A stretch of 64,000 nucleotides of DNA from Escherichia phage W70, in the sequence record OP778610; one strand, given 5' to 3'. Below are positions 1-64,000 of this stretch, one piece after another (within the stretch, counting starts at the first letter, position 1; each line of letters starts with the position of its first letter). Both the position numbers and the translations under genes were made by a program. The notes beneath the pieces were generated by a model. That model was not told where the DNA came from. It worked only from the letters and a program-made list of their open reading frames with translations, and ran no database searches.

Positions 1-892
1 GGTTTCAGGGATAGGCAACATTGATCAAGTCATCACCGATGATATCCGTGCTGGTAAAGTGACTTCCGGTAACACTGTTATCACTCGCACTGTCGGGTCT
101 AATGACCCTGCTCTTGAAGTTCGTGGACCAGGTGAGATTCAGGGCGACCTTAATGTAACCGGAACTGTAACTGGTAACATCGACCTTAGCTCTCAGGACG
201 TTAACGTTGCTTCTATGACCTCAACGGGAACAATAAATGCCCTTTCCATTGAGTCTCGTACATCGGTAATTGGATTATCTGGTACATTCGGTGAAGATTA
301 TGAAGGTGCACCTACATACGGGATAACTTCTCTTTCCGGCGCAAACATCAACAAGAACCTTCGAGTTGGTGGAAACCTGACTGTTGTTGGTAACATCTCT
401 GGCAATATCGACTTGTCTGGAAAGGCGATCGAGCCTGCATCTTTGTCTACCACGACAGCTACGTTAACGACGGCGAACATAACAGACCTGACTGTAACTG
501 GTCAGTTTAATATCCCGACTGTACCGTTAAATGTTCAATCCCTTAGTTCTGAAAACGCTATTTCCGCAAGCAAGTTCAGCACCACACCAAAAGAAGTAAG
601 CACCACCTCTTCTTCTTATATCCCAGACGGCTCAACGAGCATATATAACGTAAACGTTATAAATGATGTTGAAGTGAAAGCGCCGATTGGCCTGTTGAGT
701 TCAGGAAAAGGTGAGTCAGTATTCCTCTTCTTTGAACAGGATGGTACTGGTGGACATGCGGTAACATTCGGATCGGAGTTTGTTGTGCACGGTACTGAAA
801 CCATCAACACAGATGCAAACACTGTATCGGTAGTTAACATGGTTTATCGTGGCAAAGGCCCATTGATTGACGTATTCATCACTCGTCGCTAA
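1..892 (+). CDS. tail fibre-like protein, 5' end outside window
   Basis: Frame open from window edge to stop at 890-892; Thr/Ser/Gly/Asn-rich, repeated GNIDLS segments; terminator follows. Confidence 0.55.
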   Translation, partial: VSGIGNIDQVITDDIRAGKVTSGNTVITRTVGSNDPALEVRGPGEIQGDLNVTGTVTGNIDLSSQDVNVASMTSTGTINALSIESRTSVIGLSGTFGEDYEGAPTYGITSLSGANINKNLRVGGNLTVVGNISGNIDLSGKAIEPASLSTTTATLTTANITDLTVTGQFNIPTVPLNVQSLSSENAISASKFSTTPKEVSTTSSSYIPDGSTSIYNVNVINDVEVKAPIGLLSSGKGESVFLFFEQDGTGGHAVTFGSEFVVHGTETINTDANTVSVVNMVYRGKGPLIDVFITRR

Positions 893-893
893 T

Positions 894-920
894 AGAGGCC
901 CTTCGGGGCCTTTTCTTTTT
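894..920 (+). terminator. intrinsic terminator
   Basis: GC stem gaggccc-ttcg-gggcc followed by T-run, directly after stop. Confidence 0.7.
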
Positions 921-931
921 AGGAGGACAAC

Positions 932-2167
932 ATGATCCCTTTTCCAATTATTAATTTCGGTGGCGGTGTTCCACTACCTGTAGGCGTTACAATCAAGTAT
1001 GCAGTAAGTACCAGCACCGGAAATATTTTTATTCTGCTTACCAATGGGCATCTATATGTAACCGGATCTAATTATCTAAACGGGCTTGGTAAAACAGGGA
1101 CCACAAATAATGCAACTTCGGGATGGTCACTTACTAACACAGGTGTTGAAGAAGTTTATGAGGTAGGAACAGAAAGTACACTGTACGGCGGTGTGTGGGT
1201 TAAGAAAAATAATAACCACTATGAATATATCTCTGCCGTAGTCTTTCCCACTGTTGACACAACTCTCCAAAACAGTTGGAACGTCTTGCCTGAATCCGCA
1301 TACATCGTTGATGGTGTAAATATCTTATCTTCAGCAATACAAATAGCCAGATCATACGCGATCCAACCCGACGGCACTGTTTACAGACTGCTTCCAGAGG
1401 GGCCGCAAGTAGCTTGGCCTGAAAAAACAAAATACCTGTATTTTGCAAACTATAATGCCATTCGTGTCGAGGTGGATGGGACTTTAAAATACCGAGGCGA
1501 CAATGGTGTAGATCAAGTGGCAGGCACTTCTGCCGGAACAACATTATCAACTTGGACAACCATCGGGGATTCTTCTGTAAGGTATATTAGGGCAAAATGT
1601 GCTCGTGGTCAAGTGGCTAACACGAGTGGCGGTTCAGGTGCTCAATCTATTGTACTTGTTGTTGCACAGAGGGAAGATGGGTCATGGGATGCAGTTGGAT
1701 CGACAGCAAGAGCAGGGATAAACTCAACCAACGTCCTCGGTCCTAATTTAGCACCTATGACAAGCATACCTGCGGGGGTTGAAGTTTATGTCACTAACCA
1801 GGTCAGTTATACAAACGCAAGTGTGGGAACAAGGGGAGCATTGCAAGTGTTCATCTCCGATAGGGTTAATGGCATCTATCAATCAACGGGTGGACAAGGT
1901 GGATACACCTATTCTTTATTTAGGAATCTTTCTATAACCACTAATGCAACATCTTTCGATAATATATCTGAAGATATTATAAACGATGGTGGTATCCTTC
2001 ACATGACGGGTTCATTATCCGATACTTTCAAAGTGATTGTTAGTGGTAATGGTAATCTTTACTGGACAGGGAGAGGATATTCAGGGGCTATGTACCCTGC
2101 TGACTTTACGGCCTCTAATACGATAGCTCAGAAGTTTAACTTGGAAGGTATAGTTATTCCAGCATAA
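932..2167 (+). CDS. RCC1-like repeat protein, probable fibre or receptor-binding component
   Basis: AGGAGG RBS 6 nt upstream; repeats such as LYVTGSNYLNGLGKTG and LYWTGRGYSG. Confidence 0.55.
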   Translation: MIPFPIINFGGGVPLPVGVTIKYAVSTSTGNIFILLTNGHLYVTGSNYLNGLGKTGTTNNATSGWSLTNTGVEEVYEVGTESTLYGGVWVKKNNNHYEYISAVVFPTVDTTLQNSWNVLPESAYIVDGVNILSSAIQIARSYAIQPDGTVYRLLPEGPQVAWPEKTKYLYFANYNAIRVEVDGTLKYRGDNGVDQVAGTSAGTTLSTWTTIGDSSVRYIRAKCARGQVANTSGGSGAQSIVLVVAQREDGSWDAVGSTARAGINSTNVLGPNLAPMTSIPAGVEVYVTNQVSYTNASVGTRGALQVFISDRVNGIYQSTGGQGGYTYSLFRNLSITTNATSFDNISEDIINDGGILHMTGSLSDTFKVIVSGNGNLYWTGRGYSGAMYPADFTASNTIAQKFNLEGIVIPA

Positions 2168-2170
2168 AGA

Positions 2171-2201
2171 AAAGGCGCTCAAATGAGCGCCTTTATTTTT
2201 A
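2171..2201. terminator. bidirectional intrinsic terminator
   Basis: Hairpin aggcgctc-aaat-gagcgcct flanked by T-runs on both strands, between convergent genes. Confidence 0.7.
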
Positions 2202-2215
2202 TCTAAATTTTACGA

Positions 2216-3391
2216 TCAAAACGGAATATCGTCGTCAAAATCCATATCATCTACAGACATATTTACATGTCCTTCAATATCAGGGGTAGGTGAATCTTCT
2301 GCTGACGGAGTTAACTGCGGTTCCGGCTCAGGTTTCTTTTCCTCTTGCTTAGGAGTTGAAGCACCGTTACGGATCTTATCTTCCAATTGACAGATGAATC
2401 GGAAATTCTCTTCAGTCTTAGCAATAAAGGTTTCGATATTGTCACGACCCCAACGGGCAGAAAGAATGCCACACTGGCCTAAACGAGCACCGAAAGAGTA
2501 ATCATCCATAGATTTAAACTCTTCACGCAGTTTTGCTTTGATCGAATCCATCGCTGCAAGAACTTGTTCTACGATCACACCCTGATTTGCAATAGTTTCA
2601 TCAGGGAACATTGCATCGGTAATAGATAGTGCATTACCTAAACGAATAGGTAGATCATCTTTACCTTTACCTGAACGTGATCCTGTTCCAGTACTTGCAC
2701 CTTTTGGACCGTAAGCTTTAAAGCCTGTAACCGTACCATCATCTGAACGAACACCTGCAATACGACCACCTTCTGTAATCTGACCCGTCTGTTCATCAGT
2801 GAGGTTTACAGTAACTTCTGTGCCGTCTTCCAGCTTAACAACTACCTTATTGCCTTCGATAGATGTGATATCACCATAAATCTTCTTAGCTGCACCACCA
2901 GACGGCTTTTGCTGCTGTTGGGAACCACTTGATTGCTGCTGTTGCTGACGAGGCTCACGAGCACCGGATGCGTCAGTAATCTTGATACGTGCTTTCTTAC
3001 CTTCTGTAGAAGAACCTTGACTACCATCTTGTTTGGTATAGGTCTTGATAACAACAGGTAAACGAATTTTCATACCCTCTTTAAGATCGGTGTAACCACC
3101 TTCAGGATTTTTAATCTGGAACTGATTCTCATACTTCAGATTTTTAACTTCACCCTCACCAAAAGAAATCCATGCTTGATCTTCACCTTCTTTAAGAAGA
3201 ACCGCATAGCGGTGGGTATTGTTAATGCTTTTCTGCTGACCAGTATTCTTGTCTTTGAAGGTAGTCACTCGTGGGCTACCATCTTCATTAATACGTTTGA
3301 TCATGATACGTTCAATCGTACCTGCTGCAATGTTTACTGTGGTATCGGAAACAGCATCGTATACAGCATTGATAACTTTAACTTCAGACAT
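2216..3391 (-). CDS. single-stranded DNA-binding protein candidate with host-SSB-type C-terminal tip
   Basis: C-terminus DDMDFDDDIPF matches the bacterial SSB tail; Gln/Gly-rich linker (QQQQQSSGSQQQQ); sits in replication array. Confidence 0.55.
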   Translation of the reverse strand: MSEVKVINAVYDAVSDTTVNIAAGTIERIMIKRINEDGSPRVTTFKDKNTGQQKSINNTHRYAVLLKEGEDQAWISFGEGEVKNLKYENQFQIKNPEGGYTDLKEGMKIRLPVVIKTYTKQDGSQGSSTEGKKARIKITDASGAREPRQQQQQSSGSQQQQKPSGGAAKKIYGDITSIEGNKVVVKLEDGTEVTVNLTDEQTGQITEGGRIAGVRSDDGTVTGFKAYGPKGASTGTGSRSGKGKDDLPIRLGNALSITDAMFPDETIANQGVIVEQVLAAMDSIKAKLREEFKSMDDYSFGARLGQCGILSARWGRDNIETFIAKTEENFRFICQLEDKIRNGASTPKQEEKKPEPEPQLTPSAEDSPTPDIEGHVNMSVDDMDFDDDIPF

Positions 3392-3474
3392 TTAAATCTC
3401 CTTTAACTATTGAACACACCACTTAAGGCCGAGAAACTATATTACAACTAACTTATTTGAATTGCAAACAACTT

Positions 3475-3855
3475 TTAGAGATAAACTCGCTTAACTTTTT
3501 CATGAACATTATCAAACAAAGTGTTGATCATCTGCAAGTCTTTAATAAGTTCTTCCGTAAATTGTTCTTCTTTGTGAGCAAACACACGAGAACGGTCAAT
3601 GTTTACAGGATCTGAACTTTGGTCGCCTGACAGATCGAAAATGTCGATACCGATACGAGCACGGCCTTTTTCAATCTTGTTGTTTTCATCAATACCGAAG
3701 ACACTCATGATTTGCATTTCACGATCTTCTTCACTGTTTGTGTAAATGATCGTCGTATTCAAATTCTTAACACCATCGTAAATGTGAATGTTACGTGTCG
3801 CAGAGATAGGAATCCAATCAGCAACCAAATAATCTTTACCGTCGAAAATACTCAT
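3475..3855 (-). CDS. hypothetical protein
   Basis: 126-aa ORF in co-directional array; no motif recognised. Confidence 0.5.
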   Translation of the reverse strand: MSIFDGKDYLVADWIPISATRNIHIYDGVKNLNTTIIYTNSEEDREMQIMSVFGIDENNKIEKGRARIGIDIFDLSGDQSSDPVNIDRSRVFAHKEEQFTEELIKDLQMINTLFDNVHEKVKRVYL

Positions 3856-3909
3856 CTTCTTTCCTCTTTTGTTTAAGTGGGGCCATTATGCCCCACACTT
3901 AACTTTCTG

Positions 3910-4482
3910 TCAAGGACGTTTCGGTGGACTAACGACACCTTTTTTAGATAAAGGTAATTCGTCTGCATCTTTTCCACGGAGAGATTCTAACCACTCATCT
4001 AAAGATAGAGGTACTTTGCCAACACCCTTGGACCATACAGATAAGCAATACAGGTCGTATGCAGATGGGCCAGCATCACCCTTGTCACCATACGGCCCTT
4101 TTAAACTCGCCAACCAATCCTTTTCATTCAGTGGGATAGTGCCTGGATCTTCTTGTCGAAGAACTCTTAGGTATGTTTCATAAGCAGACTCTCCACGGGG
4201 ACCCATTGGACCAGGTAAACCTTGCGGTCCCTTTGCATAGTCTAAATATGCAGACTTTGAACCATCATTGACCACTGAAACTTTATACAATGACCAAGCC
4301 AACAGAACTATCCAACAAGCAAACAATGCAAGCGGGTAAGGGATCATTGAAGTAAAGAATGACAGGGCTAAAATTACAACCTTGTTCTTGTGATCACGAC
4401 GGAAAGCGATGATCACAGGGGCTAACCAGATAGCAAAGATAACCCACGCAGATAAGATAAACAACCAACTAATGTATTCCAT
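3910..4482 (-). CDS. membrane protein with collagen-like G-X-Y triplets
   Basis: Hydrophobic N-terminal half (at least two TM-like stretches); GPQGLPGPMGPRGES and GPYGDKGDAGPS triplets. Confidence 0.55.
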   Translation of the reverse strand: MEYISWLFILSAWVIFAIWLAPVIIAFRRDHKNKVVILALSFFTSMIPYPLALFACWIVLLAWSLYKVSVVNDGSKSAYLDYAKGPQGLPGPMGPRGESAYETYLRVLRQEDPGTIPLNEKDWLASLKGPYGDKGDAGPSAYDLYCLSVWSKGVGKVPLSLDEWLESLRGKDADELPLSKKGVVSPPKRP

Positions 4483-4670
4483 TAAGCCTCCTCAGTATCG
4501 TCTTTAAAGTAATCTAACATCCAACTCTCTACAGGTTTCGCATAGTAACCCGTTCGCCCTTTCTTTTGGAACTCCATAACAATTTCATTTGCAATACCTT
4601 TTGTGATTGCGATCCCGATCAGTGCACCACCAGGCCCCATTACTGCATGTGAACTAAGATCATTACTCAT
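4482..4670 (-). CDS. hypothetical protein
   Basis: 62-aa ORF, start overlaps upstream stop. Confidence 0.4.
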   Translation of the reverse strand: MSNDLSSHAVMGPGGALIGIAITKGIANEIVMEFQKKGRTGYYAKPVESWMLDYFKDDTEEA

Positions 4671-4962
4671 TTTTAACCCCCTTCATTTTATCTCTTAAAC
4701 TTTGAGCATCCCACGTATAACCTGAGGAGATACCTTTTTCACGTTCACTATCTTTGAACTTGCAAATTACAGATTTTGCTTCACCATCAACAACAACCGC
4801 ATAACTGTTGTAGTAATTGTGTTGCTTCTTGCAAAATTCGTGTAACTCCTTGACCTCTATTGGCATCAGAGAAGGTAGATTTTTGTATCGCTTTGTCTGA
4901 TCATCTTCACCCTCTCCGCAACCAACAAGAAGAAGTATACATAAAATGATTAACCTTTTCAA
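4663..4962 (-). CDS. putative lipoprotein
   Basis: N-terminus KRLIILCILLLVGC resembles a lipobox signal; TTG start in track. Confidence 0.5.
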   Translation of the reverse strand: MKRLIILCILLLVGCGEGEDDQTKRYKNLPSLMPIEVKELHEFCKKQHNYYNSYAVVVDGEAKSVICKFKDSEREKGISSGYTWDAQSLRDKMKGVKNE

Positions 4963-5112
4963 TAGCTACCCCCAAAATATTTTGTAGTCTCTACTGCAAA
5001 TATTGTCCCAAGTATGAACCATGTCGCACTTAGCACGTTGAAAGGTAAAAACCTCGATCCTGCAAGAGAAACCATAATAAAAAACGTTACAAAAATCTCT
5101 GGAGGAATCATC
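4963..5112 (-). CDS. small hydrophobic peptide (48 aa)
   Basis: ATG overlaps upstream stop (ATGA); two hydrophobic stretches; below ORF-track cutoff. Confidence 0.3.
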
Positions 5113-5512
5113 ATTGTTTGATAGTCCCTTTGGCGATCATCTCGTCAAGTTCATCTTCCGCACGACACATGATTTGGTAGATAGTTTCTGGATTGTTTAA
5201 GAATTCTGTGTACTTCTTGATACGACAAACTAAACGTGCACGAACTTTACGCTCACGGGCCACATGATTAAAGTAATGTCCCTTTTGTCTGTAGACCCAA
5301 GCATAATATACAGTTTTTGCTCTCTGGCGATCAGAACCTAAACGTTCAGCTAATTCTGTGTACGGGTCATTGTTGGTTGGACCAAACAAAAATATTTCTG
5401 CAAAACTTTCCTTCATGATACGAGCTTCTTCATCCGTAACTCGCGGACATTCTTCAGAACCGTAACGTGGGGTTTTAGTGGCATTTGGCTTCTTAGGGTA
5501 TACTTTACGCAT
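5111..5512 (-). CDS. hypothetical basic protein
   Basis: 133-aa ORF, Arg/Lys-rich. Confidence 0.5.
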   Translation of the reverse strand: MRKVYPKKPNATKTPRYGSEECPRVTDEEARIMKESFAEIFLFGPTNNDPYTELAERLGSDRQRAKTVYYAWVYRQKGHYFNHVARERKVRARLVCRIKKYTEFLNNPETIYQIMCRAEDELDEMIAKGTIKQ

Positions 5513-5579
5513 TTCATCACTCCTCTAATTAAAACTCTTACTCCCGATGTGAGGAGCCTTTCGGCCCCTCCCTTAAATA

Positions 5580-6188
5580 TCAATCACAACTGCTTGAAGA
5601 ACTGCTACTGCTACTATCCGAAGAATAACTATCGTAAGATGATGAGCTATCATACGAACTTGATCGACTTGGAGAACAGTAAGAACTTGAACTACTTGTA
5701 CGATCTTCACTGGATGACATTACGGCAGCATACGTTGCCACACCACCTAAAGCTGCCACCTGAGGATCAACCTGGCTAGTCCCGTACCCGTTTGGGGAGT
5801 CGCTCATCTTACGTGGTGCTGCCCGACGTGCCTGATCAATATACTGTCGCTTTGCCTTCGGCGGTAATTTCTTACCTTGAGCATAGGACGGTAATTCAAC
5901 GCCCTTCAGTTGTTCATCCAAGGACTTAGGCGGTGTAGCCTGAGCTTTTGGGCGTTCAATTGAGATATCTACAACCTTCATTGTTTTATCTTTAAGGTTT
6001 ACCCCTACCAACGCTTCATTTTCCTTTAGTGGTTCTTCTAAAGATCGTGTTTCAACTGGACTGAATTTAACGCTTGCAGTTTCTTGACGTTGTTCAGCTT
6101 GCTTTGCGATATACTTATCGATCGCCGCAGTTTCTACTTCCAGAGGAATAAATAATGATTTTACCCAAGCAACAAACTTCTTGATCAT
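5580..6188 (-). CDS. hypothetical protein with Ser-rich C-terminal tail
   Basis: C-terminal 50 aa almost entirely Ser/Tyr/Asp. Confidence 0.5.
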   Translation of the reverse strand: MIKKFVAWVKSLFIPLEVETAAIDKYIAKQAEQRQETASVKFSPVETRSLEEPLKENEALVGVNLKDKTMKVVDISIERPKAQATPPKSLDEQLKGVELPSYAQGKKLPPKAKRQYIDQARRAAPRKMSDSPNGYGTSQVDPQVAALGGVATYAAVMSSSEDRTSSSSSYCSPSRSSSYDSSSSYDSYSSDSSSSSSSSSCD

Positions 6189-6409
6189 ACTCTTTCTCCT
6201 TTTTCATCAATAACGATTAATGGCTCAATAACTAAAAGGCGCTGCTTCATAAGACTTTTTATAGTCTCATCGATATCAGATAGAAGAATATCTTTTTGAC
6301 TTTCTATCCAATTACGTGCTGCCTTTTCTGAAACAAATGCAATACCTTCTTGACCAATATCCCATTCACAGAATACTTTATACACCATCATCTTCTCCCT
6401 TGTCAACAT
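6185..6409 (-). CDS. hypothetical protein
   Basis: 74-aa ORF. Confidence 0.4.
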   Translation of the reverse strand: MLTREKMMVYKVFCEWDIGQEGIAFVSEKAARNWIESQKDILLSDIDETIKSLMKQRLLVIEPLIVIDEKGERV

Positions 6410-6695
6410 TTTTCGGATTAAGTTTCTTTTCTGCGGCCTTCAAAATAATATCCAGCTTTTCAATTTCCTTATGTAAAGGCTCAGATAATAACTTCTCACC
6501 AAAAAGCCAGAATTTCTTCATGCCTTTCTTAACGCACTTTCCCATAAAGCCCGCGAGGTCTTCTAGTCGCCAAGCAATAAAACTAAATATTGCAGCTAAA
6601 AGGTGAATCAAGGCCAGTAGTAAACGATGCGGGTTTAGTACAGCAAGGCACAGGATCATAAAGATTATTTTAGTAAAACCCCAAATAATTTTCAT
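6378..6695 (-). CDS. hypothetical membrane protein
   Basis: Hydrophobic N-terminus; start uncertain. Confidence 0.35.
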   Translation of the reverse strand: MKIIWGFTKIIFMILCLAVLNPHRLLLALIHLLAAIFSFIAWRLEDLAGFMGKCVKKGMKKFWLFGEKLLSEPLHKEIEKLDIILKAAEKKLNPKNVDKGEDDGV

Positions 6696-7078
6696 TCGTA
6701 ATTGATCTCCACTTTAACAATTTTACCAGTTTTATCATTGAATACTTCAATGTCATAGTATTCAACAACGCCTTCATCATCAAAAGAACTTTTTTGTTTG
6801 CAAGGTGATACCCAAAAACCGTGGATTACTGCCTCCTCCAGTCCGTCGGTATGTGATACAACACTCAATGTTGGGTAAGGGACCATAATAGGTTTTACCT
6901 CACCACAACCACACGTACAGCAAAATACTTCATCTTCTTCCAGTTGGTACAGTCGCTTTTCTGGAACAAAGGTCAGATGCGCCAAAGGATATTTAGAGAC
7001 GATGGCATTAATATAAGGTTTTCCTGCCAAGCTGTCAATAAATTCATTAAACTCTTTTCTATTTTTTGATAAGCTCAT
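6692..7078 (-). CDS. hypothetical Cys-cluster protein
   Basis: CCTCGCGE cysteine cluster. Confidence 0.45.
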   Translation of the reverse strand: MSLSKNRKEFNEFIDSLAGKPYINAIVSKYPLAHLTFVPEKRLYQLEEDEVFCCTCGCGEVKPIMVPYPTLSVVSHTDGLEEAVIHGFWVSPCKQKSSFDDEGVVEYYDIEVFNDKTGKIVKVEINYE

Positions 7079-7311
7079 CGAGTACCTCCAAAAATATTTA
7101 AAGCTTTAGAATAATCAATGTGACCTGGAACAGTGTGGGCCTCTTGTACAAGGCATTGCCGACAAATACGTGACACAACTGTTGTCTTGATCTCTTCTGT
7201 ATCGTAGAAGCGAGACATTACCTTTGTAACTTGATTGCATTGAGTAATAACAAAATCGTGTTTACAACTTGGTTTGTTTTCTTCAGTTTCTTTCTTTTTA
7301 AAAGGCCACAT
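7075..7311 (-). CDS. hypothetical Cys-rich protein
   Basis: CKHDF...CNQ...CRQC pattern. Confidence 0.4.
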   Translation of the reverse strand: MWPFKKKETEENKPSCKHDFVITQCNQVTKVMSRFYDTEEIKTTVVSRICRQCLVQEAHTVPGHIDYSKALNIFGGTR

Positions 7312-7319
7312 GGTGACTC

Positions 7320-7502
7320 CTATTCTTCAACTATTTCGTATTCATCTTTCAAGAGCATAAATTGATAGCCCTTGCCCTTATTCGCAATAATAGTACCAGA
7401 CGCGCTCTCTTTTGTCACGAAAAGAATTGAATCTTTTTGGACACCGTAATACTTAAGTTGCTCAAGCAGTTTGGTCTTTGATTCTAAGATTTTGACTTTC
7501 AT
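7320..7502 (-). CDS. hypothetical protein
   Basis: 60-aa ORF. Confidence 0.35.
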   Translation of the reverse strand: MKVKILESKTKLLEQLKYYGVQKDSILFVTKESASGTIIANKGKGYQFMLLKDEYEIVEE

Positions 7503-7597
7503 TAGATATCAATTACTACGATTTCAAGCATTGAGTTTTCAACAGCTTCCTTATGTTTTGCTGAGTAAAATTTCATTTAATTATCCTCTCTGCCAGT

Positions 7598-7864
7598 TTA
7601 TAATTTTTCTTTGCCTAAAGTAAGACTAATTTCGAAAGTTTTTGTGATAACTTTATCGTCTTTGTCGAAGAAATCAAATTGGACATAACTCTCGGTCGAA
7701 CTGACAACCAGACCTACAGAGACAGTCCCTTCTGGTACGAGAGCCTTATATTCTTCTTTTAGCACAACGTCGTAAAAATACAACGCTCCACAATAAACTT
7801 CATCCCAACCATCAAAAGATTCGATGAAAGCTTTTTCAATACCAACTAAAGTATTTTCTGACAT
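7598..7864 (-). CDS. hypothetical protein
   Basis: 88-aa ORF. Confidence 0.4.
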   Translation of the reverse strand: MSENTLVGIEKAFIESFDGWDEVYCGALYFYDVVLKEEYKALVPEGTVSVGLVVSSTESYVQFDFFDKDDKVITKTFEISLTLGKEKL

Positions 7865-7887
7865 TATATTATCCTCTTCGTTTCAAG

Positions 7888-8154
7888 TTAGATATAGTCT
7901 ACACCAGCTTGTTCCAACAAGTCAAGCCTTAATTTAAGTTCTTTTTCACGATAGTCGGAAACAAGTTTATCCTTTTTCTTTTCTTCTTCGTCGAACTGTT
8001 CGAGTGGAAGAATACGAATAATGTGCTCTGCCTTCATGTAGGACGTTGATCCGATAAGCTGAACATTACCATTTGGTAACAATCGACCCTTGATCACCCG
8101 ATAACGAGGGAACAAGTCATATTTAACAATCGCGGTAACTGCTAGATTACTCAT
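7888..8154 (-). CDS. hypothetical protein
   Basis: 88-aa ORF. Confidence 0.4.
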   Translation of the reverse strand: MSNLAVTAIVKYDLFPRYRVIKGRLLPNGNVQLIGSTSYMKAEHIIRILPLEQFDEEEKKKDKLVSDYREKELKLRLDLLEQAGVDYI

Positions 8155-8524
8155 GTGTATTCTCCATATCGCGAATTCGATCTTCTACCCAACCACGACG
8201 ATAAATGTTGAGGTAAGATTTACCTTTTGAACCATGATGGGCATATTCGTCAAAATCAAAATCAAAAGGCGTCTCGGTGTTAAGACCCGCATCAAAGAAT
8301 TGATTCTTCATTTCGAATTGCACTTTCATGTCTGGATCATTTTTACCTAAAAATGAAGACAAATTAAAACAAAGGCCAGCACCTCGGTAAAAAGCCCCAT
8401 CTTTTGGTGCACCGATATCTAACCATTTTTTATATTCTCGGTAGAAATTCAGAAGTTGCGGACTGCTTTTCATTTTGTTCTCCTCATTTGTTTTGATAGG
8501 ACTACTATAACATAGTCCTATCAA
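8147..8524 (-). CDS. hypothetical protein, paralog of 17859-18155
   Basis: Shares WLD-GAP...GLC...FxDAGL...PFD pattern with 17859-18155. Confidence 0.5.
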   Translation of the reverse strand: MIGLCYSSPIKTNEENKMKSSPQLLNFYREYKKWLDIGAPKDGAFYRGAGLCFNLSSFLGKNDPDMKVQFEMKNQFFDAGLNTETPFDFDFDEYAHHGSKGKSYLNIYRRGWVEDRIRDMENTHE

Positions 8525-8606
8525 CTTGTATACTATTTAATTAAAGATTTTATGAATGCTTGGTAGGACCCTTCTTTAAATACTCATCTGGATAATAAAA
8601 ATCATC

Positions 8607-8984
8607 CTATACTCCAAATGTGGATTTGATTTCAGCAATAACCTCATGCACATTGTTTTCGTTTACTTCAAATGTGTAGGACGTTGGTTTAAGGAACGTC
8701 TGAGGTGAAACATTAACAAAGAATTCAAATTCATCATTAAAAATTTCAAAGTATTTTCCAGGTGTTGATTCTTGGCTTTTGAAAACAGTACCATCTTCCA
8801 TAGTAACAGAAGAAACAGATTTTTCACCAAGGGTGTATGTTTTTAGCTCGTCAACAACGAAACTGGGGCCGTGGCGACGGAGTATTTCAACCATAGTTCG
8901 GTTAGCTCCACAAATACCAGTACGATTAATAAATAACTCTTCACACCGAGGATTGAGAATATAAGTTTTTCCTACTTGCATCAT
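8607..8984 (-). CDS. small-protein family member 1 of 3 (tandem)
   Basis: Starts M-QVGKTY-LNP, HGP-F-V core; similar to the two adjacent genes. Confidence 0.55.
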   Translation of the reverse strand: MMQVGKTYILNPRCEELFINRTGICGANRTMVEILRRHGPSFVVDELKTYTLGEKSVSSVTMEDGTVFKSQESTPGKYFEIFNDEFEFFVNVSPQTFLKPTSYTFEVNENNVHEVIAEIKSTFGV

Positions 8985-8994
8985 TACAATCTCC

Positions 8995-9354
8995 TTATGC
9001 TAAGTTAAATGTGGATTTGATCAGGTCAATAACCTCTTGTGCGTTGCTCTCCGACACAGATACCTGAATAATTTTAAGGTCGCTGACCTCTTCAAAGTAT
9101 TCGAACTCAGATTCACGAAGTTCAAAGTACATTGCCCCACAGCCCACACTGAATGAATCACACCCTACAGCACCATCTTCTGTTGTGATGTTATTAACAT
9201 ACTCATCACCTTCGATCATGCTCATGTTGTTAACAATAAATCGTGGCCCGTGCTCATCCAGAAAAGAAACAATCTCGTGATTGTAACTTGGGTCAGCCTG
9301 AATAAATTCTTCTACGAGTTTTGGATTAAGTTTATAAGTTTTTCCGACTTCCAT
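8995..9354 (-). CDS. small-protein family member 2 of 3
   Basis: MEVGKTYKLNP...HGPRFIVNN...LIKSTFNLA. Confidence 0.55.
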   Translation of the reverse strand: MEVGKTYKLNPKLVEEFIQADPSYNHEIVSFLDEHGPRFIVNNMSMIEGDEYVNNITTEDGAVGCDSFSVGCGAMYFELRESEFEYFEEVSDLKIIQVSVSESNAQEVIDLIKSTFNLA

Positions 9355-9365
9355 CTTTGTTCTCC

Positions 9366-9740
9366 TTACGCCAGGTTAAAGGTAGCTTTAATCAAATCTA
9401 AAGTTTCTTGTGCATTACTACGAGAGACGGCAACCTGAATAATAACAGGGTCTTCATCTTCCCCGACTTCTTTGAAGAAGGGAAATTCACTCTCTGCAAG
9501 TTCAAAGTATACACACTTGTTACCTTCGCAGTCGTGAAAAACGTCACTACCTAAAGTACCATCTTCAAATATGACATTGTTAACATATGCAACATTATCA
9601 TAGAAGTGGGTGGTGTTGACAACAAATTTAGGACCGTGCTTATAAATAAGGTCAACCAATTCTTGATTGTAGCTAGGGTCCATATTGATAAAAGCTTTTT
9701 CTAAGTCTTTATTAAGAATGTAAGTTTTTCCGATTTCCAT
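9366..9740 (-). CDS. small-protein family member 3 of 3
   Basis: Internal start MEIGKTYILNK with GAGGAG RBS; ends LIKATFNLA. Confidence 0.55.
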   Translation of the reverse strand: MEIGKTYILNKDLEKAFINMDPSYNQELVDLIYKHGPKFVVNTTHFYDNVAYVNNVIFEDGTLGSDVFHDCEGNKCVYFELAESEFPFFKEVGEDEDPVIIQVAVSRSNAQETLDLIKATFNLA

Positions 9741-9807
9741 CTTTGCTCTCCTCTTCAGTTGATGGATACATCTTAGTTGATATAGACATGTCTTGTCAAT
9801 AACTTTT

Positions 9808-9843
9808 TGCACATAAAAGAAAACCACCCTTCGGGGTGGTTTA
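9808..9843 (-). terminator. intrinsic terminator
   Basis: Minus-strand stem aaaccacccc-gaag-ggtggttt then T-run, downstream of polymerase exon 2. Confidence 0.6.
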
Positions 9844-9848
9844 AATTA

Positions 9849-10148
9849 CTAGTGGCACGCCCCCCAGTTCATCCCTGTGAGGTATTCACCTGTTATGTGG
9901 ACAGGAGATTTCATCATTCGTGCTGCTTGCTCTACACAACGAACAACCATCTCTCCAACTGGACAATACATGATCGTGTAGATTCCATTCTCATCAGGAT
10001 CACACTTAAACTTCCCTTCTTTCACACAATGACCATCCAAGATCATTTTCTTAGCCAAGCAAGCTTCTACAAATTTCTTCGCGTCAGCTTCGTTGTCAAA
10101 GGTCCAGGTCTTCTTGAACTTGTGCGGTACTTCAAGCTGGTATTCATC
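9849..10148 (-). CDS. DNA polymerase (family A), exon 2
   Basis: DEYQLEV completes motif C when joined to exon 1 (YYH|DE); C-terminus NWGACH like Pol I/T7 ...H terminus. Confidence 0.65.
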   Translation of the reverse strand, partial: DEYQLEVPHKFKKTWTFDNEADAKKFVEACLAKKMILDGHCVKEGKFKCDPDENGIYTIMYCPVGEMVVRCVEQAARMMKSPVHITGEYLTGMNWGACH

Positions 10149-10920
10149 CAAAAGTTTAACGAGGTCGTTACTCTCGCCCACATCATTACATGTTGCCATA
10201 CGTTTTCACATATGGATCGGACTATATCACCATCCTTTTCAGGATGCTCCCCATTTCGACGGCACTTGCTCGCCTACGCCTCTCGGCTAGTCTCTGAACG
10301 TTAGGACCATGTGTAGTCACAAGAGATGTGTGTCCAGTTTTTACGGATTTTTATGGACCTTACCACGTTGTAAGGATAACCCATATCCCGAATCTGTGCA
10401 CTTCCATAACCTTGCCCCAGGAAGTTGCAAATCTCTCTAACCTCTTCTTCGGTAACTATACTTCTGGCGTTATCAACCCCTGTTGCTGAACGACATTTAT
10501 CAGCAAAGGTTTTCTTGATATTTCCACCACGAGTTGTCCATTGGAGGTTTGAATAGTGGTTATTCCTTTTGTCAGGCCACTTATGATCAACCTCCGGCAA
10601 ACCTTCAGGGTTTGGTACAAAACACTCTGCCACCAAAACGTGAACAGCCTTTGTAGTCGTCCTTTTGTTGAGATACAGACTTACAATAAGATACCCACGT
10701 CCATTATCAACTGCCGCCATTGGTTTCCCTCGACGACCTATAATGGTCCCGTCTTCATAAACCTTGTAACCGAAATAATCTTTATATTCCACATGATCCT
10801 CTTCGCTGCTGATTAACATAGTCTCATACTAACTCACACTTGAATTAATATCAACCTTAGTCTTCCAGCAATTAAAGGAGTTTTCGATGTGAGTTACCTC
10901 ACAAAGCCACAATGTTACTT
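10149..10920 (-). mobile_element. group I intron in DNA polymerase gene, HNH-ORF-containing
   Basis: In-frame stop right after exon 1; core elements GACTAGCCGAGAGGCGTAG and GATATAGTCC on minus strand; ends in G before exon 2. Confidence 0.65.
10301..10819 (-). CDS. HNH homing endonuclease (intron-encoded)
   Basis: LPEVDHKWPDKRNNHYSNLQWTT HNH-type motif; lies inside intron. Confidence 0.7.
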   Translation of the reverse strand: MLISSEEDHVEYKDYFGYKVYEDGTIIGRRGKPMAAVDNGRGYLIVSLYLNKRTTTKAVHVLVAECFVPNPEGLPEVDHKWPDKRNNHYSNLQWTTRGGNIKKTFADKCRSATGVDNARSIVTEEEVREICNFLGQGYGSAQIRDMGYPYNVVRSIKIRKNWTHISCDYTWS

Positions 10921-13251
10921 ATGGTAATAGATAATACGTCTAACGCCTTCATCATACCAACCTTTCTTAACCAACTGCCAGTGCAGGAGGATACCCACCA
11001 AGTCAAACAGTGCAGCACCACCATTCTGCTGATAAGCATTAAGCAATGAGTGTTTGGAACGAGTGTAGATCTTACGTCCATCAAGACCGTAGATGAATCG
11101 CTTACCGTTAGCTTCCCAAAACTTCTCTAGTGCTTCTTTACGACCTTTCAAGCCGATGTTGCTATCCCAGAATGCGTCGATTACTGCCTGGGCCTTCTCA
11201 AGAGTGATCCCCAGCATTGATGCAATCTTCGCTGCCTGTGCCCCGTACATAATTCCGTATGTCACACCTTTACCTTCACCACGAGAAACCTTCTTCCCTG
11301 CCGCTTTGGTATACGCTTCTGCGTTTCGGGAGTGAGCATCTCCAGATTCCATGATACGAAGATAAGCACCGCCATCGAAATCATAAGCGCCCCATGCTGC
11401 GATCATACCTTCTAGGTTTGAACCGTCGATACCTACCTGATATTTACCCTCAGAGGCTCTGAATAGTTCACGCATCTCTTTACCGAGAAGAACTTTCTCA
11501 TCCGGCTTAGGTACGTTTGCTACGATCGTATGCTTACGACGACCTGTGTTAGTTATTCCACTATAACGGGCCGGAAGTTTACCGTCAACTCGTAGACGTG
11601 GATGGTTAAGCCATCCGGTATCAACCTTCTCTTCTTTCAGCGGGTCAAGAACAGATCGTCGGTTACGTAAAGACAGCCATTTAACAATCTGTTTAGCCAT
11701 TTCACCATCTACTCGCTCAAGGTTAGGGCAAAGACCCTGTTGATCCTTAAGTTGTGGAGATGTAGGTAATGCACGAGCTTTCTTACGGAAAAACTTGAAC
11801 ATCTTTTCTTTATCTGACCACTGCTTAGGTGTGATCGCCAAGCTTTTCAGAATCAGATCACGATACTCCGTCTGATCCAAATCTTCAATGTATTGACGAA
11901 CAATCAGATCAACTTCACTATCGGGACGTTGTTTCTTGAACTGATCTTTAGTTGCATCCTTTGTACGCCAAATTGTTGGGACCCATCCTGCATCACGGAT
12001 CAGGAACTTCTTAACGTCGTCCTGGTTACCAATACGCATCGGAATCATAATGTCCGGCATCTTTTGTTCTTTGATATCCATCAAAGCACGAGCCATATCT
12101 TCCGGCGGCAAAGGAACAAGCCCTTGCTGCTTAACGTTTTGTGCACGGATAAAATCACCCATTTTGGATTCGTCCTCTACACCGTGTTCAACACAATACT
12201 TGATCGCGGCAGCAGTAAGAGATCCGTCAGCCTTAAACGGCTTACTTGGTGCACCTTTAAATTCCAAGGCTTCCCAATTGATATTATAACCTAACTTCTC
12301 TAACCATTTCCAACCTGTACCGGAAAGAGATCCATCACCCTTGAAAGGTTTGGATGGGAATGTCGGTTGTGCTGATTTCGACATCTCTTTCTTCGGCAAC
12401 TTAGGTTCAACCTCTAACTCAATGTCAGTCATCATCTTATCGATACGATCACGAAGCTTGAGTGCTTTTTCTTCATCAAATGAAACACCCTGAATTTCTT
12501 GCTCAATCATCAGGTAGTCAGTCAACATACCTCGACGCAGGGCATTCTTCCAGTTGATCATTTTATACTTCTTCTGATCTTTGTCTGTTTCATCCTTAAA
12601 CATGAAGCGTTTATCATCCGGCATGGATTCACAGGAGATCTCTTTCATCAGAGCATCCCACACCATTTCGTTGATAATTACGTCTTCAATAATACGATCG
12701 CAATACTTCCAAAGTGGAAGGCCACGCCAATCTTCAATCGCCACTTTCTGGTTAGCTACTCGCATACCCCAAGCTTCAAGCCCGTGTGGCCCTACAGGCT
12801 TCATTTTACCTGTGACGGGGTTCTTTACCATCTCAGGACAACCGCGAGGCAGAGGGCGATCTGGATACAATGTACGGGACATTGAAAGTGTATCGAAGAT
12901 GGTTACTTGTTTACCATTGATCGTCCCCATGCAACCAGGGTCTGCAAACATATCGTAAGTTGTTCCTAGCATCTTCTTAAACAACTGGAGGTCATAGCCG
13001 AAGATGTTGTGGATAGCAACTGCTTTAGGCTCGGTAACGAACCATTCGTTTAATTCTTCAAGGGTGCGGATCTTGAAGTTTTTACCTTTAGATTGGATAA
13101 ATTTAACAGCTTGATCGTAACCTTCTCGCTGTGGATCAAGAAAGATGTTCCAGTTATCTTTTTTGTACTCTTTAAACAAGATGCAGTGGATTAGATCAAC
13201 TTCTGTCAACAGACCATTAGCTTCCGCATCTCCAATAAATAAGCCTTTCAT
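10921..13251 (-). CDS. DNA polymerase (family A), exon 1
   Basis: N-terminal FIGDAEANG 3'-5' exo motif; KKVSRGEGKGVTYGIMYGAQAAKIA resembles motif B; ORF stops one codon after ...YYH. Confidence 0.75.
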
Positions 13252-13288
13252 TTTTTCTCCTTCTTTTAAACTCCAACTAGACTAAAAC

Positions 13289-13325
13289 AAAGCCTAGCCG
13301 GAGGTATGACCCTTCGGCTAGGTTA
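13289..13325 (-). terminator. possible intrinsic terminator
   Basis: Stem cctagccg...cggctagg followed by T-rich run on minus strand. Confidence 0.35.
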
Positions 13326-13417
13326 TCAAAAGTGTCGGTATCCTTCATCAACAAAATAAAGTATTACCAAGATGGCAAACACGACACCCAAGAATATTAA
13401 TCCTAGTGAAGTTGGCA

Positions 13418-13693
13418 TCAGTCTTCTATTACCTCAAATTCATCATTAAAAGCTACGATAGTTTCACCGTAGCCCATGTTTAATCGGGCAGTTGTAGGTT
13501 TGCCATTCCTAGATAGATAGTACACCCTCGCTTCGTAAATGTCACCAACTTTTACACCGTAAGCCTGTAGGTCTTTGTTATTGATATCTTTATTTTCAGC
13601 ATTGATTATTCGAACACTGCTGATCTCTGAGTATACAGAATTATCTTTCATCAGTATTTTTCCTCTGGACGGAAAACTCCACGGCAAGCCCAC
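13418..13693 (-). CDS. hypothetical protein
   Basis: 91-aa ORF. Confidence 0.4.
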   Translation of the reverse strand: MGLPWSFPSRGKILMKDNSVYSEISSVRIINAENKDINNKDLQAYGVKVGDIYEARVYYLSRNGKPTTARLNMGYGETIVAFNDEFEVIED

Positions 13694-13941
13694 ATACTTG
13701 CTTCTTTGAGGCGATCTTTAGCCTTAGATAAGCAATCAGATGCAAAAAGCACGGAATCTAGATCCCCTTCGGGAATCGAAGAGTCATTAGCCAGTCGATT
13801 ATATTCCTCAATAATCTCGTCTTCTAATGCTTTTAAAATAAGACCTAAACGAATTTCAGCATCTTTAATGGCATTCACCTTACCGATTTTTTCATCGGTG
13901 TGTGGTTTGTAGCCCTTAATGTCATCAATAGCCATTACCAA
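13651..13941 (-). CDS. hypothetical protein
   Basis: 96-aa ORF. Confidence 0.4.
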   Translation of the reverse strand: MVMAIDDIKGYKPHTDEKIGKVNAIKDAEIRLGLILKALEDEIIEEYNRLANDSSIPEGDLDSVLFASDCLSKAKDRLKEASMWACRGVFRPEEKY

Positions 13942-14423
13942 TCCTCTTCTGTTTGTTCATACTCGGAAGGGGTGATGAAGTAATTCTGCCCCCGCTTGCA
14001 CTGGTTGAAAGTCCCAACATACCAAGTACCGATATCCATGTTGATGAAAGTTTCTTCTTGAACAAAGATCAGATCAGTAAGATTATTGTCTGATCGTTGG
14101 GTCGCTAACAAAATATGCTCAAAATCTGCTAATGTTATGTTGTAACAGAAACCATCTTCGTCCTCCATAACTGCAACAACAGAGCTACGCCCTTGGGTGA
14201 ATTGACGAAACTGTAAACGTAAATGACGATGTTCATGTTCATTCGTCTTCACCTTTTTCCGATTTTCGAAATATTCTTCGGAATAATTTGGATGCTTTAA
14301 TTTCAGCTTTTCGATCTCTTCGGTAGAAAGAGCATCCTTATCCCAACCAGTAAACCATTTACCGTTATCATTAAATACCGCAGGGTATTTACGCTTACTC
14401 AAATCTTTAAACATTTGAATCAT
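13935..14423 (-). CDS. hypothetical protein
   Basis: 162-aa ORF. Confidence 0.5.
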   Translation of the reverse strand: MIQMFKDLSKRKYPAVFNDNGKWFTGWDKDALSTEEIEKLKLKHPNYSEEYFENRKKVKTNEHEHRHLRLQFRQFTQGRSSVVAVMEDEDGFCYNITLADFEHILLATQRSDNNLTDLIFVQEETFINMDIGTWYVGTFNQCKRGQNYFITPSEYEQTEEDW

Positions 14424-14733
14424 CTCCTTCAGCTAGGCTACGAATATACTTGAAAATTTCTTCATGATCATTACCAAATGCAACATATCCCTTTTCAGCA
14501 TCAAGTCCATAATTATGCTCTATTTTCTCTAAAAAGCAATTTCCGTAAGTAATTTTTTCAACCAGGGGATCGGATTCTGAAAAACCCAACCCAAAAGCTT
14601 TCCAGTGCTCACGTTTAAGCTCCACGTATTCCCACGGTTTATCTCCATCGTGGAATAACACAAGGGTGTCTTGATCTTTCTTTTCTACATTGACATGACC
14701 ATAAAATCCACTGGGCGATTTGTTAAATTTCAT
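14407..14733 (-). CDS. hypothetical protein
   Basis: Internal start chosen to limit overlap with upstream gene. Confidence 0.4.
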   Translation of the reverse strand: MKFNKSPSGFYGHVNVEKKDQDTLVLFHDGDKPWEYVELKREHWKAFGLGFSESDPLVEKITYGNCFLEKIEHNYGLDAEKGYVAFGNDHEEIFKYIRSLAEGDDSNV

Positions 14734-15055
14734 AATCTTCTCCGTAAATATCTTTAATTTTTGAACTGAGGTATCCAGGATCGCAGCCATCATACCACAC
14801 TTCTACGAAAACCTTTTGGGAATCTTTGATGATCTTTGCCCCGACTCTTTCAATCCCCTTGAAGAAAGATTGTAAGATGTAATCATCTAACACGTTTACT
14901 CCATAAGCATCGTGGAGGGATTTTTCATCGTGAACATACACAACCATCTTACCATCATACGTAACTTGAATGCAAGGGTCATCTTCCCAAGTAATAGCCG
15001 GAGAATCCGGCTCAAGCTTTGCAATAACACCAATAGTCAATCGGTTGTCACTCAC
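14723..15055 (-). CDS. hypothetical protein
   Basis: 110-aa ORF. Confidence 0.45.
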   Translation of the reverse strand: MSDNRLTIGVIAKLEPDSPAITWEDDPCIQVTYDGKMVVYVHDEKSLHDAYGVNVLDDYILQSFFKGIERVGAKIIKDSQKVFVEVWYDGCDPGYLSSKIKDIYGEDYEI

Positions 15056-16269
15056 TCTTTACCCCCTGCGATGCGTAACATTTGGATAGTTTTCTCCAGT
15101 TCTTTACGAGGTTTGGCAACTAAACGACGTTCGTGTCGCTTCAGGAAGCCTTCTAAGAACTCTAACGGTTTAAAGGATAACACTTCCTGTACTGATTCGT
15201 CAACAGCATACTCTTTCTGGACCATACGATAAACCGGATTTTTTACAGTTACAGGAGTATAACCCTTACTGATCGCCATTTGGGTAACAACACGCTTCTT
15301 GCCATCGGTCCATGAGTCATCGATCGGGAAAGAATCTTTACCGTATTTTTCAGAGAATAACTTAACTGCTGTTTTTGTCAAGTCATCCTGATCTTCTTGT
15401 GTTCGACTTTGACCCCAATAATAACCACCAGAGGTCTTAGCACGACGTTCCGAGAACAAAGCAAGGTCATCGTACTGCTCAAGAGCTAAACGCGCCAGAA
15501 GCTCGATATCGTCGCTTTCTGACAGCAGTCGGTTTGCTTCGTACTTAACTTCAAAAGTATTTGCACTATCACGATCACGGTCAAGGGTGAAAGCTTCTGG
15601 CTTGAAGTCGTAATCGAATTTAAAATTACCTGGAACACGAGTAACGAACAGTCCATTTACAAACAGGTTGCAGTCACCGCCTGTGATAGATCCATCCTCT
15701 TCTTCATTTTGGTATTCGTCCGCAGCATTATACAGTTTAGTATAAGCTTTGCCGCGATCATTCTGAATAACGACTGTACGTTCAGTGGTTGGCGCATAGT
15801 TATTCATAATTTCAGACATAGCACAATGAGGGATGTTTTCAATGATCACAGTTACAGTATTTGAATCACGGCCTGACAAAGCCTTTTCATGGATATCTAC
15901 CGCCAAAATATTCTGTTCGTATACTGTATCATAAACCATATTTGGAATCCAAAGATCATTACCATTTTCGATAACAATGTCTGCACCTTCACGAACAAGC
16001 ACCAGAAGACCTACTTTCAGACCTTCACCAAACTTACCGATCTTGCTGTCATCATCACGTTTGGTTGAAACACCCATCAAAAGGCCGGAAACGGGAACAA
16101 CACCGCCACGAGAGATGATTGTGATCTTACCTTGATTACTATCATCTTTACTAAAATAAATATTGAAATCTTCTGTATCGATAGCATTTTGCATTAGTTC
16201 ACGAGCACCTTGCCACCATGACCAGTGACTGACGTAATTTTCAGTGATGCTCAATTTAATCTGTTTCAT
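15052..16269 (-). CDS. GHKL-family ATPase-like protein
   Basis: N-box-like RELMQNAIDT and G2-box-like GKFGEGLKVG near N-terminus; start overlaps upstream stop. Confidence 0.5.
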   Translation of the reverse strand: MKQIKLSITENYVSHWSWWQGARELMQNAIDTEDFNIYFSKDDSNQGKITIISRGGVVPVSGLLMGVSTKRDDDSKIGKFGEGLKVGLLVLVREGADIVIENGNDLWIPNMVYDTVYEQNILAVDIHEKALSGRDSNTVTVIIENIPHCAMSEIMNNYAPTTERTVVIQNDRGKAYTKLYNAADEYQNEEEDGSITGGDCNLFVNGLFVTRVPGNFKFDYDFKPEAFTLDRDRDSANTFEVKYEANRLLSESDDIELLARLALEQYDDLALFSERRAKTSGGYYWGQSRTQEDQDDLTKTAVKLFSEKYGKDSFPIDDSWTDGKKRVVTQMAISKGYTPVTVKNPVYRMVQKEYAVDESVQEVLSFKPLEFLEGFLKRHERRLVAKPRKELEKTIQMLRIAGGKE

Positions 16270-16281
16270 TTATTTGCCCTC

Positions 16282-16998
16282 TTATTTGTTGTATTGATAA
16301 ATTGCTTCAGCCAAGCCCCGTGGGGTTAATGACCGGATCATCTTAGTTCTTGCTGACTTACCACCCAACTTATTCTGCTGATCTGACCAACCAGGTGCAA
16401 CAGGAACCGGAGAGGTTTTTGGAATTATAAACCCATTCCCTGTCCAAAGTCCAGTCTTTTTAGGATAAGCATCCCGTGGTTTAATGTACTGAGGAAAATA
16501 AGGGTTAACATCATTTACCGGAAGATAACCACCATATTCCCAAGGGTTGAAATATACCGTAGGCTTTCGCCATTGTCCAGCTAAAACACTAACGGGGTTC
16601 TCGATCATGTAAGGACAATCAAAAACAAATTCCGCAAGCCAAGCTGCAATCTTTGCAGTTCTTACCGCCTTGATCTGGAAGAAAGGATCTTTTGCTTTCT
16701 TTGATGCAAAGTGACGCGAACCACTGACAGCCATATCAGTACATGGAGGGTAGGCAAGGATCAGGTCCGGTGATGGCAATCCTAAGTTCTCTACATTCTC
16801 CATCCATTCAATATCGATAAAAGCGTTAACGTAAGTGATGTTGGGATGAATTTCCTTTACACCTTCATAATCCCCGTGATCAGCATCGTCATAGTTGAAG
16901 CAGTAGCATTTGTGCCCTGCTTTTGCCCAAGGAAGAACATCAATACCTGAACCAGAAAAGAGACTCCAGATAATCTTTTTATTCATCGTAGCATCCAA
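16282..16998 (-). CDS. minimal DNA (cytosine-5)-methyltransferase-like protein
   Basis: Motif I LFSGSG; motif IV PPCT-DMAVSG (PC catalytic dyad, Thr in place of Gln); motif VI ENP; only 238 aa. Confidence 0.5.
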   Translation of the reverse strand: MDATMNKKIIWSLFSGSGIDVLPWAKAGHKCYCFNYDDADHGDYEGVKEIHPNITYVNAFIDIEWMENVENLGLPSPDLILAYPPCTDMAVSGSRHFASKKAKDPFFQIKAVRTAKIAAWLAEFVFDCPYMIENPVSVLAGQWRKPTVYFNPWEYGGYLPVNDVNPYFPQYIKPRDAYPKKTGLWTGNGFIIPKTSPVPVAPGWSDQQNKLGGKSARTKMIRSLTPRGLAEAIYQYNK

Positions 16999-17291
16999 AT
17001 AGTGGTTAATTTACAAATACACCAGAAAATCCCGATCAGTGTAGCCAGAGTAATAACACAAGTCAATGCTATAGGTAAGAATATTGTCATAATCACTGCA
17101 AAGACTGAAATACCTACGCTTGCAATAAGATCCGGTACGAAATAGTGAAATGGATCTCTTGCCTTTTTAATGTTGTCCCATGTTATTACTACGGAGCTAA
17201 GGACGAGCCAGAATAAAAAGTACAAAATGCAAGGAAATAAAGTCATGTGTGACTTAACCATATCAAACCACATGTTGTAGAATTCAATCAT
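16983..17291 (-). CDS. small membrane protein
   Basis: Three hydrophobic stretches. Confidence 0.45.
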   Translation of the reverse strand: MIEFYNMWFDMVKSHMTLFPCILYFLFWLVLSSVVITWDNIKKARDPFHYFVPDLIASVGISVFAVIMTIFLPIALTCVITLATLIGIFWCICKLTTIWMLR

Positions 17292-17611
17292 TCAGTTTTC
17301 CTCGGTACAGATGCAATAACAGCCTTTTCGACGAGACATACAATAAATCTCCCAATCCCTGCCAAAAGGAGAGCAAAGACTGTAAAAGGCAACCCATAAA
17401 TAAGAACCAAAATCATCAATCCAAAACAAGCGGAAAACAGGACTTCTGTGCCTAGCCACATTTTGGAGTAATTGATATAATTATGTCGCAATTTTAAAAA
17501 CAGTCCAGCAATAGAGCCTACAGAAAATATACCAATCAACCAAGGTGCAGTTACAAATGAACGACTGAACCCTTCCCAAAAAACAAAAACATTAATGATT
17601 GCTTCGATCAT
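17288..17611 (-). CDS. small membrane protein
   Basis: Hydrophobic throughout. Confidence 0.45.
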   Translation of the reverse strand: MIEAIINVFVFWEGFSRSFVTAPWLIGIFSVGSIAGLFLKLRHNYINYSKMWLGTEVLFSACFGLMILVLIYGLPFTVFALLLAGIGRFIVCLVEKAVIASVPRKTE

Positions 17612-17862
17612 AAACCATACCTCGCTTCATATAAGAATTCATCAAGATCTTTACTGTCGTCGGAACCTTCTACTGTCAATGGCATCAGGTGTTCTTTGAA
17701 ATAATAGCAAAGACTGCCGGAACTCGTTTCTACTAAACAGGTTGTTTTACAAACCATTTTAACCTTTACCGATAGTCCCGCATCTTCGTGACTGTGGACC
17801 ATTGCAAGACAACCATCATAAAGCTTATCTTCGTAAGGTAAGCAAGGATCTGGATTTTTCAT
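17608..17862 (-). CDS. hypothetical protein
   Basis: 84-aa ORF. Confidence 0.4.
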   Translation of the reverse strand: MKNPDPCLPYEDKLYDGCLAMVHSHEDAGLSVKVKMVCKTTCLVETSSGSLCYYFKEHLMPLTVEGSDDSKDLDEFLYEARYGL

Positions 17863-18155
17863 CGTGAACTTTCCTCCTCTGCATGTTTACGTACCCAAGC
17901 TACACGGGCCGGATTGAGGTGTTTCTTAGTGTCTTTATGATATGTATACCGACCTTTATCAAAAGGGAACTCGCAGCACAGTCCAGCGTCGGTAAACTGT
18001 TGTTGCATCTCTTCAGACAAATCAAAATTATAGTCCGGCCAATGGTCCAGTGAGTAACATAACCCCTTACGACGATTAAACGGATCGCGGTCAGGTGCGC
18101 CTTCGTCAAGCCACGCGGCATAGGCTTTATAGAATGCTTTAAGTTGCTCGCTCAT
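17859..18155 (-). CDS. hypothetical protein, paralog of 8147-8524
   Basis: AWLDEGAP...GLCYSL...FTDAGL...FPFD. Confidence 0.5.
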   Translation of the reverse strand: MSEQLKAFYKAYAAWLDEGAPDRDPFNRRKGLCYSLDHWPDYNFDLSEEMQQQFTDAGLCCEFPFDKGRYTYHKDTKKHLNPARVAWVRKHAEEESSR

Positions 18156-18551
18156 TTATTTCTCCTCTGCATATGCAATCTTAGTCATGTAGTCAATACA
18201 ATCATATTGAACATTGTGGCTATTAAAAACAGCCTTGCCTTTGTAAATAACTTCCCAATAATTAATACTTTCAATTTCGGAAAGGTAGGCAACACACTCC
18301 CCCTTCGGATTAATAAGTTCAACCTGCTCAGTTTCTCGTAATTTCCAACCAGTAGGCAACTGAACAACTTGTTCCTTAAAAATCACAATATTGTCACGGT
18401 AACCCGTTGCCCTTTTAAATGCTCGGAGTAATTCTTTGTATTCACGATATTTCACATAAAGGCCGTCCTCTGATTTTTCCATACGGGCTTCATTGATATT
18501 GCAATTACCATCCATATCTCCAACCAGGTCATAACGATATACAGGTTTCAT
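18156..18551 (-). CDS. hypothetical protein
   Basis: 131-aa ORF. Confidence 0.5.
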   Translation of the reverse strand: MKPVYRYDLVGDMDGNCNINEARMEKSEDGLYVKYREYKELLRAFKRATGYRDNIVIFKEQVVQLPTGWKLRETEQVELINPKGECVAYLSEIESINYWEVIYKGKAVFNSHNVQYDCIDYMTKIAYAEEK

Positions 18552-18760
18552 TTTTTAACTTTCTCCTTTTTCTCAGGTTTTACATCGCAAACTTTTTGTT
18601 GATAACTGATCGGTGTTACATAACGCCACGTCTTTTTAAGGTTCTCAACGAGGATTCTCATTTGTTCCTCATCAGCACCCCAACCTGCGGTATGTGCTAT
18701 TTCATCAACACTCATTTGGCATTTAACGTACCATCTTGTAACTGTCTTTGATTGTATCAT
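18548..18760 (-). CDS. hypothetical protein
   Basis: 70-aa ORF. Confidence 0.4.
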   Translation of the reverse strand: MIQSKTVTRWYVKCQMSVDEIAHTAGWGADEEQMRILVENLKKTWRYVTPISYQQKVCDVKPEKKEKVKK

Positions 18761-18786
18761 TTGTGTTTCCTTGAGGTCAAGAAATT

Positions 18787-19083
18787 TTATTTAATACCAA
18801 GTTCTTTTGCACTGTAAATATCGTTACCTTCATAACCTTTGTAGTAGATCAGAATATCTTTGACAATCTCTCCTGTCGGTCCGCTCCGGCGGGTACGTGG
18901 TCGTGGTGAGTTTACCAAATAAACTTCACCACGAGTATTTATTTTTGTTGTACGGTGACCTTCGACGAAGGTCAATGTTGTATATGCAGGAACCTTGACA
19001 AGAACCTCTACCTGATCGCCAGCAGTATTCTGTTGTTCATTTGCCATATCGTCTTTAACAACAGTGGTCATAAGTTTGGTCAT
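18787..19083 (-). CDS. hypothetical protein
   Basis: 98-aa ORF. Confidence 0.45.
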   Translation of the reverse strand: MTKLMTTVVKDDMANEQQNTAGDQVEVLVKVPAYTTLTFVEGHRTTKINTRGEVYLVNSPRPRTRRSGPTGEIVKDILIYYKGYEGNDIYSAKELGIK

Positions 19084-19085
19084 TT

Positions 19086-19352
19086 TTATTCTCCTTTGTT
19101 CAGTGTGGATACGAATTCGATATAAGATTCTGCATTTCGTTTATGATAAATCTGAGGATAGCTGTCGGTTACTTTGCCGTATTTGATGTATCGCTCAAGC
19201 ATACCGACAACACCACCACCAATGGAATGCACAACAACACCTTCTTCACCAACAAAGGTAACCACTTCTACGAATGGACTGTTATCATAAGAACGATTTA
19301 CAATCAGATCGCCGACTTCAAATTCGATTTTATCATTTTGTGAGTAGTGCAT
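19086..19352 (-). CDS. hypothetical protein
   Basis: 88-aa ORF. Confidence 0.45.
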   Translation of the reverse strand: MHYSQNDKIEFEVGDLIVNRSYDNSPFVEVVTFVGEEGVVVHSIGGGVVGMLERYIKYGKVTDSYPQIYHKRNAESYIEFVSTLNKGE

Positions 19353-19414
19353 TTGTTTCTCCTTTCTGTTTGGTATGGGGGAAGTATAGGGGAGTTTAGG
19401 AGGGGTGTCAATAG

Positions 19415-19442
19415 AAAAACCGCCCGAAGGCGGTTTATTTTG
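19415..19442 (-). terminator. intrinsic terminator
   Basis: Stem aaccgcc-ttcg-ggcggtt then T-run on minus strand; same hairpin recurs at 53504. Confidence 0.65.
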
Positions 19443-19449
19443 AAAAATA

Positions 19450-19971
19450 TCAGAAAGGTGCTTCGTCGTCGAAATCTACATCTTCAACTTCCGGTACATC
19501 AGGAATGTCACCTGCGGATTCAACGATACTCTGTTGTTCCCACGTAGGTTCCTCTGAAGGTTGGTCCATTTCTTCCATAACCTTCTTGATCTCTTCCTCT
19601 TGCTCACGCAGGAAGTTATCATCCGGCTCAGGAATATCTTCCTCTTTAATATCTGAACGAGTGAGATCACTGTTTTGTTCAGACAGAGGTTGAATCTCTG
19701 CTGCTTTAGGCTTAAAGTCTGGAGAACGATGATCATCTTCTGGATGAGCGGCATACCACTCACGAAGAGTTTCATAAGGACTCTCTAAGAAGCCCTCTGG
19801 CGGTTCCAGATAATCACCCGTATCAATGTCATAGAACACAGGGAATTTACCAGCACGACCGTGTTTACGGTCATCCAGAATAACAAAGTAAGAAGTGTTA
19901 CGTTGTTTCATCGGGAGTTCTGGATCTTTGTTACGTTCAATTCCCCACATATAGTAAGTATTCTTTATGTC
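19450..19971 (-). CDS. primase-helicase (T7 gp4-like), exon 3 with acidic C-terminal tail
   Basis: GIERNKDPE...VILDDRKHGRAGKFPVFYDIDTGDYLEP parallels T7 gp4 C-terminal region; ends DVDFDDEAPF. Confidence 0.6.
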   Translation of the reverse strand, partial: DIKNTYYMWGIERNKDPELPMKQRNTSYFVILDDRKHGRAGKFPVFYDIDTGDYLEPPEGFLESPYETLREWYAAHPEDDHRSPDFKPKAAEIQPLSEQNSDLTRSDIKEEDIPEPDDNFLREQEEEIKKVMEEMDQPSEEPTWEQQSIVESAGDIPDVPEVEDVDFDDEAPF

Positions 19972-20808
19972 CAGGCTACTCGCTAGGTAGCCTCGGTGTG
20001 CTAAGACACCCGCCCATACTTTCATACAGGAACAGACTATATCATCACCTTTCGGTGCTCTCCACTTCGGAACCGCTTGGTCCCTACGCCTTTCGGCTAG
20101 TCGTTGAAGATTTTGCATATTCAGGATACATGGTCCAAGTATACAGATTGGCAATTTCTTTCCAATCCCTTTTGCTTCGGATGTTTAGAACAACCGCCCT
20201 TTTAACTTGAATGCCACTACTTTCGGCTATTCTCTTTGCAGTCCATCCCTCTGAAAGTAACTGGCATATCTTATGCACGTCGTTTTCAGAAAGTCCGGTA
20301 CTGTAATGATCTTGCCCTCTAATTGGTAATTTGTTTTCTATCGAGTGTCGAAGATTTTCCTCTTCTGTTACCCACTCAAGGTTATCTTTATGATTGTTCA
20401 ACTTATTACCGTCTTTATGATTTACCTCTGGTAAATTTAAAGGGTTTGGTATATAAGCCTTCGCGACCATCCTGTGAACATACTCAGGCTTCCGCTTACC
20501 ATTTAAGATAACATTAACAACAAAATACCCTGTACCCTTACTTAATGAATTTTTAAGGAATCTTCCTGAAAATTCACTAAAAACTTGTCCATCTTCAGTG
20601 ATAAAGTATGGACTGTTTTCTTCTATTCTTACCATAAGTCCCCTCTTTCATGGGACCAAGATCTAGAATATGCAACTTTCCTGCTGATTACCCAATCCTG
20701 TACCTTTTTAAACATTCACGCTTGCCTTTGCAGACTACGTTGTAGTGTTACAGGCTCTAAGGGCTTCCCAGCAATTCAAAGAGTTTTAGATGCGCTCTAC
20801 TGCTGTTA
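19972..20808 (-). mobile_element. group I intron in primase-helicase gene, HNH-ORF-containing
   Basis: Stop directly after exon 2; core GACTAGCCGAAAGGCGTAG and GATATAGTCTG; 3' boundary approximate. Confidence 0.6.
20084..20635 (-). CDS. HNH homing endonuclease (intron-encoded)
   Basis: LPEVNHKDGNKLNNHKDNLEWVT HNH-type motif. Confidence 0.7.
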   Translation of the reverse strand: MVRIEENSPYFITEDGQVFSEFSGRFLKNSLSKGTGYFVVNVILNGKRKPEYVHRMVAKAYIPNPLNLPEVNHKDGNKLNNHKDNLEWVTEEENLRHSIENKLPIRGQDHYSTGLSENDVHKICQLLSEGWTAKRIAESSGIQVKRAVVLNIRSKRDWKEIANLYTWTMYPEYAKSSTTSRKA

Positions 20809-21399
20809 ACGCATCATTGCACGGCTACCAGCAAACTGCGCTGACTGGACTTGACCACCAAATTCATGAGGCTTGCCAGATTCAGGCTTATTAAGGTGAC
20901 AGAAGCAATAATAAGTAAAGCCAAGCTCTTTTGCCAGTTTGGAGATCTCATCCGAGAATCGTTCCAGTTCCTGGTTAGCTTCAGAAGCACTCATACCTTG
21001 CACAAGACGAGTGATCGGGTCAATAAAGATATCTTCACAACCTTCTACGATCACTGCGTGACGGATAGCACCTTTCAGTTCATCCCATACTGCACGACCA
21101 TAGTTGTTATAATAGATAACACTATCACCAACTTCATCAGTAGCTTTGATCAGTTCTTCTTGCTTAAAGTATCCACGTTGACCTTCAAAAACTTCATTGC
21201 CCCAAATGTCACGGTAAGTTCCATCTTCTTGAGGAATCATTACCTTTTCGGCATTAACAAAGTCTTTATGATAACGCTTACCTGCGATCTTCTTACAAGT
21301 GATCTCGTTCTCTTCTTCAAACTTAAACACCGCAGCTTTTGACTTTTCAATACCCGTGATGTGTTCAACCATTTGGTTAAGAAGTTCAGACTTGCCCAT
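20809..21399 (-). CDS. primase-helicase, exon 2 (helicase core)
   Basis: Starts MGKS (Walker A remainder); IFIDPITRL Walker B-like; FCHLNK and QFAGSRAMM helicase motifs. Confidence 0.65.
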
Positions 21400-21688
21400 T
21401 TTCACCGTTATGTTCGACAGGGTTCGCTACTCCCTGCCCGTTCTCTTACGAACTGCTACATGTCCCCATGCAGACCAGACTATATCTTCAACCTGTTTCC
21501 AGGTGCTATGCACTTCGGACCGCTTGGCCCTACTCTACTCGATTCAAGAGTCTAGCTCTTGTCTTTCGATAGTCGTTGCTCCTTCCTTTTTCAAGGCTTG
21601 GATCAGGATTACGTGTTCTACGCTTCCCCTGAGTTCACATAGTATTTAGTCGAGGCATCTCTGCCAAGGCTGGCTAGACTTAATGTTT
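21400..21688 (-). mobile_element. group I intron in primase-helicase gene, ORF-less
   Basis: About 290 nt between exon 1 ...IGAG and exon 2 MGKS...; core GCTAGACTC and GAAGATATAGTCTGG; no ORF. Confidence 0.6.
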
Positions 21689-22624
21689 ACCAGCACCGAT
21701 GAAGTAACCTTCACCTGGACGACGACCCAAGGTAAGCTTGGTCATGGTGGGCCAAGGGAACTTCTTGCCGAGTTTAGGGATCTCATGTGCCTTTTCGCGG
21801 AACTGTGAATAAGTCGAGAAACCATCAGGCACATATTCTTTTGGCTTCATTGCAGCCCAAAACAACTGATCAGAAAGACCTTTGTTATACATATCGCAAG
21901 GGTCCATATCTTCTGGAATATCCACGACCTTCATTTGTGGAATTACAGAGTATACCGCTGCAACTGCATCTTTACCTTTCATGATCCCTTTGGCCTTCTC
22001 TGCTTCTGTCGCACGGTCAGCATCGAAAGCTACGATAATCTCTTCAAACTTACTCAGAAGCTTATAGTTATTCTTCTGTGATAAGTTTTGCACGGCATTG
22101 GATGTACCGTTAGAGATAGATACAACTGTGAAGTTTGGTTTACGAGTGGAACCATCCTTCGGTTTGTACTTCTCTGTCAATACCTGCCACAAGATTGCAG
22201 CATCGTATTCACCTTCAGTGATAAAGATCATACGTTTGGAAGACTTGTTTGCACCTTCCAGACCAAACATATCACAGGCTACAGATTGGAAACCGATAGT
22301 TGTAAAGTGCCCTTTCTGTTGCTTAGGGATCGTAAGATCACGCTTTTTAAAACCTACAACCTTACCTTCCAATGTGTACGGAAAATAATGTGCTTCTGGA
22401 GTCATACCGTCTTTAGCTGACAACTTGGTACGAATACCAAATCGTTTAGCTGTCTTTTCGTCGATACCACGCTCAGGGATACTTTTACACGGGTAAGTCA
22501 ATACATCTTCAACTGTTTCTTCCACACGAGACACACCGCCGCCATAATTACGTGCCACCGAAGCTTTAGGGTTTTTATGTCCAAACTTATAACCGCCAAA
22601 CAAACTTTCGCCAATAGTGCTCAT
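21689..22624 (-). CDS. primase-helicase, exon 1 (TOPRIM primase domain)
   Basis: TOPRIM motifs ITEGEYDA and FDADRA; ends GEGYFIGAG (start of Walker A). Confidence 0.7.
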
Positions 22625-22781
22625 TACTGCTCCTTGATCATCGTCGCCAAATAAATAGTGTTACCGTTTGAATTAATGCCTGCTGTTACAGGACCCATCA
22701 ATTTATAACCATAATCGTAATGCTTCAGTATATATTTTTGAAGAGACAACAAATTTGTATACGATAGGATCTTAATGTCCA

Positions 22782-23090
22782 TCAAAAACCCCCAGTTTCT
22801 TCATCAAATGCCTGACTTACTTGTGCATCACGAACACGTTCTTCAATACAACGATACACTACTTCATACGGGATATCAAGAGCAATTTCTTCACCATCCT
22901 CATAAACAGTGATTGAAAAAATATCTAAGTAATCTTCGGCATCCCAATCCGACTCCGCATCTGGAATACCTTTGTACATAACAACCTCTGCTTCAACAAC
23001 TACCTCTTTACCGATCGCTTTATGAAAATGTGTGAATTCGAAGTTTACTGTACGCATTTTATTTTCTCCTGATAATTTATATTTATTCAA
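22782..23090 (-). CDS. hypothetical protein
   Basis: 102-aa ORF. Confidence 0.45.
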   Translation of the reverse strand: MNKYKLSGENKMRTVNFEFTHFHKAIGKEVVVEAEVVMYKGIPDAESDWDAEDYLDIFSITVYEDGEEIALDIPYEVVYRCIEERVRDAQVSQAFDEETGGF

Positions 23091-23093
23091 TTC

Positions 23094-23285
23094 TTACTTT
23101 TTGGAAATGATATGCTCTTCACGAACTTGAAGCTTAGTTCCATCTGTCATTTCGACAAGATAAGCATTGCAAAGGATGTATTCCTGTAGCAACAAGATCT
23201 TACCATCACCTTTCTTACCGTACTTTTCGTCAACTTGGTCGAAACTTACTTCATCGTTGATTGCATATTTAAACACATTGTTCAT
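23094..23285 (-). CDS. hypothetical protein
   Basis: 63-aa ORF. Confidence 0.4.
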   Translation of the reverse strand: MNNVFKYAINDEVSFDQVDEKYGKKGDGKILLLQEYILCNAYLVEMTDGTKLQVREEHIISKK

Positions 23286-23485
23286 GCGTATTCAACCTCG
23301 CTGATCATTTCAAAACCATCATTTTGGATTAACGTTTTAACAAAGCCAATATTACCTTCTTCTATTCCTCTATGCAACCACATATACCCTTCAGCACAGT
23401 AAAGATTAACACCGTAACCTAGTTTAGCTGCCCGTTCAAAATCACCACTTTCTTTCTTAACCAAACAACGAACCATCTTTTTCAT
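23282..23485 (-). CDS. hypothetical protein
   Basis: 67-aa ORF. Confidence 0.4.
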   Translation of the reverse strand: MKKMVRCLVKKESGDFERAAKLGYGVNLYCAEGYMWLHRGIEEGNIGFVKTLIQNDGFEMISEVEYA

Positions 23486-23649
23486 CAGTCTTTCCCCTTA
23501 TGATCAGGAACAACGTGTTTATTGATTACCTTAACAAGACGTTCCCGTAATTGTTGTGTATGACCATACTTTGAAACAGTTTCCACAATCTCACCAATGT
23601 ACTTATTGAACAGATGAGGTGGAATTTTTAACTTTTCAAGTTGGTCCAT
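23485..23649 (-). CDS. hypothetical protein
   Basis: Internal Met start to avoid overlap. Confidence 0.3.
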   Translation of the reverse strand: MDQLEKLKIPPHLFNKYIGEIVETVSKYGHTQQLRERLVKVINKHVVPDHKGKD

Positions 23650-23650
23650 A

Positions 23651-23875
23651 TCAATCCTCAATAATTTCAAGCTTACCGTTAATAGTATACAGAGTTGTCG
23701 CCTTCTCTTCAACAACTTTTAACGCGTTAATGACAGAATCATAAAACTCTTCAGATTCCTTAACTTCTTGTTTGCACTTCTTGATATGGTCGGCACTAAT
23801 ATCACGAAGACTCAACAGTTGTGCACGATTAAGTACAGACAAGTCTACAGAAAAATCATCAACTTTAAAACTCAT
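23651..23875 (-). CDS. hypothetical protein
   Basis: 74-aa ORF. Confidence 0.4.
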   Translation of the reverse strand: MSFKVDDFSVDLSVLNRAQLLSLRDISADHIKKCKQEVKESEEFYDSVINALKVVEEKATTLYTINGKLEIIED

Positions 23876-23957
23876 ATTTAATCTCCTTGTTTGTGTTCAG
23901 TTACTTTATCACTTTGAGAGAAAGATGCAACAAGATTATTGCATCTTTTTTAATTAT

Positions 23958-25316
23958 TTACTGATTGTTGAAAATGCTCGGGAACTTCTCGTGATAGAAG
24001 TCTACAACATCCTGATCAACGATGATATCTTTTACTCGCAGACGCTTCATCAGGCGAAGACCTTCTACGGATGTGGCACGAGATAGCATGACGTAGGCTT
24101 GCCCAGGTGTAAAAGTACCAAAACCAAGATCAATATTTACTTTACCCAAGGTAAGACCCTGCGCTTTATGACCCGTGATCGCATAGCCTAACTTAAATGG
24201 GTACTGGATATACTCACCGATAGATTTATCGACAAGAACAGTTTTTTCAACCATCTTCTTGATCGTCTTTTTGGTTCCGTCAGGCATATCCACCTCTTCC
24301 TCTTCAAGCATCATCTTTTTCTCAGGTACTTGAGCAACGTTGTTCCATGTTGCAGGGCCGATTGGAACCATCTTGCCATCGATATCTACAACAACAAATG
24401 TTTTTGCGATACGACGAACAATACCGACTGTACCGTTGACATAATCAGGCACTTTCTTCTTCTGATCATTGTCGTTAACAACAATCATTACTTTAAGACC
24501 TTCCTTGAGAAAGAGTTTTTCATTAACTGGACGTTCAACAAACTCACCAGTGATACGGGCATTGAATTCATGCTGTTCAGCATTAATCTTTGCGTACTCT
24601 TTGTTGTTGATCTCTTCTGCCAGCTTGTTTGTGGTAGTTAAAGTTACTGCCCCGTCAAGTGGACGACCAAAGCAACGCTGGTTAAAGAAGTTAACAGCAT
24701 CAGGGATGTTTTTCCCGATACGAATATTGTTCAGGTGTTCTGCAAACACTGGATCACTTTGGCGATGAACTTTAGGAAGATAAGCATAGGTCAGATTCAA
24801 AGATTCCCAAGTTTCACACCCAAAAGGAATTTCTTTCCCGTGCAGTTCACGGAACAAAGGAACCTCTTCTTTCTTAAGTACAGGCTTGATCTGGAAGCCG
24901 TCACCAAACATGATGATCTGGAGTCCACCAAAAGGCTTATCGGATTTACGATGGTGGCGAAGTTTCATATCGATTTCTTTCAGTTTGTCACTTCGAGTCA
25001 TACCGATCTCATCGAACACGATACCATCGAGTGCATCAGATGCCATAAGCATAGCTGCCTTTTTAGATTTTGCCTTATAATCCTCGGAAGTTGTGACACC
25101 AAAGGTTAAACCAAACGCTTTATGAGTCGTAACACCACGGATGTTTAATGATGCCACGCCTGTTGGACCAACAAACAGAAAACTATCAGCAAAGAAGTCA
25201 CGCAGTGCTGCGATCATCATACTTTTACCACTACCACCAGGTCCGGTGATAAAAACGTTTTCCCCATTCATGATTGCTTGCATTGCCGCTTCGTTACCGA
25301 TCACTGTCTTAGTCAT
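23958..25316 (-). CDS. Dda/RecD-like superfamily-1 DNA helicase
   Basis: Walker A GPGGSGKS, Walker B IVFDEIGM, GDGFQIKPV motif. Confidence 0.75.
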   Translation of the reverse strand: MTKTVIGNEAAMQAIMNGENVFITGPGGSGKSMMIAALRDFFADSFLFVGPTGVASLNIRGVTTHKAFGLTFGVTTSEDYKAKSKKAAMLMASDALDGIVFDEIGMTRSDKLKEIDMKLRHHRKSDKPFGGLQIIMFGDGFQIKPVLKKEEVPLFRELHGKEIPFGCETWESLNLTYAYLPKVHRQSDPVFAEHLNNIRIGKNIPDAVNFFNQRCFGRPLDGAVTLTTTNKLAEEINNKEYAKINAEQHEFNARITGEFVERPVNEKLFLKEGLKVMIVVNDNDQKKKVPDYVNGTVGIVRRIAKTFVVVDIDGKMVPIGPATWNNVAQVPEKKMMLEEEEVDMPDGTKKTIKKMVEKTVLVDKSIGEYIQYPFKLGYAITGHKAQGLTLGKVNIDLGFGTFTPGQAYVMLSRATSVEGLRLMKRLRVKDIIVDQDVVDFYHEKFPSIFNNQ

Positions 25317-25506
25317 TATTTAGTTCCTCATATTCGTATGGGTAGATTTGATACTCTTTGTTGTCTTTTAGTGCGACGGCTGTAACACTTTCAACGTAAA
25401 AATCATCATCATAGTGTATTTCCTCAATTACGAGAATATCACCTTTCTTTGGATGATCATCACGATCACTGAAATCATTTAATAGCTTTATTTTTACGTT
25501 TTTCAT
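25309..25506 (-). CDS. hypothetical protein
   Basis: 65-aa ORF. Confidence 0.4.
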   Translation of the reverse strand: MKNVKIKLLNDFSDRDDHPKKGDILVIEEIHYDDDFYVESVTAVALKDNKEYQIYPYEYEELNND

Positions 25507-25687
25507 ACAACATCTCCGCTGCTACAAGTGATAAGATCATTGCCATATACATCACAATAGAGGTCACACTGATTTGAATGAATAGTTCATCAGTAACATG
25601 ATTGAAGTAAACATTCTTTACATATCGAACCCCTATAAGCCAAAATGCCATCACCACAGCAAATGTTAGTATCATACGTTTTATCAT
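25475..25687 (-). CDS. small two-TM membrane protein (holin-like candidate)
   Basis: Two hydrophobic segments, charged C-terminus; immediately downstream of hydrolase gene. Confidence 0.35.
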   Translation of the reverse strand: MIKRMILTFAVVMAFWLIGVRYVKNVYFNHVTDELFIQISVTSIVMYMAMILSLVAAEMLYEKRKNKAIK

Positions 25688-26199
25688 TTCTTCTTCTCCT
25701 CTTTGTCTTTATAAAAGATGTGATTTTCTATGGTTACTGTTCTTTTTAGAAGTTTACGCCAAACGGGTTTAACCTTCTTCGTATGATAATACAGAGATCC
25801 ATATGTCGGGTCAAACCTTTTGTACAAAATCTCGTTATTTTTTAGCTTATGTACGAATTTTGATATACTAAGAGCACCCTCCCAAGAATCTTTATCTGTT
25901 ATATTATAGGAAGATTTGGTTAGTGTCCACGAGAACTGAGAGGCTTGATACACAACACCCTTCATAGTGGTTGGGAACTTATCATGCTTCATACGATTCA
26001 TAGTTACGAATGCAACAGCCATTTGACCATTGACCGTTTCTCCTCTCGCTTCCATATAAACATTGCAAGCTAAGGCATTAATAGAGTTATCCTTTTTAGT
26101 GCATTTGTGGATAACTTTCTGTGCTCTCTCTTTGGCATAAGTAACGCCTGGTGCCAGAGACAGAGTACAAATAAAACTATATAATACTAATTTCTTCAT
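25684..26199 (-). CDS. secreted cell-wall hydrolase (SleB/Hydrolase_2-like)
   Basis: Signal peptide MKKLVLYSFICTLSLAPGVTYA; NVYMEARGE...AVAFVTMNR motif. Confidence 0.55.
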   Translation of the reverse strand: MKKLVLYSFICTLSLAPGVTYAKERAQKVIHKCTKKDNSINALACNVYMEARGETVNGQMAVAFVTMNRMKHDKFPTTMKGVVYQASQFSWTLTKSSYNITDKDSWEGALSISKFVHKLKNNEILYKRFDPTYGSLYYHTKKVKPVWRKLLKRTVTIENHIFYKDKEEKKK

Positions 26200-26245
26200 T
26201 TTCCCTCCAATTGAGGACCCAGCTTATCACTGGGTCGCTCTCTTG

Positions 26246-26632
26246 TCAACTACCTTCTGTATGCTTTTTAATTTGGTCAGCGATCCCTTTCCATAGGCCG
26301 TTAAGGAAAGGGTTGCTTGTGATTACCTCGCCTAACCAGGGGCCGTACAGGCGATATACGTAGTCATCTGTGATCGCATAGATACTTCCATCCCGTACAG
26401 CCAGTCCACGCACAAGAGATGTTGTTACACGACGGCCTGCGAATCCAGTTTTTTGATATTCAACTTCTGTATTCTCAATATAACCGACCAAATTCACAAG
26501 GTTTTGTGTCCCATCAATTGTAAAACCACACTTATTTTCAAGATCTTCTGAAATAGTGCTGATCCCTTCTAGTGAGAAGTTGCCACCGAACTTTAGGCCA
26601 TACTTAGCTGCAAGTTTATCGTGCGCTGTCAT
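26246..26632 (-). CDS. hypothetical protein
   Basis: 128-aa ORF. Confidence 0.5.
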   Translation of the reverse strand: MTAHDKLAAKYGLKFGGNFSLEGISTISEDLENKCGFTIDGTQNLVNLVGYIENTEVEYQKTGFAGRRVTTSLVRGLAVRDGSIYAITDDYVYRLYGPWLGEVITSNPFLNGLWKGIADQIKKHTEGS

Positions 26633-26823
26633 TTTACACTTTCCTTGATCAGTTGTTCAAAAGTTTCAACGGTCTGTGTGACATGTGCTGTACTTCCATC
26701 ACGGAAGACAACAACGGTACTTTCTTCCCCAAAATGATTACCTTCACGAAAGAGAAGAATCTCTTCTACTCGTAGTGCAACTTTAAGACCACCTTCACCT
26801 GCCAGATTTGCTTTTACGAACAT
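26629..26823 (-). CDS. hypothetical protein
   Basis: 64-aa ORF. Confidence 0.4.
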   Translation of the reverse strand: MFVKANLAGEGGLKVALRVEEILLFREGNHFGEESTVVVFRDGSTAHVTQTVETFEQLIKESVK

Positions 26824-27014
26824 TATAAACCTCCCATGCTACGAAGAATAACATCTTTCATACGAATAAGGATTTCATTCTTATCCACTTCAGGAAAAAT
26901 TTCAACTAGTTTAATAAGTAAACTTCTTCCACTTTTGTACTCACCTGATCTTGCAAGGTGCAGGACAGTTCTTGCAAACTCTAACTCATCTAGAGGTACT
27001 TTTCCTTCAACCAT
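26823..27014 (-). CDS. hypothetical protein
   Basis: 63-aa ORF. Confidence 0.4.
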   Translation of the reverse strand: MVEGKVPLDELEFARTVLHLARSGEYKSGRSLLIKLVEIFPEVDKNEILIRMKDVILRSMGGL

Positions 27015-27259
27015 TCCGCAGCCTCCTTTAAGTTATCAAACACCTTATAAGCAACGCCTGTGTATTCTGAATCCCAATCATCACTTGGATCATAATCCTC
27101 GTTAATTTCTTCCACATCCACATGATACTTACCTTCATAGTCTTTTTCAACAAGAATACGAAGATCGTGGTAGACAGAAGCTTCAATCTGATCGGCTATT
27201 TTGTCAAAGTAATCTCGATCTGTCATATCATACCCCGCAGCGTTGGAGGAAAGCCTCAC
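26990..27259 (-). CDS. hypothetical acidic protein
   Basis: 89-aa ORF. Confidence 0.4.
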   Translation of the reverse strand: MRLSSNAAGYDMTDRDYFDKIADQIEASVYHDLRILVEKDYEGKYHVDVEEINEDYDPSDDWDSEYTGVAYKVFDNLKEAAEWLKEKYL

Positions 27260-27479
27260 AGATACATAAGAAATCTTCCCTTTCTATATTTTTGATATCC
27301 ATACCAATCTCTTTGAACAGTTTGGGAAGATCAAGAACCTTTGCGTCCTTGTGCAACTTAAAATAACCATCCTTGTCATAAGGGATCTTTTCAAGAAAGA
27401 GAATATCTGGATTATCAGAGCCTTTTGTTTTTGTTGCTAAGTAATCATAAATATCTTCACGAGGTACTGGCTTCTTCAT
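27228..27479 (-). CDS. hypothetical protein
   Basis: 83-aa ORF. Confidence 0.4.
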   Translation of the reverse strand: MKKPVPREDIYDYLATKTKGSDNPDILFLEKIPYDKDGYFKLHKDAKVLDLPKLFKEIGMDIKNIEREDFLCICEAFLQRCGV

Positions 27480-27480
27480 A

Positions 27481-27912
27481 TTATTCTCCTGTTAAATTTA
27501 ACTTGTCGCCTTTCCGCATTTCAAGAAAGGCTTTCAGATCTCCAAACTTGGTTTCAGCAAATGCAGAACCTGCCGGAGCTTTGTTATAATCCCAGTTATC
27601 TTTGGCCTCGTCAATATCACCATGTAGGTTCGTGAACTCATTTTTGAACTCGCGCACAGACCACTTGACAGAACGATGACGAGTAGGGATATAGTTGGAA
27701 ACAGAGGCATAACTAAGTCGCTTCTGAACCTCATCAATAATACCCTTTACCTTCAACTCGAACAACTTCCGAAACACGGGGTGGATAAGGTCGTCAGGGG
27801 CATCTACATACACACGAGTAAGCCCAGGGTGGTGATTGAAGCTGACCTCAATCTTGTTGCGACTCTTACCTTCCCGTACTGTTACCATATATTTACCGAT
27901 TTCAAATTTCAT
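27481..27912 (-). CDS. hypothetical protein
   Basis: 143-aa ORF. Confidence 0.5.
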   Translation of the reverse strand: MKFEIGKYMVTVREGKSRNKIEVSFNHHPGLTRVYVDAPDDLIHPVFRKLFELKVKGIIDEVQKRLSYASVSNYIPTRHRSVKWSVREFKNEFTNLHGDIDEAKDNWDYNKAPAGSAFAETKFGDLKAFLEMRKGDKLNLTGE

Positions 27913-27955
27913 CTATAAAGCCCTCTCTGTTTCCAATGAGGGCAGAATACATGAC

Positions 27956-28150
27956 TTACTCTACCGAGTCAACCGTTTCAACAAAGATAATCTTACCATA
28001 TTTCAGCTTTCGACGGTTGTCACCTTTGTGGGTGTGGACCACAGGGTTAAATGACCCAATATCATTGCAGTGTTTCCAGCCAGAACGGGTAGAAAACTGC
28101 TTAACGATAGCCGAAAAGTCTTCCGGCTTTAACTCAATCATATGCTCCAT
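27956..28150 (-). CDS. hypothetical protein
   Basis: 64-aa ORF. Confidence 0.4.
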   Translation of the reverse strand: MEHMIELKPEDFSAIVKQFSTRSGWKHCNDIGSFNPVVHTHKGDNRRKLKYGKIIFVETVDSVE

Positions 28151-28188
28151 TACATCTCCTTTCGTGGTAAACTTCTTTACAAGATTAT

Positions 28189-28584
28189 TTACTCGTCAAC
28201 AACTTTCCAACTCCAAAGATAACCATCTTTAGGCATAGTTGAACCTTTAACAAATACGGTTGCGTTATAAAGATCATCTTCGTTCGGCAAATCTTCTAAA
28301 AGTTTAAACTCAATATTGTTATACTCATTATAGATAATTTGTGCACGAAGTCTCTTTCCTACTCGGACAGAACTAGTTTCTGATCGAATACATTCAATAA
28401 GGTAGCCCTTTTCATAAGAAACTTCTTCACGAGATACCTTATAAACCCTAACCAATGCAGGAAATTCTTTTTGTATTTTCAAAGCTGTATGCTGCGCTTC
28501 TTGTTCACTATCATAGCCTTTGAAAAATTTAAAAACTTCACCTTCCCACTTGATCCAGACTTCATATTCTTTTTCCATATTCAC
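28189..28584 (-). CDS. hypothetical protein
   Basis: 131-aa ORF. Confidence 0.5.
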   Translation of the reverse strand: MNMEKEYEVWIKWEGEVFKFFKGYDSEQEAQHTALKIQKEFPALVRVYKVSREEVSYEKGYLIECIRSETSSVRVGKRLRAQIIYNEYNNIEFKLLEDLPNEDDLYNATVFVKGSTMPKDGYLWSWKVVDE

Positions 28585-28587
28585 CTC

Positions 28588-28905
28588 TTAAGAAATAAGT
28601 TGGATTTTTGGACCTTTTTCTTTTTCTGCTTGACGCAGGCGATCACGAACATACAGTTCGATATCAGTTGGTCGCCACAATTCAACGATGACCACATCAA
28701 AACGATTTTCGTGAGCACCAGGTTGTTTATTCATGTGACTTGCCATCAGGTCTGCACTCTCTTGATCAGCAAATACAGCTTTCGCTACGATTGTTTTACC
28801 GTCTTCAGTTTGTCCCATACTCATGCTCGGGATGTTGTGACCTGCATCATTATCACGAATGGCAAACACAAGGGTAGTTTCAGCATTTTTCAGAAAGTCA
28901 GTCAT
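28588..28905 (-). CDS. hypothetical protein
   Basis: 105-aa ORF. Confidence 0.45.
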   Translation of the reverse strand: MTDFLKNAETTLVFAIRDNDAGHNIPSMSMGQTEDGKTIVAKAVFADQESADLMASHMNKQPGAHENRFDVVIVELWRPTDIELYVRDRLRQAEKEKGPKIQLIS

Positions 28906-29119
28906 TAATAATCTCCACGTCAGAATTGATATCAGTTTTATAAAAAAGTCCCAGAGTTTCTGCGACCTCTATGAAAACAGCATCTCCAGATACAACAGCA
29001 TCAGAAGTTGCGTATACTTTATTATAAATCGGTTGTCCTGTAAAGTCCCGATCGACAATATATTTAAACTTTTGGCCTTTCTTTACATCACGGGCCTTGA
29101 TCAGTTTAACATTAATCAT
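28898..29119 (-). CDS. hypothetical protein
   Basis: 73-aa ORF. Confidence 0.4.
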   Translation of the reverse strand: MINVKLIKARDVKKGQKFKYIVDRDFTGQPIYNKVYATSDAVVSGDAVFIEVAETLGLFYKTDINSDVEIIND

Positions 29120-29807
29120 CGGTACTCCCTATTTGTAATGGTACAATACCTAAAGCTTCCAAGCCTGCCTCTACAACCTTACGATTTACAGAAGCTTCGA
29201 ACTCTGCTTGTGCTTTCGCCTTAACAACCTCGGAGTTTTCCTTAAACACGTTGATCGCATGTTGAGTGATATCCGGCAGCTTTGAATGAACACGAGTGAT
29301 CTTATTCTTAAGTTCAGTCAATTCTTTCTTTGTTGCCTTACCTTTCTCAATAAGTTGCTGGACTTCAATTACGGCTTCCAGATGGTCCTTTAAAAGATCT
29401 TTTAAGTCTTTATCCACGTTCAAGCCGATCATGTCAGAACTATTTTGTTGTCCCTCAATGCCAGGAACATATCCATCGCCCTTGATATATCTTAATGTAA
29501 TTGGTACGCCTTGTCCACTATGAGATGCAACTAACTCTGCCCATTGGTAAGATGTTAATTCAATCTCAATGATACGAGAGTTTCGTGACGTATAATAAGA
29601 CGGCAAACCATAAGAGATCTCCTGGTATGCGGTATCAATACGTAAACAAACACGTTGATTGTGGGTAGTATCTGATCCGAACATTTCCACATTCCCACCA
29701 GTTGGGTGAGTGATTGATGCCAACCCATAAGCTGGATGTGTCTGGATTACACGTTCAAATACCCCAGCTTCAGACAATTTTACTTCGGGCTTCATTACGT
29801 TTCTCAT
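29112..29807 (-). CDS. hypothetical protein
   Basis: 231-aa ORF. Confidence 0.5.
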   Translation of the reverse strand: MRNVMKPEVKLSEAGVFERVIQTHPAYGLASITHPTGGNVEMFGSDTTHNQRVCLRIDTAYQEISYGLPSYYTSRNSRIIEIELTSYQWAELVASHSGQGVPITLRYIKGDGYVPGIEGQQNSSDMIGLNVDKDLKDLLKDHLEAVIEVQQLIEKGKATKKELTELKNKITRVHSKLPDITQHAINVFKENSEVVKAKAQAEFEASVNRKVVEAGLEALGIVPLQIGSTDD

Positions 29808-29815
29808 AAAATCCC

Positions 29816-30016
29816 CTATTTTATTTTTACAATGTGTTTAGAAGTTCTTCGGATTCTTTGGGTCCTTGTCCAAGTTGGGTCAACATACTCTATTTCTGCC
29901 AGACCCTTACTCGGGATGATTCTGGTGATAATACCCTTAAATATAGTTTTACGATCGTCATATGTAAAAGCTACTTTGTCACCAACTTTGATCTCTGTAC
30001 CCATTAAATCTTTCAA
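29816..30016 (-). CDS. hypothetical protein
   Basis: 66-aa ORF. Confidence 0.4.
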   Translation of the reverse strand: MKDLMGTEIKVGDKVAFTYDDRKTIFKGIITRIIPSKGLAEIEYVDPTWTRTQRIRRTSKHIVKIK

Positions 30017-30020
30017 ATCA

Positions 30021-30245
30021 TCAACCCCGTCTTTCTTTCAATTCCTGTAAGAACAACTCATCAGCAAGATTATTTAAACTTTCTGCCAGATTGCGAGCTT
30101 GTTCACGAGTGACACGAATACCAACAGAATCACAACCTTCGCGATCACAATAGTCAATACCGATTAGGATTTTACCTTTTTCAGTTGAAGGCGTAATATT
30201 AATTTCTGCCTGATAATCTACGCCAATGTCCTGGAATGTCATCAT
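30021..30245 (-). CDS. hypothetical protein
   Basis: 74-aa ORF. Confidence 0.4.
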   Translation of the reverse strand: MMTFQDIGVDYQAEINITPSTEKGKILIGIDYCDREGCDSVGIRVTREQARNLAESLNNLADELFLQELKERRG

Positions 30246-30399
30246 TTTGTGTATACCTCTTGTATTTCTGCGATTAATGTTTCAGAGGAACTGGCAATCT
30301 CTGCTCGGACTTCCTCTGCTTTTTCTTTGTCTTCAAATAAGGTTGGATGAATTTGAGCATCCTCTCCACAATACAGACACAGTATAGCATAATACTTCA

Positions 30400-30762
30400 T
30401 TACTCGTTACCTTTTTCTTCTTCATGCGGTTTAACAATAATCTCTTCAATAATCTTAGGGTCAATGCTTTTAGTATACATAAAAGTATAAAGCGCCGTTT
30501 TCAAAGATGCACGTTTACCATAGTAATGATCTGTGATGCCATTCTGTTTTGACAGTTTATGAATCTCCACTATTTTACTTTCAACTTCTTCGTTGGAGAT
30601 CTCTATATACTCGACTGCTGACATGCGTTCGATAAATATTGCATTAAGACCGTATAACTTGGCATCTCGCTCCACGTACTCTTTAAATCGCTGCCACTCT
30701 ACCTCATCTTTGATAAGGTCTGCGATCTTAAAGATTACTGGATGTTTGTGTGATTCAGTCAT
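30400..30762 (-). CDS. hypothetical protein
   Basis: 120-aa ORF. Confidence 0.5.
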   Translation of the reverse strand: MTESHKHPVIFKIADLIKDEVEWQRFKEYVERDAKLYGLNAIFIERMSAVEYIEISNEEVESKIVEIHKLSKQNGITDHYYGKRASLKTALYTFMYTKSIDPKIIEEIIVKPHEEEKGNE

Positions 30763-30817
30763 TTATTTCTCCTCGTTTGTTTTGATAGGGTCATATTACA
30801 TGACCCTTGATATAGTG

Positions 30818-31075
30818 TCAACTAAAAATTAAAGAAACAACGTGGTAAATTACTTGAGGGACGATGATCAGGAAGTACAGATCAACAAATCCCGAGAGAA
30901 AGTGATAAGCCTTCAGCTTTGTACGTTTACCTTTGTAAAAATCATAGATGATTTTGAAATATTTATAAAGATTCCTTAAAAGTCCAAAACCGATCAACCC
31001 CAATCCCGTAAGAACCACAACAAACAATGAAAACTGCACGTCCGCACTAAAAACACCAATAATAAGATCTAACAT
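30818..31075 (-). CDS. small membrane protein
   Basis: Two hydrophobic stretches. Confidence 0.45.
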   Translation of the reverse strand: MLDLIIGVFSADVQFSLFVVVLTGLGLIGFGLLRNLYKYFKIIYDFYKGKRTKLKAYHFLSGFVDLYFLIIVPQVIYHVVSLIFS

Positions 31076-31350
31076 TAAATTTCCTCCAAATCAGACTCTA
31101 CAATATAGATACCTGGTGAAACTCTATAAGCCCAAGTGTTAAAAGTACAAGAATACATAATTCCTTTTACTCTGTAAGTTTTATTTGCAAACTGGCTCAC
31201 AGGGTTAGTGACTTTCACCATTGTGTCACTTGCAAACTTTGGCATACCATGCTGTGAAATTGCTTCACGATCAATCTTATAAACATCTCTCCCAAAGAAC
31301 TTTTCCAGTGGGCAAAGATTATTCTCAAAATCAGTACCCATAGTCAACAT
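31075..31350 (-). CDS. hypothetical protein
   Basis: 91-aa ORF. Confidence 0.4.
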   Translation of the reverse strand: MLTMGTDFENNLCPLEKFFGRDVYKIDREAISQHGMPKFASDTMVKVTNPVSQFANKTYRVKGIMYSCTFNTWAYRVSPGIYIVESDLEEI

Positions 31351-31597
31351 TTCCTGTAATTACCGAAGTGCTTTTGGTTGTCTTGCCATTTGAAGTCTGA
31401 ACATGAGTATCTGCATGAGGGCAATATACTACATTTAGATTCACATGACTCGGACCAGATTCAAGACGATAAATCTTACAACCTGCCTTTTCCATTTCTT
31501 GTGGCAAAACATAACCGAAAGTCTTATCGACAGCCGACTTTTGATCACAACCAGAAATGAAACACAGCATAAAAATCGCAGCAATAATCTTTTTCAT
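31331..31597 (-). CDS. putative lipoprotein
   Basis: N-terminus MKKIIAAIFMLCFISGC (lipobox-like). Confidence 0.55.
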   Translation of the reverse strand: MKKIIAAIFMLCFISGCDQKSAVDKTFGYVLPQEMEKAGCKIYRLESGPSHVNLNVVYCPHADTHVQTSNGKTTKSTSVITGNVDYGY

Positions 31598-31944
31598 TTT
31601 ACCTCCATCATAAACACTTTAACTTTTCGTATCTCTAATCTTACTTTATTAGAGCCTTGAAGTCTATTTCTTTTTTCAACCGCATCATTAATATCACCAT
31701 AAAAGTAGTGATCCTTGCCTATTGTCGGTATTCCATTACCGCCTTGCATAGCCAGTGTATACATTTCCTTTCCACCTTGCAACCCTTTTGATACCTTTTC
31801 TTCAAAATATTTATTGAATTGGGTTGGTGAGGTATCAATCTTTGCATCTTCTTCCCATCCCATAACTTTATCCCAAAAACGGTCAATCTTGTCAAGAACT
31901 TTATTACTAATCTTTTTAATCTTCTTCAACATAATCTTCCCCAT
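31594..31944 (-). CDS. hypothetical protein
   Basis: 116-aa ORF. Confidence 0.45.
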   Translation of the reverse strand: MGKIMLKKIKKISNKVLDKIDRFWDKVMGWEEDAKIDTSPTQFNKYFEEKVSKGLQGGKEMYTLAMQGGNGIPTIGKDHYFYGDINDAVEKRNRLQGSNKVRLEIRKVKVFMMEVK

Positions 31945-32404
31945 TATTTATTTGGATACCGAAACGATTTTCGTTAGTGGAAAAGAAACCATTTTCCATG
32001 CGGCGAATCTCTTCTTTCATCACTTCCTGCATCGTTAATTTAAGGATTTCTTTGTTTAATTTTGGCTTAACTTCATGAAGCTTGTCAAGAAGTTTTTCCA
32101 TTTCTTCTTTTACTTTTTCTTCCTCATTTTCTATTTCTAATTGGTCCATCGCATCTTTGCAAACACAGCAATGACCTATTACTCTTAAAATGTGGTTTTG
32201 TATAGGTAATGCTTTTCTACCACAATAACCACAAAGAATAGAACCACCAGAGTTTCGGGCATCCACTGTCAATGTAGGTTTGGCCCCTTTTGCCTGAGAA
32301 TGCCAAGTCTTTTTGCCTTGGTAATCATACATAAAGAATTCATAGGATCTCTCATCAACGTGATCTTCGAGCATATGTAAAGTTCGTGTATTGAAATGTT
32401 TCAT
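31916..32404 (-). CDS. hypothetical zinc-ribbon protein
   Basis: CGYCG...HCCVC cysteine pairs. Confidence 0.5.
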   Translation of the reverse strand: MKHFNTRTLHMLEDHVDERSYEFFMYDYQGKKTWHSQAKGAKPTLTVDARNSGGSILCGYCGRKALPIQNHILRVIGHCCVCKDAMDQLEIENEEEKVKEEMEKLLDKLHEVKPKLNKEILKLTMQEVMKEEIRRMENGFFSTNENRFGIQINNGEDYVEED

Positions 32405-32526
32405 CTTTAAACCTCTCGTCGTTTGTATGAGCTAACTATACGAGAACTTGAGAGGAAGATCAATACTTGATTTGCATTTTATTTTCATTATACTGTGCAC
32501 ATCTAAAACGAGAAGGAGTGTAATAA
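32405..32526. promoter_or_regulatory. divergent promoter region
   Basis: AT-rich 120-bp gap between divergent gene arrays; TTGATT...TATACT-like elements; GGAG RBS before 32527. Confidence 0.4.
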
Positions 32527-33090
32527 ATGAGTCAAGATAAAGAGTTAGCCATTGCAATATCGACAGCAGCTTCTGCACACGTTAACCAGGTAGATAAAGG
32601 AGGGAATATCTACATCCTTCATCCTTTACAGGTGATGCAGACACTGCAACAAAAAGGAAGAGAGGATTTAATGGCAGCAGGTGTTTTGCACGACGTGATT
32701 GAAGACACTAATCTCACTATGGTAGATCTCTTTAGAATGGGTATTTCAGAAAGAACTCTGGAGATTGTCGATGCAGTAACAAAGAAACGTAAGCAATCTT
32801 CATCTGATTACCTAGAGGGGATTTTAGAGAGTGAGGGTGCTTGTCATGTTAAGCTTGCGGATCTTAAACACAACTTAGATATTCTGCGAACTTGTAGCAC
32901 CACAGAAAAAGACTTGCAACGGGTCAGGAAGTATGTAACAATGCACTTGTTGATTACGGAGATGGTTGATTGGTATGAAAGTATCGGAAGGTATCTCGAT
33001 TATTGTGATTCTTTTGCCTATTCTAGCTATCTCGACGAACGTAAAGAATTTGTTCAGAAACTTATTAAAAAATGGAAGGAGTTTAAATGA
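32527..33090 (+). CDS. small alarmone hydrolase (SpoT/Mesh1-type HD-domain (p)ppGpp hydrolase)
   Basis: IYILHPLQV and AAGVLHDVIEDT motifs; 187 aa single-domain. Confidence 0.7.
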   Translation: MSQDKELAIAISTAASAHVNQVDKGGNIYILHPLQVMQTLQQKGREDLMAAGVLHDVIEDTNLTMVDLFRMGISERTLEIVDAVTKKRKQSSSDYLEGILESEGACHVKLADLKHNLDILRTCSTTEKDLQRVRKYVTMHLLITEMVDWYESIGRYLDYCDSFAYSSYLDERKEFVQKLIKKWKEFK

Positions 33091-33620
33091 AAAAGGTATT
33101 GAGTATTGAGCCGTTCACAACAACATACTTTGACGATTTGGAACGTCATGGTGATTATGGGGTACAAGACGCTGATGGTTGGAAAGAATTCCCTGAAGAA
33201 ACAAAAGGTGACATTACAAAGCTCGGTTGTAAGATCAATGGTGAAGAACCGAAAGGTGTTTACACCATGTTTTCTTTCCTTGAAGCTATGAATCCAACAT
33301 ACAAGGGGGATAGACAATTCGGTTTTTCTTTTGCATCATTCCTTACTTGCAGTTGTGGTCACGGGGGTTGTGCAGGCTATCATGATAATGTGGTTATTCG
33401 ACGTAAAAAGAACACGGTGATGGTCGTAGGGAAAAAGGAAGATGGTTACAACGAAGGTGTTGTATTGACAGGGGAGTCTGTTGTATACTTCGATAAAGAG
33501 CAATGGGACAGCGTTCTGGACCACTACCTTAAACTCTTTAAAGAAAATCCAGATGGTGTTTTTGAAGATACAGGTTTTATGTTCACTGGTCGTTGGGGGA
33601 CTAAAAATTTTTCAAAATAA
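33087..33620 (+). CDS. hypothetical Cys-rich protein
   Basis: Start overlaps hydrolase stop; CSCGHGGCAGYHD cluster. Confidence 0.5.
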   Translation: MKKVLSIEPFTTTYFDDLERHGDYGVQDADGWKEFPEETKGDITKLGCKINGEEPKGVYTMFSFLEAMNPTYKGDRQFGFSFASFLTCSCGHGGCAGYHDNVVIRRKKNTVMVVGKKEDGYNEGVVLTGESVVYFDKEQWDSVLDHYLKLFKENPDGVFEDTGFMFTGRWGTKNFSK

Positions 33621-33690
33621 CTTAAAAACTGGTTGACTTAAGAAATAGAAAAGATATACTTATCACATCAAAAACAAGAGGAGATATAAA

Positions 33691-34920
33691 ATGCAAGCAA
33701 CTTATCAACGTATGGACCAAACCATGTTCAAAAAACGTATCAGTATCCGTGATATGGAACCACTGATCCGTCTGGGCGCTTCCATCGGTAAGACCGTGTT
33801 CTTTTTTGGTGGTGCAGGTCTTGGTAAGTCTGAAAAAGTAAAACAGATCGCGGACTCTATGTTCCCACATCGTGTAGGCAATAACCTGTGTGATGTTCGT
33901 CTGTCTGATAAAGAGCCACAAGATATTGCAGGCATTCCGATTCCGATCTCTTATCCAGATCCAAAGACTGGTGAAGAAGTTACCCGTACTGTATATGCTG
34001 TTCCAAACTTCTGGCCTACCGATCCTGATTGGGAAGGTATCGTGTTCCTGGATGAACTGCCGAACGCACCATTGGGTACTCAGCACTCTGCATATCAGGT
34101 TATTCTTGATCACGTTGCAGGTGAGCATAAGTTCCCGAAAGGTACTGTGTTTGTAGGTGCGGGTAACCGTGATACTGATGGAGCAGGGACAACATCTATG
34201 CCTGGTCCACTGGTTAACCGTATGATCATCGCCGAGGTTGATTATAATCTGGATGTGTGGATCGAAGATTATGCGATTCCGTTCCGTCTGCATCCGAACA
34301 TTATTGGTTTCTTGAAGCAGTTTCCAGAGCATTTCTATACTGGTGACGTAGAAAACCGAAGCACTCCGGTTTATTCATCTCCTCGTCAATGGAAAACAGC
34401 ATCTGACATTCTGTATAAGTACGATGCTGGCGAGATTAATGAATTTATCGCAGAGGTTGCCCTGGCAGGTACAGTTGGTGAAGGCTTGGAAGTACAGATC
34501 CTTGCTTACCATTTACGTGCTAAAGAACTTCCTCCGATTGAAGATATCTTTAGTGGTGCAGTTAAAGAACATAAACTTGATCGCAGTAAGAACGACCTTG
34601 TTTACGTACTGGCACAAACTGGTCTGCGTCGTATGGAAGATGAAGTTATGGATAACGATATGACTGATGATAAGTTCCTTGAACGTGCAGGTAACTTCCT
34701 TACGTTCATGTACAATAACTATTATGCAAACAACAAGGATACGATGATTGCTTTGATCTTGGGCGTGTTCCGTGGTCCAAACGATAAGCCATCTATCCTG
34801 ACTGTTAACCCGAAACGTCAGAAAATGATTCCGCTCATGCGTAAAAGTTGCCCGACTGTTTCTGCCGCAGTTATGGAATACATGACTCGCTATGGTCAAC
34901 TGATTAAAGAATTCGAATAA
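33691..34920 (+). CDS. MoxR-like AAA+ ATPase
   Basis: Walker A GGAGLGKS, Walker B VFLDELPNA, GAGNRDTDG. Confidence 0.65.
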   Translation: MQATYQRMDQTMFKKRISIRDMEPLIRLGASIGKTVFFFGGAGLGKSEKVKQIADSMFPHRVGNNLCDVRLSDKEPQDIAGIPIPISYPDPKTGEEVTRTVYAVPNFWPTDPDWEGIVFLDELPNAPLGTQHSAYQVILDHVAGEHKFPKGTVFVGAGNRDTDGAGTTSMPGPLVNRMIIAEVDYNLDVWIEDYAIPFRLHPNIIGFLKQFPEHFYTGDVENRSTPVYSSPRQWKTASDILYKYDAGEINEFIAEVALAGTVGEGLEVQILAYHLRAKELPPIEDIFSGAVKEHKLDRSKNDLVYVLAQTGLRRMEDEVMDNDMTDDKFLERAGNFLTFMYNNYYANNKDTMIALILGVFRGPNDKPSILTVNPKRQKMIPLMRKSCPTVSAAVMEYMTRYGQLIKEFE

Positions 34921-35000
34921 TCTCTTGACAACGAAAAACAGTTAACTTAATATAAGGGCATCTCGAAAGAGGTGTCCTTTTTTAATTTGGAGAAAATGAA

Positions 35001-36539
35001 ATGGCAAAACTTACGATTGAAGAAAGCAATATGATTGAAATGCAAGTCTCTGAAGCAGAGCGTATCATCGAGGCTGCTAGTCTACAACTGATGCGGTTTA
35101 AGCCCTTCTACGGGGTAATGCTTTCTTCTATGCCTGTTAAAAAGGCGACGGAGTGGTGTAGTACAATGGCGACTGATGGACGTAACCTGTATTACCATCC
35201 AGAGTTCGTTGCAGGTATGACAGAAGAACGTAAAAAATTGGTACTTGATCGACTTTCCAAAACTGAGAAAGATCCTAAAAAGCTGAAAGAGTCCACTGAG
35301 TTTATTAATGTCTTCTATCGTCGCAAGACTGCCCGTGAGCTTGCTCTTATTCTTGAGCACGAATGTGATCATGTGATCTCTGATCATGCCTCTCGTGGTA
35401 AAGGATTTAATCATGAACTTTACAACATTGCGGCTGACCATCGTATCAATACAACGGCTGTGCTTATTCACCAAAAAGGGGATGAGTTAGGTAAAGCATG
35501 GTTCCCTGCCGGAGAGAGAACAGTATTTGATAAGAATGCTGAGTTTGGATTTATGGCCTGGTCTTACTGTGATTTCCGATTCAAAGATATGTATACTGAG
35601 CAGATCTATGAAATCCTGAATAAAGAGCAAGATGATAAAGAAAAATCCAAAGGACAAGGTTCTGGTTCTGGAAGTGGAGAGGGTGATGGTGAAGAGGGTG
35701 ATCAAGGTCGTAAAGGTGTTGATCAGCACATGGACCAGAACGGCGATCCAGAAGATTCAGAAGGCGATAGTGTCGAAGATGCGTTAGGAATCGACCGTAA
35801 AGCGAAGCCTAAGCAAACAGCAGAGGAACGCCAGTATAACGATGGGGTTATGCGTCGAGCCATTGAGAATGCCGTACAGGCAGCAGGAAGCGGTGCGCCG
35901 GAAGATGCTCGTCGTTTTGTAGAAGCAGCAGGTAAACCAAAGATTAACTATCTTCGTTTGTTGCGTAAAACTATTGAACGTCTGTTTAAAGATGATGTAT
36001 CATATCGTCGTTTGTCACGCCGTAGTCACTCGTTAACTCGAACTCTTCGTAGTTCTGGTTACTTGTCTGGACGACAGACGATTGGTTTACCATCGAAGAA
36101 CAAACAGAAGACTATTCGTGCGGGTGTCTTCTTCGACGTATCGGGATCATTTAACGATGATCTATTGCGTCCAACAATGCGTGAGATTCGTGGATTATGT
36201 AATCTTTACGACGAATTTGAGGTCACGATGGCTTGCTGGTCAACAAAGGTTGGTAACATCGAGACGTATACGAAAAGAAACGTTGGTGAGATTGCTGACT
36301 ATAAGATCAAAACGACATTTGGTACGGATGTTTCTTGTGTGTTTGAAGCATTAGATGAAATGGAAGACCCTATGGATCAGATCATCATCTATACTGACGG
36401 TTACTTTGCTGATGTATCCCAAAAGAAAGATTGGGCCAAAAAGTATGGTAAGAATGTTCTTTGGATCATCCTGGGCCGTGGGTCTTCGTTCACCCCACCT
36501 TTCGGCAAGGCAATTGATTTTGACAAGTATCTTAAATAA
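35001..36539 (+). CDS. putative metallopeptidase-vWA domain protein
   Basis: HExxH in ILEHECDHV; acidic Gly/Ser linker; C-terminal FFDVSGSFNDD MIDAS-like motif. Confidence 0.6.
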   Translation: MAKLTIEESNMIEMQVSEAERIIEAASLQLMRFKPFYGVMLSSMPVKKATEWCSTMATDGRNLYYHPEFVAGMTEERKKLVLDRLSKTEKDPKKLKESTEFINVFYRRKTARELALILEHECDHVISDHASRGKGFNHELYNIAADHRINTTAVLIHQKGDELGKAWFPAGERTVFDKNAEFGFMAWSYCDFRFKDMYTEQIYEILNKEQDDKEKSKGQGSGSGSGEGDGEEGDQGRKGVDQHMDQNGDPEDSEGDSVEDALGIDRKAKPKQTAEERQYNDGVMRRAIENAVQAAGSGAPEDARRFVEAAGKPKINYLRLLRKTIERLFKDDVSYRRLSRRSHSLTRTLRSSGYLSGRQTIGLPSKNKQKTIRAGVFFDVSGSFNDDLLRPTMREIRGLCNLYDEFEVTMACWSTKVGNIETYTKRNVGEIADYKIKTTFGTDVSCVFEALDEMEDPMDQIIIYTDGYFADVSQKKDWAKKYGKNVLWIILGRGSSFTPPFGKAIDFDKYLK

Positions 36540-36548
36540 GGAGGGTCT

Positions 36549-36920
36549 TTGAGCGAGTATACTTACAAGTTGTCAGTTGGTAGGCGTGGTGTGGTTATGA
36601 CTATCAACATGATTAATGAGAGTGCGGAGGCTGTGAAGTGGTGGGCCTCCACCTTTAATGGGAAAGGTTTTACTTTATCGCGTCATAAGATTGAATCAGG
36701 AAAGCCGATAGATCTTGTCAAGGAGGACACTTTCTTGTATCCTGATCGTATCAGTGATGAAGACATTGATTTCCTGTCTGCCACGGTTGGTAGTTTGTTG
36801 GATGAAGAGCCGGATATTATAAGGTTGCTCTCTTTGCTTACGGCAATGTGGTCAGCAGGTCATGACGAGGAAAGTATGCACACGATGGTAAGGAATACGT
36901 TGAGACGTTGGTCTAAGTAA
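36549..36920 (+). CDS. hypothetical protein
   Basis: 123-aa ORF. Confidence 0.45.
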   Translation: MSEYTYKLSVGRRGVVMTINMINESAEAVKWWASTFNGKGFTLSRHKIESGKPIDLVKEDTFLYPDRISDEDIDFLSATVGSLLDEEPDIIRLLSLLTAMWSAGHDEESMHTMVRNTLRRWSK

Positions 36921-37240
36921 CAACATTTCCTTTATGCCCGTTTAGGCATACAATACTATATTAGATGATAAACCCCTCAACCTGCTCGGTTGCTTCGACG
37001 GGGTTTATATATCTATTAAAAAATTAACCACACTCACATTCGTTCGGTACTTAATTTTTTAAGTCCCCACAAAATTGTGTTGACACCACAATAGAACACA
37101 TGTAGAGTTAACAACAGAAGGAAAGTTACTTGGATAAGTTTTACGTATACTGTCTAACATTGGGATTGATACTCTTGATCGTTGGATCAATAGGTAAAGT
37201 TTTACTCAATAGTTTTGGAATTTATTAAGAGGAGATCGTA

Positions 37241-37483
37241 ATGAGAGTACGTCAACATCGTGGTACACTGATTGAGAGTTTGAAGACTGTTAAACAGATC
37301 GATAGTACAAAACAGGCTCTTGTGGATCATATCAATAAAGAGTTAGGTAAACCGTTTAACTTCTCTGTTGATTCGATCAGTATTGTGGAAAAGGGAGTTG
37401 ATGAGCGTATCAACTGGAACAACCATCTGATCCTGATTGATGGTTTTGGTGTATTTGGTTATTGTGATCAACATCCTGTTTAA
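37241..37483 (+). CDS. hypothetical protein
   Basis: GAGGAG RBS upstream. Confidence 0.5.
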   Translation: MRVRQHRGTLIESLKTVKQIDSTKQALVDHINKELGKPFNFSVDSISIVEKGVDERINWNNHLILIDGFGVFGYCDQHPV

Positions 37484-37603
37484 GAGGTGGTTATGGGTAT
37501 TAAATGGTGGTTGTTTGTAGTTCCTGCAAATGATAATGCAGGTGGTGATGGTAAACGTGCAGTCGCACAAACCTATGTCTATGGTCGTCGTTGAGGAGTT
37601 ATT

Positions 37604-38011
37604 ATGGATGCTTTTTTGAGTATGGTGTTTGCACTGACAGTGGTTGATTGGGTATTTATCGGTATCTATTTGCTGTGTATTCCTTTTGTGGTCTGGTTCT
37701 ACATTGACCTTTTGGCAGGTACTGGCAAGGTAAGTGGGATGGACTACTTCATGTTTATTGTTGTGATCCTGATGGGGCCTTTAGCTTTGTTGTCTTTCCT
37801 TATTGCAAACATTGTGGTAAGAGGGGGCGCTATCAAACAAGCCATTCTTTTAAAGGTGAGTGGAACTGATATCGGTAAGAAGATCATTGTCTGGAACATT
37901 ACACGTAAGCTTAAGAAGACTGATACCAAATGGGTTAATCCTTTAGAGCGAGCCGTTCAGAAACGTCACAAAGTCTTAATAGGGAGAAAACATGGGAAAT
38001 GCAATCCGTAA
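37604..38011 (+). CDS. membrane protein
   Basis: Three hydrophobic segments. Confidence 0.5.
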   Translation: MDAFLSMVFALTVVDWVFIGIYLLCIPFVVWFYIDLLAGTGKVSGMDYFMFIVVILMGPLALLSFLIANIVVRGGAIKQAILLKVSGTDIGKKIIVWNITRKLKKTDTKWVNPLERAVQKRHKVLIGRKHGKCNP

Positions 38012-38152
38012 AATCAAGTGGAAGTTTTGGGAATACGCGCTGGTTGTTGCTGGATATCTTTTCGGATACGGTCATGAAGTGTACTATGGTGTGAAGCATA
38101 ATCGAAACATGGCGTACTTCGCGTGGAAGTTTCCAGAGCGTAAGGAAAAGAA

Positions 38153-38674
38153 ATGAAAGTCACAGAAAGCTTAGTTAAAAAGGTTCGAATAGAAGAACTC
38201 CAGGAAGAAAGACTCGACCCTATCGAGGTTATCATTGAGAACTACGAGAATGGCAGAGGTAAGCTTATAGTCACCTCAAGTGGCAAGTCTTGGGTAGGCC
38301 AATGGAATGCAATGGGAGGTAGTGTAGAGTCCTTCATCCAACGTGTAGATAATGACTACCTTATCGGATGTATGGGTCGAGCGCCTAAATTTATTGAAGA
38401 TAAGGATGAAGATCCTGTTTTCATTAAGAAGATGATCTTGAAGTATCGTCGGAATGATTCGATAACCGAAGAAAAGGCGAGAAGGGCTTGGGATTATATA
38501 GATACATATTCCCCTGATCGTGATGATATCTTTTATTGGGTTCCTTTTGCGCTTCAACCCCTGAAGGAGTTGGAAGAGCCTTGGTATCTTGACTGGCCTA
38601 CAAAAGTCAATACGGAGTATGTACACCAAAGTAAGATCCTAGATATTGTTCGTAAAGCAATAAGGCCAAATTAA
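38153..38674 (+). CDS. hypothetical protein
   Basis: 173-aa ORF. Confidence 0.5.
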   Translation: MKVTESLVKKVRIEELQEERLDPIEVIIENYENGRGKLIVTSSGKSWVGQWNAMGGSVESFIQRVDNDYLIGCMGRAPKFIEDKDEDPVFIKKMILKYRRNDSITEEKARRAWDYIDTYSPDRDDIFYWVPFALQPLKELEEPWYLDWPTKVNTEYVHQSKILDIVRKAIRPN

Positions 38675-38745
38675 TAACGAGAAGGGGTTGACGAGAGTCG
38701 CCCCTTGAGTTAAACTTCAGTTATCAAAACAAAGAGGAGAAAGAA

Positions 38746-39369
38746 ATGGCTATATATGCAAAACTGAAAGAAAGTAAGAAAAGTTATTTTATTTCGATGG
38801 ACCCATCTAACCGACGTATGATTGAAAATCATGGTGATCGATTCATTGTTCGACCTTCTGAGAATAACGATTCTTACTTACGTCCGGTGGGTCCACGTAT
38901 TGAGGGTCAGTTCTTAACATCCCGAGATATCGAAGAGTATTTTACATTCTTTCCTGAATGGTCAGCAGAGTCAGCAGAATACATCGTTAACTTGGCGATC
39001 CCGCAGGGTCAAGTGTCTATTGATGATCAGTATCTGTTGGGTGATTTAACTGGGGACTATAGAATTAAAACAAGCCACCCGAATATGTGGCGACTGTATA
39101 ACAACTCTACTAACCCTGATGATTATGTCCTAATCAAGCAGAGTAATTTGGAGAAATATTTTACCTTGCAAGAAGACTCCTTAAAGAAAGCACTGAAGAA
39201 GTTTGACAATTACACCCCTGCACCTGTAGAAAAAGAACAGGAAGTTGTAGATACGGATGTTTTTGAAGTGAACATTAAGCGCACAGTCAGGGTTAAGGAT
39301 GCGGAAGTCACAGAGGACAATCTGGATCAATTCATTGCACAGCTTACTAAACTGGTTAAAGGAGAATAA
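38746..39369 (+). CDS. hypothetical protein
   Basis: GAGGAG RBS; 207 aa. Confidence 0.55.
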   Translation: MAIYAKLKESKKSYFISMDPSNRRMIENHGDRFIVRPSENNDSYLRPVGPRIEGQFLTSRDIEEYFTFFPEWSAESAEYIVNLAIPQGQVSIDDQYLLGDLTGDYRIKTSHPNMWRLYNNSTNPDDYVLIKQSNLEKYFTLQEDSLKKALKKFDNYTPAPVEKEQEVVDTDVFEVNIKRTVRVKDAEVTEDNLDQFIAQLTKLVKGE

Positions 39370-39372
39370 AAG

Positions 39373-39687
39373 ATGATTATCGATGAAAGAACGCAAGTAG
39401 TTATTGACAAGACTTTCAGTGTACGTAAAAGTATCATTGCAGACATTAGTCTTGAGCGTATCACCGAGGAGGGTATTGATACTTCTGTAAACTACCCATT
39501 GGTGGAAGAAGACTTCTTACGTAAAATTATGAAGCAAAGTTTTACCGATCATGTGCAGGTAGAAACTAACGAAGAGATGTGGTTAGTCTTTAAACTATCT
39601 GCCGATACTGATCACGAACAAGAATTCAATGCGGCATTGGCATGGATTCTTAAATACTGTAATGACAATGATCTGGAGGTGATGTAA
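39373..39687 (+). CDS. hypothetical acidic protein
   Basis: 104-aa ORF. Confidence 0.5.
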   Translation: MIIDERTQVVIDKTFSVRKSIIADISLERITEEGIDTSVNYPLVEEDFLRKIMKQSFTDHVQVETNEEMWLVFKLSADTDHEQEFNAALAWILKYCNDNDLEVM

Positions 39688-39914
39688 TGCACAAGCTTCC
39701 AAAGAACTTTCGATTCTATCGTGATCTGAAATTAAAGTCTGTACTGTTTGTCGAGAATTTAGAGTTAGAGGAGTTTTATGGTTTTGAATGGTACAAAGGG
39801 GATATGGGAGAGATGAACTTAGAGAATGTTCTCAAATTTTGGGGCAATGATGATGGGGAAGGATACAGCCCCACACCAAAACACGAGCTTTCCCTTGTTG
39901 AGATCAGACAGTAA
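39687..39914 (+). CDS. hypothetical protein
   Basis: Start overlaps upstream stop. Confidence 0.45.
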   Translation: MHKLPKNFRFYRDLKLKSVLFVENLELEEFYGFEWYKGDMGEMNLENVLKFWGNDDGEGYSPTPKHELSLVEIRQ

Positions 39915-40019
39915 CAAAAGAAGGGGCCTAAACAGGCCCCTGTAAGCATAAACAAGCACAAGACGATAAATGACCTTACCAAAGATAAAAGGTCCTCACA
40001 AACGCATACAGGAGCTTAC

Positions 40020-40838
40020 ATGGCCTATCGTAAATTTGACCCACTAATCATTTATGAAGTTGTCCCAATGAGTGTCTCCAATCCTCATGGTTTGCAATCA
40101 CCTACTCCACTTGACCATAAGACAATGATCAGGAATGCAGAGTACACCTTAAGAGATCTTGAGAACGAAGAGATTGAAAGTGCTGTGCATGGATTGAAAG
40201 ACCTGATCCGTGAACTTGATACGGATGATTCTGTTCAAGAATATATTGAAAAGTCAGAGGCGCTAATCACGAAGTTTCATGAGTACCGCACTAAGGTATC
40301 GCGTATTCTTGATGAAGCTTTTGATCCTTCATCAAAAGACCCGATAAATGATGACAAGGCAATAACCTTACTCAGCCAAATAGCTGACGCTACTGACAGC
40401 ATGGACCCTGGTTTTGTAAGGGCTGATCATACCTGTGTAGATCAGTTTCCTTTAGCCTATCTTAAATCCAAAAAAGCATTCGGTAGTCTGGCTTTTGTCT
40501 GGGAGTATGAGAAAGATTCCCTTACTCGTTACATCAATCGGGTAGGTAAGAAAGATACTTCAGTTACGTTAAATATCTTTTGTGATGGTTCCTTGATGGT
40601 CCATAACAACTGGACAAAAGAGAGCATCCTCTTTGGTAAAGAAAGAGATCAGAAATTTAAACTAGTAAACTATATCCGTTTCGCAACAGAGGATAGTAAA
40701 ATGGGTAAGTCATTTAAAGAGGAGGACTTTAAAACTTTCTTTGAGGATTGGCTTTCCCCAACAGAAGAAGAGATCCAACTCTTCAAGGCTGTGAATGGGG
40801 ATGTTTCATTTGACCTGTACACACTCTTTAACGAGTGA
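40020..40838 (+). CDS. hypothetical protein
   Basis: 272-aa ORF. Confidence 0.55.
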   Translation: MAYRKFDPLIIYEVVPMSVSNPHGLQSPTPLDHKTMIRNAEYTLRDLENEEIESAVHGLKDLIRELDTDDSVQEYIEKSEALITKFHEYRTKVSRILDEAFDPSSKDPINDDKAITLLSQIADATDSMDPGFVRADHTCVDQFPLAYLKSKKAFGSLAFVWEYEKDSLTRYINRVGKKDTSVTLNIFCDGSLMVHNNWTKESILFGKERDQKFKLVNYIRFATEDSKMGKSFKEEDFKTFFEDWLSPTEEEIQLFKAVNGDVSFDLYTLFNE

Positions 40839-41136
40839 TATTTGTTTGCTAAAACAAATTCAGATTTCAGATCCAAAATCTATTTGAGATATTTCCCTGT
40901 GATATTTGTTTCATGGGGAATTTTCAGATTTCAATTTGAAATTCTATTTGAGATAAATTTAAGACTCTTGCCACCGTGTCACATCCATACTGTTTCATTC
41001 CTGCATACCCCGCACCACTAGATCAACTAAGCTGATGCCTCGCTTACAGACACACCCTTCAGATTCAATACGTTACTGCTCCAGTATACATACGATACAA
41101 AGCAAACATACGACACTCATGACCAGAATAATTTGA

Positions 41137-41303
41137 GAACTTGAGAGGTTTTTCATTTTTGAGATCGTAACCTGAAAACTGTGCACGAGAACTTGAGAGG
41201 TTTTTCGATACAGAGATTAGGAACTTGAGAGGTTTTTCATTTTTAAGTTTGCATTTGAAATTGAGAACTTGAGCTACAGGCCAGATACTTGAGGGGTTTT
41301 TCA
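41137..41303. repeat. direct-repeat (iteron-like) array, consensus GAACTTGAGAGGTTTTTCA
   Basis: Copies at 41137, 41189, 41221, partial 41265, variant 41285; irregular spacing. Confidence 0.7.
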
Positions 41304-41666
41304 AATTTCAGTTTCATTTCAAAATTGGAAAATTTTTTATATCCACAAAAATATAGGGCTTGTCAAGGTCTTTGATAAGAAATTTTCAGGAGGTGAGAAT
41401 TATTCTCATTTGCAGAATAACGGGCAGGGGTGGTGATTGCTTCGTGAAACCGTCCTCATCACCATGAATATATAATAGCACCGTTTTTGATTAGAAAGCA
41501 ACAACATTTTAAAAATATTTTTCGGTAAATTTTGGCCGAGCCACCGGCGATCCACCTTACAACCTGGCGGCGATGCCTGGTATGTTAGCCCCGCCTTTAC
41601 GCCGTGGGGATGGCGATTGTTTTCCTATGTAAGCATTATGGCCCCCTGGCGGGGCCGTTGTCAAGA

Positions 41667-41933
41667 TTATTTTTTGTTTTCTTGCCAGGCCAGGACACCT
41701 AACCAAAAAATAGGATAACCGCGTTTATCTTTTGGTATGTTGCTTTCCCCGCCACCGCCTTGCATCCATTCTACGCCACTGTTAAACATTTCAAGCTGAT
41801 AAAGGTCGGTTATCTTTGTATCCTTAAGGTTAAGGATTGTTTCAACCTTTAAGCCTGTTGCACTCGCCACTTGGTGGACCGTTCCACCTTGCCATTTTAA
41901 AGCGTGCATGAGGTGTAGTGTAGTAGTTGTCAT
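41667..41933 (-). CDS. hypothetical protein
   Basis: Isolated minus-strand ORF. Confidence 0.4.
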   Translation of the reverse strand: MTTTTLHLMHALKWQGGTVHQVASATGLKVETILNLKDTKITDLYQLEMFNSGVEWMQGGGGESNIPKDKRGYPIFWLGVLAWQENKK

Positions 41934-42043
41934 GTTGTGTTGCCCTTTCTTTTGTTGTGCGCCCTGGTTGTCGCGGTAAAAAGACTATAAATGATCTTCC
42001 TTTATATAGCAAGGAAAAAGAAATTAAAAAAGATTAAAAATAA

Positions 42044-42072
42044 TGTTGACGTAGTGAATCTGGTAGCGTAGT
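42044..42072 (+). promoter_or_regulatory. sigma70-like promoter
   Basis: TTGACG, 17-bp spacer, TAGTAT. Confidence 0.5.
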
Positions 42073-42131
42073 ATTCATCTCATCGAACGGCGACATGCCA
42101 ACAAGTAAACAAATAAAAGGGCAACAACAAA

Positions 42132-42317
42132 ATGAATAAAAGAATTACAAACGTAAATCCTGGCGAACGTTTCCAACATGAGGGGCATTTGCACACTGTA
42201 GTAAGCAACAAAGAGCATACTGTAAGAGTAAATAGAAATATCTTGCAACTTCGCGATCGTTTTGGTATCGTACAGACTTACACTTTCGAAGCAAATAAAA
42301 CAGTTAAAACTTTCTGA
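42132..42317 (+). CDS. hypothetical protein
   Basis: 61-aa ORF. Confidence 0.45.
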   Translation: MNKRITNVNPGERFQHEGHLHTVVSNKEHTVRVNRNILQLRDRFGIVQTYTFEANKTVKTF

Positions 42318-42328
42318 GGATTTTTAAA

Positions 42329-42664
42329 ATGGCACTAGTCACTAAGTATTTCATTGAAGGCCAGCAAGCGGCGCAACAAGGTTACAGCCGTGTTACTCGT
42401 TACAAGAAAGAAGAAAACAAGATTGAATTTTTCAAGGGTTACGATAGTGTAAACCGTGATGCAATGGTCCTACGCTTCGAATCCGATCCAGTGGGCAAGC
42501 CTGTTACCTCTTACCAGGCATCACCGCAGATTGTTTATGTTGGTACTGTTAAAGAATGTAACGACAAGTTAATCACTTTGAAGCAGGCCGATCGTGCGGG
42601 TTACTTTGTTGTTTACACTGCTGACGGTAAGCCTTACCAGTACGAAAGCAAATATTTTAAATAA
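42329..42664 (+). CDS. hypothetical protein
   Basis: 111-aa ORF. Confidence 0.5.
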   Translation: MALVTKYFIEGQQAAQQGYSRVTRYKKEENKIEFFKGYDSVNRDAMVLRFESDPVGKPVTSYQASPQIVYVGTVKECNDKLITLKQADRAGYFVVYTADGKPYQYESKYFK

Positions 42665-42672
42665 AAAGTATT

Positions 42673-42727
42673 GACAGAAAGAAAGAAGTAAATTAAATTA
42701 TACCACGTAACGCCGCAATCGTGCGGC
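42673..42727 (+). promoter_or_regulatory. promoter plus 5' hairpin cassette
   Basis: TTGACA, 17-bp spacer, TAAATT; hairpin gccgca-atcg-tgcggc. Confidence 0.5.
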
Positions 42728-42754
42728 AATAAAAACTGATAGGAATTGAACAAA

Positions 42755-42967
42755 ATGGCTAAAATCATCATTAAAAAATCCCGTGTATCTTCTGTTGCTC
42801 GCGTCGAAATGGTAAACACTATGCCAGGTTACCGGACTCGCGAGGAAGCCCGAAGCGTTGCAAAACAGATTAAAGCCCGTGGCTTAACTGTAAGTGCACC
42901 GACCAAAACACAAGAAGGATGGAAGGTATCTATTAAATCCGGTACACTGTCGATCAATAAACACTAA
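42755..42967 (+). CDS. hypothetical basic protein
   Basis: ATG at 42755 preferred over TTG at 42746. Confidence 0.45.
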   Translation: MAKIIIKKSRVSSVARVEMVNTMPGYRTREEARSVAKQIKARGLTVSAPTKTQEGWKVSIKSGTLSINKH

Positions 42968-43030
42968 TAGCCAAAACATTAACGGGGCAACTTTGCCCCT
43001 CACTAAATAACATTATCCAGGAGTATTAAC

Positions 43031-43189
43031 ATGACTAGCCAAAACACTAACATTGAAAAAATCAACATTACTAAAGAGCGTAAAGCATGGAATGAAACAT
43101 TAAATCTGAAAGGTAAGAAGCTGAATAAAACTAAACGCGATCGCAGTACAAAGCGGGCCTTTTGTGAATTTACAGCGGATCAAGAATGA
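43031..43189 (+). CDS. small ORF (52 aa)
   Basis: AGGAG RBS 7 nt upstream; overlaps next start; below ORF-track cutoff. Confidence 0.35.
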   Translation: MTSQNTNIEKINITKERKAWNETLNLKGKKLNKTKRDRSTKRAFCEFTADQE

Positions 43190-43485
43190 TGATTAAAGTT
43201 ATTGCACTTACTGCCTTATTGTGTATACCATTTTTGGCGCACGGTACTAAGTTTTACGGTGCTAACTTGATAGATTGTAAAGCTCATATGCTGGACCATG
43301 AAACAGGCAACAAATTTGTTAAGCCTTTCCAGATCAATCCGGCGGTGTTTACTGACGGTGTTTTATATCAGGAAGGTAAAGCCAGTACGCTGATAATCCA
43401 TTACGATCCAGCGACAAAGAAAGGTAGTTTATCAATCCAGGTTGAAGGCGCGGAAGAGTTTTCAGGTAAAATAATCTGCAATTAA
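43186..43485 (+). CDS. secreted or periplasmic protein
   Basis: N-terminal signal-like MIKVIALTALLCIPFLAHG. Confidence 0.5.
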   Translation: MMIKVIALTALLCIPFLAHGTKFYGANLIDCKAHMLDHETGNKFVKPFQINPAVFTDGVLYQEGKASTLIIHYDPATKKGSLSIQVEGAEEFSGKIICN

Positions 43486-43545
43486 TATGTTAAGGCCCGC
43501 CATTGTGCGGGCCTTTCTTTTATGAAAATAATTTTGAAAATGTTG

Positions 43546-43614
43546 TTGACAGCACCGATTAAAAGCGTATGATGTATTACATCAGGACGGGGAACCAAAC
43601 AAGTAACTCCCCGT
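43546..43614 (+). promoter_or_regulatory. promoter plus hairpin with no downstream ORF
   Basis: TTGACA then -10-like, hairpin acgggga...tccccgt; no start codon before next promoter. Confidence 0.35.
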
Positions 43615-43663
43615 TAAGTAGTCCAGGAGTAAGACATACGAAAACCTCCCCTGATAAAATAGT

Positions 43664-43722
43664 TTGACAATAGTTTTTAGTACTGTATAATACATTACAT
43701 CAAGGGGAGAATAGTTCTCCCC
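43664..43722 (+). promoter_or_regulatory. promoter plus 5' hairpin cassette
   Basis: TTGACA, 16 bp, TATAAT, hairpin GGGGAGAA-tag-TTCTCCCC. Confidence 0.6.
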
Positions 43723-43742
43723 ACATCAAAGGAATCAAAACA

Positions 43743-43970
43743 ATGGCTATCGTAATCACTCGCGTATCTGGTACAGTTGGCAATGCGGCAGTAGTAGCGG
43801 TTATCACTAATAAGAAAGGTGCGGAACTACATTTTGCAATGTATAACTGGTCAGTTGATGAGTTTGGTCAGTACGCTAGTGTAGAATACATTGAAACCTA
43901 TCAAGTGCCGTCGATTAGTTTAACTGATTTGGGCGTTGAGCGTATCCTTTGCCTGGATGAATTAAATTAA
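43743..43970 (+). CDS. hypothetical protein
   Basis: 75-aa ORF after cassette. Confidence 0.5.
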   Translation: MAIVITRVSGTVGNAAVVAVITNKKGAELHFAMYNWSVDEFGQYASVEYIETYQVPSISLTDLGVERILCLDELN

Positions 43971-43977
43971 AAAAGTA

Positions 43978-44038
43978 CTTGCAAAGTAAAACGAATAACG
44001 TATAATACATTACATCAAGGGGAGAAATGATTCTCCCC
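43978..44038 (+). promoter_or_regulatory. promoter plus 5' hairpin cassette
   Basis: TTGCAA, 17 bp, TATAAT, hairpin GGGGAGAA-atga-TTCTCCCC. Confidence 0.55.
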
Positions 44039-44055
44039 ACTAAGAGGAAACTAAG

Positions 44056-44196
44056 ATGAAAACTTGCCAGTGTGGTAAAAAGTCTATTGCTGGTCTGCGT
44101 CGCGGTGTTGCTTTATGCCAGTATCATTACAATAGTCAAGTATGGGGTAAAACGTGGGCTGACCAGGTTGAAGCAGCAAAGAAAGCAAAAAAGTAA
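44056..44196 (+). CDS. small Cys-containing ORF (46 aa)
   Basis: Follows cassette; CQCG...CQYH; below track cutoff. Confidence 0.35.
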   Translation: MKTCQCGKKSIAGLRRGVALCQYHYNSQVWGKTWADQVEAAKKAKK

Positions 44197-44253
44197 TTGA
44201 CAGCAGGAAGAAAAAGAGTAAACTGTATTACGTAGGGCGGCAATAGCGCCGCC
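44197..44253 (+). promoter_or_regulatory. promoter plus 5' hairpin cassette
   Basis: TTGACA, TAAACT, hairpin GGGCGGC-aata-GCGCCGCC. Confidence 0.5.
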
Positions 44254-44274
44254 ACATCAAAGAGAGAAATCAAA

Positions 44275-44493
44275 ATGGCTAATATCCGCACACTGTTAAA
44301 AAATGCAAAAGAAGTTTTATTTTCTGACGATGAATATTTTAATCGCAATATCAAAGGCGTTCGGAACATTAAGGATATAAAGGAATTATTTGGAATCAAA
44401 GGTAACGTATATCGTAAAGGATTGCACGGTAATAATTTTGAATATAAGTTGGCTGATAGTGATTATAATTTTACACTGACCATCATTAGTTGA
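44275..44493 (+). CDS. hypothetical protein
   Basis: 72-aa ORF. Confidence 0.45.
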   Translation: MANIRTLLKNAKEVLFSDDEYFNRNIKGVRNIKDIKELFGIKGNVYRKGLHGNNFEYKLADSDYNFTLTIIS

Positions 44494-44512
44494 AAGTTTT
44501 AATCTAGCGCTA

Positions 44513-44541
44513 TTGACTTAAGCCGATAGTGCTGGCATAAT
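44513..44541 (+). promoter_or_regulatory. sigma70-like promoter (no hairpin)
   Basis: TTGACT, 17 bp, CATAAT. Confidence 0.5.
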
Positions 44542-44573
44542 AACTTTTATCAAGAACATCAAAGGAAAGTAAA

Positions 44574-44786
44574 ATGGCTATCATTACTAAAATCAAAGTA
44601 AACAAAACACTGGTTAAGCTGGAAGAAGTGAAAGCAGGTTATAAAGTATCTTGGTGTGGCATGTATCGGATGTTCACAGATATAGACGATGCAATCAATT
44701 ACTACACTAACACGATTAAAAACTTTGTTCGTGCTGATGTGATTATTGCAGTGGAAGCACATAAAGCATCGAAAGAAAGTAAGTAA
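44574..44786 (+). CDS. hypothetical protein
   Basis: 70-aa ORF. Confidence 0.45.
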   Translation: MAIITKIKVNKTLVKLEEVKAGYKVSWCGMYRMFTDIDDAINYYTNTIKNFVRADVIIAVEAHKASKESK

Positions 44787-44805
44787 AATTATTACCACAG
44801 TACTA

Positions 44806-44834
44806 TTGACAACTACTGATAGTACTGACATAAT
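44806..44834 (+). promoter_or_regulatory. sigma70-like promoter (no hairpin)
   Basis: TTGACA, 17 bp, CATAAT; near-duplicate of 44513 promoter. Confidence 0.5.
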
Positions 44835-44879
44835 AACTTTTATTAAGTACTACAAATCAAACAAAGAGAGAATACAATC

Positions 44880-45119
44880 ATGGCTAACAACAAAACTTTT
44901 AACGGTCACAAAAACAAAACTCATTGGAATGTTTCCTTGTGGATTAATAACGATGCATCACTGTATCGACTGGCTAATGATTTCATCGTCGCTAACACTA
45001 ATCGTAACGATGCGGCCCGTCATATGATGTTATTTTTAGAACAAACCGGACAACATAAAACACCGGACGGATTCAAGTATAGTACTACTGCAATCCGTGC
45101 CGCGATGGTTGGGATGTAA
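44880..45119 (+). CDS. hypothetical protein
   Basis: 79-aa ORF. Confidence 0.45.
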   Translation: MANNKTFNGHKNKTHWNVSLWINNDASLYRLANDFIVANTNRNDAARHMMLFLEQTGQHKTPDGFKYSTTAIRAAMVGM

Positions 45120-45176
45120 TATTCAGTACTGAATCAATGGCGGGGAATAGTTCCCGCCTTTACTGAGGATTATCTA

Positions 45177-45461
45177 ATGAGCAAAGTAATTAATAGTAAA
45201 GTACTGAGTAAAACATTAACACTCACTGAGTGCACCAATGGCTTTTGGCTATACGATTCTACCCGTGGCATGAATATAGCTATGCAAGCGAAATCAGAGG
45301 AGGCTGCATTTGTTGAAGCCCTGGGATACTATCAGAGACGTCTACAGGAAGTAGAAAACAATTACACCAGCCTTAAAGCGAAAGTAGACCATTTCATCGG
45401 GCAAGTGGTAGAAGATGATGAGGATGGTCACTATTGCGAACGCTGCGGATCTTACAGCTAA
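45177..45461 (+). CDS. hypothetical protein
   Basis: Preceded by hairpin GGCGGGGAA-tag-TTCCCGCC at 45139-45158. Confidence 0.45.
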   Translation: MSKVINSKVLSKTLTLTECTNGFWLYDSTRGMNIAMQAKSEEAAFVEALGYYQRRLQEVENNYTSLKAKVDHFIGQVVEDDEDGHYCERCGSYS

Positions 45462-45469
45462 AAAAGTAG

Positions 45470-45527
45470 TTGACACAAAGAAACAAAACAAGTAAATTAA
45501 TCACATCAGGCGGGGAATGGACCCGCT
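45470..45527 (+). promoter_or_regulatory. promoter plus 5' hairpin cassette
   Basis: AAAAGTAGTTGACA, 17 bp, TAAATT, hairpin GGCGGGGAATGGACCCGC. Confidence 0.6.
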
Positions 45528-45548
45528 AAAAGAGAAGAGAGAAATCAA

Positions 45549-45881
45549 ATGAGCTTTTTATCTATCGTACAGACTAACTTTGAAAATGATTTCATTGCTC
45601 AAGCTATCAACATCGACAAAGGTATCCCAAATATCAATTTTGGTTACAATAGCGGTGGTTATGAAAGATACCAGTATTTTGTAACTGACGATGGAAGTGT
45701 TTTAGGTATCAATACAGTGATGGCTAATATCCAAAACATTAATTTCAATGATCCCGATGAGCGCTCATTTTATATCGTCGGTATCCAGGTAAACTATGAA
45801 GATGATACGTTAACCGATGATTACACAGGTGAAGTATTAGAAAGTGTTTACGGTGATGAATCAGAAGAAGAAGAAGAATAA
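45549..45881 (+). CDS. hypothetical acidic protein
   Basis: C-terminus SEEEEE. Confidence 0.45.
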   Translation: MSFLSIVQTNFENDFIAQAINIDKGIPNINFGYNSGGYERYQYFVTDDGSVLGINTVMANIQNINFNDPDERSFYIVGIQVNYEDDTLTDDYTGEVLESVYGDESEEEEE

Positions 45882-45896
45882 GATTAGAAAAAGTAG

Positions 45897-45955
45897 TTGA
45901 CGGAAAGAGTATAAAGAAGTAAGATAATTAACGAATAGGGGGAAACATCTTCCCC
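45897..45955 (+). promoter_or_regulatory. promoter plus 5' hairpin cassette
   Basis: AAAAGTAGTTGACG, 17 bp, TAAGAT, hairpin GGGGGAA-acatc-TTCCCCC. Confidence 0.55.
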
Positions 45956-45980
45956 CATAAACAAAAAGAGAGATTGAAAA

Positions 45981-46163
45981 ATGACAGAACTGATTGCAAC
46001 TACAAAGATCGAAGGCGTTAACGATGTTACTTTGTCCTATGATCCTTCTACTCTGGTTTATGTTGTGAAATATGGCAGAATGATCGCAGAACTTGATTGC
46101 ATTGATGAGGCTTTCGAAAAATATTTCGAACTTATCAATATTGCTTATGATGACTACCGTTAA
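45981..46163 (+). CDS. hypothetical protein
   Basis: 60-aa ORF. Confidence 0.4.
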   Translation: MTELIATTKIEGVNDVTLSYDPSTLVYVVKYGRMIAELDCIDEAFEKYFELINIAYDDYR

Positions 46164-46193
46164 TATACAACGTAAAAATAGAAAGGTGATAAA

Positions 46194-46403
46194 ATGATCA
46201 ATGAAAAAACAATCAATGATGTTCGCGAGGAAGTTTTAGCCGTTGCTGTAGAATCGGGTGCACGTCAGGCATTTTGGAAAGCTACTGATCTTTACCCCGA
46301 GCAAGCCGAAAATATTCTTAATCAGGTCAGCGTTAAACTTGAACAAATAGGCAAACTGAAAACAAGTGAGCGCCTCGACCAAATCATTAAAGAAAGTTTT
46401 TGA
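46194..46403 (+). CDS. hypothetical protein
   Basis: 69-aa ORF. Confidence 0.4.
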   Translation: MINEKTINDVREEVLAVAVESGARQAFWKATDLYPEQAENILNQVSVKLEQIGKLKTSERLDQIIKESF

Positions 46404-46441
46404 TTGACTTTTAACATTGCCCCTATTAGTATTCAGGGGCA
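46404..46441 (+). promoter_or_regulatory. sigma70-like promoter with overlapping hairpin
   Basis: TTGACT, 17 bp, TAGTAT; inverted repeat GCCCCT...AGGGGC. Confidence 0.45.
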
Positions 46442-46467
46442 AGATTAAAAGAAACAAGGACACAAAG

Positions 46468-46779
46468 ATGAACGATATTGTTAGCATTATAGGTTTACTG
46501 GGCGTAGGCTACGTCGCCACATCAATTACAATGAGTTACTTCAATAAAAGGCGTGATAAAATGTTTTGTTACTTTGAATACCGTTACCGTGGTAAGGTTG
46601 GATCATCCCGTGACTATGGTCCGATGTTAGAGATTGATGCGGTTGGCGCTATGCAGTATCGCCAGTCACTAGGGGCTGAAATAATTTTTGAAGTGTACCG
46701 CAGTACAGAAGAAGAGATCCACGACATTATTGACGAGCGTCAATATTACCACGAACAACAAACTAAACGCAGGGCTTAA
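46468..46779 (+). CDS. membrane-anchored protein
   Basis: ATG at 46468 with hydrophobic N-terminus IVSIIGLLGVGYVATSI. Confidence 0.45.
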   Translation: MNDIVSIIGLLGVGYVATSITMSYFNKRRDKMFCYFEYRYRGKVGSSRDYGPMLEIDAVGAMQYRQSLGAEIIFEVYRSTEEEIHDIIDERQYYHEQQTKRRA

Positions 46780-46966
46780 CATATGACTAATACAAACCGA
46801 CAAAAAATCATCAAAACTAAAAAACTTGATTTCAATACTTATCAAGAATGCAAGAAGAAAGTAAAAGATAAGCGAGAGAACAAGCGGCACGAATGGATAA
46901 GCAATACAATCGATCTTTAATATCAACCTAAGCCCACTATGTGGGCTTTTCTTATGGAGAACAGAC

Positions 46967-47194
46967 ATGATTAATATTCTTTCACTTACAGAAGTGATCC
47001 GCTTCCTCAAAAACAACGCCCTGGGAACGTCTATAACGTATCTAATCCCGCAAGGTAAGGATTATGCCAGCGTTACACGTTCAATCACTGCTACGGCTTC
47101 CAGAGAAGAAATAAAGGTCAGCGTAAGCCAATTGTTGATTGTTGATCCGTCATCTTGCGAGACTATCCAGGCAGTAAAGATAATTAGAAAATAA
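46967..47194 (+). CDS. hypothetical protein
   Basis: Terminator-like hairpin agcccac-tatg-tgggct precedes. Confidence 0.4.
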   Translation: MINILSLTEVIRFLKNNALGTSITYLIPQGKDYASVTRSITATASREEIKVSVSQLLIVDPSSCETIQAVKIIRK

Positions 47195-47279
47195 TTTAAA
47201 AAACTTCTTGCATCCATTATTGAGAAGATGTACATTAGTTTCATCAAGACGAGATGATGACAATCAAAAGGTGATTACT

Positions 47280-47573
47280 ATGTTATACGAAGTTTTTGCG
47301 GGATTTTGTTTTTATGGTGCTGCCGCCGTTCGCCAATGTGATGATTATGTAGTTGAGTCATTCGATGATCCTTTGGCGTGTGAGATTGTTACTACGGCGT
47401 ATGAGCAAGATCGCCGTTGGATTAATCCGGCCTGTATCGCATCGCCTGAGGTTGAACCTATGCCGGAAGGTGAGGAATTAACAGAGGAAGACTTGCAAGA
47501 AGTAAAAGAAGTTATGAGCTACATGATTGATAATCTGGACGCTGAAAACTTACAACGGGCTTTGCAAAAATAA
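47280..47573 (+). CDS. hypothetical acidic protein
   Basis: ATG at 47280 within listed ORF 47208-47573. Confidence 0.4.
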   Translation: MLYEVFAGFCFYGAAAVRQCDDYVVESFDDPLACEIVTTAYEQDRRWINPACIASPEVEPMPEGEELTEEDLQEVKEVMSYMIDNLDAENLQRALQK

Positions 47574-47586
47574 TTTGAAAAAGTAG

Positions 47587-47643
47587 TTGACTCAAAGAAG
47601 CAAAACAAGTAAATTATTCACATCAGGCGGGGAATGGCCCCGC
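47587..47643 (+). promoter_or_regulatory. promoter plus 5' hairpin cassette
   Basis: AAAAGTAGTTGACT, 17 bp, TAAATT, hairpin GGCGGGGAATGGCCCCGC; near-duplicate of 45470 cassette. Confidence 0.6.
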
Positions 47644-47659
47644 TAAACAAAAAGAGATT

Positions 47660-48040
47660 ATGAAAATGGCTAAAAATACTAACGTTTGTGATTACGCTAA
47701 CCTGGTTACTCTGAATGCAGATTCTAAAATTAAACTAAGCGAGGTTGAAGCTATTCATATTCTGGCCCGTCGTTGGTTCCAACAATCATACGGCAATACT
47801 TATTTCTCTTTAAGTGTAGACGTGGAGATCGCTGGTAAATTGGTTCAAGTGGTTAGCGTGCCGTTCCAATATGGTTATGGTGATCATTTCGATACCGTGG
47901 CACTAGAAGAATTTAGCAAGGTTATCAACATGGAAGGCAAGGAGTTTTCACGCGGTAGCTATCTATCCCGTTTTTGCCGTGACAACAATATCCCTGTTTA
48001 TTCGAACGCCGTTGATGTTAAACGCAAAAAAGATATGTAA
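47660..48040 (+). CDS. hypothetical protein
   Basis: 126-aa ORF. Confidence 0.5.
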   Translation: MKMAKNTNVCDYANLVTLNADSKIKLSEVEAIHILARRWFQQSYGNTYFSLSVDVEIAGKLVQVVSVPFQYGYGDHFDTVALEEFSKVINMEGKEFSRGSYLSRFCRDNNIPVYSNAVDVKRKKDM

Positions 48041-48046
48041 TTATTA

Positions 48047-48106
48047 TTGACAGTACAAAGAAAACGAGTAAACTGTATTACATAGAAAGCGGGAACACTT
48101 CCCGCT
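48047..48106 (+). promoter_or_regulatory. promoter plus 5' hairpin cassette
   Basis: TTGACA, 16 bp, TAAACT, hairpin AGCGGGAA-cac-TTCCCGCT. Confidence 0.55.
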
Positions 48107-48127
48107 TATATTCTAGGAGTAAGAGAA

Positions 48128-48481
48128 ATGATCGAACAAATCAAAACTACGACGGCTAATGTAACGGGAACGGTAGCACACTTTACTAGTGATGAATCGC
48201 GGGGCGTTCCCTATTGTGCTGTACATGTAAACACTGAGGGTAACTACTGGTTTACGGTTTACGGATCATATTCATTTGGACGGCCAGGGCATCAAAAAAT
48301 TCTGGATAAAGTACAACCAACGGGTAAAAATATTACCGCTGAGATGTTTAATAAATCACTTGCAAAGTTAAAAGCACTGAAAGATTTTGGCTTTAAAGAT
48401 CTAGTTATCAAACGTGATGAAAAATTCCGCTTCCGTAATGATCTGGCAAATCGCTACTATGAAATCTATGAAGCACTTTAA
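48128..48481 (+). CDS. hypothetical protein
   Basis: 117-aa ORF. Confidence 0.5.
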   Translation: MIEQIKTTTANVTGTVAHFTSDESRGVPYCAVHVNTEGNYWFTVYGSYSFGRPGHQKILDKVQPTGKNITAEMFNKSLAKLKALKDFGFKDLVIKRDEKFRFRNDLANRYYEIYEAL

Positions 48482-48484
48482 TAA

Positions 48485-58543: not shown

Positions 58544-58724
58544 AAGTCATAAATGCTTGATCAACCATATCTTTCCACTCAGGGTAGAGAGCACAAATCA
58601 TGATGTAGACCTCTTCATCAATGTCTTCACACTCCTCCATTTCCAAATACTCTACCACAGGTATGGGCAGAAGGCAATTTATTTCTTTACCCCTGAATTT
58701 CAGACCCTTAACTAATTTTAGCAT
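58509..58724 (-). CDS. hypothetical protein
   Basis: 71-aa ORF. Confidence 0.4.
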   Translation of the reverse strand: MLKLVKGLKFRGKEINCLLPIPVVEYLEMEECEDIDEEVYIMICALYPEWKDMVDQAFMTFGGWCNESSDR

Positions 58725-58725
58725 A

Positions 58726-58965
58726 TCAATCCTTAATCACGTAGAATCCTGATTCGTTCATCAGGACAAAGGACTTGCCGAAGAAATCCTTACGATTATC
58801 CAAAACAAGGTAGAATCTTCGCTCAGACGAGAGGTGATGTGGGTCAGCCATATAGCTTACCCTCGCCGTCATGCCCTTATTCTTCCCTCTTGTGATCCTT
58901 ACCCTTGTACCATTCTCATATTTAATATCCACCGAACCTCCATCGCAACTCTTTATGAATCTCAT
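58726..58965 (-). CDS. hypothetical protein
   Basis: 79-aa ORF. Confidence 0.4.
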   Translation of the reverse strand: MRFIKSCDGGSVDIKYENGTRVRITRGKNKGMTARVSYMADPHHLSSERRFYLVLDNRKDFFGKSFVLMNESGFYVIKD

Positions 58966-59425
58966 CCAACCCTGGTTTCAGTTTTGGAAGATCTCTTATA
59001 AACTCAGGATAGAGGACATTAACGAAGTCAATCTCATCATCTGTGGGTTTTTGAATATCTTCGAAATACTCGTCAAGATTGAATATCTGCCAATCCTTAC
59101 ACCCTGCCTTTCGGACACCCATGAAGATTTCATTGTTACAGGTAGCCATCCAGGAGATCCTAGATCCTTTACCATTCGCATTCGGCAATGTTGAAACACA
59201 GAAGCGTGGTACTTCCTGAACCTTAAAACCCTCGTCATAGTATCCACGACCACGTTGAAATTTAAACTTGGTCTTTCCCACTCTTTGACTAATCTTCATA
59301 TCTCGGCGAAAGCTGTGGTCCCCCGTATAGATCAGTTGACGAAGACACTGAGTATATCTGATCTTTTTCCAATTCCAATCTCGAATGAGTATTTCATAGA
59401 CTTCCTTAAATGCTTCATACGCCAT
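58922..59425 (-). CDS. hypothetical protein
   Basis: 167-aa ORF. Confidence 0.5.
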   Translation of the reverse strand: MAYEAFKEVYEILIRDWNWKKIRYTQCLRQLIYTGDHSFRRDMKISQRVGKTKFKFQRGRGYYDEGFKVQEVPRFCVSTLPNANGKGSRISWMATCNNEIFMGVRKAGCKDWQIFNLDEYFEDIQKPTDDEIDFVNVLYPEFIRDLPKLKPGLDEIHKELRWRFGGY

Positions 59426-59654
59426 CGGAGGATTCCTTATCTAGAGCACCAACAATCTCGAACTTTGCTACGCCTAAAACAACCACATGACCCAAGGATT
59501 GTACACCTGTCCACGGAGTACCATTCCTCTTAGGTCGCTTACCAGTTACATCGCAGAAATCATTCCGCATTTCTGTTGCATCAAACAACTCGCCTTTCGG
59601 AAAAACATCTTTGAAGTCAGCGATCACGTTAAGACATTTCAGTTTCATATTCAA
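59415..59654 (-). CDS. hypothetical protein
   Basis: 79-aa ORF. Confidence 0.4.
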   Translation of the reverse strand: MNMKLKCLNVIADFKDVFPKGELFDATEMRNDFCDVTGKRPKRNGTPWTGVQSLGHVVVLGVAKFEIVGALDKESSDGV

Positions 59655-59991
59655 ACACTCCTCTCTCTAATCTTTGTTTGGCAAGTAACTCCCTTTGTGC
59701 TCTAAGTGGCATCCTGAAAAATATCACAACATTCTCCAAATCCGCTGCCCGTTTTTTAAGCCCTTTGGTGAATTTACCTTCCCGCTTAATTGCATCATAT
59801 ATACCCCTGTACTCCTCTTCAATGGAGTTGTCTTCAAATATCTGGTTGGATACCATACTATCAATCTCCATACCGAGAGCTTCAAAGCTATACCAGTCTA
59901 CATGTTCTTCTGTAACAGGACCTCTTTCTTTGTACACTTGTCCAGTTATTTCATTAACTACGATCGTTGTCATTGGAGTATCTCCTTGCAT
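59629..59991 (-). CDS. hypothetical protein
   Basis: 120-aa ORF. Confidence 0.45.
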   Translation of the reverse strand: MQGDTPMTTIVVNEITGQVYKERGPVTEEHVDWYSFEALGMEIDSMVSNQIFEDNSIEEEYRGIYDAIKREGKFTKGLKKRAADLENVVIFFRMPLRAQRELLAKQRLERGVFEYETEMS

Positions 59992-60298
59992 TATACGGCA
60001 TCCTGAAAAAGTTTAAAAGGTTGTAGATAGCAGCAACCCTCTCTCTTACCTTTTCGTCAGAGAAACAATCAGGACCTTCGCTGCAAAGTTTAAAATCTAT
60101 ATCTTCCCACTCAGCGACCACAGATTCGTCTTCGAAAACTCCCTTTTCAAACATCATTCGAATCTCCATCTCCATACCCTTGAAGATTGTAAAAGTAACA
60201 TCTTCAGGATCAAGGTATGATACATTGTCTATAAAGAGGCCCCTTTCGGGATAAATGACCATATGCAAAATAATCCTCCTGTGTCCAATATAATCCAC
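59954..60298 (-). CDS. hypothetical acidic protein
   Basis: 114-aa ORF. Confidence 0.45.
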   Translation of the reverse strand: MDYIGHRRIILHMVIYPERGLFIDNVSYLDPEDVTFTIFKGMEMEIRMMFEKGVFEDESVVAEWEDIDFKLCSEGPDCFSDEKVRERVAAIYNLLNFFRMPYNARRYSNDNDRS

Positions 60299-60386
60299 CC
60301 AGAAGCGATTTTGACGAGGTTTTCTTAAGATAATGATAAATCACCTTACCTCGTCGTAGACCTCGTTAGAATCGTTCTGAGAGCGT

Positions 60387-60719
60387 TTAAGCCATACCGA
60401 GCAAATTCATCTCTTTTAACAGGCCTTCCAAGGTAGCATTAAACAACACTGGCTTACCTTCCTCCAGCTTATTGAAGAAGATTTCATGAGTCTCATTGTC
60501 TATCTTCGCCATCTCTTTTACCACTTCTTCTGACAAAAAGATATCGCTACCTCTTAACCCAGGGAACATTAAGAGGATTGCCGTTTTTGAATCAGTTGCC
60601 CAACCCTTTCCACCATCCAGACTGAATACCTTGATCATCATTTTACTCCAAATTAGCCAGTGCAGTTCGGACTTCAAGAAGAGTTGCCTCTCTTGACTCA
60701 TTTCTTTCCGAGAAATCAC
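60387..60719 (-). CDS. hypothetical protein
   Basis: 110-aa ORF. Confidence 0.4.
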   Translation of the reverse strand: MISRKEMSQERQLFLKSELHWLIWSKMMIKVFSLDGGKGWATDSKTAILLMFPGLRGSDIFLSEEVVKEMAKIDNETHEIFFNKLEEGKPVLFNATLEGLLKEMNLLGMA

Positions 60720-60939
60720 GAATTATCATCTTGTACTTCATTTCTTCTTCAGTACGGAGAATCTTCTGTTCGATCAACTTGTAAACTTTGTCCGCTCTTT
60801 CTGGAAACAACGCTGCAAAGAGATTCCAGTCTTCCAATCGACCTTCGTAAGACTCTCCAGAGGTAAAGTACCGATCTCTTTCGATGCTGTCAACAAAATA
60901 ATAACCGAATTCACCATAACGCCAAGTTTCATTTTTCAT
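60643..60939 (-). CDS. hypothetical protein, family with 61101-61340
   Basis: YFTSGESYEGRLEDWNLFAALFPERADKV. Confidence 0.45.
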   Translation of the reverse strand: MKNETWRYGEFGYYFVDSIERDRYFTSGESYEGRLEDWNLFAALFPERADKVYKLIEQKILRTEEEMKYKMIIRDFSERNESREATLLEVRTALANLE

Positions 60940-61098
60940 TTGATGTACCGCGCCGCAGCAGTGCCGATAAGGAATCCAGCAGGAACTGCGACGATGATAG
61001 CTTCAACCATTTTCAGGTCCGCTGCAACACAAGCTGCACCAACAACAACAGAACCAGCCCAGATAGCAATTACACGTTTCAAAAATTTAGTATTCATT
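60940..61098 (-). CDS. small membrane peptide (53 aa)
   Basis: Hydrophobic; below track cutoff. Confidence 0.3.
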
Positions 61099-61100
61099 CG

Positions 61101-61340
61101 TTAGTCTCCTGATTTTGTTAAGTTTTCTTTTATTTTTACGTATTCAATTAAAGAGTTTGCAAGTTCACCATCGATTTTCTCACAAACCATTAGTATCTCT
61201 CTTACCTTTTCGGGATGAACAGACTCATAAAAGTTCCAATCCTCTGTTCTTCCTTCTGGAGTTTTAGAAGTGAAGTATTCTTCTCTGTCTTGCTCCGGTA
61301 AGAGATAATATACAAGATTCAGCCTTTTATCGTCAAGCAC
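61101..61340 (-). CDS. hypothetical protein, family with 60643-60939
   Basis: YFTSKTPEGRTEDWNFYESVHPEKV. Confidence 0.45.
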   Translation of the reverse strand: MLDDKRLNLVYYLLPEQDREEYFTSKTPEGRTEDWNFYESVHPEKVREILMVCEKIDGELANSLIEYVKIKENLTKSGD

Positions 61341-61349
61341 TTTATCACC

Positions 61350-61724
61350 TTATTCGTAAAAAAGTTTATCCGCTTGCTCATTCAACCAACCCTGGCGAAA
61401 AGCCCCCTTGAGTACCTCTGCCCACTTCGGATTTGCTGCCTCTAAGAGAAGAATTTCTTCTTTCTCTATGTTCATAGGATCAGCAAAGAAATCCAAAATC
61501 TGTTCATTAAATATACCCTCTATCAAGATCCCTTTATATTTCAACGTCAAACGTTTTGTCATAAAACCTTGAGATAACAAAGCCTCCTCCACATCGAGTT
61601 TCGTAGTTGGAGGGTTTGGAAAAGGAAAGCCCGTCATAGGTGTTGGCGATGCACCTGTCTTCACAAAGGTATTCCCTCCAGTATTATTGAAGAAACCTTT
61701 CGCATTTTTATCATAAAGCGACAT
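61350..61724 (-). CDS. hypothetical protein
   Basis: 124-aa ORF. Confidence 0.45.
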   Translation of the reverse strand: MSLYDKNAKGFFNNTGGNTFVKTGASPTPMTGFPFPNPPTTKLDVEEALLSQGFMTKRLTLKYKGILIEGIFNEQILDFFADPMNIEKEEILLLEAANPKWAEVLKGAFRQGWLNEQADKLFYE

Positions 61725-61727
61725 ATT

Positions 61728-62165
61728 TCATACCCCCTCTTGAATTTTTATCTCTGCCTCGTCCAAAGCTTCACCCATTGCAAGGATATACCTTGAAATT
61801 TCAGGAAACAACGCTTCAAACATCTCTATCTCTTCTTCAAGTATATCCGTTGGATCGAGGAAATACTCTTCAAGGACTATCCGCTTTGTCCCACTCTTGT
61901 TGCCATAAGTAACAAAAACGAAACGATCAGGTTTGCCAATAGAATCTTTGGAGGTTCTCCATTGGAAAAGATGCCTGTTTGAACTTATGTTTATCCTTTT
62001 GTCAGCCTTGTCCAGCGGGATTCTAAAACTTACGGATGTTGACATTCCTTCGGATTGAGTCCATTTTTCACTCTTCTTAAAAATATTGTTCCGGTATCTG
62101 TTTTTACCTAAGGCATTAAAAGTCCACTGCCTGCTCAATCTCTCGATTATCTCTTTAGTTTTCAA
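61728..62165 (-). CDS. hypothetical protein
   Basis: 145-aa ORF. Confidence 0.45.
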   Translation of the reverse strand: MKTKEIIERLSRQWTFNALGKNRYRNNIFKKSEKWTQSEGMSTSVSFRIPLDKADKRINISSNRHLFQWRTSKDSIGKPDRFVFVTYGNKSGTKRIVLEEYFLDPTDILEEEIEMFEALFPEISRYILAMGEALDEAEIKIQEGV

Positions 62166-62683
62166 AACGGTATGTCCTCGTCAACAATAAATTTTATAGC
62201 ATTCTTTACAGCCGCTTTATTCAGATGTTGAACACGCTGGAAGAACATTAGGTTCAAGTCAAGAAGAATATCATCATCTCCGTACAACGCCGTGAAAAGA
62301 TCAAGCTCTTCATCTGTCGGATGCGTGGGATTCTCAAATAAGCCCTCAAACACCACCTGGGCCTCATTTCTTTTAGCCAGCGTGGTTGAGTCTCGATAGA
62401 TATTTAATACCGTGTGTACATCATCTACGCTTAGGATTTTGACACATTCCAGATCTCCTGTGTCACCATCGAGATAAAGAGTGATCGCAGGAGTTGACCA
62501 ATTTGATTCACTTATTGCATAAACGTAGATGCTTTTGCGATTACCAACTGCAATAGACTCTTCAATTTTCTTTTCTGCCGCCTTAAAGAAAGGTTGGTGT
62601 TTGATCCAATGCTCCCAACCAATCCAACGAGCACCCTTACCATACGCATTCAGCACATGATTCTCAATGTTACGTTTACTCAT
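62162..62683 (-). CDS. hypothetical protein with SSB-tail-like C-terminus
   Basis: Ends IVDEDIPF, close to bacterial SSB tip DDDIPF. Confidence 0.5.
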   Translation of the reverse strand: MSKRNIENHVLNAYGKGARWIGWEHWIKHQPFFKAAEKKIEESIAVGNRKSIYVYAISESNWSTPAITLYLDGDTGDLECVKILSVDDVHTVLNIYRDSTTLAKRNEAQVVFEGLFENPTHPTDEELDLFTALYGDDDILLDLNLMFFQRVQHLNKAAVKNAIKFIVDEDIPF

Positions 62684-62695
62684 TTAAAACCCCCA

Positions 62696-62730
62696 TAAAA
62701 GAAAAGCCAGCCACCTTTCGGTGACTGGCC
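62696..62730 (-). terminator. intrinsic terminator
   Basis: Minus-strand stem gccagtcacc-gaaa-ggtggctggc then T-run. Confidence 0.55.
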
Positions 62731-62735
62731 TAGAG

Positions 62736-63203
62736 TTAGCTACTAATCACCACGAATGCAGTAACTATAGCATACAGAAATCCAATTGCAACAAAAATTA
62801 TCATAATGGGGTCAGAGGTTACTCGCTTAAGTTTTCCTAAGAAAGTTGATCGGTATTTGTGTTCCTTCTCCATTTTGTTTATCAAAATGATGAAAGAGTT
62901 GATATGAATATCTTCAGCACTCTCTGCAAAAGGTGTGTACTTGAACGTACCTTCTGTATTTGCAACAAAGCTGCGATGATACTTTTTACCGTCATAACTT
63001 TCTATAAGAAGACCATCCTTTGTCACCCGATAACTGACTGAACGGAACTTGTCATAAAAAACGTATGCCCTGAATCCATCTTGATCGGGAACAGCCTTTC
63101 TGACGTAGCCGTCAAAAAACTCCAATCTCTTTCCAGAATTCAGTTCCAAGTTGTCAGCTAACATAGGGAGTTGACTTACGTATGTAAAGTACATAATGAT
63201 CAT
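62736..63203 (-). CDS. membrane-anchored protein
   Basis: C-terminal hydrophobic segment IMIIFVAIGFLYAIVTAFVVI. Confidence 0.45.
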   Translation of the reverse strand: MIIMYFTYVSQLPMLADNLELNSGKRLEFFDGYVRKAVPDQDGFRAYVFYDKFRSVSYRVTKDGLLIESYDGKKYHRSFVANTEGTFKYTPFAESAEDIHINSFIILINKMEKEHKYRSTFLGKLKRVTSDPIMIIFVAIGFLYAIVTAFVVISS

Positions 63204-63395
63204 CCTTCCACTAAGCTGAAATCATTTTATCATATTATGAAAAAATACAACAGCGAAGATCGGTCATGAACACTATGTTGTTAATTTTTACAACAGGACT
63301 CCAAAAAAGTATTTAAATCACTTAAATCGATTTTAATACATAGAAAATACCTATGGACCAGATCTGACCCATAGGCTATACCTTAATGTGAAATT

Positions 63396-63992
63396 TTATT
63401 CATTTCCCCGATATTTTTGAATTGCGATCGAAGTCCTTGGTTCAGCCAGTCCAGTTCCATATGCATACCATTTGCCAGTGAGTGTTTTTCGAGCACCGTA
63501 GGACCCAATCTCCATGTCGTCACAATAAACATCGTAACCGATCGGGGTCTTAACTAAAAAGAGTACATTACGAGGAATCCCTAAGAGGGTAAACATCGAT
63601 ATGGCATCTTTTGCGATCTCGTGAGAAATCTTCTCTGCATTCTTTTTACTGGTTGCACTTCTAAACAGTTCCATCTTTAAGAAGATATTGAAATGAATAT
63701 CATCAAGAACCATCTCATCACGGAAGCATGGGGTCACAGCCATCCAACTGCCATCTTCCAACTTCCCTTCTTTGTCGAGTTGGAGGAATGATTGCTCTGC
63801 GGAAGCCACTGCATATTTCCCGTTCTGGACAATTCGAAGATCAGTAACATCTTCGGGGCATGTATGGTCCATAGCATCATCATCCACATAGCTTGGGACA
63901 ACCTTATCATTGAAACCTTTACATTTCCACCAACTGTGGGCATCAATAAACAATGTGAAGTCGATGTTTGACATTTTAGCCTCGCTTACCAT
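63396..63992 (-). CDS. hypothetical protein
   Basis: 198-aa ORF; start near window edge. Confidence 0.45.
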   Translation of the reverse strand: MVSEAKMSNIDFTLFIDAHSWWKCKGFNDKVVPSYVDDDAMDHTCPEDVTDLRIVQNGKYAVASAEQSFLQLDKEGKLEDGSWMAVTPCFRDEMVLDDIHFNIFLKMELFRSATSKKNAEKISHEIAKDAISMFTLLGIPRNVLFLVKTPIGYDVYCDDMEIGSYGARKTLTGKWYAYGTGLAEPRTSIAIQKYRGNE

Positions 63993-64000
63993 TCTGGAAT

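Follow-up and report, generated by a model that had tools for sequence, protein, structure and literature searches.

Escherichia phage W70 encodes, within the 64,000-nucleotide stretch analyzed here (sequence record OP778610; hereafter the window), a MoxR-class ATPase and a peptidase-vWA protein that on balance probably form a two-protein, ATP-driven remodeling and protease module of the N4 gp24/gp25 family, serving host takeover or counter-defense and not virion construction. The pair has already been described in phages, and its W70 ortholog was to be expected and does not amount to a discovery. The two genes, ORF A and ORF B, both lie on the + strand and are separated by a gap of 80 bp; ORF B corresponds to W70_33 of Escherichia phage W70 (100% identity). 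The region is organized as follows.

33633-33660, + strand: putative sigma70-like promoter, TTGACT-16-TATACT, 30 bp before the ORF A start codon, 10/12 consensus matches
33691-34920, + strand: ORF A, 409 aa, MoxR-class AAA+ ATPase, N4 gp24 ortholog
33808-33831, + strand: Walker A, GGAGLGKS, residues 40-47 of ORF A; G40, G43, G45, K46 and S47 invariant in 42 homologs
34042-34068, + strand: Walker B region, VFLDELPNA, residues 118-126 of ORF A; D121, E122 and A126 invariant
34925-34953, + strand: sigma70-like promoter, TTGACA-17-TAATAT, in the gap between ORF A and ORF B
34954-34984, + strand: terminator-like hairpin and T-run, 11-bp stem with a GAAA loop, beginning right after the -10 hexamer of the gap promoter
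35001-36539, + strand: ORF B, 512 aa, DUF2201-type zincin peptidase-vWA protein, N4 gp25 ortholog
35358-35387, + strand: putative zinc site, HECDHVISDH (HExxHx4H), residues 120-129 of ORF B
35643-35786, + strand: acidic flexible linker rich in Gly, Ser, Asp and Glu, about residues 215-262 of ORF B
36096-36536, + strand: C-terminal vWA domain with MIDAS, D379-x-S381-G-S383 at nucleotides 36135-36149, with T442 and D466

In ORF A, the AAA+ module spans about residues 20-250, and some 150 further residues form a helical C-terminal extension. Searches against Pfam (AAA_5 PF07728, AAA_3 PF07726, and all other families) returned zero matches even at E<=10, and NCBIfam yielded zero model matches, so that structure and profiles are the basis of the MoxR assignment. 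A search of PDB sequences with the single sequence likewise gave zero matches. Orthologs also fall below the Pfam cutoffs, with N4 gp24 just under the AAA_5 threshold (20.4 versus 22 bits) and the Turkey5 ATPase under that of AAA_3 (18.9 versus 27). When the AF2 model of ORF A (pLDDT 89.7) was used as a Foldseek query, ranks 1 to 16 were occupied by NorQ and CbbQ2 (E 1.7e-8 to 5e-7), with TM values of about 0.6-0.66 on the target at only 14-17% identity, and the MoxR protein 2r44, dynein, and Rea1 were also among the matches. The best match of the ATPase family profile among solved structures was the midasin AAA ring (4.7e-11), and ORF A matched phrog_1297, labeled “ATPase” (7.5e-101). The Walker B motif was kept in all 46 distinct ATPase homologs from viral loci (46/46), and N159, R160, R177, and R232 formed further invariant columns in the alignment of 42 ATPases. 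In the model, strand 152-158 is followed by N159, R177 stands ahead of strand 178-183, and helix 231-245 opens with R232; judged by these positions, N159 (with R160) would be sensor-1, R177 the arginine finger, and R232 sensor-2. Two inserts are also predicted, namely a helix-2 insert of paired strands (82-89/96-103) between helix 76-80 and the Walker B strand, and a pre-sensor-1 hairpin of short strands (about 142-148) ahead of strand 152-158, both at a pLDDT of 86-94 in what is a predicted model and not an experimental structure. ORF A is thus a divergent AAA+ ATPase of the MoxR class (helix-2-insert clade) whose catalytic motifs are intact. Since its family is a divergent offshoot, we use “MoxR-class” and name no MoxR subfamily.

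ORF B combines, from the N to the C terminus, a DUF2201_N domain (PF13203, 4.4e-25, 89.3 bits versus a cutoff of 23.2) and a DUF2201 domain (PF09967, 1e-7, 32.6 bits versus a cutoff of 26.4), both of which were present in 62/62 homologs found. Within the N-terminal domain, H120, H124, and H129 are invariant in an alignment of 36 partner proteins, E121 is kept in at least 90% of the sequences, and the full HExxHx4H pattern occurs in 49 of 50 distinct partners. The third invariant histidine, H129, stands 5 residues past H124 and is a candidate zinc ligand. Together with weak matches of the family profile to selecase (7e-4) and M48 peptidases, this sequence pattern suggests a zincin-type domain and a putative peptidase. 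The linker that follows is predicted to be disordered (pLDDT <50 at residues 220-252) and differs in length and sequence among homologs. The C-terminal part has a Rossmann-like vWA fold with a complete MIDAS motif, in which D379, S381, G382, S383, T442, and D466 are invariant in the 36 partners and DxSxS is found in 50/50 partner proteins. The top Foldseek match of ORF B was the MIDAS domain of Rea1, the NorD vWA domain was among the closest, and the vWA domain also resembles BchD. ORF B matches phrog_1314 (9e-106) as well; the “HNH endonuclease” label carried by this group and by many GenBank records was rejected, as Pfam detects no HNH domain and the protein consists of DUF2201_N and vWA.

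The initial annotation had read these two reading frames as a MoxR-type ATPase and a metallopeptidase-vWA protein with an acidic Gly/Ser linker, and both identities are borne out: the ATPase and the 512-aa protein lie on the + strand at exactly the coordinates stated, and GGAGLGKS, VFLDELPNA, HECDH (residues 120-124), the linker, and DVSGS (residues 379-383) could all be located. These motifs are not chance matches, because they are invariant columns in the family alignments. Among the profiles it had proposed for verification, DUF2201_N and DUF2201 scored above their gathering thresholds, whereas AAA_5 did not match ORF A.

To assess whether the two genes are inherited together, we considered 52 viral loci that had been retrieved solely through similarity to the ATPase and defined the partner as a DUF2201-type ORF within 10 kb. 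A partner was present in 49 of them, across 17 ATPase lineages with ATPase identity as low as about 25%. Two of the three loci lacking it are contig ends, and the third is an rV5-like contig (L015) in which the partner is absent from its expected place. The pair is old and widespread; it is found in N4-like phages, Vequintavirinae, and RaK2/121Q-type jumbo phages, traveling together across very distant phage groups. This co-occurrence backs the functional MoxR-vWA pairing suggested by the initial annotation. The arrangement varies: rV5-like phages carry the two genes on opposite strands at a distance of 3.4-5.1 kb, and A5-4 tolerates a homing endonuclease gene between them. In Turkey5, the pair sits a few kilobases downstream of a tail tube gene. 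A search for a universal third component near the pair found no gene in more than 4 of the 17 lineages; a gene for an HD-domain hydrolase recurs next to the pair in 4/17. Only four MAG contigs carried this subfamily in a scan of cellular genomes, which was pattern based and may have let distant relatives escape, and PADLOC gave zero matches.

In phage N4, the counterparts are gp24 (AAA ATPase) and gp25 (vWFA/DUF2201), which belong to the set of 14 core genes shared by N4-like phages (Schitoviridae). By hhalign, ORF A is orthologous to gp24 (probability 99.9%, E 2.6e-33) and ORF B to gp25 (100%, E 8.4e-46), with the same ATPase to peptidase-vWA order, the same HExxHx4H and MIDAS motifs, and a comparable position, since gp24 and gp25 are middle genes (PMC4193335) near nucleotide-metabolism, rII, and helicase genes. 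The W70 proteins are longer (409 versus 352 aa for the ATPase and 512 versus 380 aa for the peptidase-vWA protein): the helical C-terminal extension of ORF A is longer, and ORF B carries about 35 inserted residues ahead of HExxH, the long acidic Gly/Ser linker, and, before the vWA domain, a basic Arg/Ser insertion. In group 2.2 jumbo phages (phAPEC6 gp265c/gp264c, RaK2; PMC7824862), an N-terminal metallopeptidase is likewise fused to vWA and the genes are adjacent and co-oriented, as in W70, although identity to ORF A and ORF B is only 24-28%.

In W70, the pair opens a rightward gene block after a strand switch and adjoins genes for DNA polymerase, primase/helicase, and a Dda-like helicase, which places it in the early/middle region beside replication genes. 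The gene upstream carries a “GTP pyrophosphokinase” label, which was rejected as only an HD_4 hydrolase-type domain is present. Each gene of the pair has a promoter-like site of its own. The putative promoter before ORF A is proposed from its consensus match and its conservation, Certrevirus CR8 having TTGACT-16-TATAAT (read by eye) in the equivalent position before its ATPase gene. The gap site is unchanged in A73, LTH01, UPEC06, and A5-4, and corresponds to TTGACA-16-TAGAAT in CR8. The hairpin that follows has a folding energy of -19.4 kcal/mol (z = -2.97), and CR8 keeps its stem through compensatory changes (GGGGTCATCT-TTCG-AGATGGCCCC followed by TTTTT). Totals of promoter-like and terminator-like sites in the region showed no excess over shuffled controls; consequently, only individual conserved sites count as evidence. 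Given the separate conserved promoters, the intervening hairpin, and the opposite orientation of the genes in rV5-like phages, the two do not make up one obligate transcription unit, and co-transcription is not required.

Functional data come from the Vequintavirus Bas54, whose subfamily, Vequintavirinae, also includes W70. Its proteins bas54_0063 (MoxR) and bas54_0055 (metallopeptidase) are full-length orthologs of ORF A and ORF B (36.7% and 37.1% identity) and are the only members with such data, although their genes lie in divergent units on opposite strands whereas those of W70 are adjacent. A HIDEN-SEQ preprint (10.1101/2025.11.20.689424) named bas54_0063 an anti-defense gene needed to overcome DS-28, described as a small, plasmid-associated family; the gene was required both on strain CFE311, which carries DS-28, and against cloned DS-28. 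On K-12, transposon insertions hit 60/64 TA sites of the MoxR gene and 81/86 of the metallopeptidase gene, both being non-essential (10.1101/2025.11.20.689424). Between K-12 and CFE311, log2FC was -7.23 (q=0) for bas54_0063 and -2.20 (adjusted p 0.009) for bas54_0055 in the same preprint, i.e., an effect about 30-fold weaker for the metallopeptidase. Taking bas54_0055 as the partner of MoxR in the CFE311 phenotype is our present reading of the supplementary table; its authors did not single this gene out. A second Bas54 gene, bas54_0140, was needed against DS-28 with the same phenotype (10.1101/2025.11.20.689424). As this small protein is confined to the genus Vequintavirus and is absent from the 64-kb W70 window, the DS-28 specificity may reside in it and may not apply to the W70 pair. 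The anti-defense phenotype is that of a 37%-identical Bas54 ortholog. In Vequintavirus, the peptidase-vWA gene adjoins a gene for an Srd-like “anti-sigma factor.” Other screens add little: the CRISPRi-ART paper is uninformative on the pair, SUSP1 not being rV5-like and N4 having been tested for rII only, and certain other phage Tn-seq preprints do not mention it. The function of the pair, which the initial annotation had called unclear, is no longer wholly so, with the Bas54 ATPase ortholog identified as an anti-defense gene in 2025 and the pair itself already described in phages.

A mechanism can be proposed by analogy with NorQ-NorD, CbbQ-CbbO, and Rea1. ORF A would assemble into a hexameric ring on which the vWA domain of ORF B would dock, possibly with a loop inserted in the pore, and the MIDAS site would capture a target protein by one of its acidic residues. 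ATP hydrolysis could then exert a pull or twist by way of the linker, so that the target is remodeled and subsequently cut by the zincin domain. Expressed early from sigma70-type promoters, such a module would neutralize one or more host proteins, immune proteins included. The cryo-EM structure of NorQD, a hexameric motor with a single linker-bearing vWA adaptor, provides the mechanistic template (PMC13036017). Midasin/Rea1 shares the same logic of an AAA motor, a flexible acidic linker, and a MIDAS domain to hold the substrate by an acidic residue; it differs as a eukaryotic single chain of 5,000 residues with six AAA modules that acts in ribosome biogenesis and has no peptidase. NorQ-NorD and CbbQ-CbbO, the nearest structural matches to ORF A, with NorD vWA among the best for ORF B, serve to insert metal or to reactivate an enzyme, and unlike ORF B their partner proteins lack a peptidase domain; ORF A, for its part, carries an additional helical domain (about 150 aa) compared with NorQ and CbbQ. 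In the ternary conflict systems that Kaur et al. 2020 described from multicellular bacteria (PMC7159879), MoxR and vWA proteins form an ATP-dependent switch in virus-host conflict, the vWA component sometimes being fused to a peptidase. Those systems serve host defense and add a third component (VMAP, iSTAND, FtsH) along with effector domains at the C terminus, whereas the W70 pair is phage encoded, has no conserved third gene, and carries its peptidase domain at the N terminus.

An unlikely alternative is a general host-takeover protease with an indirect role against DS-28, in which a housekeeping host protein or a phage regulator is remodeled or degraded and loss of this activity secondarily exposes the phage to defenses, or in which MoxR chaperones lineage-specific small inhibitors like bas54_0140. 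Conservation across very distant phages, including the core genes of N4-like phages, fits this better than a single-system inhibitor; the same DS-28 phenotype of the genus-restricted bas54_0140 is compatible with a general machine plus a specific factor, and the neighboring Srd-like gene of Vequintavirus also agrees with it. However, that neighbor was undepleted on CFE311 (log2FC -0.08), and the phage can do entirely without both genes of the pair on K-12, where a housekeeping target, if there is one, is therefore not limiting. The near-universal conservation of this core pair is atypical of anti-defense genes, which tend to be patchy, and hints at a more general role.

Quite improbable, in our estimate, is a virion-assembly chaperone and maturation protease that would fold or assemble tail, fiber, or head proteins, with the zincin processing them. 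Iyer et al. 2021 proposed virion assembly for the jumbo-phage pair after the MoxR-vWA of Acidianus two-tailed virus (PMC7824862), and the phAPEC6 MoxR protein gp265c, confirmed here as an ORF A ortholog, was detected in purified virions with 6 peptides and 19% coverage (PMC7247149); the proximity of the Turkey5 pair to the tail tube gene points the same way. The same virion table, however, lists thymidylate synthase and lacks the partner gp264c (PMC7247149), which points to carry-over of abundant non-structural proteins. N4 gp24 and gp25 are middle genes absent from the listed N4 virion proteins (PMC4193335), and the pair occupies early/middle, replication-proximal regions with sigma70-like promoters, outside the late structural block. 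Saturating transposon insertion was tolerated in both Bas54 orthologs on K-12, so they are not needed for infectious virions, and the jumbo-phage proposal is unsupported by the Bas54 data for Vequintavirinae.

Equally doubtful is a role in metal-cofactor insertion or enzyme activation. The client of the pair would then be a metalloenzyme of phage or host, such as one in nucleotide metabolism, that it matures or reactivates, much as NorQD delivers iron into NO reductase, CbbQO activates rubisco, and CobST/BchID act as chelatases. The structural proximity of ORF A to NorQ and CbbQ2 and of the ORF B vWA domain to NorD and BchD is in keeping with this role, as are the dCTP deaminase or thymidylate synthase genes that adjoin the pair in N4 and jumbo phages and the recurrent HD-domain hydrolase gene. 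Against it, no conserved candidate client enzyme gene lies beside the pair across lineages, the Bas54 phenotype is tied to a defense system and not to general growth, and the near-universal HExxHx4H of the N-terminal zincin suggests proteolysis, as a putative activity, rather than metal delivery. Finally, that the genes are two functionally independent neighbors paired by coincidence is hardly credible: the promoter-like site of each gene with the conserved hairpin between them, the A5-4 insertion, the split rV5-like arrangement, and contig L015 would fit it, but the genes co-occur in 49/52 loci from 17 lineages, MoxR-class ATPases are known to act with vWA partners (PMC13036017, PMC7159879), and the same host strain depletes both genes in Bas54.

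The host-takeover or counter-defense module that we favor could be narrowed further, to a tentative and bolder proposal. Pairs of the N4 gp24/gp25 type might be an ancient, phage-wide, ATP-powered “unfold-and-cut” machine in which the MIDAS site seizes immune proteins of the host, or the partners that activate them, and the AAA+ ring feeds or exposes them to the zincin, with lineage-specific small proteins like bas54_0140 as target adaptors. Taken together, structural class, co-inheritance, early/middle placement, and transposon data turn a vague “chaperone-like module” into a testable idea of a counter-defense or host-takeover protease. For phage therapy, genes of the ORF A and ORF B type may affect host range on clinical strains. 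Few gene couples are common to N4-like podophages, rV5-like myophages, and 350-kb jumbo phages, and this pair is one of them. If the “unfold-and-cut” reading is true, it would be the first AAA+-driven proteolytic counter-defense system in phages and would give a function to two core genes long listed as “unknown” in N4-like, rV5-like, and several jumbo-phage groups.

Two co-oriented ORFs occupy exactly the positions at which the initial annotation had placed a MoxR-type ATPase and a metallopeptidase-vWA protein in the window:

33691-34920, + strand: ORF A, ATPase gene, 409 aa
35001-36539, + strand: ORF B, DUF2201 peptidase-vWA gene, 512 aa

All of the sequence features quoted for them were recovered, namely, GGAGLGKS (residues 40-47) and VFLDELPNA (residues 118-126) in ORF A, and HECDH (residues 120-124), DVSGS (residues 379-383), and an acidic Gly/Ser linker (approximately residues 215-262) in ORF B. 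The window comes from a Vequintavirinae coliphage and has 97% identity to phage A73 across 4 kb; for ORF B, the identity to W70_33 of phage W70 is 100%. The pair lies near the head of the rightward block that follows a strand switch at ~32400-32527. Genes for a DNA polymerase, a primase/helicase, and a Dda-like helicase adjoin it and many small early-type ORFs surround it, with no structural module around the pair in the gene context of the window.

The ATPase class was examined at the levels of sequence and predicted structure. The profile searches proposed in the initial annotation held for ORF B, in which DUF2201_N (4.4e-25) and DUF2201 (1e-7) both exceeded the threshold, but not for ORF A, which did not reach the AAA_5 or AAA_3 models. 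Neither Pfam nor NCBIfam matched ORF A, even at permissive thresholds, nor did a single-sequence search of solved structures, and its PHROGs match (phrog_1297, 7.5e-101) is labelled just "ATPase". In an alignment of 42 ORF A homologs, Walker A, Walker B, N159/R160, R177, and R232 are invariant, and the profile built from them has the midasin/Rea1 AAA ring as its best solved-structure match (4.7e-11). The AlphaFold model (pLDDT of 89.7) contains a beta-hairpin insert after helix 2 and a pre-sensor-1 hairpin, which are hallmarks of the clade holding MoxR, dynein, and midasin. Foldseek searches with this model ranked NorQ and CbbQ2 at the top (E values of ~1e-8 to 1e-7). Both are MoxR ATPases acting with vWA partners; NorQ, however, has no counterpart of the ~150-residue C-terminal helical extension of ORF A. 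On the basis of the invariant AAA+ residues, the midasin match, the clade hairpins, and the Foldseek ranks, we accepted ORF A as a MoxR-class ATPase, although the AAA_5/AAA_3 models were not matched. The original reading of the pair is supported.

All 36 aligned ORF B homologs keep H120, H124, and H129 of an HExxHx4H motif, in which E121 is almost invariant, together with the full MIDAS (D379, S381, G382, S383, T442, and D466). In the ORF B model (pLDDT of 80), the N-terminal domain is helical, the linker is disordered (residues 220-252), and the C-terminal domain is alpha/beta. The top Foldseek matches of ORF B were the Rea1 MIDAS and NorD vWA domains, and the family profile over the HExxH region weakly matched selecase (a minigluzincin) and M48 peptidases. 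Across 50 distinct partner proteins, HExxHx4H is present in 49 and DxSxS in all 50. The partner of one jumbo-phage lineage (L053, a 277-kb IMG/VR contig, 11053-12393) is without HExxH, reading LGALVISTVLEH at that place, and retains the MIDAS elements DTSGS, GGGT, and TD. It may thus be the vWA adaptor role that the partner protein cannot do without. The "HNH endonuclease" label carried by DUF2201 peptidase-vWA proteins, ORF B among them, in phrog_1314 and many RefSeq/GenBank records, including N4 gp25, CR8 gp117, RaK2, and PBECO4, was rejected, as Pfam finds no HNH domain; some records are instead labelled "anti-sigma factor" or "DNA repair ATPase".

Other ORFs of the window were recorded alongside the pair:

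32527-33090, + strand: first gene of the rightward block, 187-aa HD_4-domain protein (RelA/SpoT-type HD hydrolase)
33087-33620, + strand: 177-aa protein directly upstream of the ATPase gene
33622-34332, - strand: 236-aa antisense ORF overlapping the ATPase gene
53542-57040, - strand, and 932-2167, + strand: three tandem paralogous ORFs of ~380-414 aa and a fourth with a related N-terminus

The HD_4 protein (phrog_990, "metal-dependent phosphohydrolase") could be a small alarmone hydrolase; its UPEC06 homolog is annotated as a GTP pyrophosphokinase, which was ruled out by the absence of a synthetase domain. In 4 of 17 ATPase lineages, a homolog of it (CR8 gp111 is one) adjoins the MoxR/vWA pair. 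The 177-aa protein (phrog_8242) has no Pfam domain and carries a Cys/His-rich segment, CSCGHGGCAGYH; its conservation extends to A73, UPEC06, and CR8. The antisense ORF is without support and most likely a noncoding shadow ORF. The three paralogs match "regulator of chromosome condensation" PHROGs (RCC1-like beta-propeller), and the set probably represents diversified fiber or receptor-binding proteins.

By tblastn, relatives of ORF B were found in 319 phage records and those of ORF A in 814. Relatives of both occur in Vequintavirinae, RaK2/121Q/GAP32-type jumbo phages, and Aeromonas phages, and N4-like phages were among the ATPase matches. Profile-profile comparison of ORF A with N4 gp24 (probability of 99.9%, E value of 2.6e-33) and of ORF B with N4 gp25 (100%, 8.4e-46), the latter a textbook DUF2201 protein, shows the pair to be, at the sequence level, the ortholog of gp24/gp25. 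Both N4 genes are middle genes, and both are in the 14-gene core of the N4-like phages (PMC4193335; PMC2784036). The motif-defined ATPase subfamily gave four matches in 185,579 cellular species genomes, all on MAG contigs.

In 52 IMG/VR loci gathered through ATPase similarity alone, an HMM scan for the partner located a DUF2201-type ORF within 10 kb of the ATPase in 49. Two of the remaining three are contig ends, leaving L015 (a 136-kb rV5-like contig, 1-10000; 15 kb examined) as the sole informative locus without a nearby peptidase-vWA gene. There, tail-fiber-sized ORFs (596 and 1658 aa) occupy the usual place of an ~8-kb early block, and the gene may have been deleted or relocated. The 52 loci represent 17 ATPase lineages, of which at most four have any third gene in common. 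In four divergent lineages, an ~300-aa DUF3150 protein, which may be a lineage-specific third component, is encoded beside or between the two genes:

L050, 8996-9865: DUF3150 gene
L055, 2828-3724: DUF3150 gene
L057, 10664-11584: DUF3150 gene

The order ATPase ... rIIA-rIIB-DNA helicase is common to N4 (L062) and rV5-like phages (L004/L065), which suggests an ancient common block of early/middle genes. The window showed no ORF of the size of rIIA or rIIB.

Genes of the ATPase ... rIIA-rIIB-DNA helicase block
N4: gp24, gp33, gp34, gp37
rV5-like: bas50_0064, 0067, 0068, 0069

Ahead of ORF A is a sigma70-like site (TTGACT-16-TATACT), and the 80-bp gap between the ORFs holds a second (TTGACA-17-TAATAT) followed directly by a hairpin with an 11-bp stem and a T-run (-19.4 kcal/mol, z of -2.97). 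Both promoter-like sites and the hairpin are kept in Certrevirus CR8 despite diverged flanking sequence, the stem being maintained by compensatory changes. Transcription from the inner promoter would start ~7 nt past the -10 hexamer, within the hairpin's 5′ arm; such transcripts would then escape termination, while those from upstream could stop at the hairpin. This arrangement suggests that the two genes can be separately transcribed. An HNH homing endonuclease gene separates the pair in phages A5-4 (L007, 2497-2991) and A7_1, as also in L010, which has a 537-bp gap. It is inserted exactly between the two genes, past the conserved promoter/hairpin element, and leaves both neighbors intact. 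In rV5-like phages, the two genes are on opposite strands, 3.4 to 5.1 kb apart. Given the separate promoter-like sites, the hairpin, the endonuclease insertion, and the opposite strands, the linkage is therefore not operonic but evolutionary and functional. As for the possibility, raised in the initial annotation, of separately transcribed and functionally independent genes, the sequence suggests that the first part is possible, whereas functional linkage is upheld by co-occurrence.

The pair is not a new system. rV5-type records already carry the annotations "MoxR ATPase" and "putative metallopeptidase", and the combination was described in group 2.2 jumbo phages by Iyer et al. 2021, who proposed a role in virion assembly (PMC7824862). 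Consistent with that proposal, the phAPEC6 virion proteome includes the MoxR ortholog gp265c; however, its partner gp264c is unlisted, and carry-over of gp265c is likely because thymidylate synthase is listed too. An essential role in virion assembly is further argued against by the mutagenesis of Vequintavirus Bas54 in the HIDEN-SEQ preprint (10.1101/2025.11.20.689424). The Bas54 pair consists of full-length orthologs of the window proteins (36.7% and 37.1% identity).

Bas54 transposon-screen figures (TA sites hit, out of the total, and essentiality in K-12; log2FC for K-12 versus CFE311; supplementary tables of 10.1101/2025.11.20.689424)
bas54_0063, MoxR ATPase: TA sites in K-12, 60/64; non-essential; log2FC -7.23; q = 0
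bas54_0055, metallopeptidase: TA sites in K-12, 81/86; non-essential; log2FC -2.20; adjusted p 0.009
bas54_0140: TA sites in K-12, 24/24; non-essential; log2FC -5.48; q = 0
bas54_0056, Srd-like neighbor: TA sites in K-12, 55/55; non-essential; log2FC -0.08; not significant

In that work, bas54_0063 and bas54_0140 were named anti-defense genes required to overcome DS-28, a predicted two-gene system of E. coli CFE311 (10.1101/2025.11.20.689424), described as a small, plasmid-associated, uncharacterized family. The metallopeptidase received no comment from the preprint authors, and we infer from the figures that bas54_0055 may act as a partner in the CFE311 phenotype. Because of the Bas54 data, a host-directed counter-defense or takeover role is the best-supported one for the pair.

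In NorQD, a finger of the vWA domain enters the hexamer pore and the motor twists the linker of the partner (PMC13036017). By analogy, ORF A would form a hexameric ring, on which the vWA domain of ORF B would dock; the MIDAS site would grip an acidic residue of the target protein, and ATP-driven force transmitted via the acidic linker would remodel the target and present it to the zincin site.

The 99-aa bas54_0140 product (L064, 1211-1510; phrog_12072) is absent from the window and was found solely in the 118 Vequintavirus records, each with at least 80% identity. This distribution is typical of an accessory anti-defense gene, unlike that of the widely conserved MoxR/vWA pair. The function of this family is only now emerging, and the contrast between a broadly conserved pair and a narrowly distributed bas54_0140 suggests a general machine combined with lineage-specific specificity factors, so that the target in the window phage may differ from that in Bas54.

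Follow-up and report, generated by a model that had tools for sequence, protein, structure and literature searches.

Which function is served by the short direct repeats in an 828-bp gap between two genes of Escherichia phage W70, and what reads them? The gap runs from an ORF stop at 40838 to the next ORF stop at 41667; positions are those of the window, the whole stretch of 64,000 nucleotides (sequence record OP778610) that was analysed. By megablast, the region belongs to a clade of ~142-kb E. coli myoviruses within the Vequintavirinae (A73, A7_1, A5-4, UPEC06 and LTH01, 92–96% identity). The clade was named "Septuagintavirus" in the isolation paper, in which repeats, promoters and an origin are not mentioned (PMC11370258). 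The rV5-like and phAPEC8-like myoviruses have wide therapeutic and biocontrol use, and their origin, their temporal switch and nearly all of their early proteins are uncharacterised.

A repeat search found GAGAACTTGAGAGGTTTTTCA at 41135, 41187 and 41219 and in degenerate form at 41283, all on the plus strand, with start-to-start spacings of 52, 32 and 64 bp within this family of four copies. In copy 1 (41135–41155) the box GAGAACTTGAGAGG is followed by TTTTTCA, and the full unit extends to TTTTTGAGATCGTAACCTG. Copy 2 (41187–41207) has a perfect box followed by TTTTTCG, in a unit shortened to 32 bp. Copy 3 (41219–41239) reads AGGAACTTGAGAGG and the degenerate copy 4 (41283–41303) reads AGATACTTGAGGGG, both followed by TTTTTCA. 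A half copy, GAGAACTTGAG followed by CTACAGG, is present on the plus strand at 41263–41273, 20 bp 5' of copy 4. An earlier note on this DNA had counted four to five copies; the repeats are real, but to be precise, the motif of 14–21 bp is present in the array as three good copies, a degenerate one and a half copy. The spacings given in that note (52, 32, 44 and 20 bp) were reproduced once the half copy was counted. They are irregular, and we agree that the array is not a CRISPR, which would have regular, identical repeats and unique spacers of similar length. With up to 3 mismatches allowed, the 19-mer matched four times in the 64-kb window, always within the array, where 0.04 matches were expected; 0 of 100 shuffled sequences reached four matches. 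The spacings of 52, 32 and 64 bp amount to approximately 5, 3 and 6 helical turns in the window. Helical phasing was dropped as a general argument, as spacings of 67 and 78 bp in other genera are off-phase.

That the gap holds no convincing ORF was confirmed: 40839–41666 contains no credible gene, nor did it yield a tRNA or a match to an Rfam family at gathering or relaxed thresholds. A minus-strand ORF of 79 aa (ORF79, 41065–41304) is annotated as a CDS in A73, A7_1, A5-4 and LTH01. In our judgement it is not a gene, in line with its earlier dismissal as an artefact of the repeats. Its translation runs through the repeat copies in two frames, the substitutions among six relatives are spread flatly over codon positions 1, 2 and 3 (9/8/10), UPEC06 has an in-frame stop, and no Pfam or PHROG match was obtained. 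Because ORF79 is unconstrained and neither strand of the array shows excess RNA structure (z = +0.70 and −0.09 against shuffled sequences), the motif appears to work at the DNA level.

Different modules could be distinguished around the array. The upstream repeat pair that had been reported next to it is real and forms module A (40835–40962, plus strand), two tandem 64-bp units at 40835–40898 and 40899–40962 that contain GTGATATTTGTTT, TTCAGATTTCA and TCTATTTGAGATA in this order and have internal palindromes. No other part of the gap varies so little among close relatives as module A (5.6% variable sites), which is still recognisable in Certrevirus phages (73–77% identity). Module A is separated from the array by a spacer at 40963–41130 (~46% G+C, no conserved ORF), which is the most variable part (17.9% variable sites); in the array 7.9% of the sites are variable, and in the boxes 4 of 84 positions. 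The flanks are A+T-rich, with a G + C content of 26–31% at 40850–40999 and 41250–41399 versus ~40% for the whole window. Downstream of the array, one palindrome TGAGAATTATTCTCA is located at 41394–41408. A candidate leftward promoter, P2, lies at 41472–41501 on the minus strand (TTGCTT-N18-TATTAT with an extended −10 TG; called by eye, below the scan threshold). It faces the array, and its position is kept in Cronobacter phage CR3 (TTGCAA-N17-TATATT) and in other genera. A second predicted leftward promoter, P1 (41635–41664, minus strand), reads TTGACA-N18-CATAAT, agrees with the consensus at 11 of 12 positions and is conserved across genera. Downstream of P1 a conserved block of ~100 nt (41530–41628, minus strand) is a candidate small RNA. 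The entire 280-nt non-coding block at 41394–41670 has counterparts in 316 phage records (~71% identity), most of them without annotation. When the P2 block was folded as a consensus, no supported structure emerged on either strand.

The repeats had been reported from the intergenic region only, and a search of the full window with the 19-mer, as the earlier note had suggested, indeed found the array alone. However, a search with the 10-mer core revealed one further perfect copy at 32446–32455, within an isolated 14-bp box GAGAACTTGAGAGG on the plus strand (32442–32455, 14/14 identical). This box lies in the divergent intergenic region between a minus-strand cluster, encoding helicases, a primase-helicase and a DNA polymerase, and the plus-strand operon (from HD hydrolase, MoxR-like ATPase and VWA protein to a 272-aa ORF) that ends at the non-coding gap. 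An independent promoter scan put the box in the 17-bp spacer of TTGATC-N17-TATAGT, a predicted sigma70-type promoter at 32435–32463 on the minus strand that heads the replication-gene cluster; on that strand the box fills the spacer. The plus-strand operon has its own predicted sigma70-type promoter (TTGATT-N16-TATACT, 32467–32494), a rightward one whose predicted start lies ~53 bp downstream of the box.

The complete A73 genome (142 kb) was assembled from three retrieved parts and scanned for the 14-bp box. The box GAGAACTTGAGRGG was found at two loci only, the array and the promoter site 8.7 kb away from it, with 0–2 mismatches and, for the half copy, 3; one additional match with 2 mismatches elsewhere was unrelated. 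Being present at one promoter and the array only, the box defines no class of promoters. The units themselves had also been considered as sigma70 promoters on either strand and were rejected, as no −10 is present except possibly in copy 1 and the box does not mark promoters genome-wide. In a sequence comparison, the promoter resembled the array units in the box only, which speaks against the two sites being simple paralogues.

The gene-free gap is also present in CR3, PVP-SE1, FFH2 (rV5-like), Klebsiella phage VLCpiM5a, SSBI34 and phAPEC8-like PD06, KKP_3264 and KP2025. In CR3 it follows a distant orthologue (23% identity) of the 272-aa ORF. The order on the plus strand is shared: module A, variable spacer, three direct units, palindromes, P2, the ~100-nt block, P1 and a small minus-strand ORF. 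Between the array and P2, 1–5 palindromes of the type TGAGAATnATTCTCA are found across genera. From these comparisons, a putative control region of ~0.8–1 kb keeps its position and module order in the Vequintavirinae and the phAPEC8-like Stephanstirmvirinae. Across genera, homology of the array units is found in their 3' half, which contains GTTTTTCnTTTT and ATCGTATT, and the 5' box is lineage-specific. This box is GAGAACTTGAGAGG in this window, GGGTCTCGATCG in the Certrevirus phages CR3, CB7 and F4M1E, GTACTCGATC in PVP-SE1 and FFH2, GGTTCTCGATCG in M5a and AATTATTTAAAG in PD06 and KP2025. SSBI34 has three mutually unlike boxes that bridge the window type and the CR3 type, and strict sequence recognition is apparently not universal, judging from these boxes.

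The geometry of the array is also retained. In CR3, PVP-SE1, FFH2 and M5a the distance from the first to the third box is 139–142 bp, and the middle box is 63–78 bp from the first. In the window the distances are 84 and 64 bp, with the shortened copy 2 (41187) between as an extra unit relative to the three-unit arrays of the other genera. Copy 2 resembles a recent local duplication of 32 bp. CR3 has a half copy followed by GTACAG 20 bp before a full unit, which is the arrangement of the window. The boxes of CR3 and F4M1E are palindromic (TCTCGATCGAGA), whereas the window box lacks dyad symmetry.

In CR3, the spacer of the homologous promoter, TTGATT-N17-TATAGT, contains GTCTCGATCG; over 50 kb of CR3 sequence, exact copies of GTCTCGATCG were found only there and at the three array units. 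Alignment of the CR3 and window promoters showed that the −35 and −10 hexamers are kept and the spacer is exchanged. CB7 and F4M1E have also kept the hexamers, with their own box in the spacer. In F4M1E, promoter and array share 12–13 identical nt; the promoter carries the full palindrome, and most array sites consist of the centre and a single half-site. SSBI34, PVP-SE1, PD06 and KP2025 lack the copy in the promoter; in PVP-SE1 the divergent region has different flanking genes and is not the homologous site. As the array persists in lineages without the promoter copy, it must serve a function of its own.

The earlier proposal that the repeats are binding sites for a DNA-binding protein is supported by the comparative evidence, i.e. 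the restriction of the box to the array and one promoter spacer, and the concerted change of the box between two genera; from this we infer binding. When a short motif changes in concert at two unlinked loci, the best explanation is a reader that acts in trans and co-evolves with it, and since two coliphage genera carry different boxes, this reader should be phage-encoded. We therefore consider the repeats, with a probability of about 0.7, to be an array at which a sequence-specific DNA-binding protein of the phage docks. The analysis defines a small, testable cis-regulon, a promoter and an array, in which specificity has been swapped naturally between genera. It offers handles for fishing out the cognate protein, for mapping the origin or switch, and for phage engineering (origin-bearing plasmids, orthogonal operator-regulator pairs).

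Two proteins were considered as candidates for the cognate protein. The promoter of the replication cluster is followed first by a gene (31916–32404, minus strand) for a 162-aa protein that has a coiled coil and a zinc-ribbon-like CxxC-x17-CxxC motif. This protein shares 36% identity with CR3 gp107, and its N-terminal part is conserved out to Pseudomonas phages PAK_P5 and KPP10. By sequence it matched no family and no PDB entry; only 6 homologue clusters were found, the AF2 model was poor (pLDDT 48), and an IMG/VR scan with the 162-aa family gave no confirmed loci. The neighbouring 272-aa protein is acidic and clade-restricted; it matched nothing in Pfam or the PDB. The primase-helicase is T7 gp4-like (Toprim + DnaB_C). 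No recognisable Rep or initiator gene was present, and the cognate binder was not found among these candidates (162-aa and 272-aa proteins).

As to what the protein does at the array, our favoured but tentative explanation is an iteron-type replication origin, or a locus controlling an origin, with an autoregulated initiator. A phage protein would bind the box both in the promoter spacer and in the array. Bound in the 17-bp spacer, it would repress the promoter of the replication cluster; on the 3–4 array sites of the same orientation it would assemble a multi-site complex. The array is flanked by A+T-rich DNA, and the two conserved host-type promoters would fire into it. By binding the site within the promoter, the initiator would keep down expression of its own operon, in the manner of the Rep proteins of plasmids and P1. 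The origin model is favoured because it explains at once why the repeats are direct, why a site lies in the promoter of the replication-gene cluster, why transcription points inwards and why the array persists.

In several respects the locus is like the known iteron origins (P1 RepA at oriR-incA, the Rep proteins of pSC101, pPS10, F and R6K, and lambda O at ori-lambda). At least three direct repeats of ~17–22 bp in one orientation are present, with three units in the other genera; as in these origins, the same-orientation repeats of ~20 bp lie in non-coding DNA with A+T-rich flanks, and a related site is embedded in a promoter, here that of the replication-gene cluster (in the window clade, CR3, CB7 and F4M1E, but not in SSBI34, PVP-SE1, PD06 and KP2025). 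The repeat is lineage-specific, as would be expected of a site that co-evolves with its cognate protein. The full palindrome at the F4M1E promoter versus the half-sites in its array recalls the relation of operator to iteron in Rep plasmids. However, classical iterons are spaced ~22 bp apart, whereas the spacing here is 63–84 bp and only 3–4 sites are present. Also unlike iteron origins, 8.7 kb separate the array from the promoter site, several lineages lack the latter, and the array has no conserved IHF sites. Host DnaA boxes are likewise lacking in conserved form: a single 8/9 match (ATATCCACA, 41339–41347) is not conserved and is degraded in A7_1 and A5-4. A switch in strand composition was not found at the array either. 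The GC skew of the window turns not at 41 kb but with the changes in gene orientation at ~32.4 kb and ~51 kb. GC skew was dropped as evidence for an origin, since it tracks the direction of transcription only; the skew analysis in the rV5 paper also gave transcription-linked shifts only (PMC3606486).

Two phage systems combine some of the same features. In phage P4, ori and crr are two distant clusters of one octamer that are bound by the alpha primase-helicase. The likeness consists of one recognition motif at two loci kilobases apart, one of which is a non-coding repeat cluster; unlike in P4, the primase-helicase here is T7 gp4-like rather than P4 alpha-like, and the second locus is a single promoter site. 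As with T4 MotA, a phage-specific box is placed in a sigma70-type promoter, upstream of the −10. However, MotA boxes occur at many middle promoters genome-wide, whereas the present box occurs at one promoter and the array and marks no promoter class.

A purely transcriptional role is possible, and nearly as likely as a role as origin. The array would then be an operator cluster, a roadblock or a titration sink for the repressor of the replication promoter, with no part in replication initiation; it would halt the leftward transcripts from P1 and P2, or tune them, ahead of the converging plus-strand operon, to which they would be antisense, or it would buffer free repressor. The only site that can be plainly read is in the classical position of a repressor, in a 17-bp promoter spacer, and at 32442–32455 the box does overlap a core promoter. 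The palindromic boxes of CR3 and F4M1E resemble the operators of dimeric regulators. On one side of the array are the two conserved leftward promoters, on the other the 3' end of the converging operon, and no intrinsic terminator was found within the array. The idea that the copies themselves act as terminators, raised in the earlier note, found no support, as a terminator scan detected no G+C-rich stem-loop in 41130–41310. Arrays such as those of lambda OR/OL and phi29 p4 also have a cluster of 3–4 sites for a phage regulator and a site that overlaps a core promoter, and the Certrevirus boxes are palindromic like operators of the lambda OR/OL type.

However, unlike in those arrays, no convincing promoter overlaps the units in the gap. 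On the minus strand a −35-like TNGAAA is kept and the −10 is absent except in copy 1; on the plus strand, a promoter scan of the array gave one weak match (TTGAGA-N17-GATACT), which is not conserved in CR3. The sites are distant from each other and in direct orientation, and the window box GAGAACTTGAGAGG has no dyad. In addition, the three units, over ~141 bp, persist in lineages without the promoter-embedded copy. If the array is merely the operator cluster of a regulator, the result is a useful annotation and unsurprising.

An extension of the origin reading to the whole gap appears unlikely. In this extension, the gap would be a hitherto unrecognised control hub, deeply conserved across the rV5-like and phAPEC8-like phages, in which an origin-like array, Fur-type boxes and a promoter-driven small RNA couple the start of replication, or the early-to-middle switch, to host iron; the reader of the array would be a fast-evolving phage protein that also gates the promoter of the replication genes. 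The palindromes between array and P2 are Fur-box-like in relatives (15–16/19), and 2–5 copies of the TGAGAATTATTCTCA type are present in CR3, PD06, FFH2, M5a and KP2025 versus 1 in the window, whose own palindrome scores 13/19 and is not exceptional.

The other explanations are minor. It is improbable that the repeats act at the RNA level, in a non-coding RNA made leftward from P2, e.g. as a sponge for an RNA-binding protein or a nuclease. Leftward transcription from P1 and P2 would include the array, and the relative PhiTE encodes a repeat RNA that counters host abortive infection. This pseudo-ToxI is a repeat-based mimic of an antitoxin located between genes 202 and 203 (PMC3475682), whereas the gap in CB7 is flanked by homologues of phiTE_078 and phiTE_079, away from that locus. 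ToxI-type RNAs consist of head-to-tail tandem repeats of 34–37 nt transcribed as one RNA (PMC3475682). Here the spacing is irregular and non-tandem, and the extra copy in the promoter spacer is upstream of both predicted transcription starts and would hence lie outside any RNA. Excess structure and an Rfam match, as described above, were not found.

Still less probable is a packaging (pac) region recognised by the small terminase. Several GenBank records begin in or near the region (LTH01 at approximately window position 41541, R7, VLCpiM5a and phi1_175008), and the boxes of other genera contain GATC, recalling P1, whose pac site carries methylation-sensitive hexamers. However, record starts are usually arbitrary, the window boxes lack GATC, in A73 ~70 kb lie between the region and the gene of the large terminase, and binding by terminase would leave the co-varying promoter-spacer site in two genera unexplained. 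In addition, these phages have been reported to be circularly permuted (PMC3475682). The weakest reading, non-functional duplication debris or repeats inside a real small gene ORF79, is already largely refuted: the CDS annotation in four relatives and the duplication-like copy 2 would fit it, but not the codon pattern, stop and double frame of ORF79, the conservation of array position and geometry across genera, or the co-variation of the box with a distant promoter site.

Repeat arrays that bind proteins are a known type of element, and from its sequence the present array is apparently a conserved, previously undescribed example; no description of the array, its lineage-specific boxes or its link to a promoter was found in the literature searched. 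The nearest report is the genome map of rV5, the type phage of the same subfamily, which shows a 'non-coding' box stated only to contain no ORFs (Kropinski et al. 2013, PMC3606486). It is a gene-free region like the one studied here. In contrast to the present analysis, the rV5 paper makes no mention of repeats, of conservation or of a link to a promoter (PMC3606486). The presumed counterpart of the rV5 box in the rV5-like phage FFH2 carries three GTACTCGATC units.

On the minus strand of the window, positions 41530–41664 comprise a strong conserved promoter, TTGACA-N18-CATAAT (P1, 41635–41664), followed by a block of approximately 100 nt. This block was nearly invariant across two subfamilies, and its consensus fold consisted of one hairpin and a branched domain, with two covarying pairs and with G-U pairs on the minus strand only. 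We regard the block as a candidate small RNA; it was not assigned to an Rfam family. In A7_1 and A5-4, unrelated sequence takes the place of some 50 nt in the central part of the block (window about 41549–41600, at the end of L005, the sequence of a relative). The GenBank record of LTH01 starts at about window position 41541, adjoining the breakpoint of this replacement.

Between the RNA-like block and the leftward candidate promoter P2 (window 41472–41501), a direct repeat, TGTAAAGA-N3-TGTAAAGA, was seen on the minus strand in CR3, PVP-SE1, PD06, M5a and KP2025 (positions 3196–3216, 2125–2145 and 18118–18138 in the relatives' sequences L006, L009 and L023, respectively). It was absent from the clade of the window.

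Palindromes resembling the E. coli Fur box (TGAGAATnATTCTCA / TGATAATnATTCTCA) lie between P2 and the array of direct repeats (41135–41303). The Fur box of E. coli is GATAATGATAATCATTATC; scored against this sequence, the palindromes of PD06, FFH2 and M5a matched at 15–16 of 19 positions. The relatives carry 2–5 copies per genome (L006 2987–3108, L009 1903–2019, L010 1996–2150, L011 1364–1415 and L023 17925–18020). The window has a single copy (41394–41408), which matched at 13 of 19 positions, a score that is not exceptional. Judged by this likeness, the region could be under the control of iron or Fur, for which no literature was found in the case of this phage region. Directly after the array, within an A + T-rich stretch, ATATCCACA (41339–41347) agrees with the DnaA box consensus TTATCCACA at 8 of 9 positions. 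This match was retained in A73, UPEC06 and LTH01 (as ATATGCACA) and degraded in A7_1 and A5-4.

Module A (window 40835–40962; L006 2500–2600) is built from two 64-bp units that contain internal palindromes, e.g. ATTTCAATTTGAAAT, as well as repeated (A/T)TTTGAGA. It showed the lowest variability within the gene-free gap (40839–41666), was recognisable by BLAST in Certrevirus, and probably represents a second class of protein-binding sites. Within 40839–41340 we counted about 8 occurrences of TTGAGA on the plus strand.

The gene that comes first after the promoter with the box in its spacer (32435–32463, minus strand) encodes a 162-aa protein (31916–32404, minus strand), which combines a CxxC-x17-CxxC motif with a coiled coil and an acidic tail. 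Conservation of the N-terminal 75 residues extends to Certrevirus, to phAPEC8-like phages and to Pseudomonas phages, among them PAK_P5 and KPP10; the protein matched no known family or structure. Elsewhere in the window, the primase-helicase gene (19504–22624, minus strand), uninterrupted in A73 (681 aa), is split into three pieces. Pieces 1 and 2 are separated by a group I intron (Rfam RF00028, 21456–21721, 70 bits), and pieces 2 and 3 by a second insertion of approximately 790 bp, which carries a 183-aa ORF (20084–20635).

What the first reader, a model, noticed from the sequence alone, without database searches (positions are those of the whole stretch)
62162..62683. Second protein ending in an SSB-tip mimic (DEDIPF)
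An unrelated 173-aa protein ends ...KFIVDEDIPF. With the SSB-like protein (DDDIPF) and the helicase tail (DDEAPF), this genome encodes three proteins with acidic Phe-terminated tails. The helicase tail fits T7-type replisome contacts; this third one has no obvious replisome role and may hijack or block host SSB-interactome proteins.
Basis: inference. Interest (0 to 1): 0.55.

Follow-up and report, generated by a model that had tools for sequence, protein, structure and literature searches.

The report
Phage protein with SSB-tip tail
A small phage protein of unknown function ends in the same six-residue tag (DEDIPF) that single-stranded-DNA-binding proteins use to dock their partners; the tag is real and unlikely to be chance, but what it docks to is untested.

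Summary
A 173-aa ORF at 62162-62683, on the minus strand, ends in KFIVDEDIPF. Two other proteins in the window end in DFDDDIPF and DFDDEAPF. The window is a Septuagintavirus (Vequintavirinae) coliphage, 98.5-100% identical to phage A73; the gene is A73_235, annotated as hypothetical.

The 391-aa DDDIPF protein has OB folds and carries the last nine residues of E. coli SSB. The DDEAPF protein is the T7-gp4-type primase-helicase. Both tails are conserved across the subfamily.

The target's tail is not. Only two lineages have it (DEDIPF and EEIPF, 14 distinct sequences). Certrevirus orthologues end in FFPMKDK, FYPK or FWEP.

The model shows a compact alpha/beta domain with no informative structural neighbour. 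There is no disordered linker, and only about four residues (DIPF) protrude. The acidic codons also form the Shine-Dalgarno of the overlapping downstream gene, and the Phe codon plus stop form its TTG start.

Best reading (about 0.45): a recently gained SSB-tip-type docking tag that takes the protein to the pockets used by the phage SSB and helicase tails. Recruitment is more likely than blocking, because the tail is single, has no linker and lacks the proximal DFDD segment.

Nothing about binding was tested. Interest is moderate.

The parts
62162..62683 (-). Target CDS, 173 aa (orthologue of A73_235, phrog_12009, unknown function). Compact alpha/beta domain, pI about 5.1.
   Evidence: ORF; annotation; PHROG hit E 1e-36; no Pfam, NCBIfam or PDB sequence hit; AF2 model pLDDT 82; pI.
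62165..62182 (-). Six codons GAC GAG GAC ATA CCG TTT, encoding D168-E169-D170-I171-P172-F173: the SSB-tip-like hexapeptide.
   Evidence: Sequence. Invariant in 12 Septuagintavirus-cluster sequences and present as EEIPF in 2 sequences of a 44%-identical lineage. Only residues 171-173 have pLDDT below 50.
62175..62179 (-). GAGGA inside codons E169-D170: a Shine-Dalgarno-like sequence 8 nt upstream of the TTG start of the downstream gene.
   Evidence: Sequence. The same arrangement (GAGGAG, 7-nt spacer, TTG) occurs in the P0002 contig L010.
62163..62165 (-). TTG start codon of the downstream gene 61728..62165, made of the last base of the Phe codon plus TG of the stop codon (4-nt overlap TTGA).
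   Evidence: The N-terminus is conserved from this TTG between the window and the P0002 contig (LKTKEIIERL vs LSKQNLERL).
62704..62731 (-). Terminator-like hairpin (12-bp stem, T tract) directly upstream of the target's RBS, so the target heads a new or read-through unit.
   Evidence: sequence. phiTE has an annotated terminator at the equivalent place.
61728..62165 (-). Downstream, translationally coupled gene (145 aa). It shares the motif F-x-D-P-x4-EE-x2-F-x-a-L with target residues 109-144 and may be a paralogue.
   Evidence: hhalign probability 56%, E 1e-4; blastp in a small database.
2216..3391 (-). Phage SSB-like protein (391 aa, phrog_4477): OB-type beta domain, a second small beta domain, a helical domain, a disordered linker, then the tail MDFDDDIPF (tail codons 2219-2245).
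   Evidence: 97 homologues, most ending D[DE]D[IV]PF; tails in CR8, DU_PP_I and FV3.
19450..20016 (-). C-terminal exon of the T7-gp4-type primase-helicase, ending VDFDDEAPF (tail codons 19453-19476).
   Evidence: Relatives end DDDCPF, DDAAPF and EDDECPF.
10915..13251 (-). Family-A DNA polymerase (778 aa). By analogy with T7 gp5 it is a candidate receptor for the acidic ...PF tails (inference only).
   Evidence: NCBIfam Pol I hits; annotation; T7 precedent in PMC12339929 and the bioRxiv paper 10.64898/2026.02.22.705581.

Best explanation
The 173-aa protein is a small, acidic, cytoplasmic, non-virion protein of an otherwise uncharacterised family restricted to Vequintavirinae. In one branch of that family (Septuagintavirus plus one metagenomic sister lineage) it has gained a C-terminal SSB-tip-type short linear motif, D-E-D-I-P-F with a free carboxylate.

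Proposed mechanism (inferred, not shown): Pro-Phe and the free carboxylate insert into the hydrophobic pocket, and the preceding acidic residues contact the basic rim, of proteins that recognise the SSB tip. These would be the same sites used by the phage's own SSB-like protein (tail identical to E. coli SSB) and by its primase-helicase. They could lie on the phage family-A polymerase, by analogy with T7 gp5, or on host SSB-interacting proteins recruited to phage ssDNA.

The tail is single, has no flexible linker and lacks the proximal DFDD segment. The contact should therefore be weak (tens of micromolar). That suits transient recruitment of the protein and whatever its globular domain binds to the replication or recombination machinery better than stoichiometric blocking.
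For: 1. The sequence is an exact natural variant of the tip: DEDIPF is the ending of 10 of 97 homologues of the phage SSB-like protein, and DDDIPF of 52.
2. Chance expectation is about 7e-5 per proteome.
3. The motif is invariant in 12 distinct Septuagintavirus-cluster sequences. It is kept as EEIPF in a lineage only 44% identical overall, where the preceding 15 residues are largely different.
4. The Ile and Pro codons differ synonymously between lineages (ATA/ATC, CCG/CCA), and Pro also differs within the genus (CCG/CCA in UPEC06). This points to protein-level conservation.
5. The model leaves I171-F173 disordered and exposed. ExoI and RecO crystals resolve only DIPF or IPF of the SSB peptide (PMC10143822).
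6. The same genome has a T7-type replisome whose SSB-like and helicase tails are conserved across genera. In T7 such tails dock on the polymerase.
7. In a truncated sample of 80 IMG/VR proteins ending in DEDIPF*, the tag also sits on non-SSB proteins. These include primase-helicases, a DnaB-like protein (my reading of the sequence), an annealing protein, an AAA ATPase and small families of unknown function, one of them a 75-aa helical protein with no linker. A tip tag on a non-SSB phage protein is therefore a recurring pattern.
Against: - No binding data of any kind.
- The tail is absent from most of the family: Certrevirus and other orthologues end FFPMKDK, FFPLKD, FYPK, FWEP, FYPVQ, LEKWF or FEGTW. 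The family's core function therefore does not need it.
- There is no disordered linker, and D168-E169 are modelled inside the last beta strand, which could sterically limit docking.
- It lacks the proximal DF of DFDDDIPF, which contributes about 10-20-fold in affinity.
- The acidic codons and the terminal TTT-TGA overlap the Shine-Dalgarno and TTG start of the next gene, so part of the conservation has a nucleotide-level explanation.
- Only two independent lineages are available, so conservation of I-P-F is statistically weak on its own.
Confidence: 0.45

Rival explanations
1. Decoy or blocker. The protein is made in large amounts and its DEDIPF end occupies the SSB-tip pockets of host proteins such as ExoI, RecQ, RecJ, PriA, chi, Ung or RecG, or of a defence factor that reads SSB tips. 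This would shut down host repair or restart, or protect phage ssDNA.
For: The motif matches the tip. The protein is acidic and small. The gene lies among small early/middle-type genes of unknown function rather than in the replication module. Orthologues are not virion components. Phage SSBs are known triggers of defence systems, so tip-related counter-measures are conceivable.
Against: The chain has a single tail with no linker and lacks DFDD. DIPF alone has an IC50 of about 100 uM for ExoI and 45 uM for RecO, against about 4.5 uM for the octapeptide. It would also have to outcompete tetrameric host SSB and the abundant phage SSB-like protein, which carries the full MDFDDDIPF. The phage's own machinery presumably needs the same pockets. 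No toxicity or expression data are available.
Confidence: 0.18
2. No tip function. The ending is a by-product of gene overlap and drift. The GAG-GAx codons are kept because they are the Shine-Dalgarno of the translationally coupled downstream gene. The final NNT-TGA is kept because it makes that gene's TTG start. I-P-F is then a coincidence, or simply a hydrophobic cap of the last beta strand.
For: GAGGA lies 8 nt upstream of the TTG start in the window, and GAGGAG 7 nt upstream in the sister lineage. The downstream protein is conserved from that TTG. The tail is missing from most orthologues. Residues up to E169 are modelled as part of the fold. Other orthologues also end in aromatic or Pro-rich stubs such as FFP, FYP, FWEP and KWF, which hints at a structural C-terminal cap.
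Against: The overlap fixes only two acidic residues and the last base of the final codon. It does not fix D168, Ile, Pro or Phe. My estimate of the residual chance of D-x-x-I-P-F is still about 3e-5 per overlapping gene; that is hand arithmetic from the frequencies with an assumed P(Phe given NNT) of about 0.1, not a tool result. The Ile and Pro codons vary synonymously while the residues are kept. The same hexapeptide is used as a tip by the phage's own SSB family.
Confidence: 0.25
3. The tail docks somewhere else. Either it binds the ssDNA-binding cleft of the phage SSB-like protein, as the acidic tails of T7 gp2.5 and E. coli SSB do in cis, and so modulates SSB loading; or it mediates self-association of the 173-aa protein or pairing with its neighbouring paralogues.
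For: Acidic tails of SSBs are known to compete with ssDNA for their own OB folds (established knowledge on T7 gp2.5 and E. coli SSB; the general role of the gp2.5 tail appears). The target sits in a row of possibly paralogous small genes and is translationally coupled to one of them.
Against: Only three acidic residues, far fewer than in the DNA-mimicking tails. There is no evidence of oligomerisation. The paralogy signal is weak (56% probability).
Confidence: 0.12

Closest known systems
E. coli SSB C-terminal tip (SSB-Ct, MDFDDDIPF) and its partner proteins (ExoI, RecO, RecQ, PriA, PriC, chi and others)
   Same: C-terminal position with a free Phe carboxylate. The distal DIPF is identical, and the three preceding positions are acidic or similar (DED vs DDD). 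IPF is the part required for function and the only part seen in ExoI and RecO crystals (PMC10143822; PMC7145534).
   Different: The motif is not attached to an OB-fold ssDNA binder. There is no intrinsically disordered linker of about 56 residues. The proximal D-F is missing (I-V instead). The chain carries one tail, not the four of a tetramer, as far as known. Binding is untested.
Phage T7 gp2.5 (SSB) and gp4 (primase-helicase) acidic C-terminal tails docking on gp5 DNA polymerase
   Same: The same kind of replisome is present: a family-A polymerase, a gp4-like primase-helicase and an SSB. Here too, more than one phage protein ends in an acidic tail with a terminal Phe. In T7, loss of the terminal Phe abolishes polymerase binding, and the tail binds the front basic patch.
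   Different: The T7 tails are long, highly acidic and disordered. The target has three acidic residues and about four free residues. The target is neither an SSB nor a helicase. No receptor patch on the phage polymerase was examined here.
The phage's own SSB-like family (phrog_4477; A73_119, CR3 gp035, PVP-SE1 gp39, rV5 gp209-like)
   Same: Identical or near-identical hexapeptide; DEDIPF occurs in 10 of 97 members.
   Different: There is no sequence or fold relationship with the target. In that family the tail is universal and follows a disordered linker of about 40 residues. In the target's family it is lineage-specific.
Other phage proteins ending in DEDIPF in IMG/VR (primase-helicases, an annealing protein phrog_4787, a gp2.5-like protein, an AAA ATPase phrog_249, the small unknown phrog_1811)
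   Same: A non-SSB or non-canonical protein carrying the tip tag; some also have little or no linker.
   Different: The families are unrelated, and most are recognisable DNA-metabolism proteins. None is homologous to the target, and none has been characterised in the papers I could search.

Membership tests
SSB-Ct (acidic tip) docking motif | Located at the extreme C-terminus, ending in Pro-Phe with a free carboxylate | tested here: met
   ...DEDIPF followed directly by TGA.
SSB-Ct (acidic tip) docking motif | Hexapeptide consensus D-D-D-I-P-F | tested here: met
   5 of 6 identical, with a conservative D-to-E change at position -5. The same variant ends 10 of 97 phage SSB-like homologues. The consensus is quoted in the abstract of PMC5872125.
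SSB-Ct (acidic tip) docking motif | Proximal D-F-D-D segment of the octa/nonapeptide | tested here: not met
   The target has I-V-D-E at these positions. DFDD contributes about 10-20-fold in affinity (PMC10143822).
SSB-Ct (acidic tip) docking motif | Presented on a long intrinsically disordered linker | tested here: not met
   The AF2 model has a beta strand at 163-169, and only residues 171-173 have pLDDT below 50.
SSB-Ct (acidic tip) docking motif | Binds the hydrophobic pocket and basic rim of SSB-interacting proteins | not testable with these tools
   Needs peptide or protein binding assays, or a complex prediction; no multimer prediction was available.
Bacterial/phage OB-fold SSB (PF00436 and analogues) | OB-fold ssDNA-binding core | tested here: not met
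   [not shown]
phrog_12009 (Vequintavirinae protein of unknown function) | Full-length profile match | tested here: met
   E 1.1e-36, residues 7-164 on profile positions 6-164 of 172. Orthologues are syntenic in Certrevirus phages and in a metagenomic contig.
T7-type acidic replisome tails (gp2.5 / gp4) | Long, strongly acidic, disordered C-terminal segment ending in Phe on an SSB or helicase | tested here: not met
   Only 3 acidic residues in the last 8, and no disordered segment. The host protein is neither an SSB nor a helicase. By contrast, the window's helicase and SSB-like protein do meet this description.
Virion (ejected) protein | Detected in purified particles | tested here: not met
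   In the CB7 virion proteome all 26 proteins map to region 1 plus CB7_55. The orthologue CB7_169 lies in region 4. The UniProt name 'virion structural protein' for the PBES 02 fusion ORF is not backed by RefSeq.

The most novel reading that the evidence does not exclude
The protein is a dedicated soluble 'tip decoy'. It would be a phage factor whose only interface with the host is a borrowed SSB tip. It would use that tip to jam a specific host SSB-interacting enzyme or an SSB-tip-reading defence sensor during infection. This would be the first described viral inhibitor acting by mimicry of the SSB C-terminal tip.
Probability: 0.15. Interest if true: 0.7.

Novelty: new variant of a known kind. 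Interest (0 to 1): 0.4.

Why it matters
The SSB tip is the hub address label of bacterial DNA metabolism, and phage SSBs and T7-type helicases are known to use similar labels. If a non-SSB, non-helicase protein has picked up the same label recently, it would show how phages rewire replication and repair networks by gaining a six-residue motif. It would also give a handle for assigning a function to a family of hypothetical proteins.

The small survey made here suggests that tip tags on non-SSB phage proteins are common and largely undescribed. That may be the more useful lead. For this one gene, the practical value is a cheap and clear experiment: test the peptide and a delta-F173 mutant.

Tried and rejected
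- **Sequence annotation.** Pfam, NCBIfam and PDB sequence searches gave nothing for the target.
- **More homologues.** The 5.8-billion word-index search found 1 cluster. The exhaustive 1.84-billion search found about 7 real clusters. IMG/VR gave 5 loci and the metagenome scan 4 loci, all Certrevirus-like. The family is small, and no further tail-bearing lineage turned up.
- **Recombination origin.** I checked whether the tail was copied from the SSB gene by recombination. The 3' ends agree only as far as the shared residues require, so nothing can be concluded.
- **Virion protein idea.** It came from a UniProt name in BFVD. I rejected it on the RefSeq annotation and the CB7 proteome.
- **Paralogy with downstream genes.** Only weakly supported.
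- **Literature.** Five searches for a described non-SSB SSB-tip mimic found none.
- **Not attempted.** I did not look for a tail-binding basic patch on the phage polymerase or predict any complex.

Full report
**1. The observation**

The ORF is real but lies on the minus strand. Window 62162..62683(-) encodes 173 aa ending ...NKAAVKNAIKFIVDEDIPF*. The plus strand of the same interval is not coding.

A scan of every ORF of at least 40 aa found three real proteins with acidic ...PF ends:
- the target;
- a 391-aa protein at 2216..3391(-), ending MDFDDDIPF;
- the C-terminal part of the primase-helicase at 19450..20154(-), ending VDFDDEAPF.

From the window's amino-acid composition, the chance that a protein ends in [DE]3-I-P-F is about 2.8e-7, or about 7e-5 per 264-gene phage. 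The target and the 391-aa protein are otherwise unrelated.

**2. Where the window comes from**

The window is 98.5-100% identical to Escherichia phage A73. A73 belongs to the genus Septuagintavirus of the Vequintavirinae (PMC11370258). The target is A73_235, annotated as hypothetical.

The window is not A73 itself. It is 4.7 kb shorter between positions 24000 and 60000, and its helicase gene is interrupted. It may be the sister isolate W70; that is inference only.

**3. The two reference tails**

*The 391-aa protein (phrog_4477, unannotated in the literature I read).*
- The model has an N-terminal beta domain, a second small beta domain, a helical domain, a disordered linker of about 40 residues, and then the tail.
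- Its last nine residues are those of the E. coli SSB P9 peptide (PMC7145534).
- Among 97 homologues the endings are DDDIPF (52), DEDIPF (10), DDDVPF (6) and a few single-residue variants. CR8, DU_PP_I and FV3 show the same.

*The primase-helicase.* It is T7-gp4-like. Relatives end in DDDCPF, DDAAPF and EDDECPF.

*The rest of the replisome.* The polymerase is family A and a Dda-like helicase is present. The phage therefore has a T7-type replisome in which both SSB and helicase carry acidic Phe-terminated tails. In T7 such tails dock on the polymerase: the text quoted says loss of F232 of gp2.5 prevents polymerase interaction, and describes the front basic patch.

**4. The target protein**

There is no Pfam, NCBIfam or PDB sequence match. 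The only family hit is phrog_12009, of unknown function.

The family is small:
- 29 phage records, of which 5 are Septuagintavirus and 24 Certrevirus;
- about 7 clusters in an exhaustive search of 1.84 billion representatives;
- nothing new in IMG/VR or in metagenomes.

An AlphaFold2 model from 8 sequences has pLDDT 82 and pTM 0.79. It shows three N-terminal helices, a six-stranded sheet, two helices and a final strand at 163-169. Only residues 171-173 are of low confidence. The fold has no informative neighbour.

The protein is acidic, with pI 5.1. Its Certrevirus orthologue CB7_169 lies in genome region 4. None of the 26 virion proteins found by mass spectrometry maps there, so it is an intracellular protein.

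**5. Distribution of the tail**

- All 12 distinct Septuagintavirus-cluster sequences end in KFIVDEDIPF.
- A syntenic metagenomic lineage, 44% identical, ends in MKIIEEIPF in 2 sequences.
- Every other orthologue lacks it. Endings are SVFFPMKDK, SVFFPLKD, STFYPK, KIVFWEP, AIFYPVQ, VQWLEKWF, KILFEGTW and others.
- Those phages nevertheless keep DFDDDIPF on their SSB-like protein.

The tail is therefore a lineage-specific gain on a family whose core function does not require it. Between the two tail-bearing lineages the preceding 15 residues are mostly different. I-P-F is kept through synonymous codon changes: ATA/ATC and CCG/CCA between lineages, and CCG/CCA within the genus.

**6.

The last codons read GAC GAG GAC ATA CCG TTT TGA.
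- The downstream gene (61728..62165) starts at the TTG formed by the last T of the Phe codon plus TG of the stop.
- GAGGA, in codons E169-D170, sits 8 nt upstream of it, which is ideal Shine-Dalgarno spacing.
- The sister lineage has GAGGAG, a 7-nt spacer and TTG.
- The downstream protein is conserved from that TTG.

Two of the three acidic residues and the last base of the final codon therefore also have a nucleotide-level reason to be conserved. This weakens the argument from conservation but does not remove it. It does not explain D168, Ile, Pro or the choice of Phe.

**7. How well the tail could work as a tip**

According to PMC10143822:
- the SSB octapeptide has a proximal DFDD half and a distal DIPF half;
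- only DIPF or IPF is seen in ExoI and RecO crystals, and IPF is required for function;
- DIPF alone binds about 10-20-fold more weakly: IC50 about 100 uM for ExoI and 45 uM for RecO, against about 4.5 uM for the octapeptide.

The target has the distal half intact, I-V-D-E in place of D-F-D-D, no linker, and one tail per chain. It is a plausible but weak ligand. That fits transient recruitment to tip-binding sites better than blocking them, particularly since the phage's own SSB-like protein displays the full nonapeptide.

**8. Context from a small survey**

Of the 80 proteins analysed:
- others match PHROGs annotated as SSB, gp2.5-like or annealing protein;
- others are primase-helicases, a DnaB-like helicase and a primase-polymerase-like protein (my reading of the sequences), or an AAA ATPase;
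- many belong to small families of unknown function, including a 75-aa helical protein with no linker.

The sample is truncated, so it gives no frequencies. It does show that tip tags are not confined to SSBs. I found no paper describing a non-SSB 'SSB-tip mimic' in five literature searches.

**9. Verdict**

- The 'mimic' reading is supported at the level of sequence, exposure and non-randomness.
- The 'hijack or block host partners' reading is untested, and on present evidence it is less likely than simple docking or recruitment.
- A quarter of my probability stays on 'no tip function', meaning overlap constraint plus coincidence.

I class it as a new variant of a known kind: SSB-tip or T7-type tail docking placed on an unrelated globular protein. 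Interest is moderate. It can be resolved with a peptide-binding assay and a delta-F173 mutant that preserves the downstream start signals.

Noticed in passing
window 2216-3391 (-) and its homologues P0019, P0020 (Salmonella phage SSBI34), P0026, P0027, P0040, P0064, P0066, P0081, P0091, P0094-P0096, P0098-P0100; L013:901-2130 (PVP-SE1 gp39): In 16 of the 97 homologues of the SSB-like protein, and in PVP-SE1 gp39, the DFDDDIPF motif is not C-terminal. It is followed by a conserved extension of about 15 residues, APIGLQY(P/A)NHAIYxL. The Phe carboxylate that canonical tip binding uses is then missing. This suggests a different binding mode, processing, or a second motif.
   Followed up: no
window 19450-22624 (-): The primase-helicase gene is in three pieces relative to the intact A73 gene: aa 1-312 at 22624-21689, aa 313-511 at 21522-20809, and aa about 494-681 at 20016-19453. 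An HNH endonuclease ORF (20084-20635) lies in the larger gap. The flanking exons are only 86-87% identical to A73. This looks like an intron with a homing endonuclease and a co-conversion tract. The A73 helicase ends DDWDDDAPF, the window's ends VDFDDEAPF.
   Followed up: partly
window 60643-62683 (-): A row of small genes downstream of the target (145, 124, 79 and 98 aa) shares a short motif, F-x-D-P / Y-F-T-S ... EE/ED-W-x-F-x-a-L-F-P-E, with target residues 109-144. The 79-aa and 98-aa genes match each other at E 2e-10 in a tiny database. The target profile against the 145-aa gene gives hhalign probability 56%. This may be a tandem paralogue family. In PBES 02 the orthologue is annotated as fused to the upstream paralogue, giving 331 aa.
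   Followed up: partly
[not shown]
   Followed up: partly
window 62704-62731 (-): A strong terminator-like hairpin lies between the membrane-protein gene (62736-63203) and the target's ribosome-binding site. phiTE has an annotated terminator at the same position.
   Followed up: no
IMG/VR loci L023-L102: Proteins ending in exactly DEDIPF include many small (80-110 aa) unannotated families with a low-complexity linker before the tail. Examples are the L060 and L044 clusters, 11 members each. These are probably unrecognised phage SSBs. A CobS-like AAA ATPase (L071) and a 75-aa helical protein (L040, phrog_1811) also carry the tail.
   Followed up: partly
window 63396-63992 (-): A 198-aa protein matches phrog_4806, annotated as 'histidyl tRNA synthetase'. 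It has only a marginal hit to the class II aaRS core (Pfam E 0.04), and different records annotate it as seryl- or histidyl-tRNA synthetase. It is too short to be a full synthetase.
   Followed up: no
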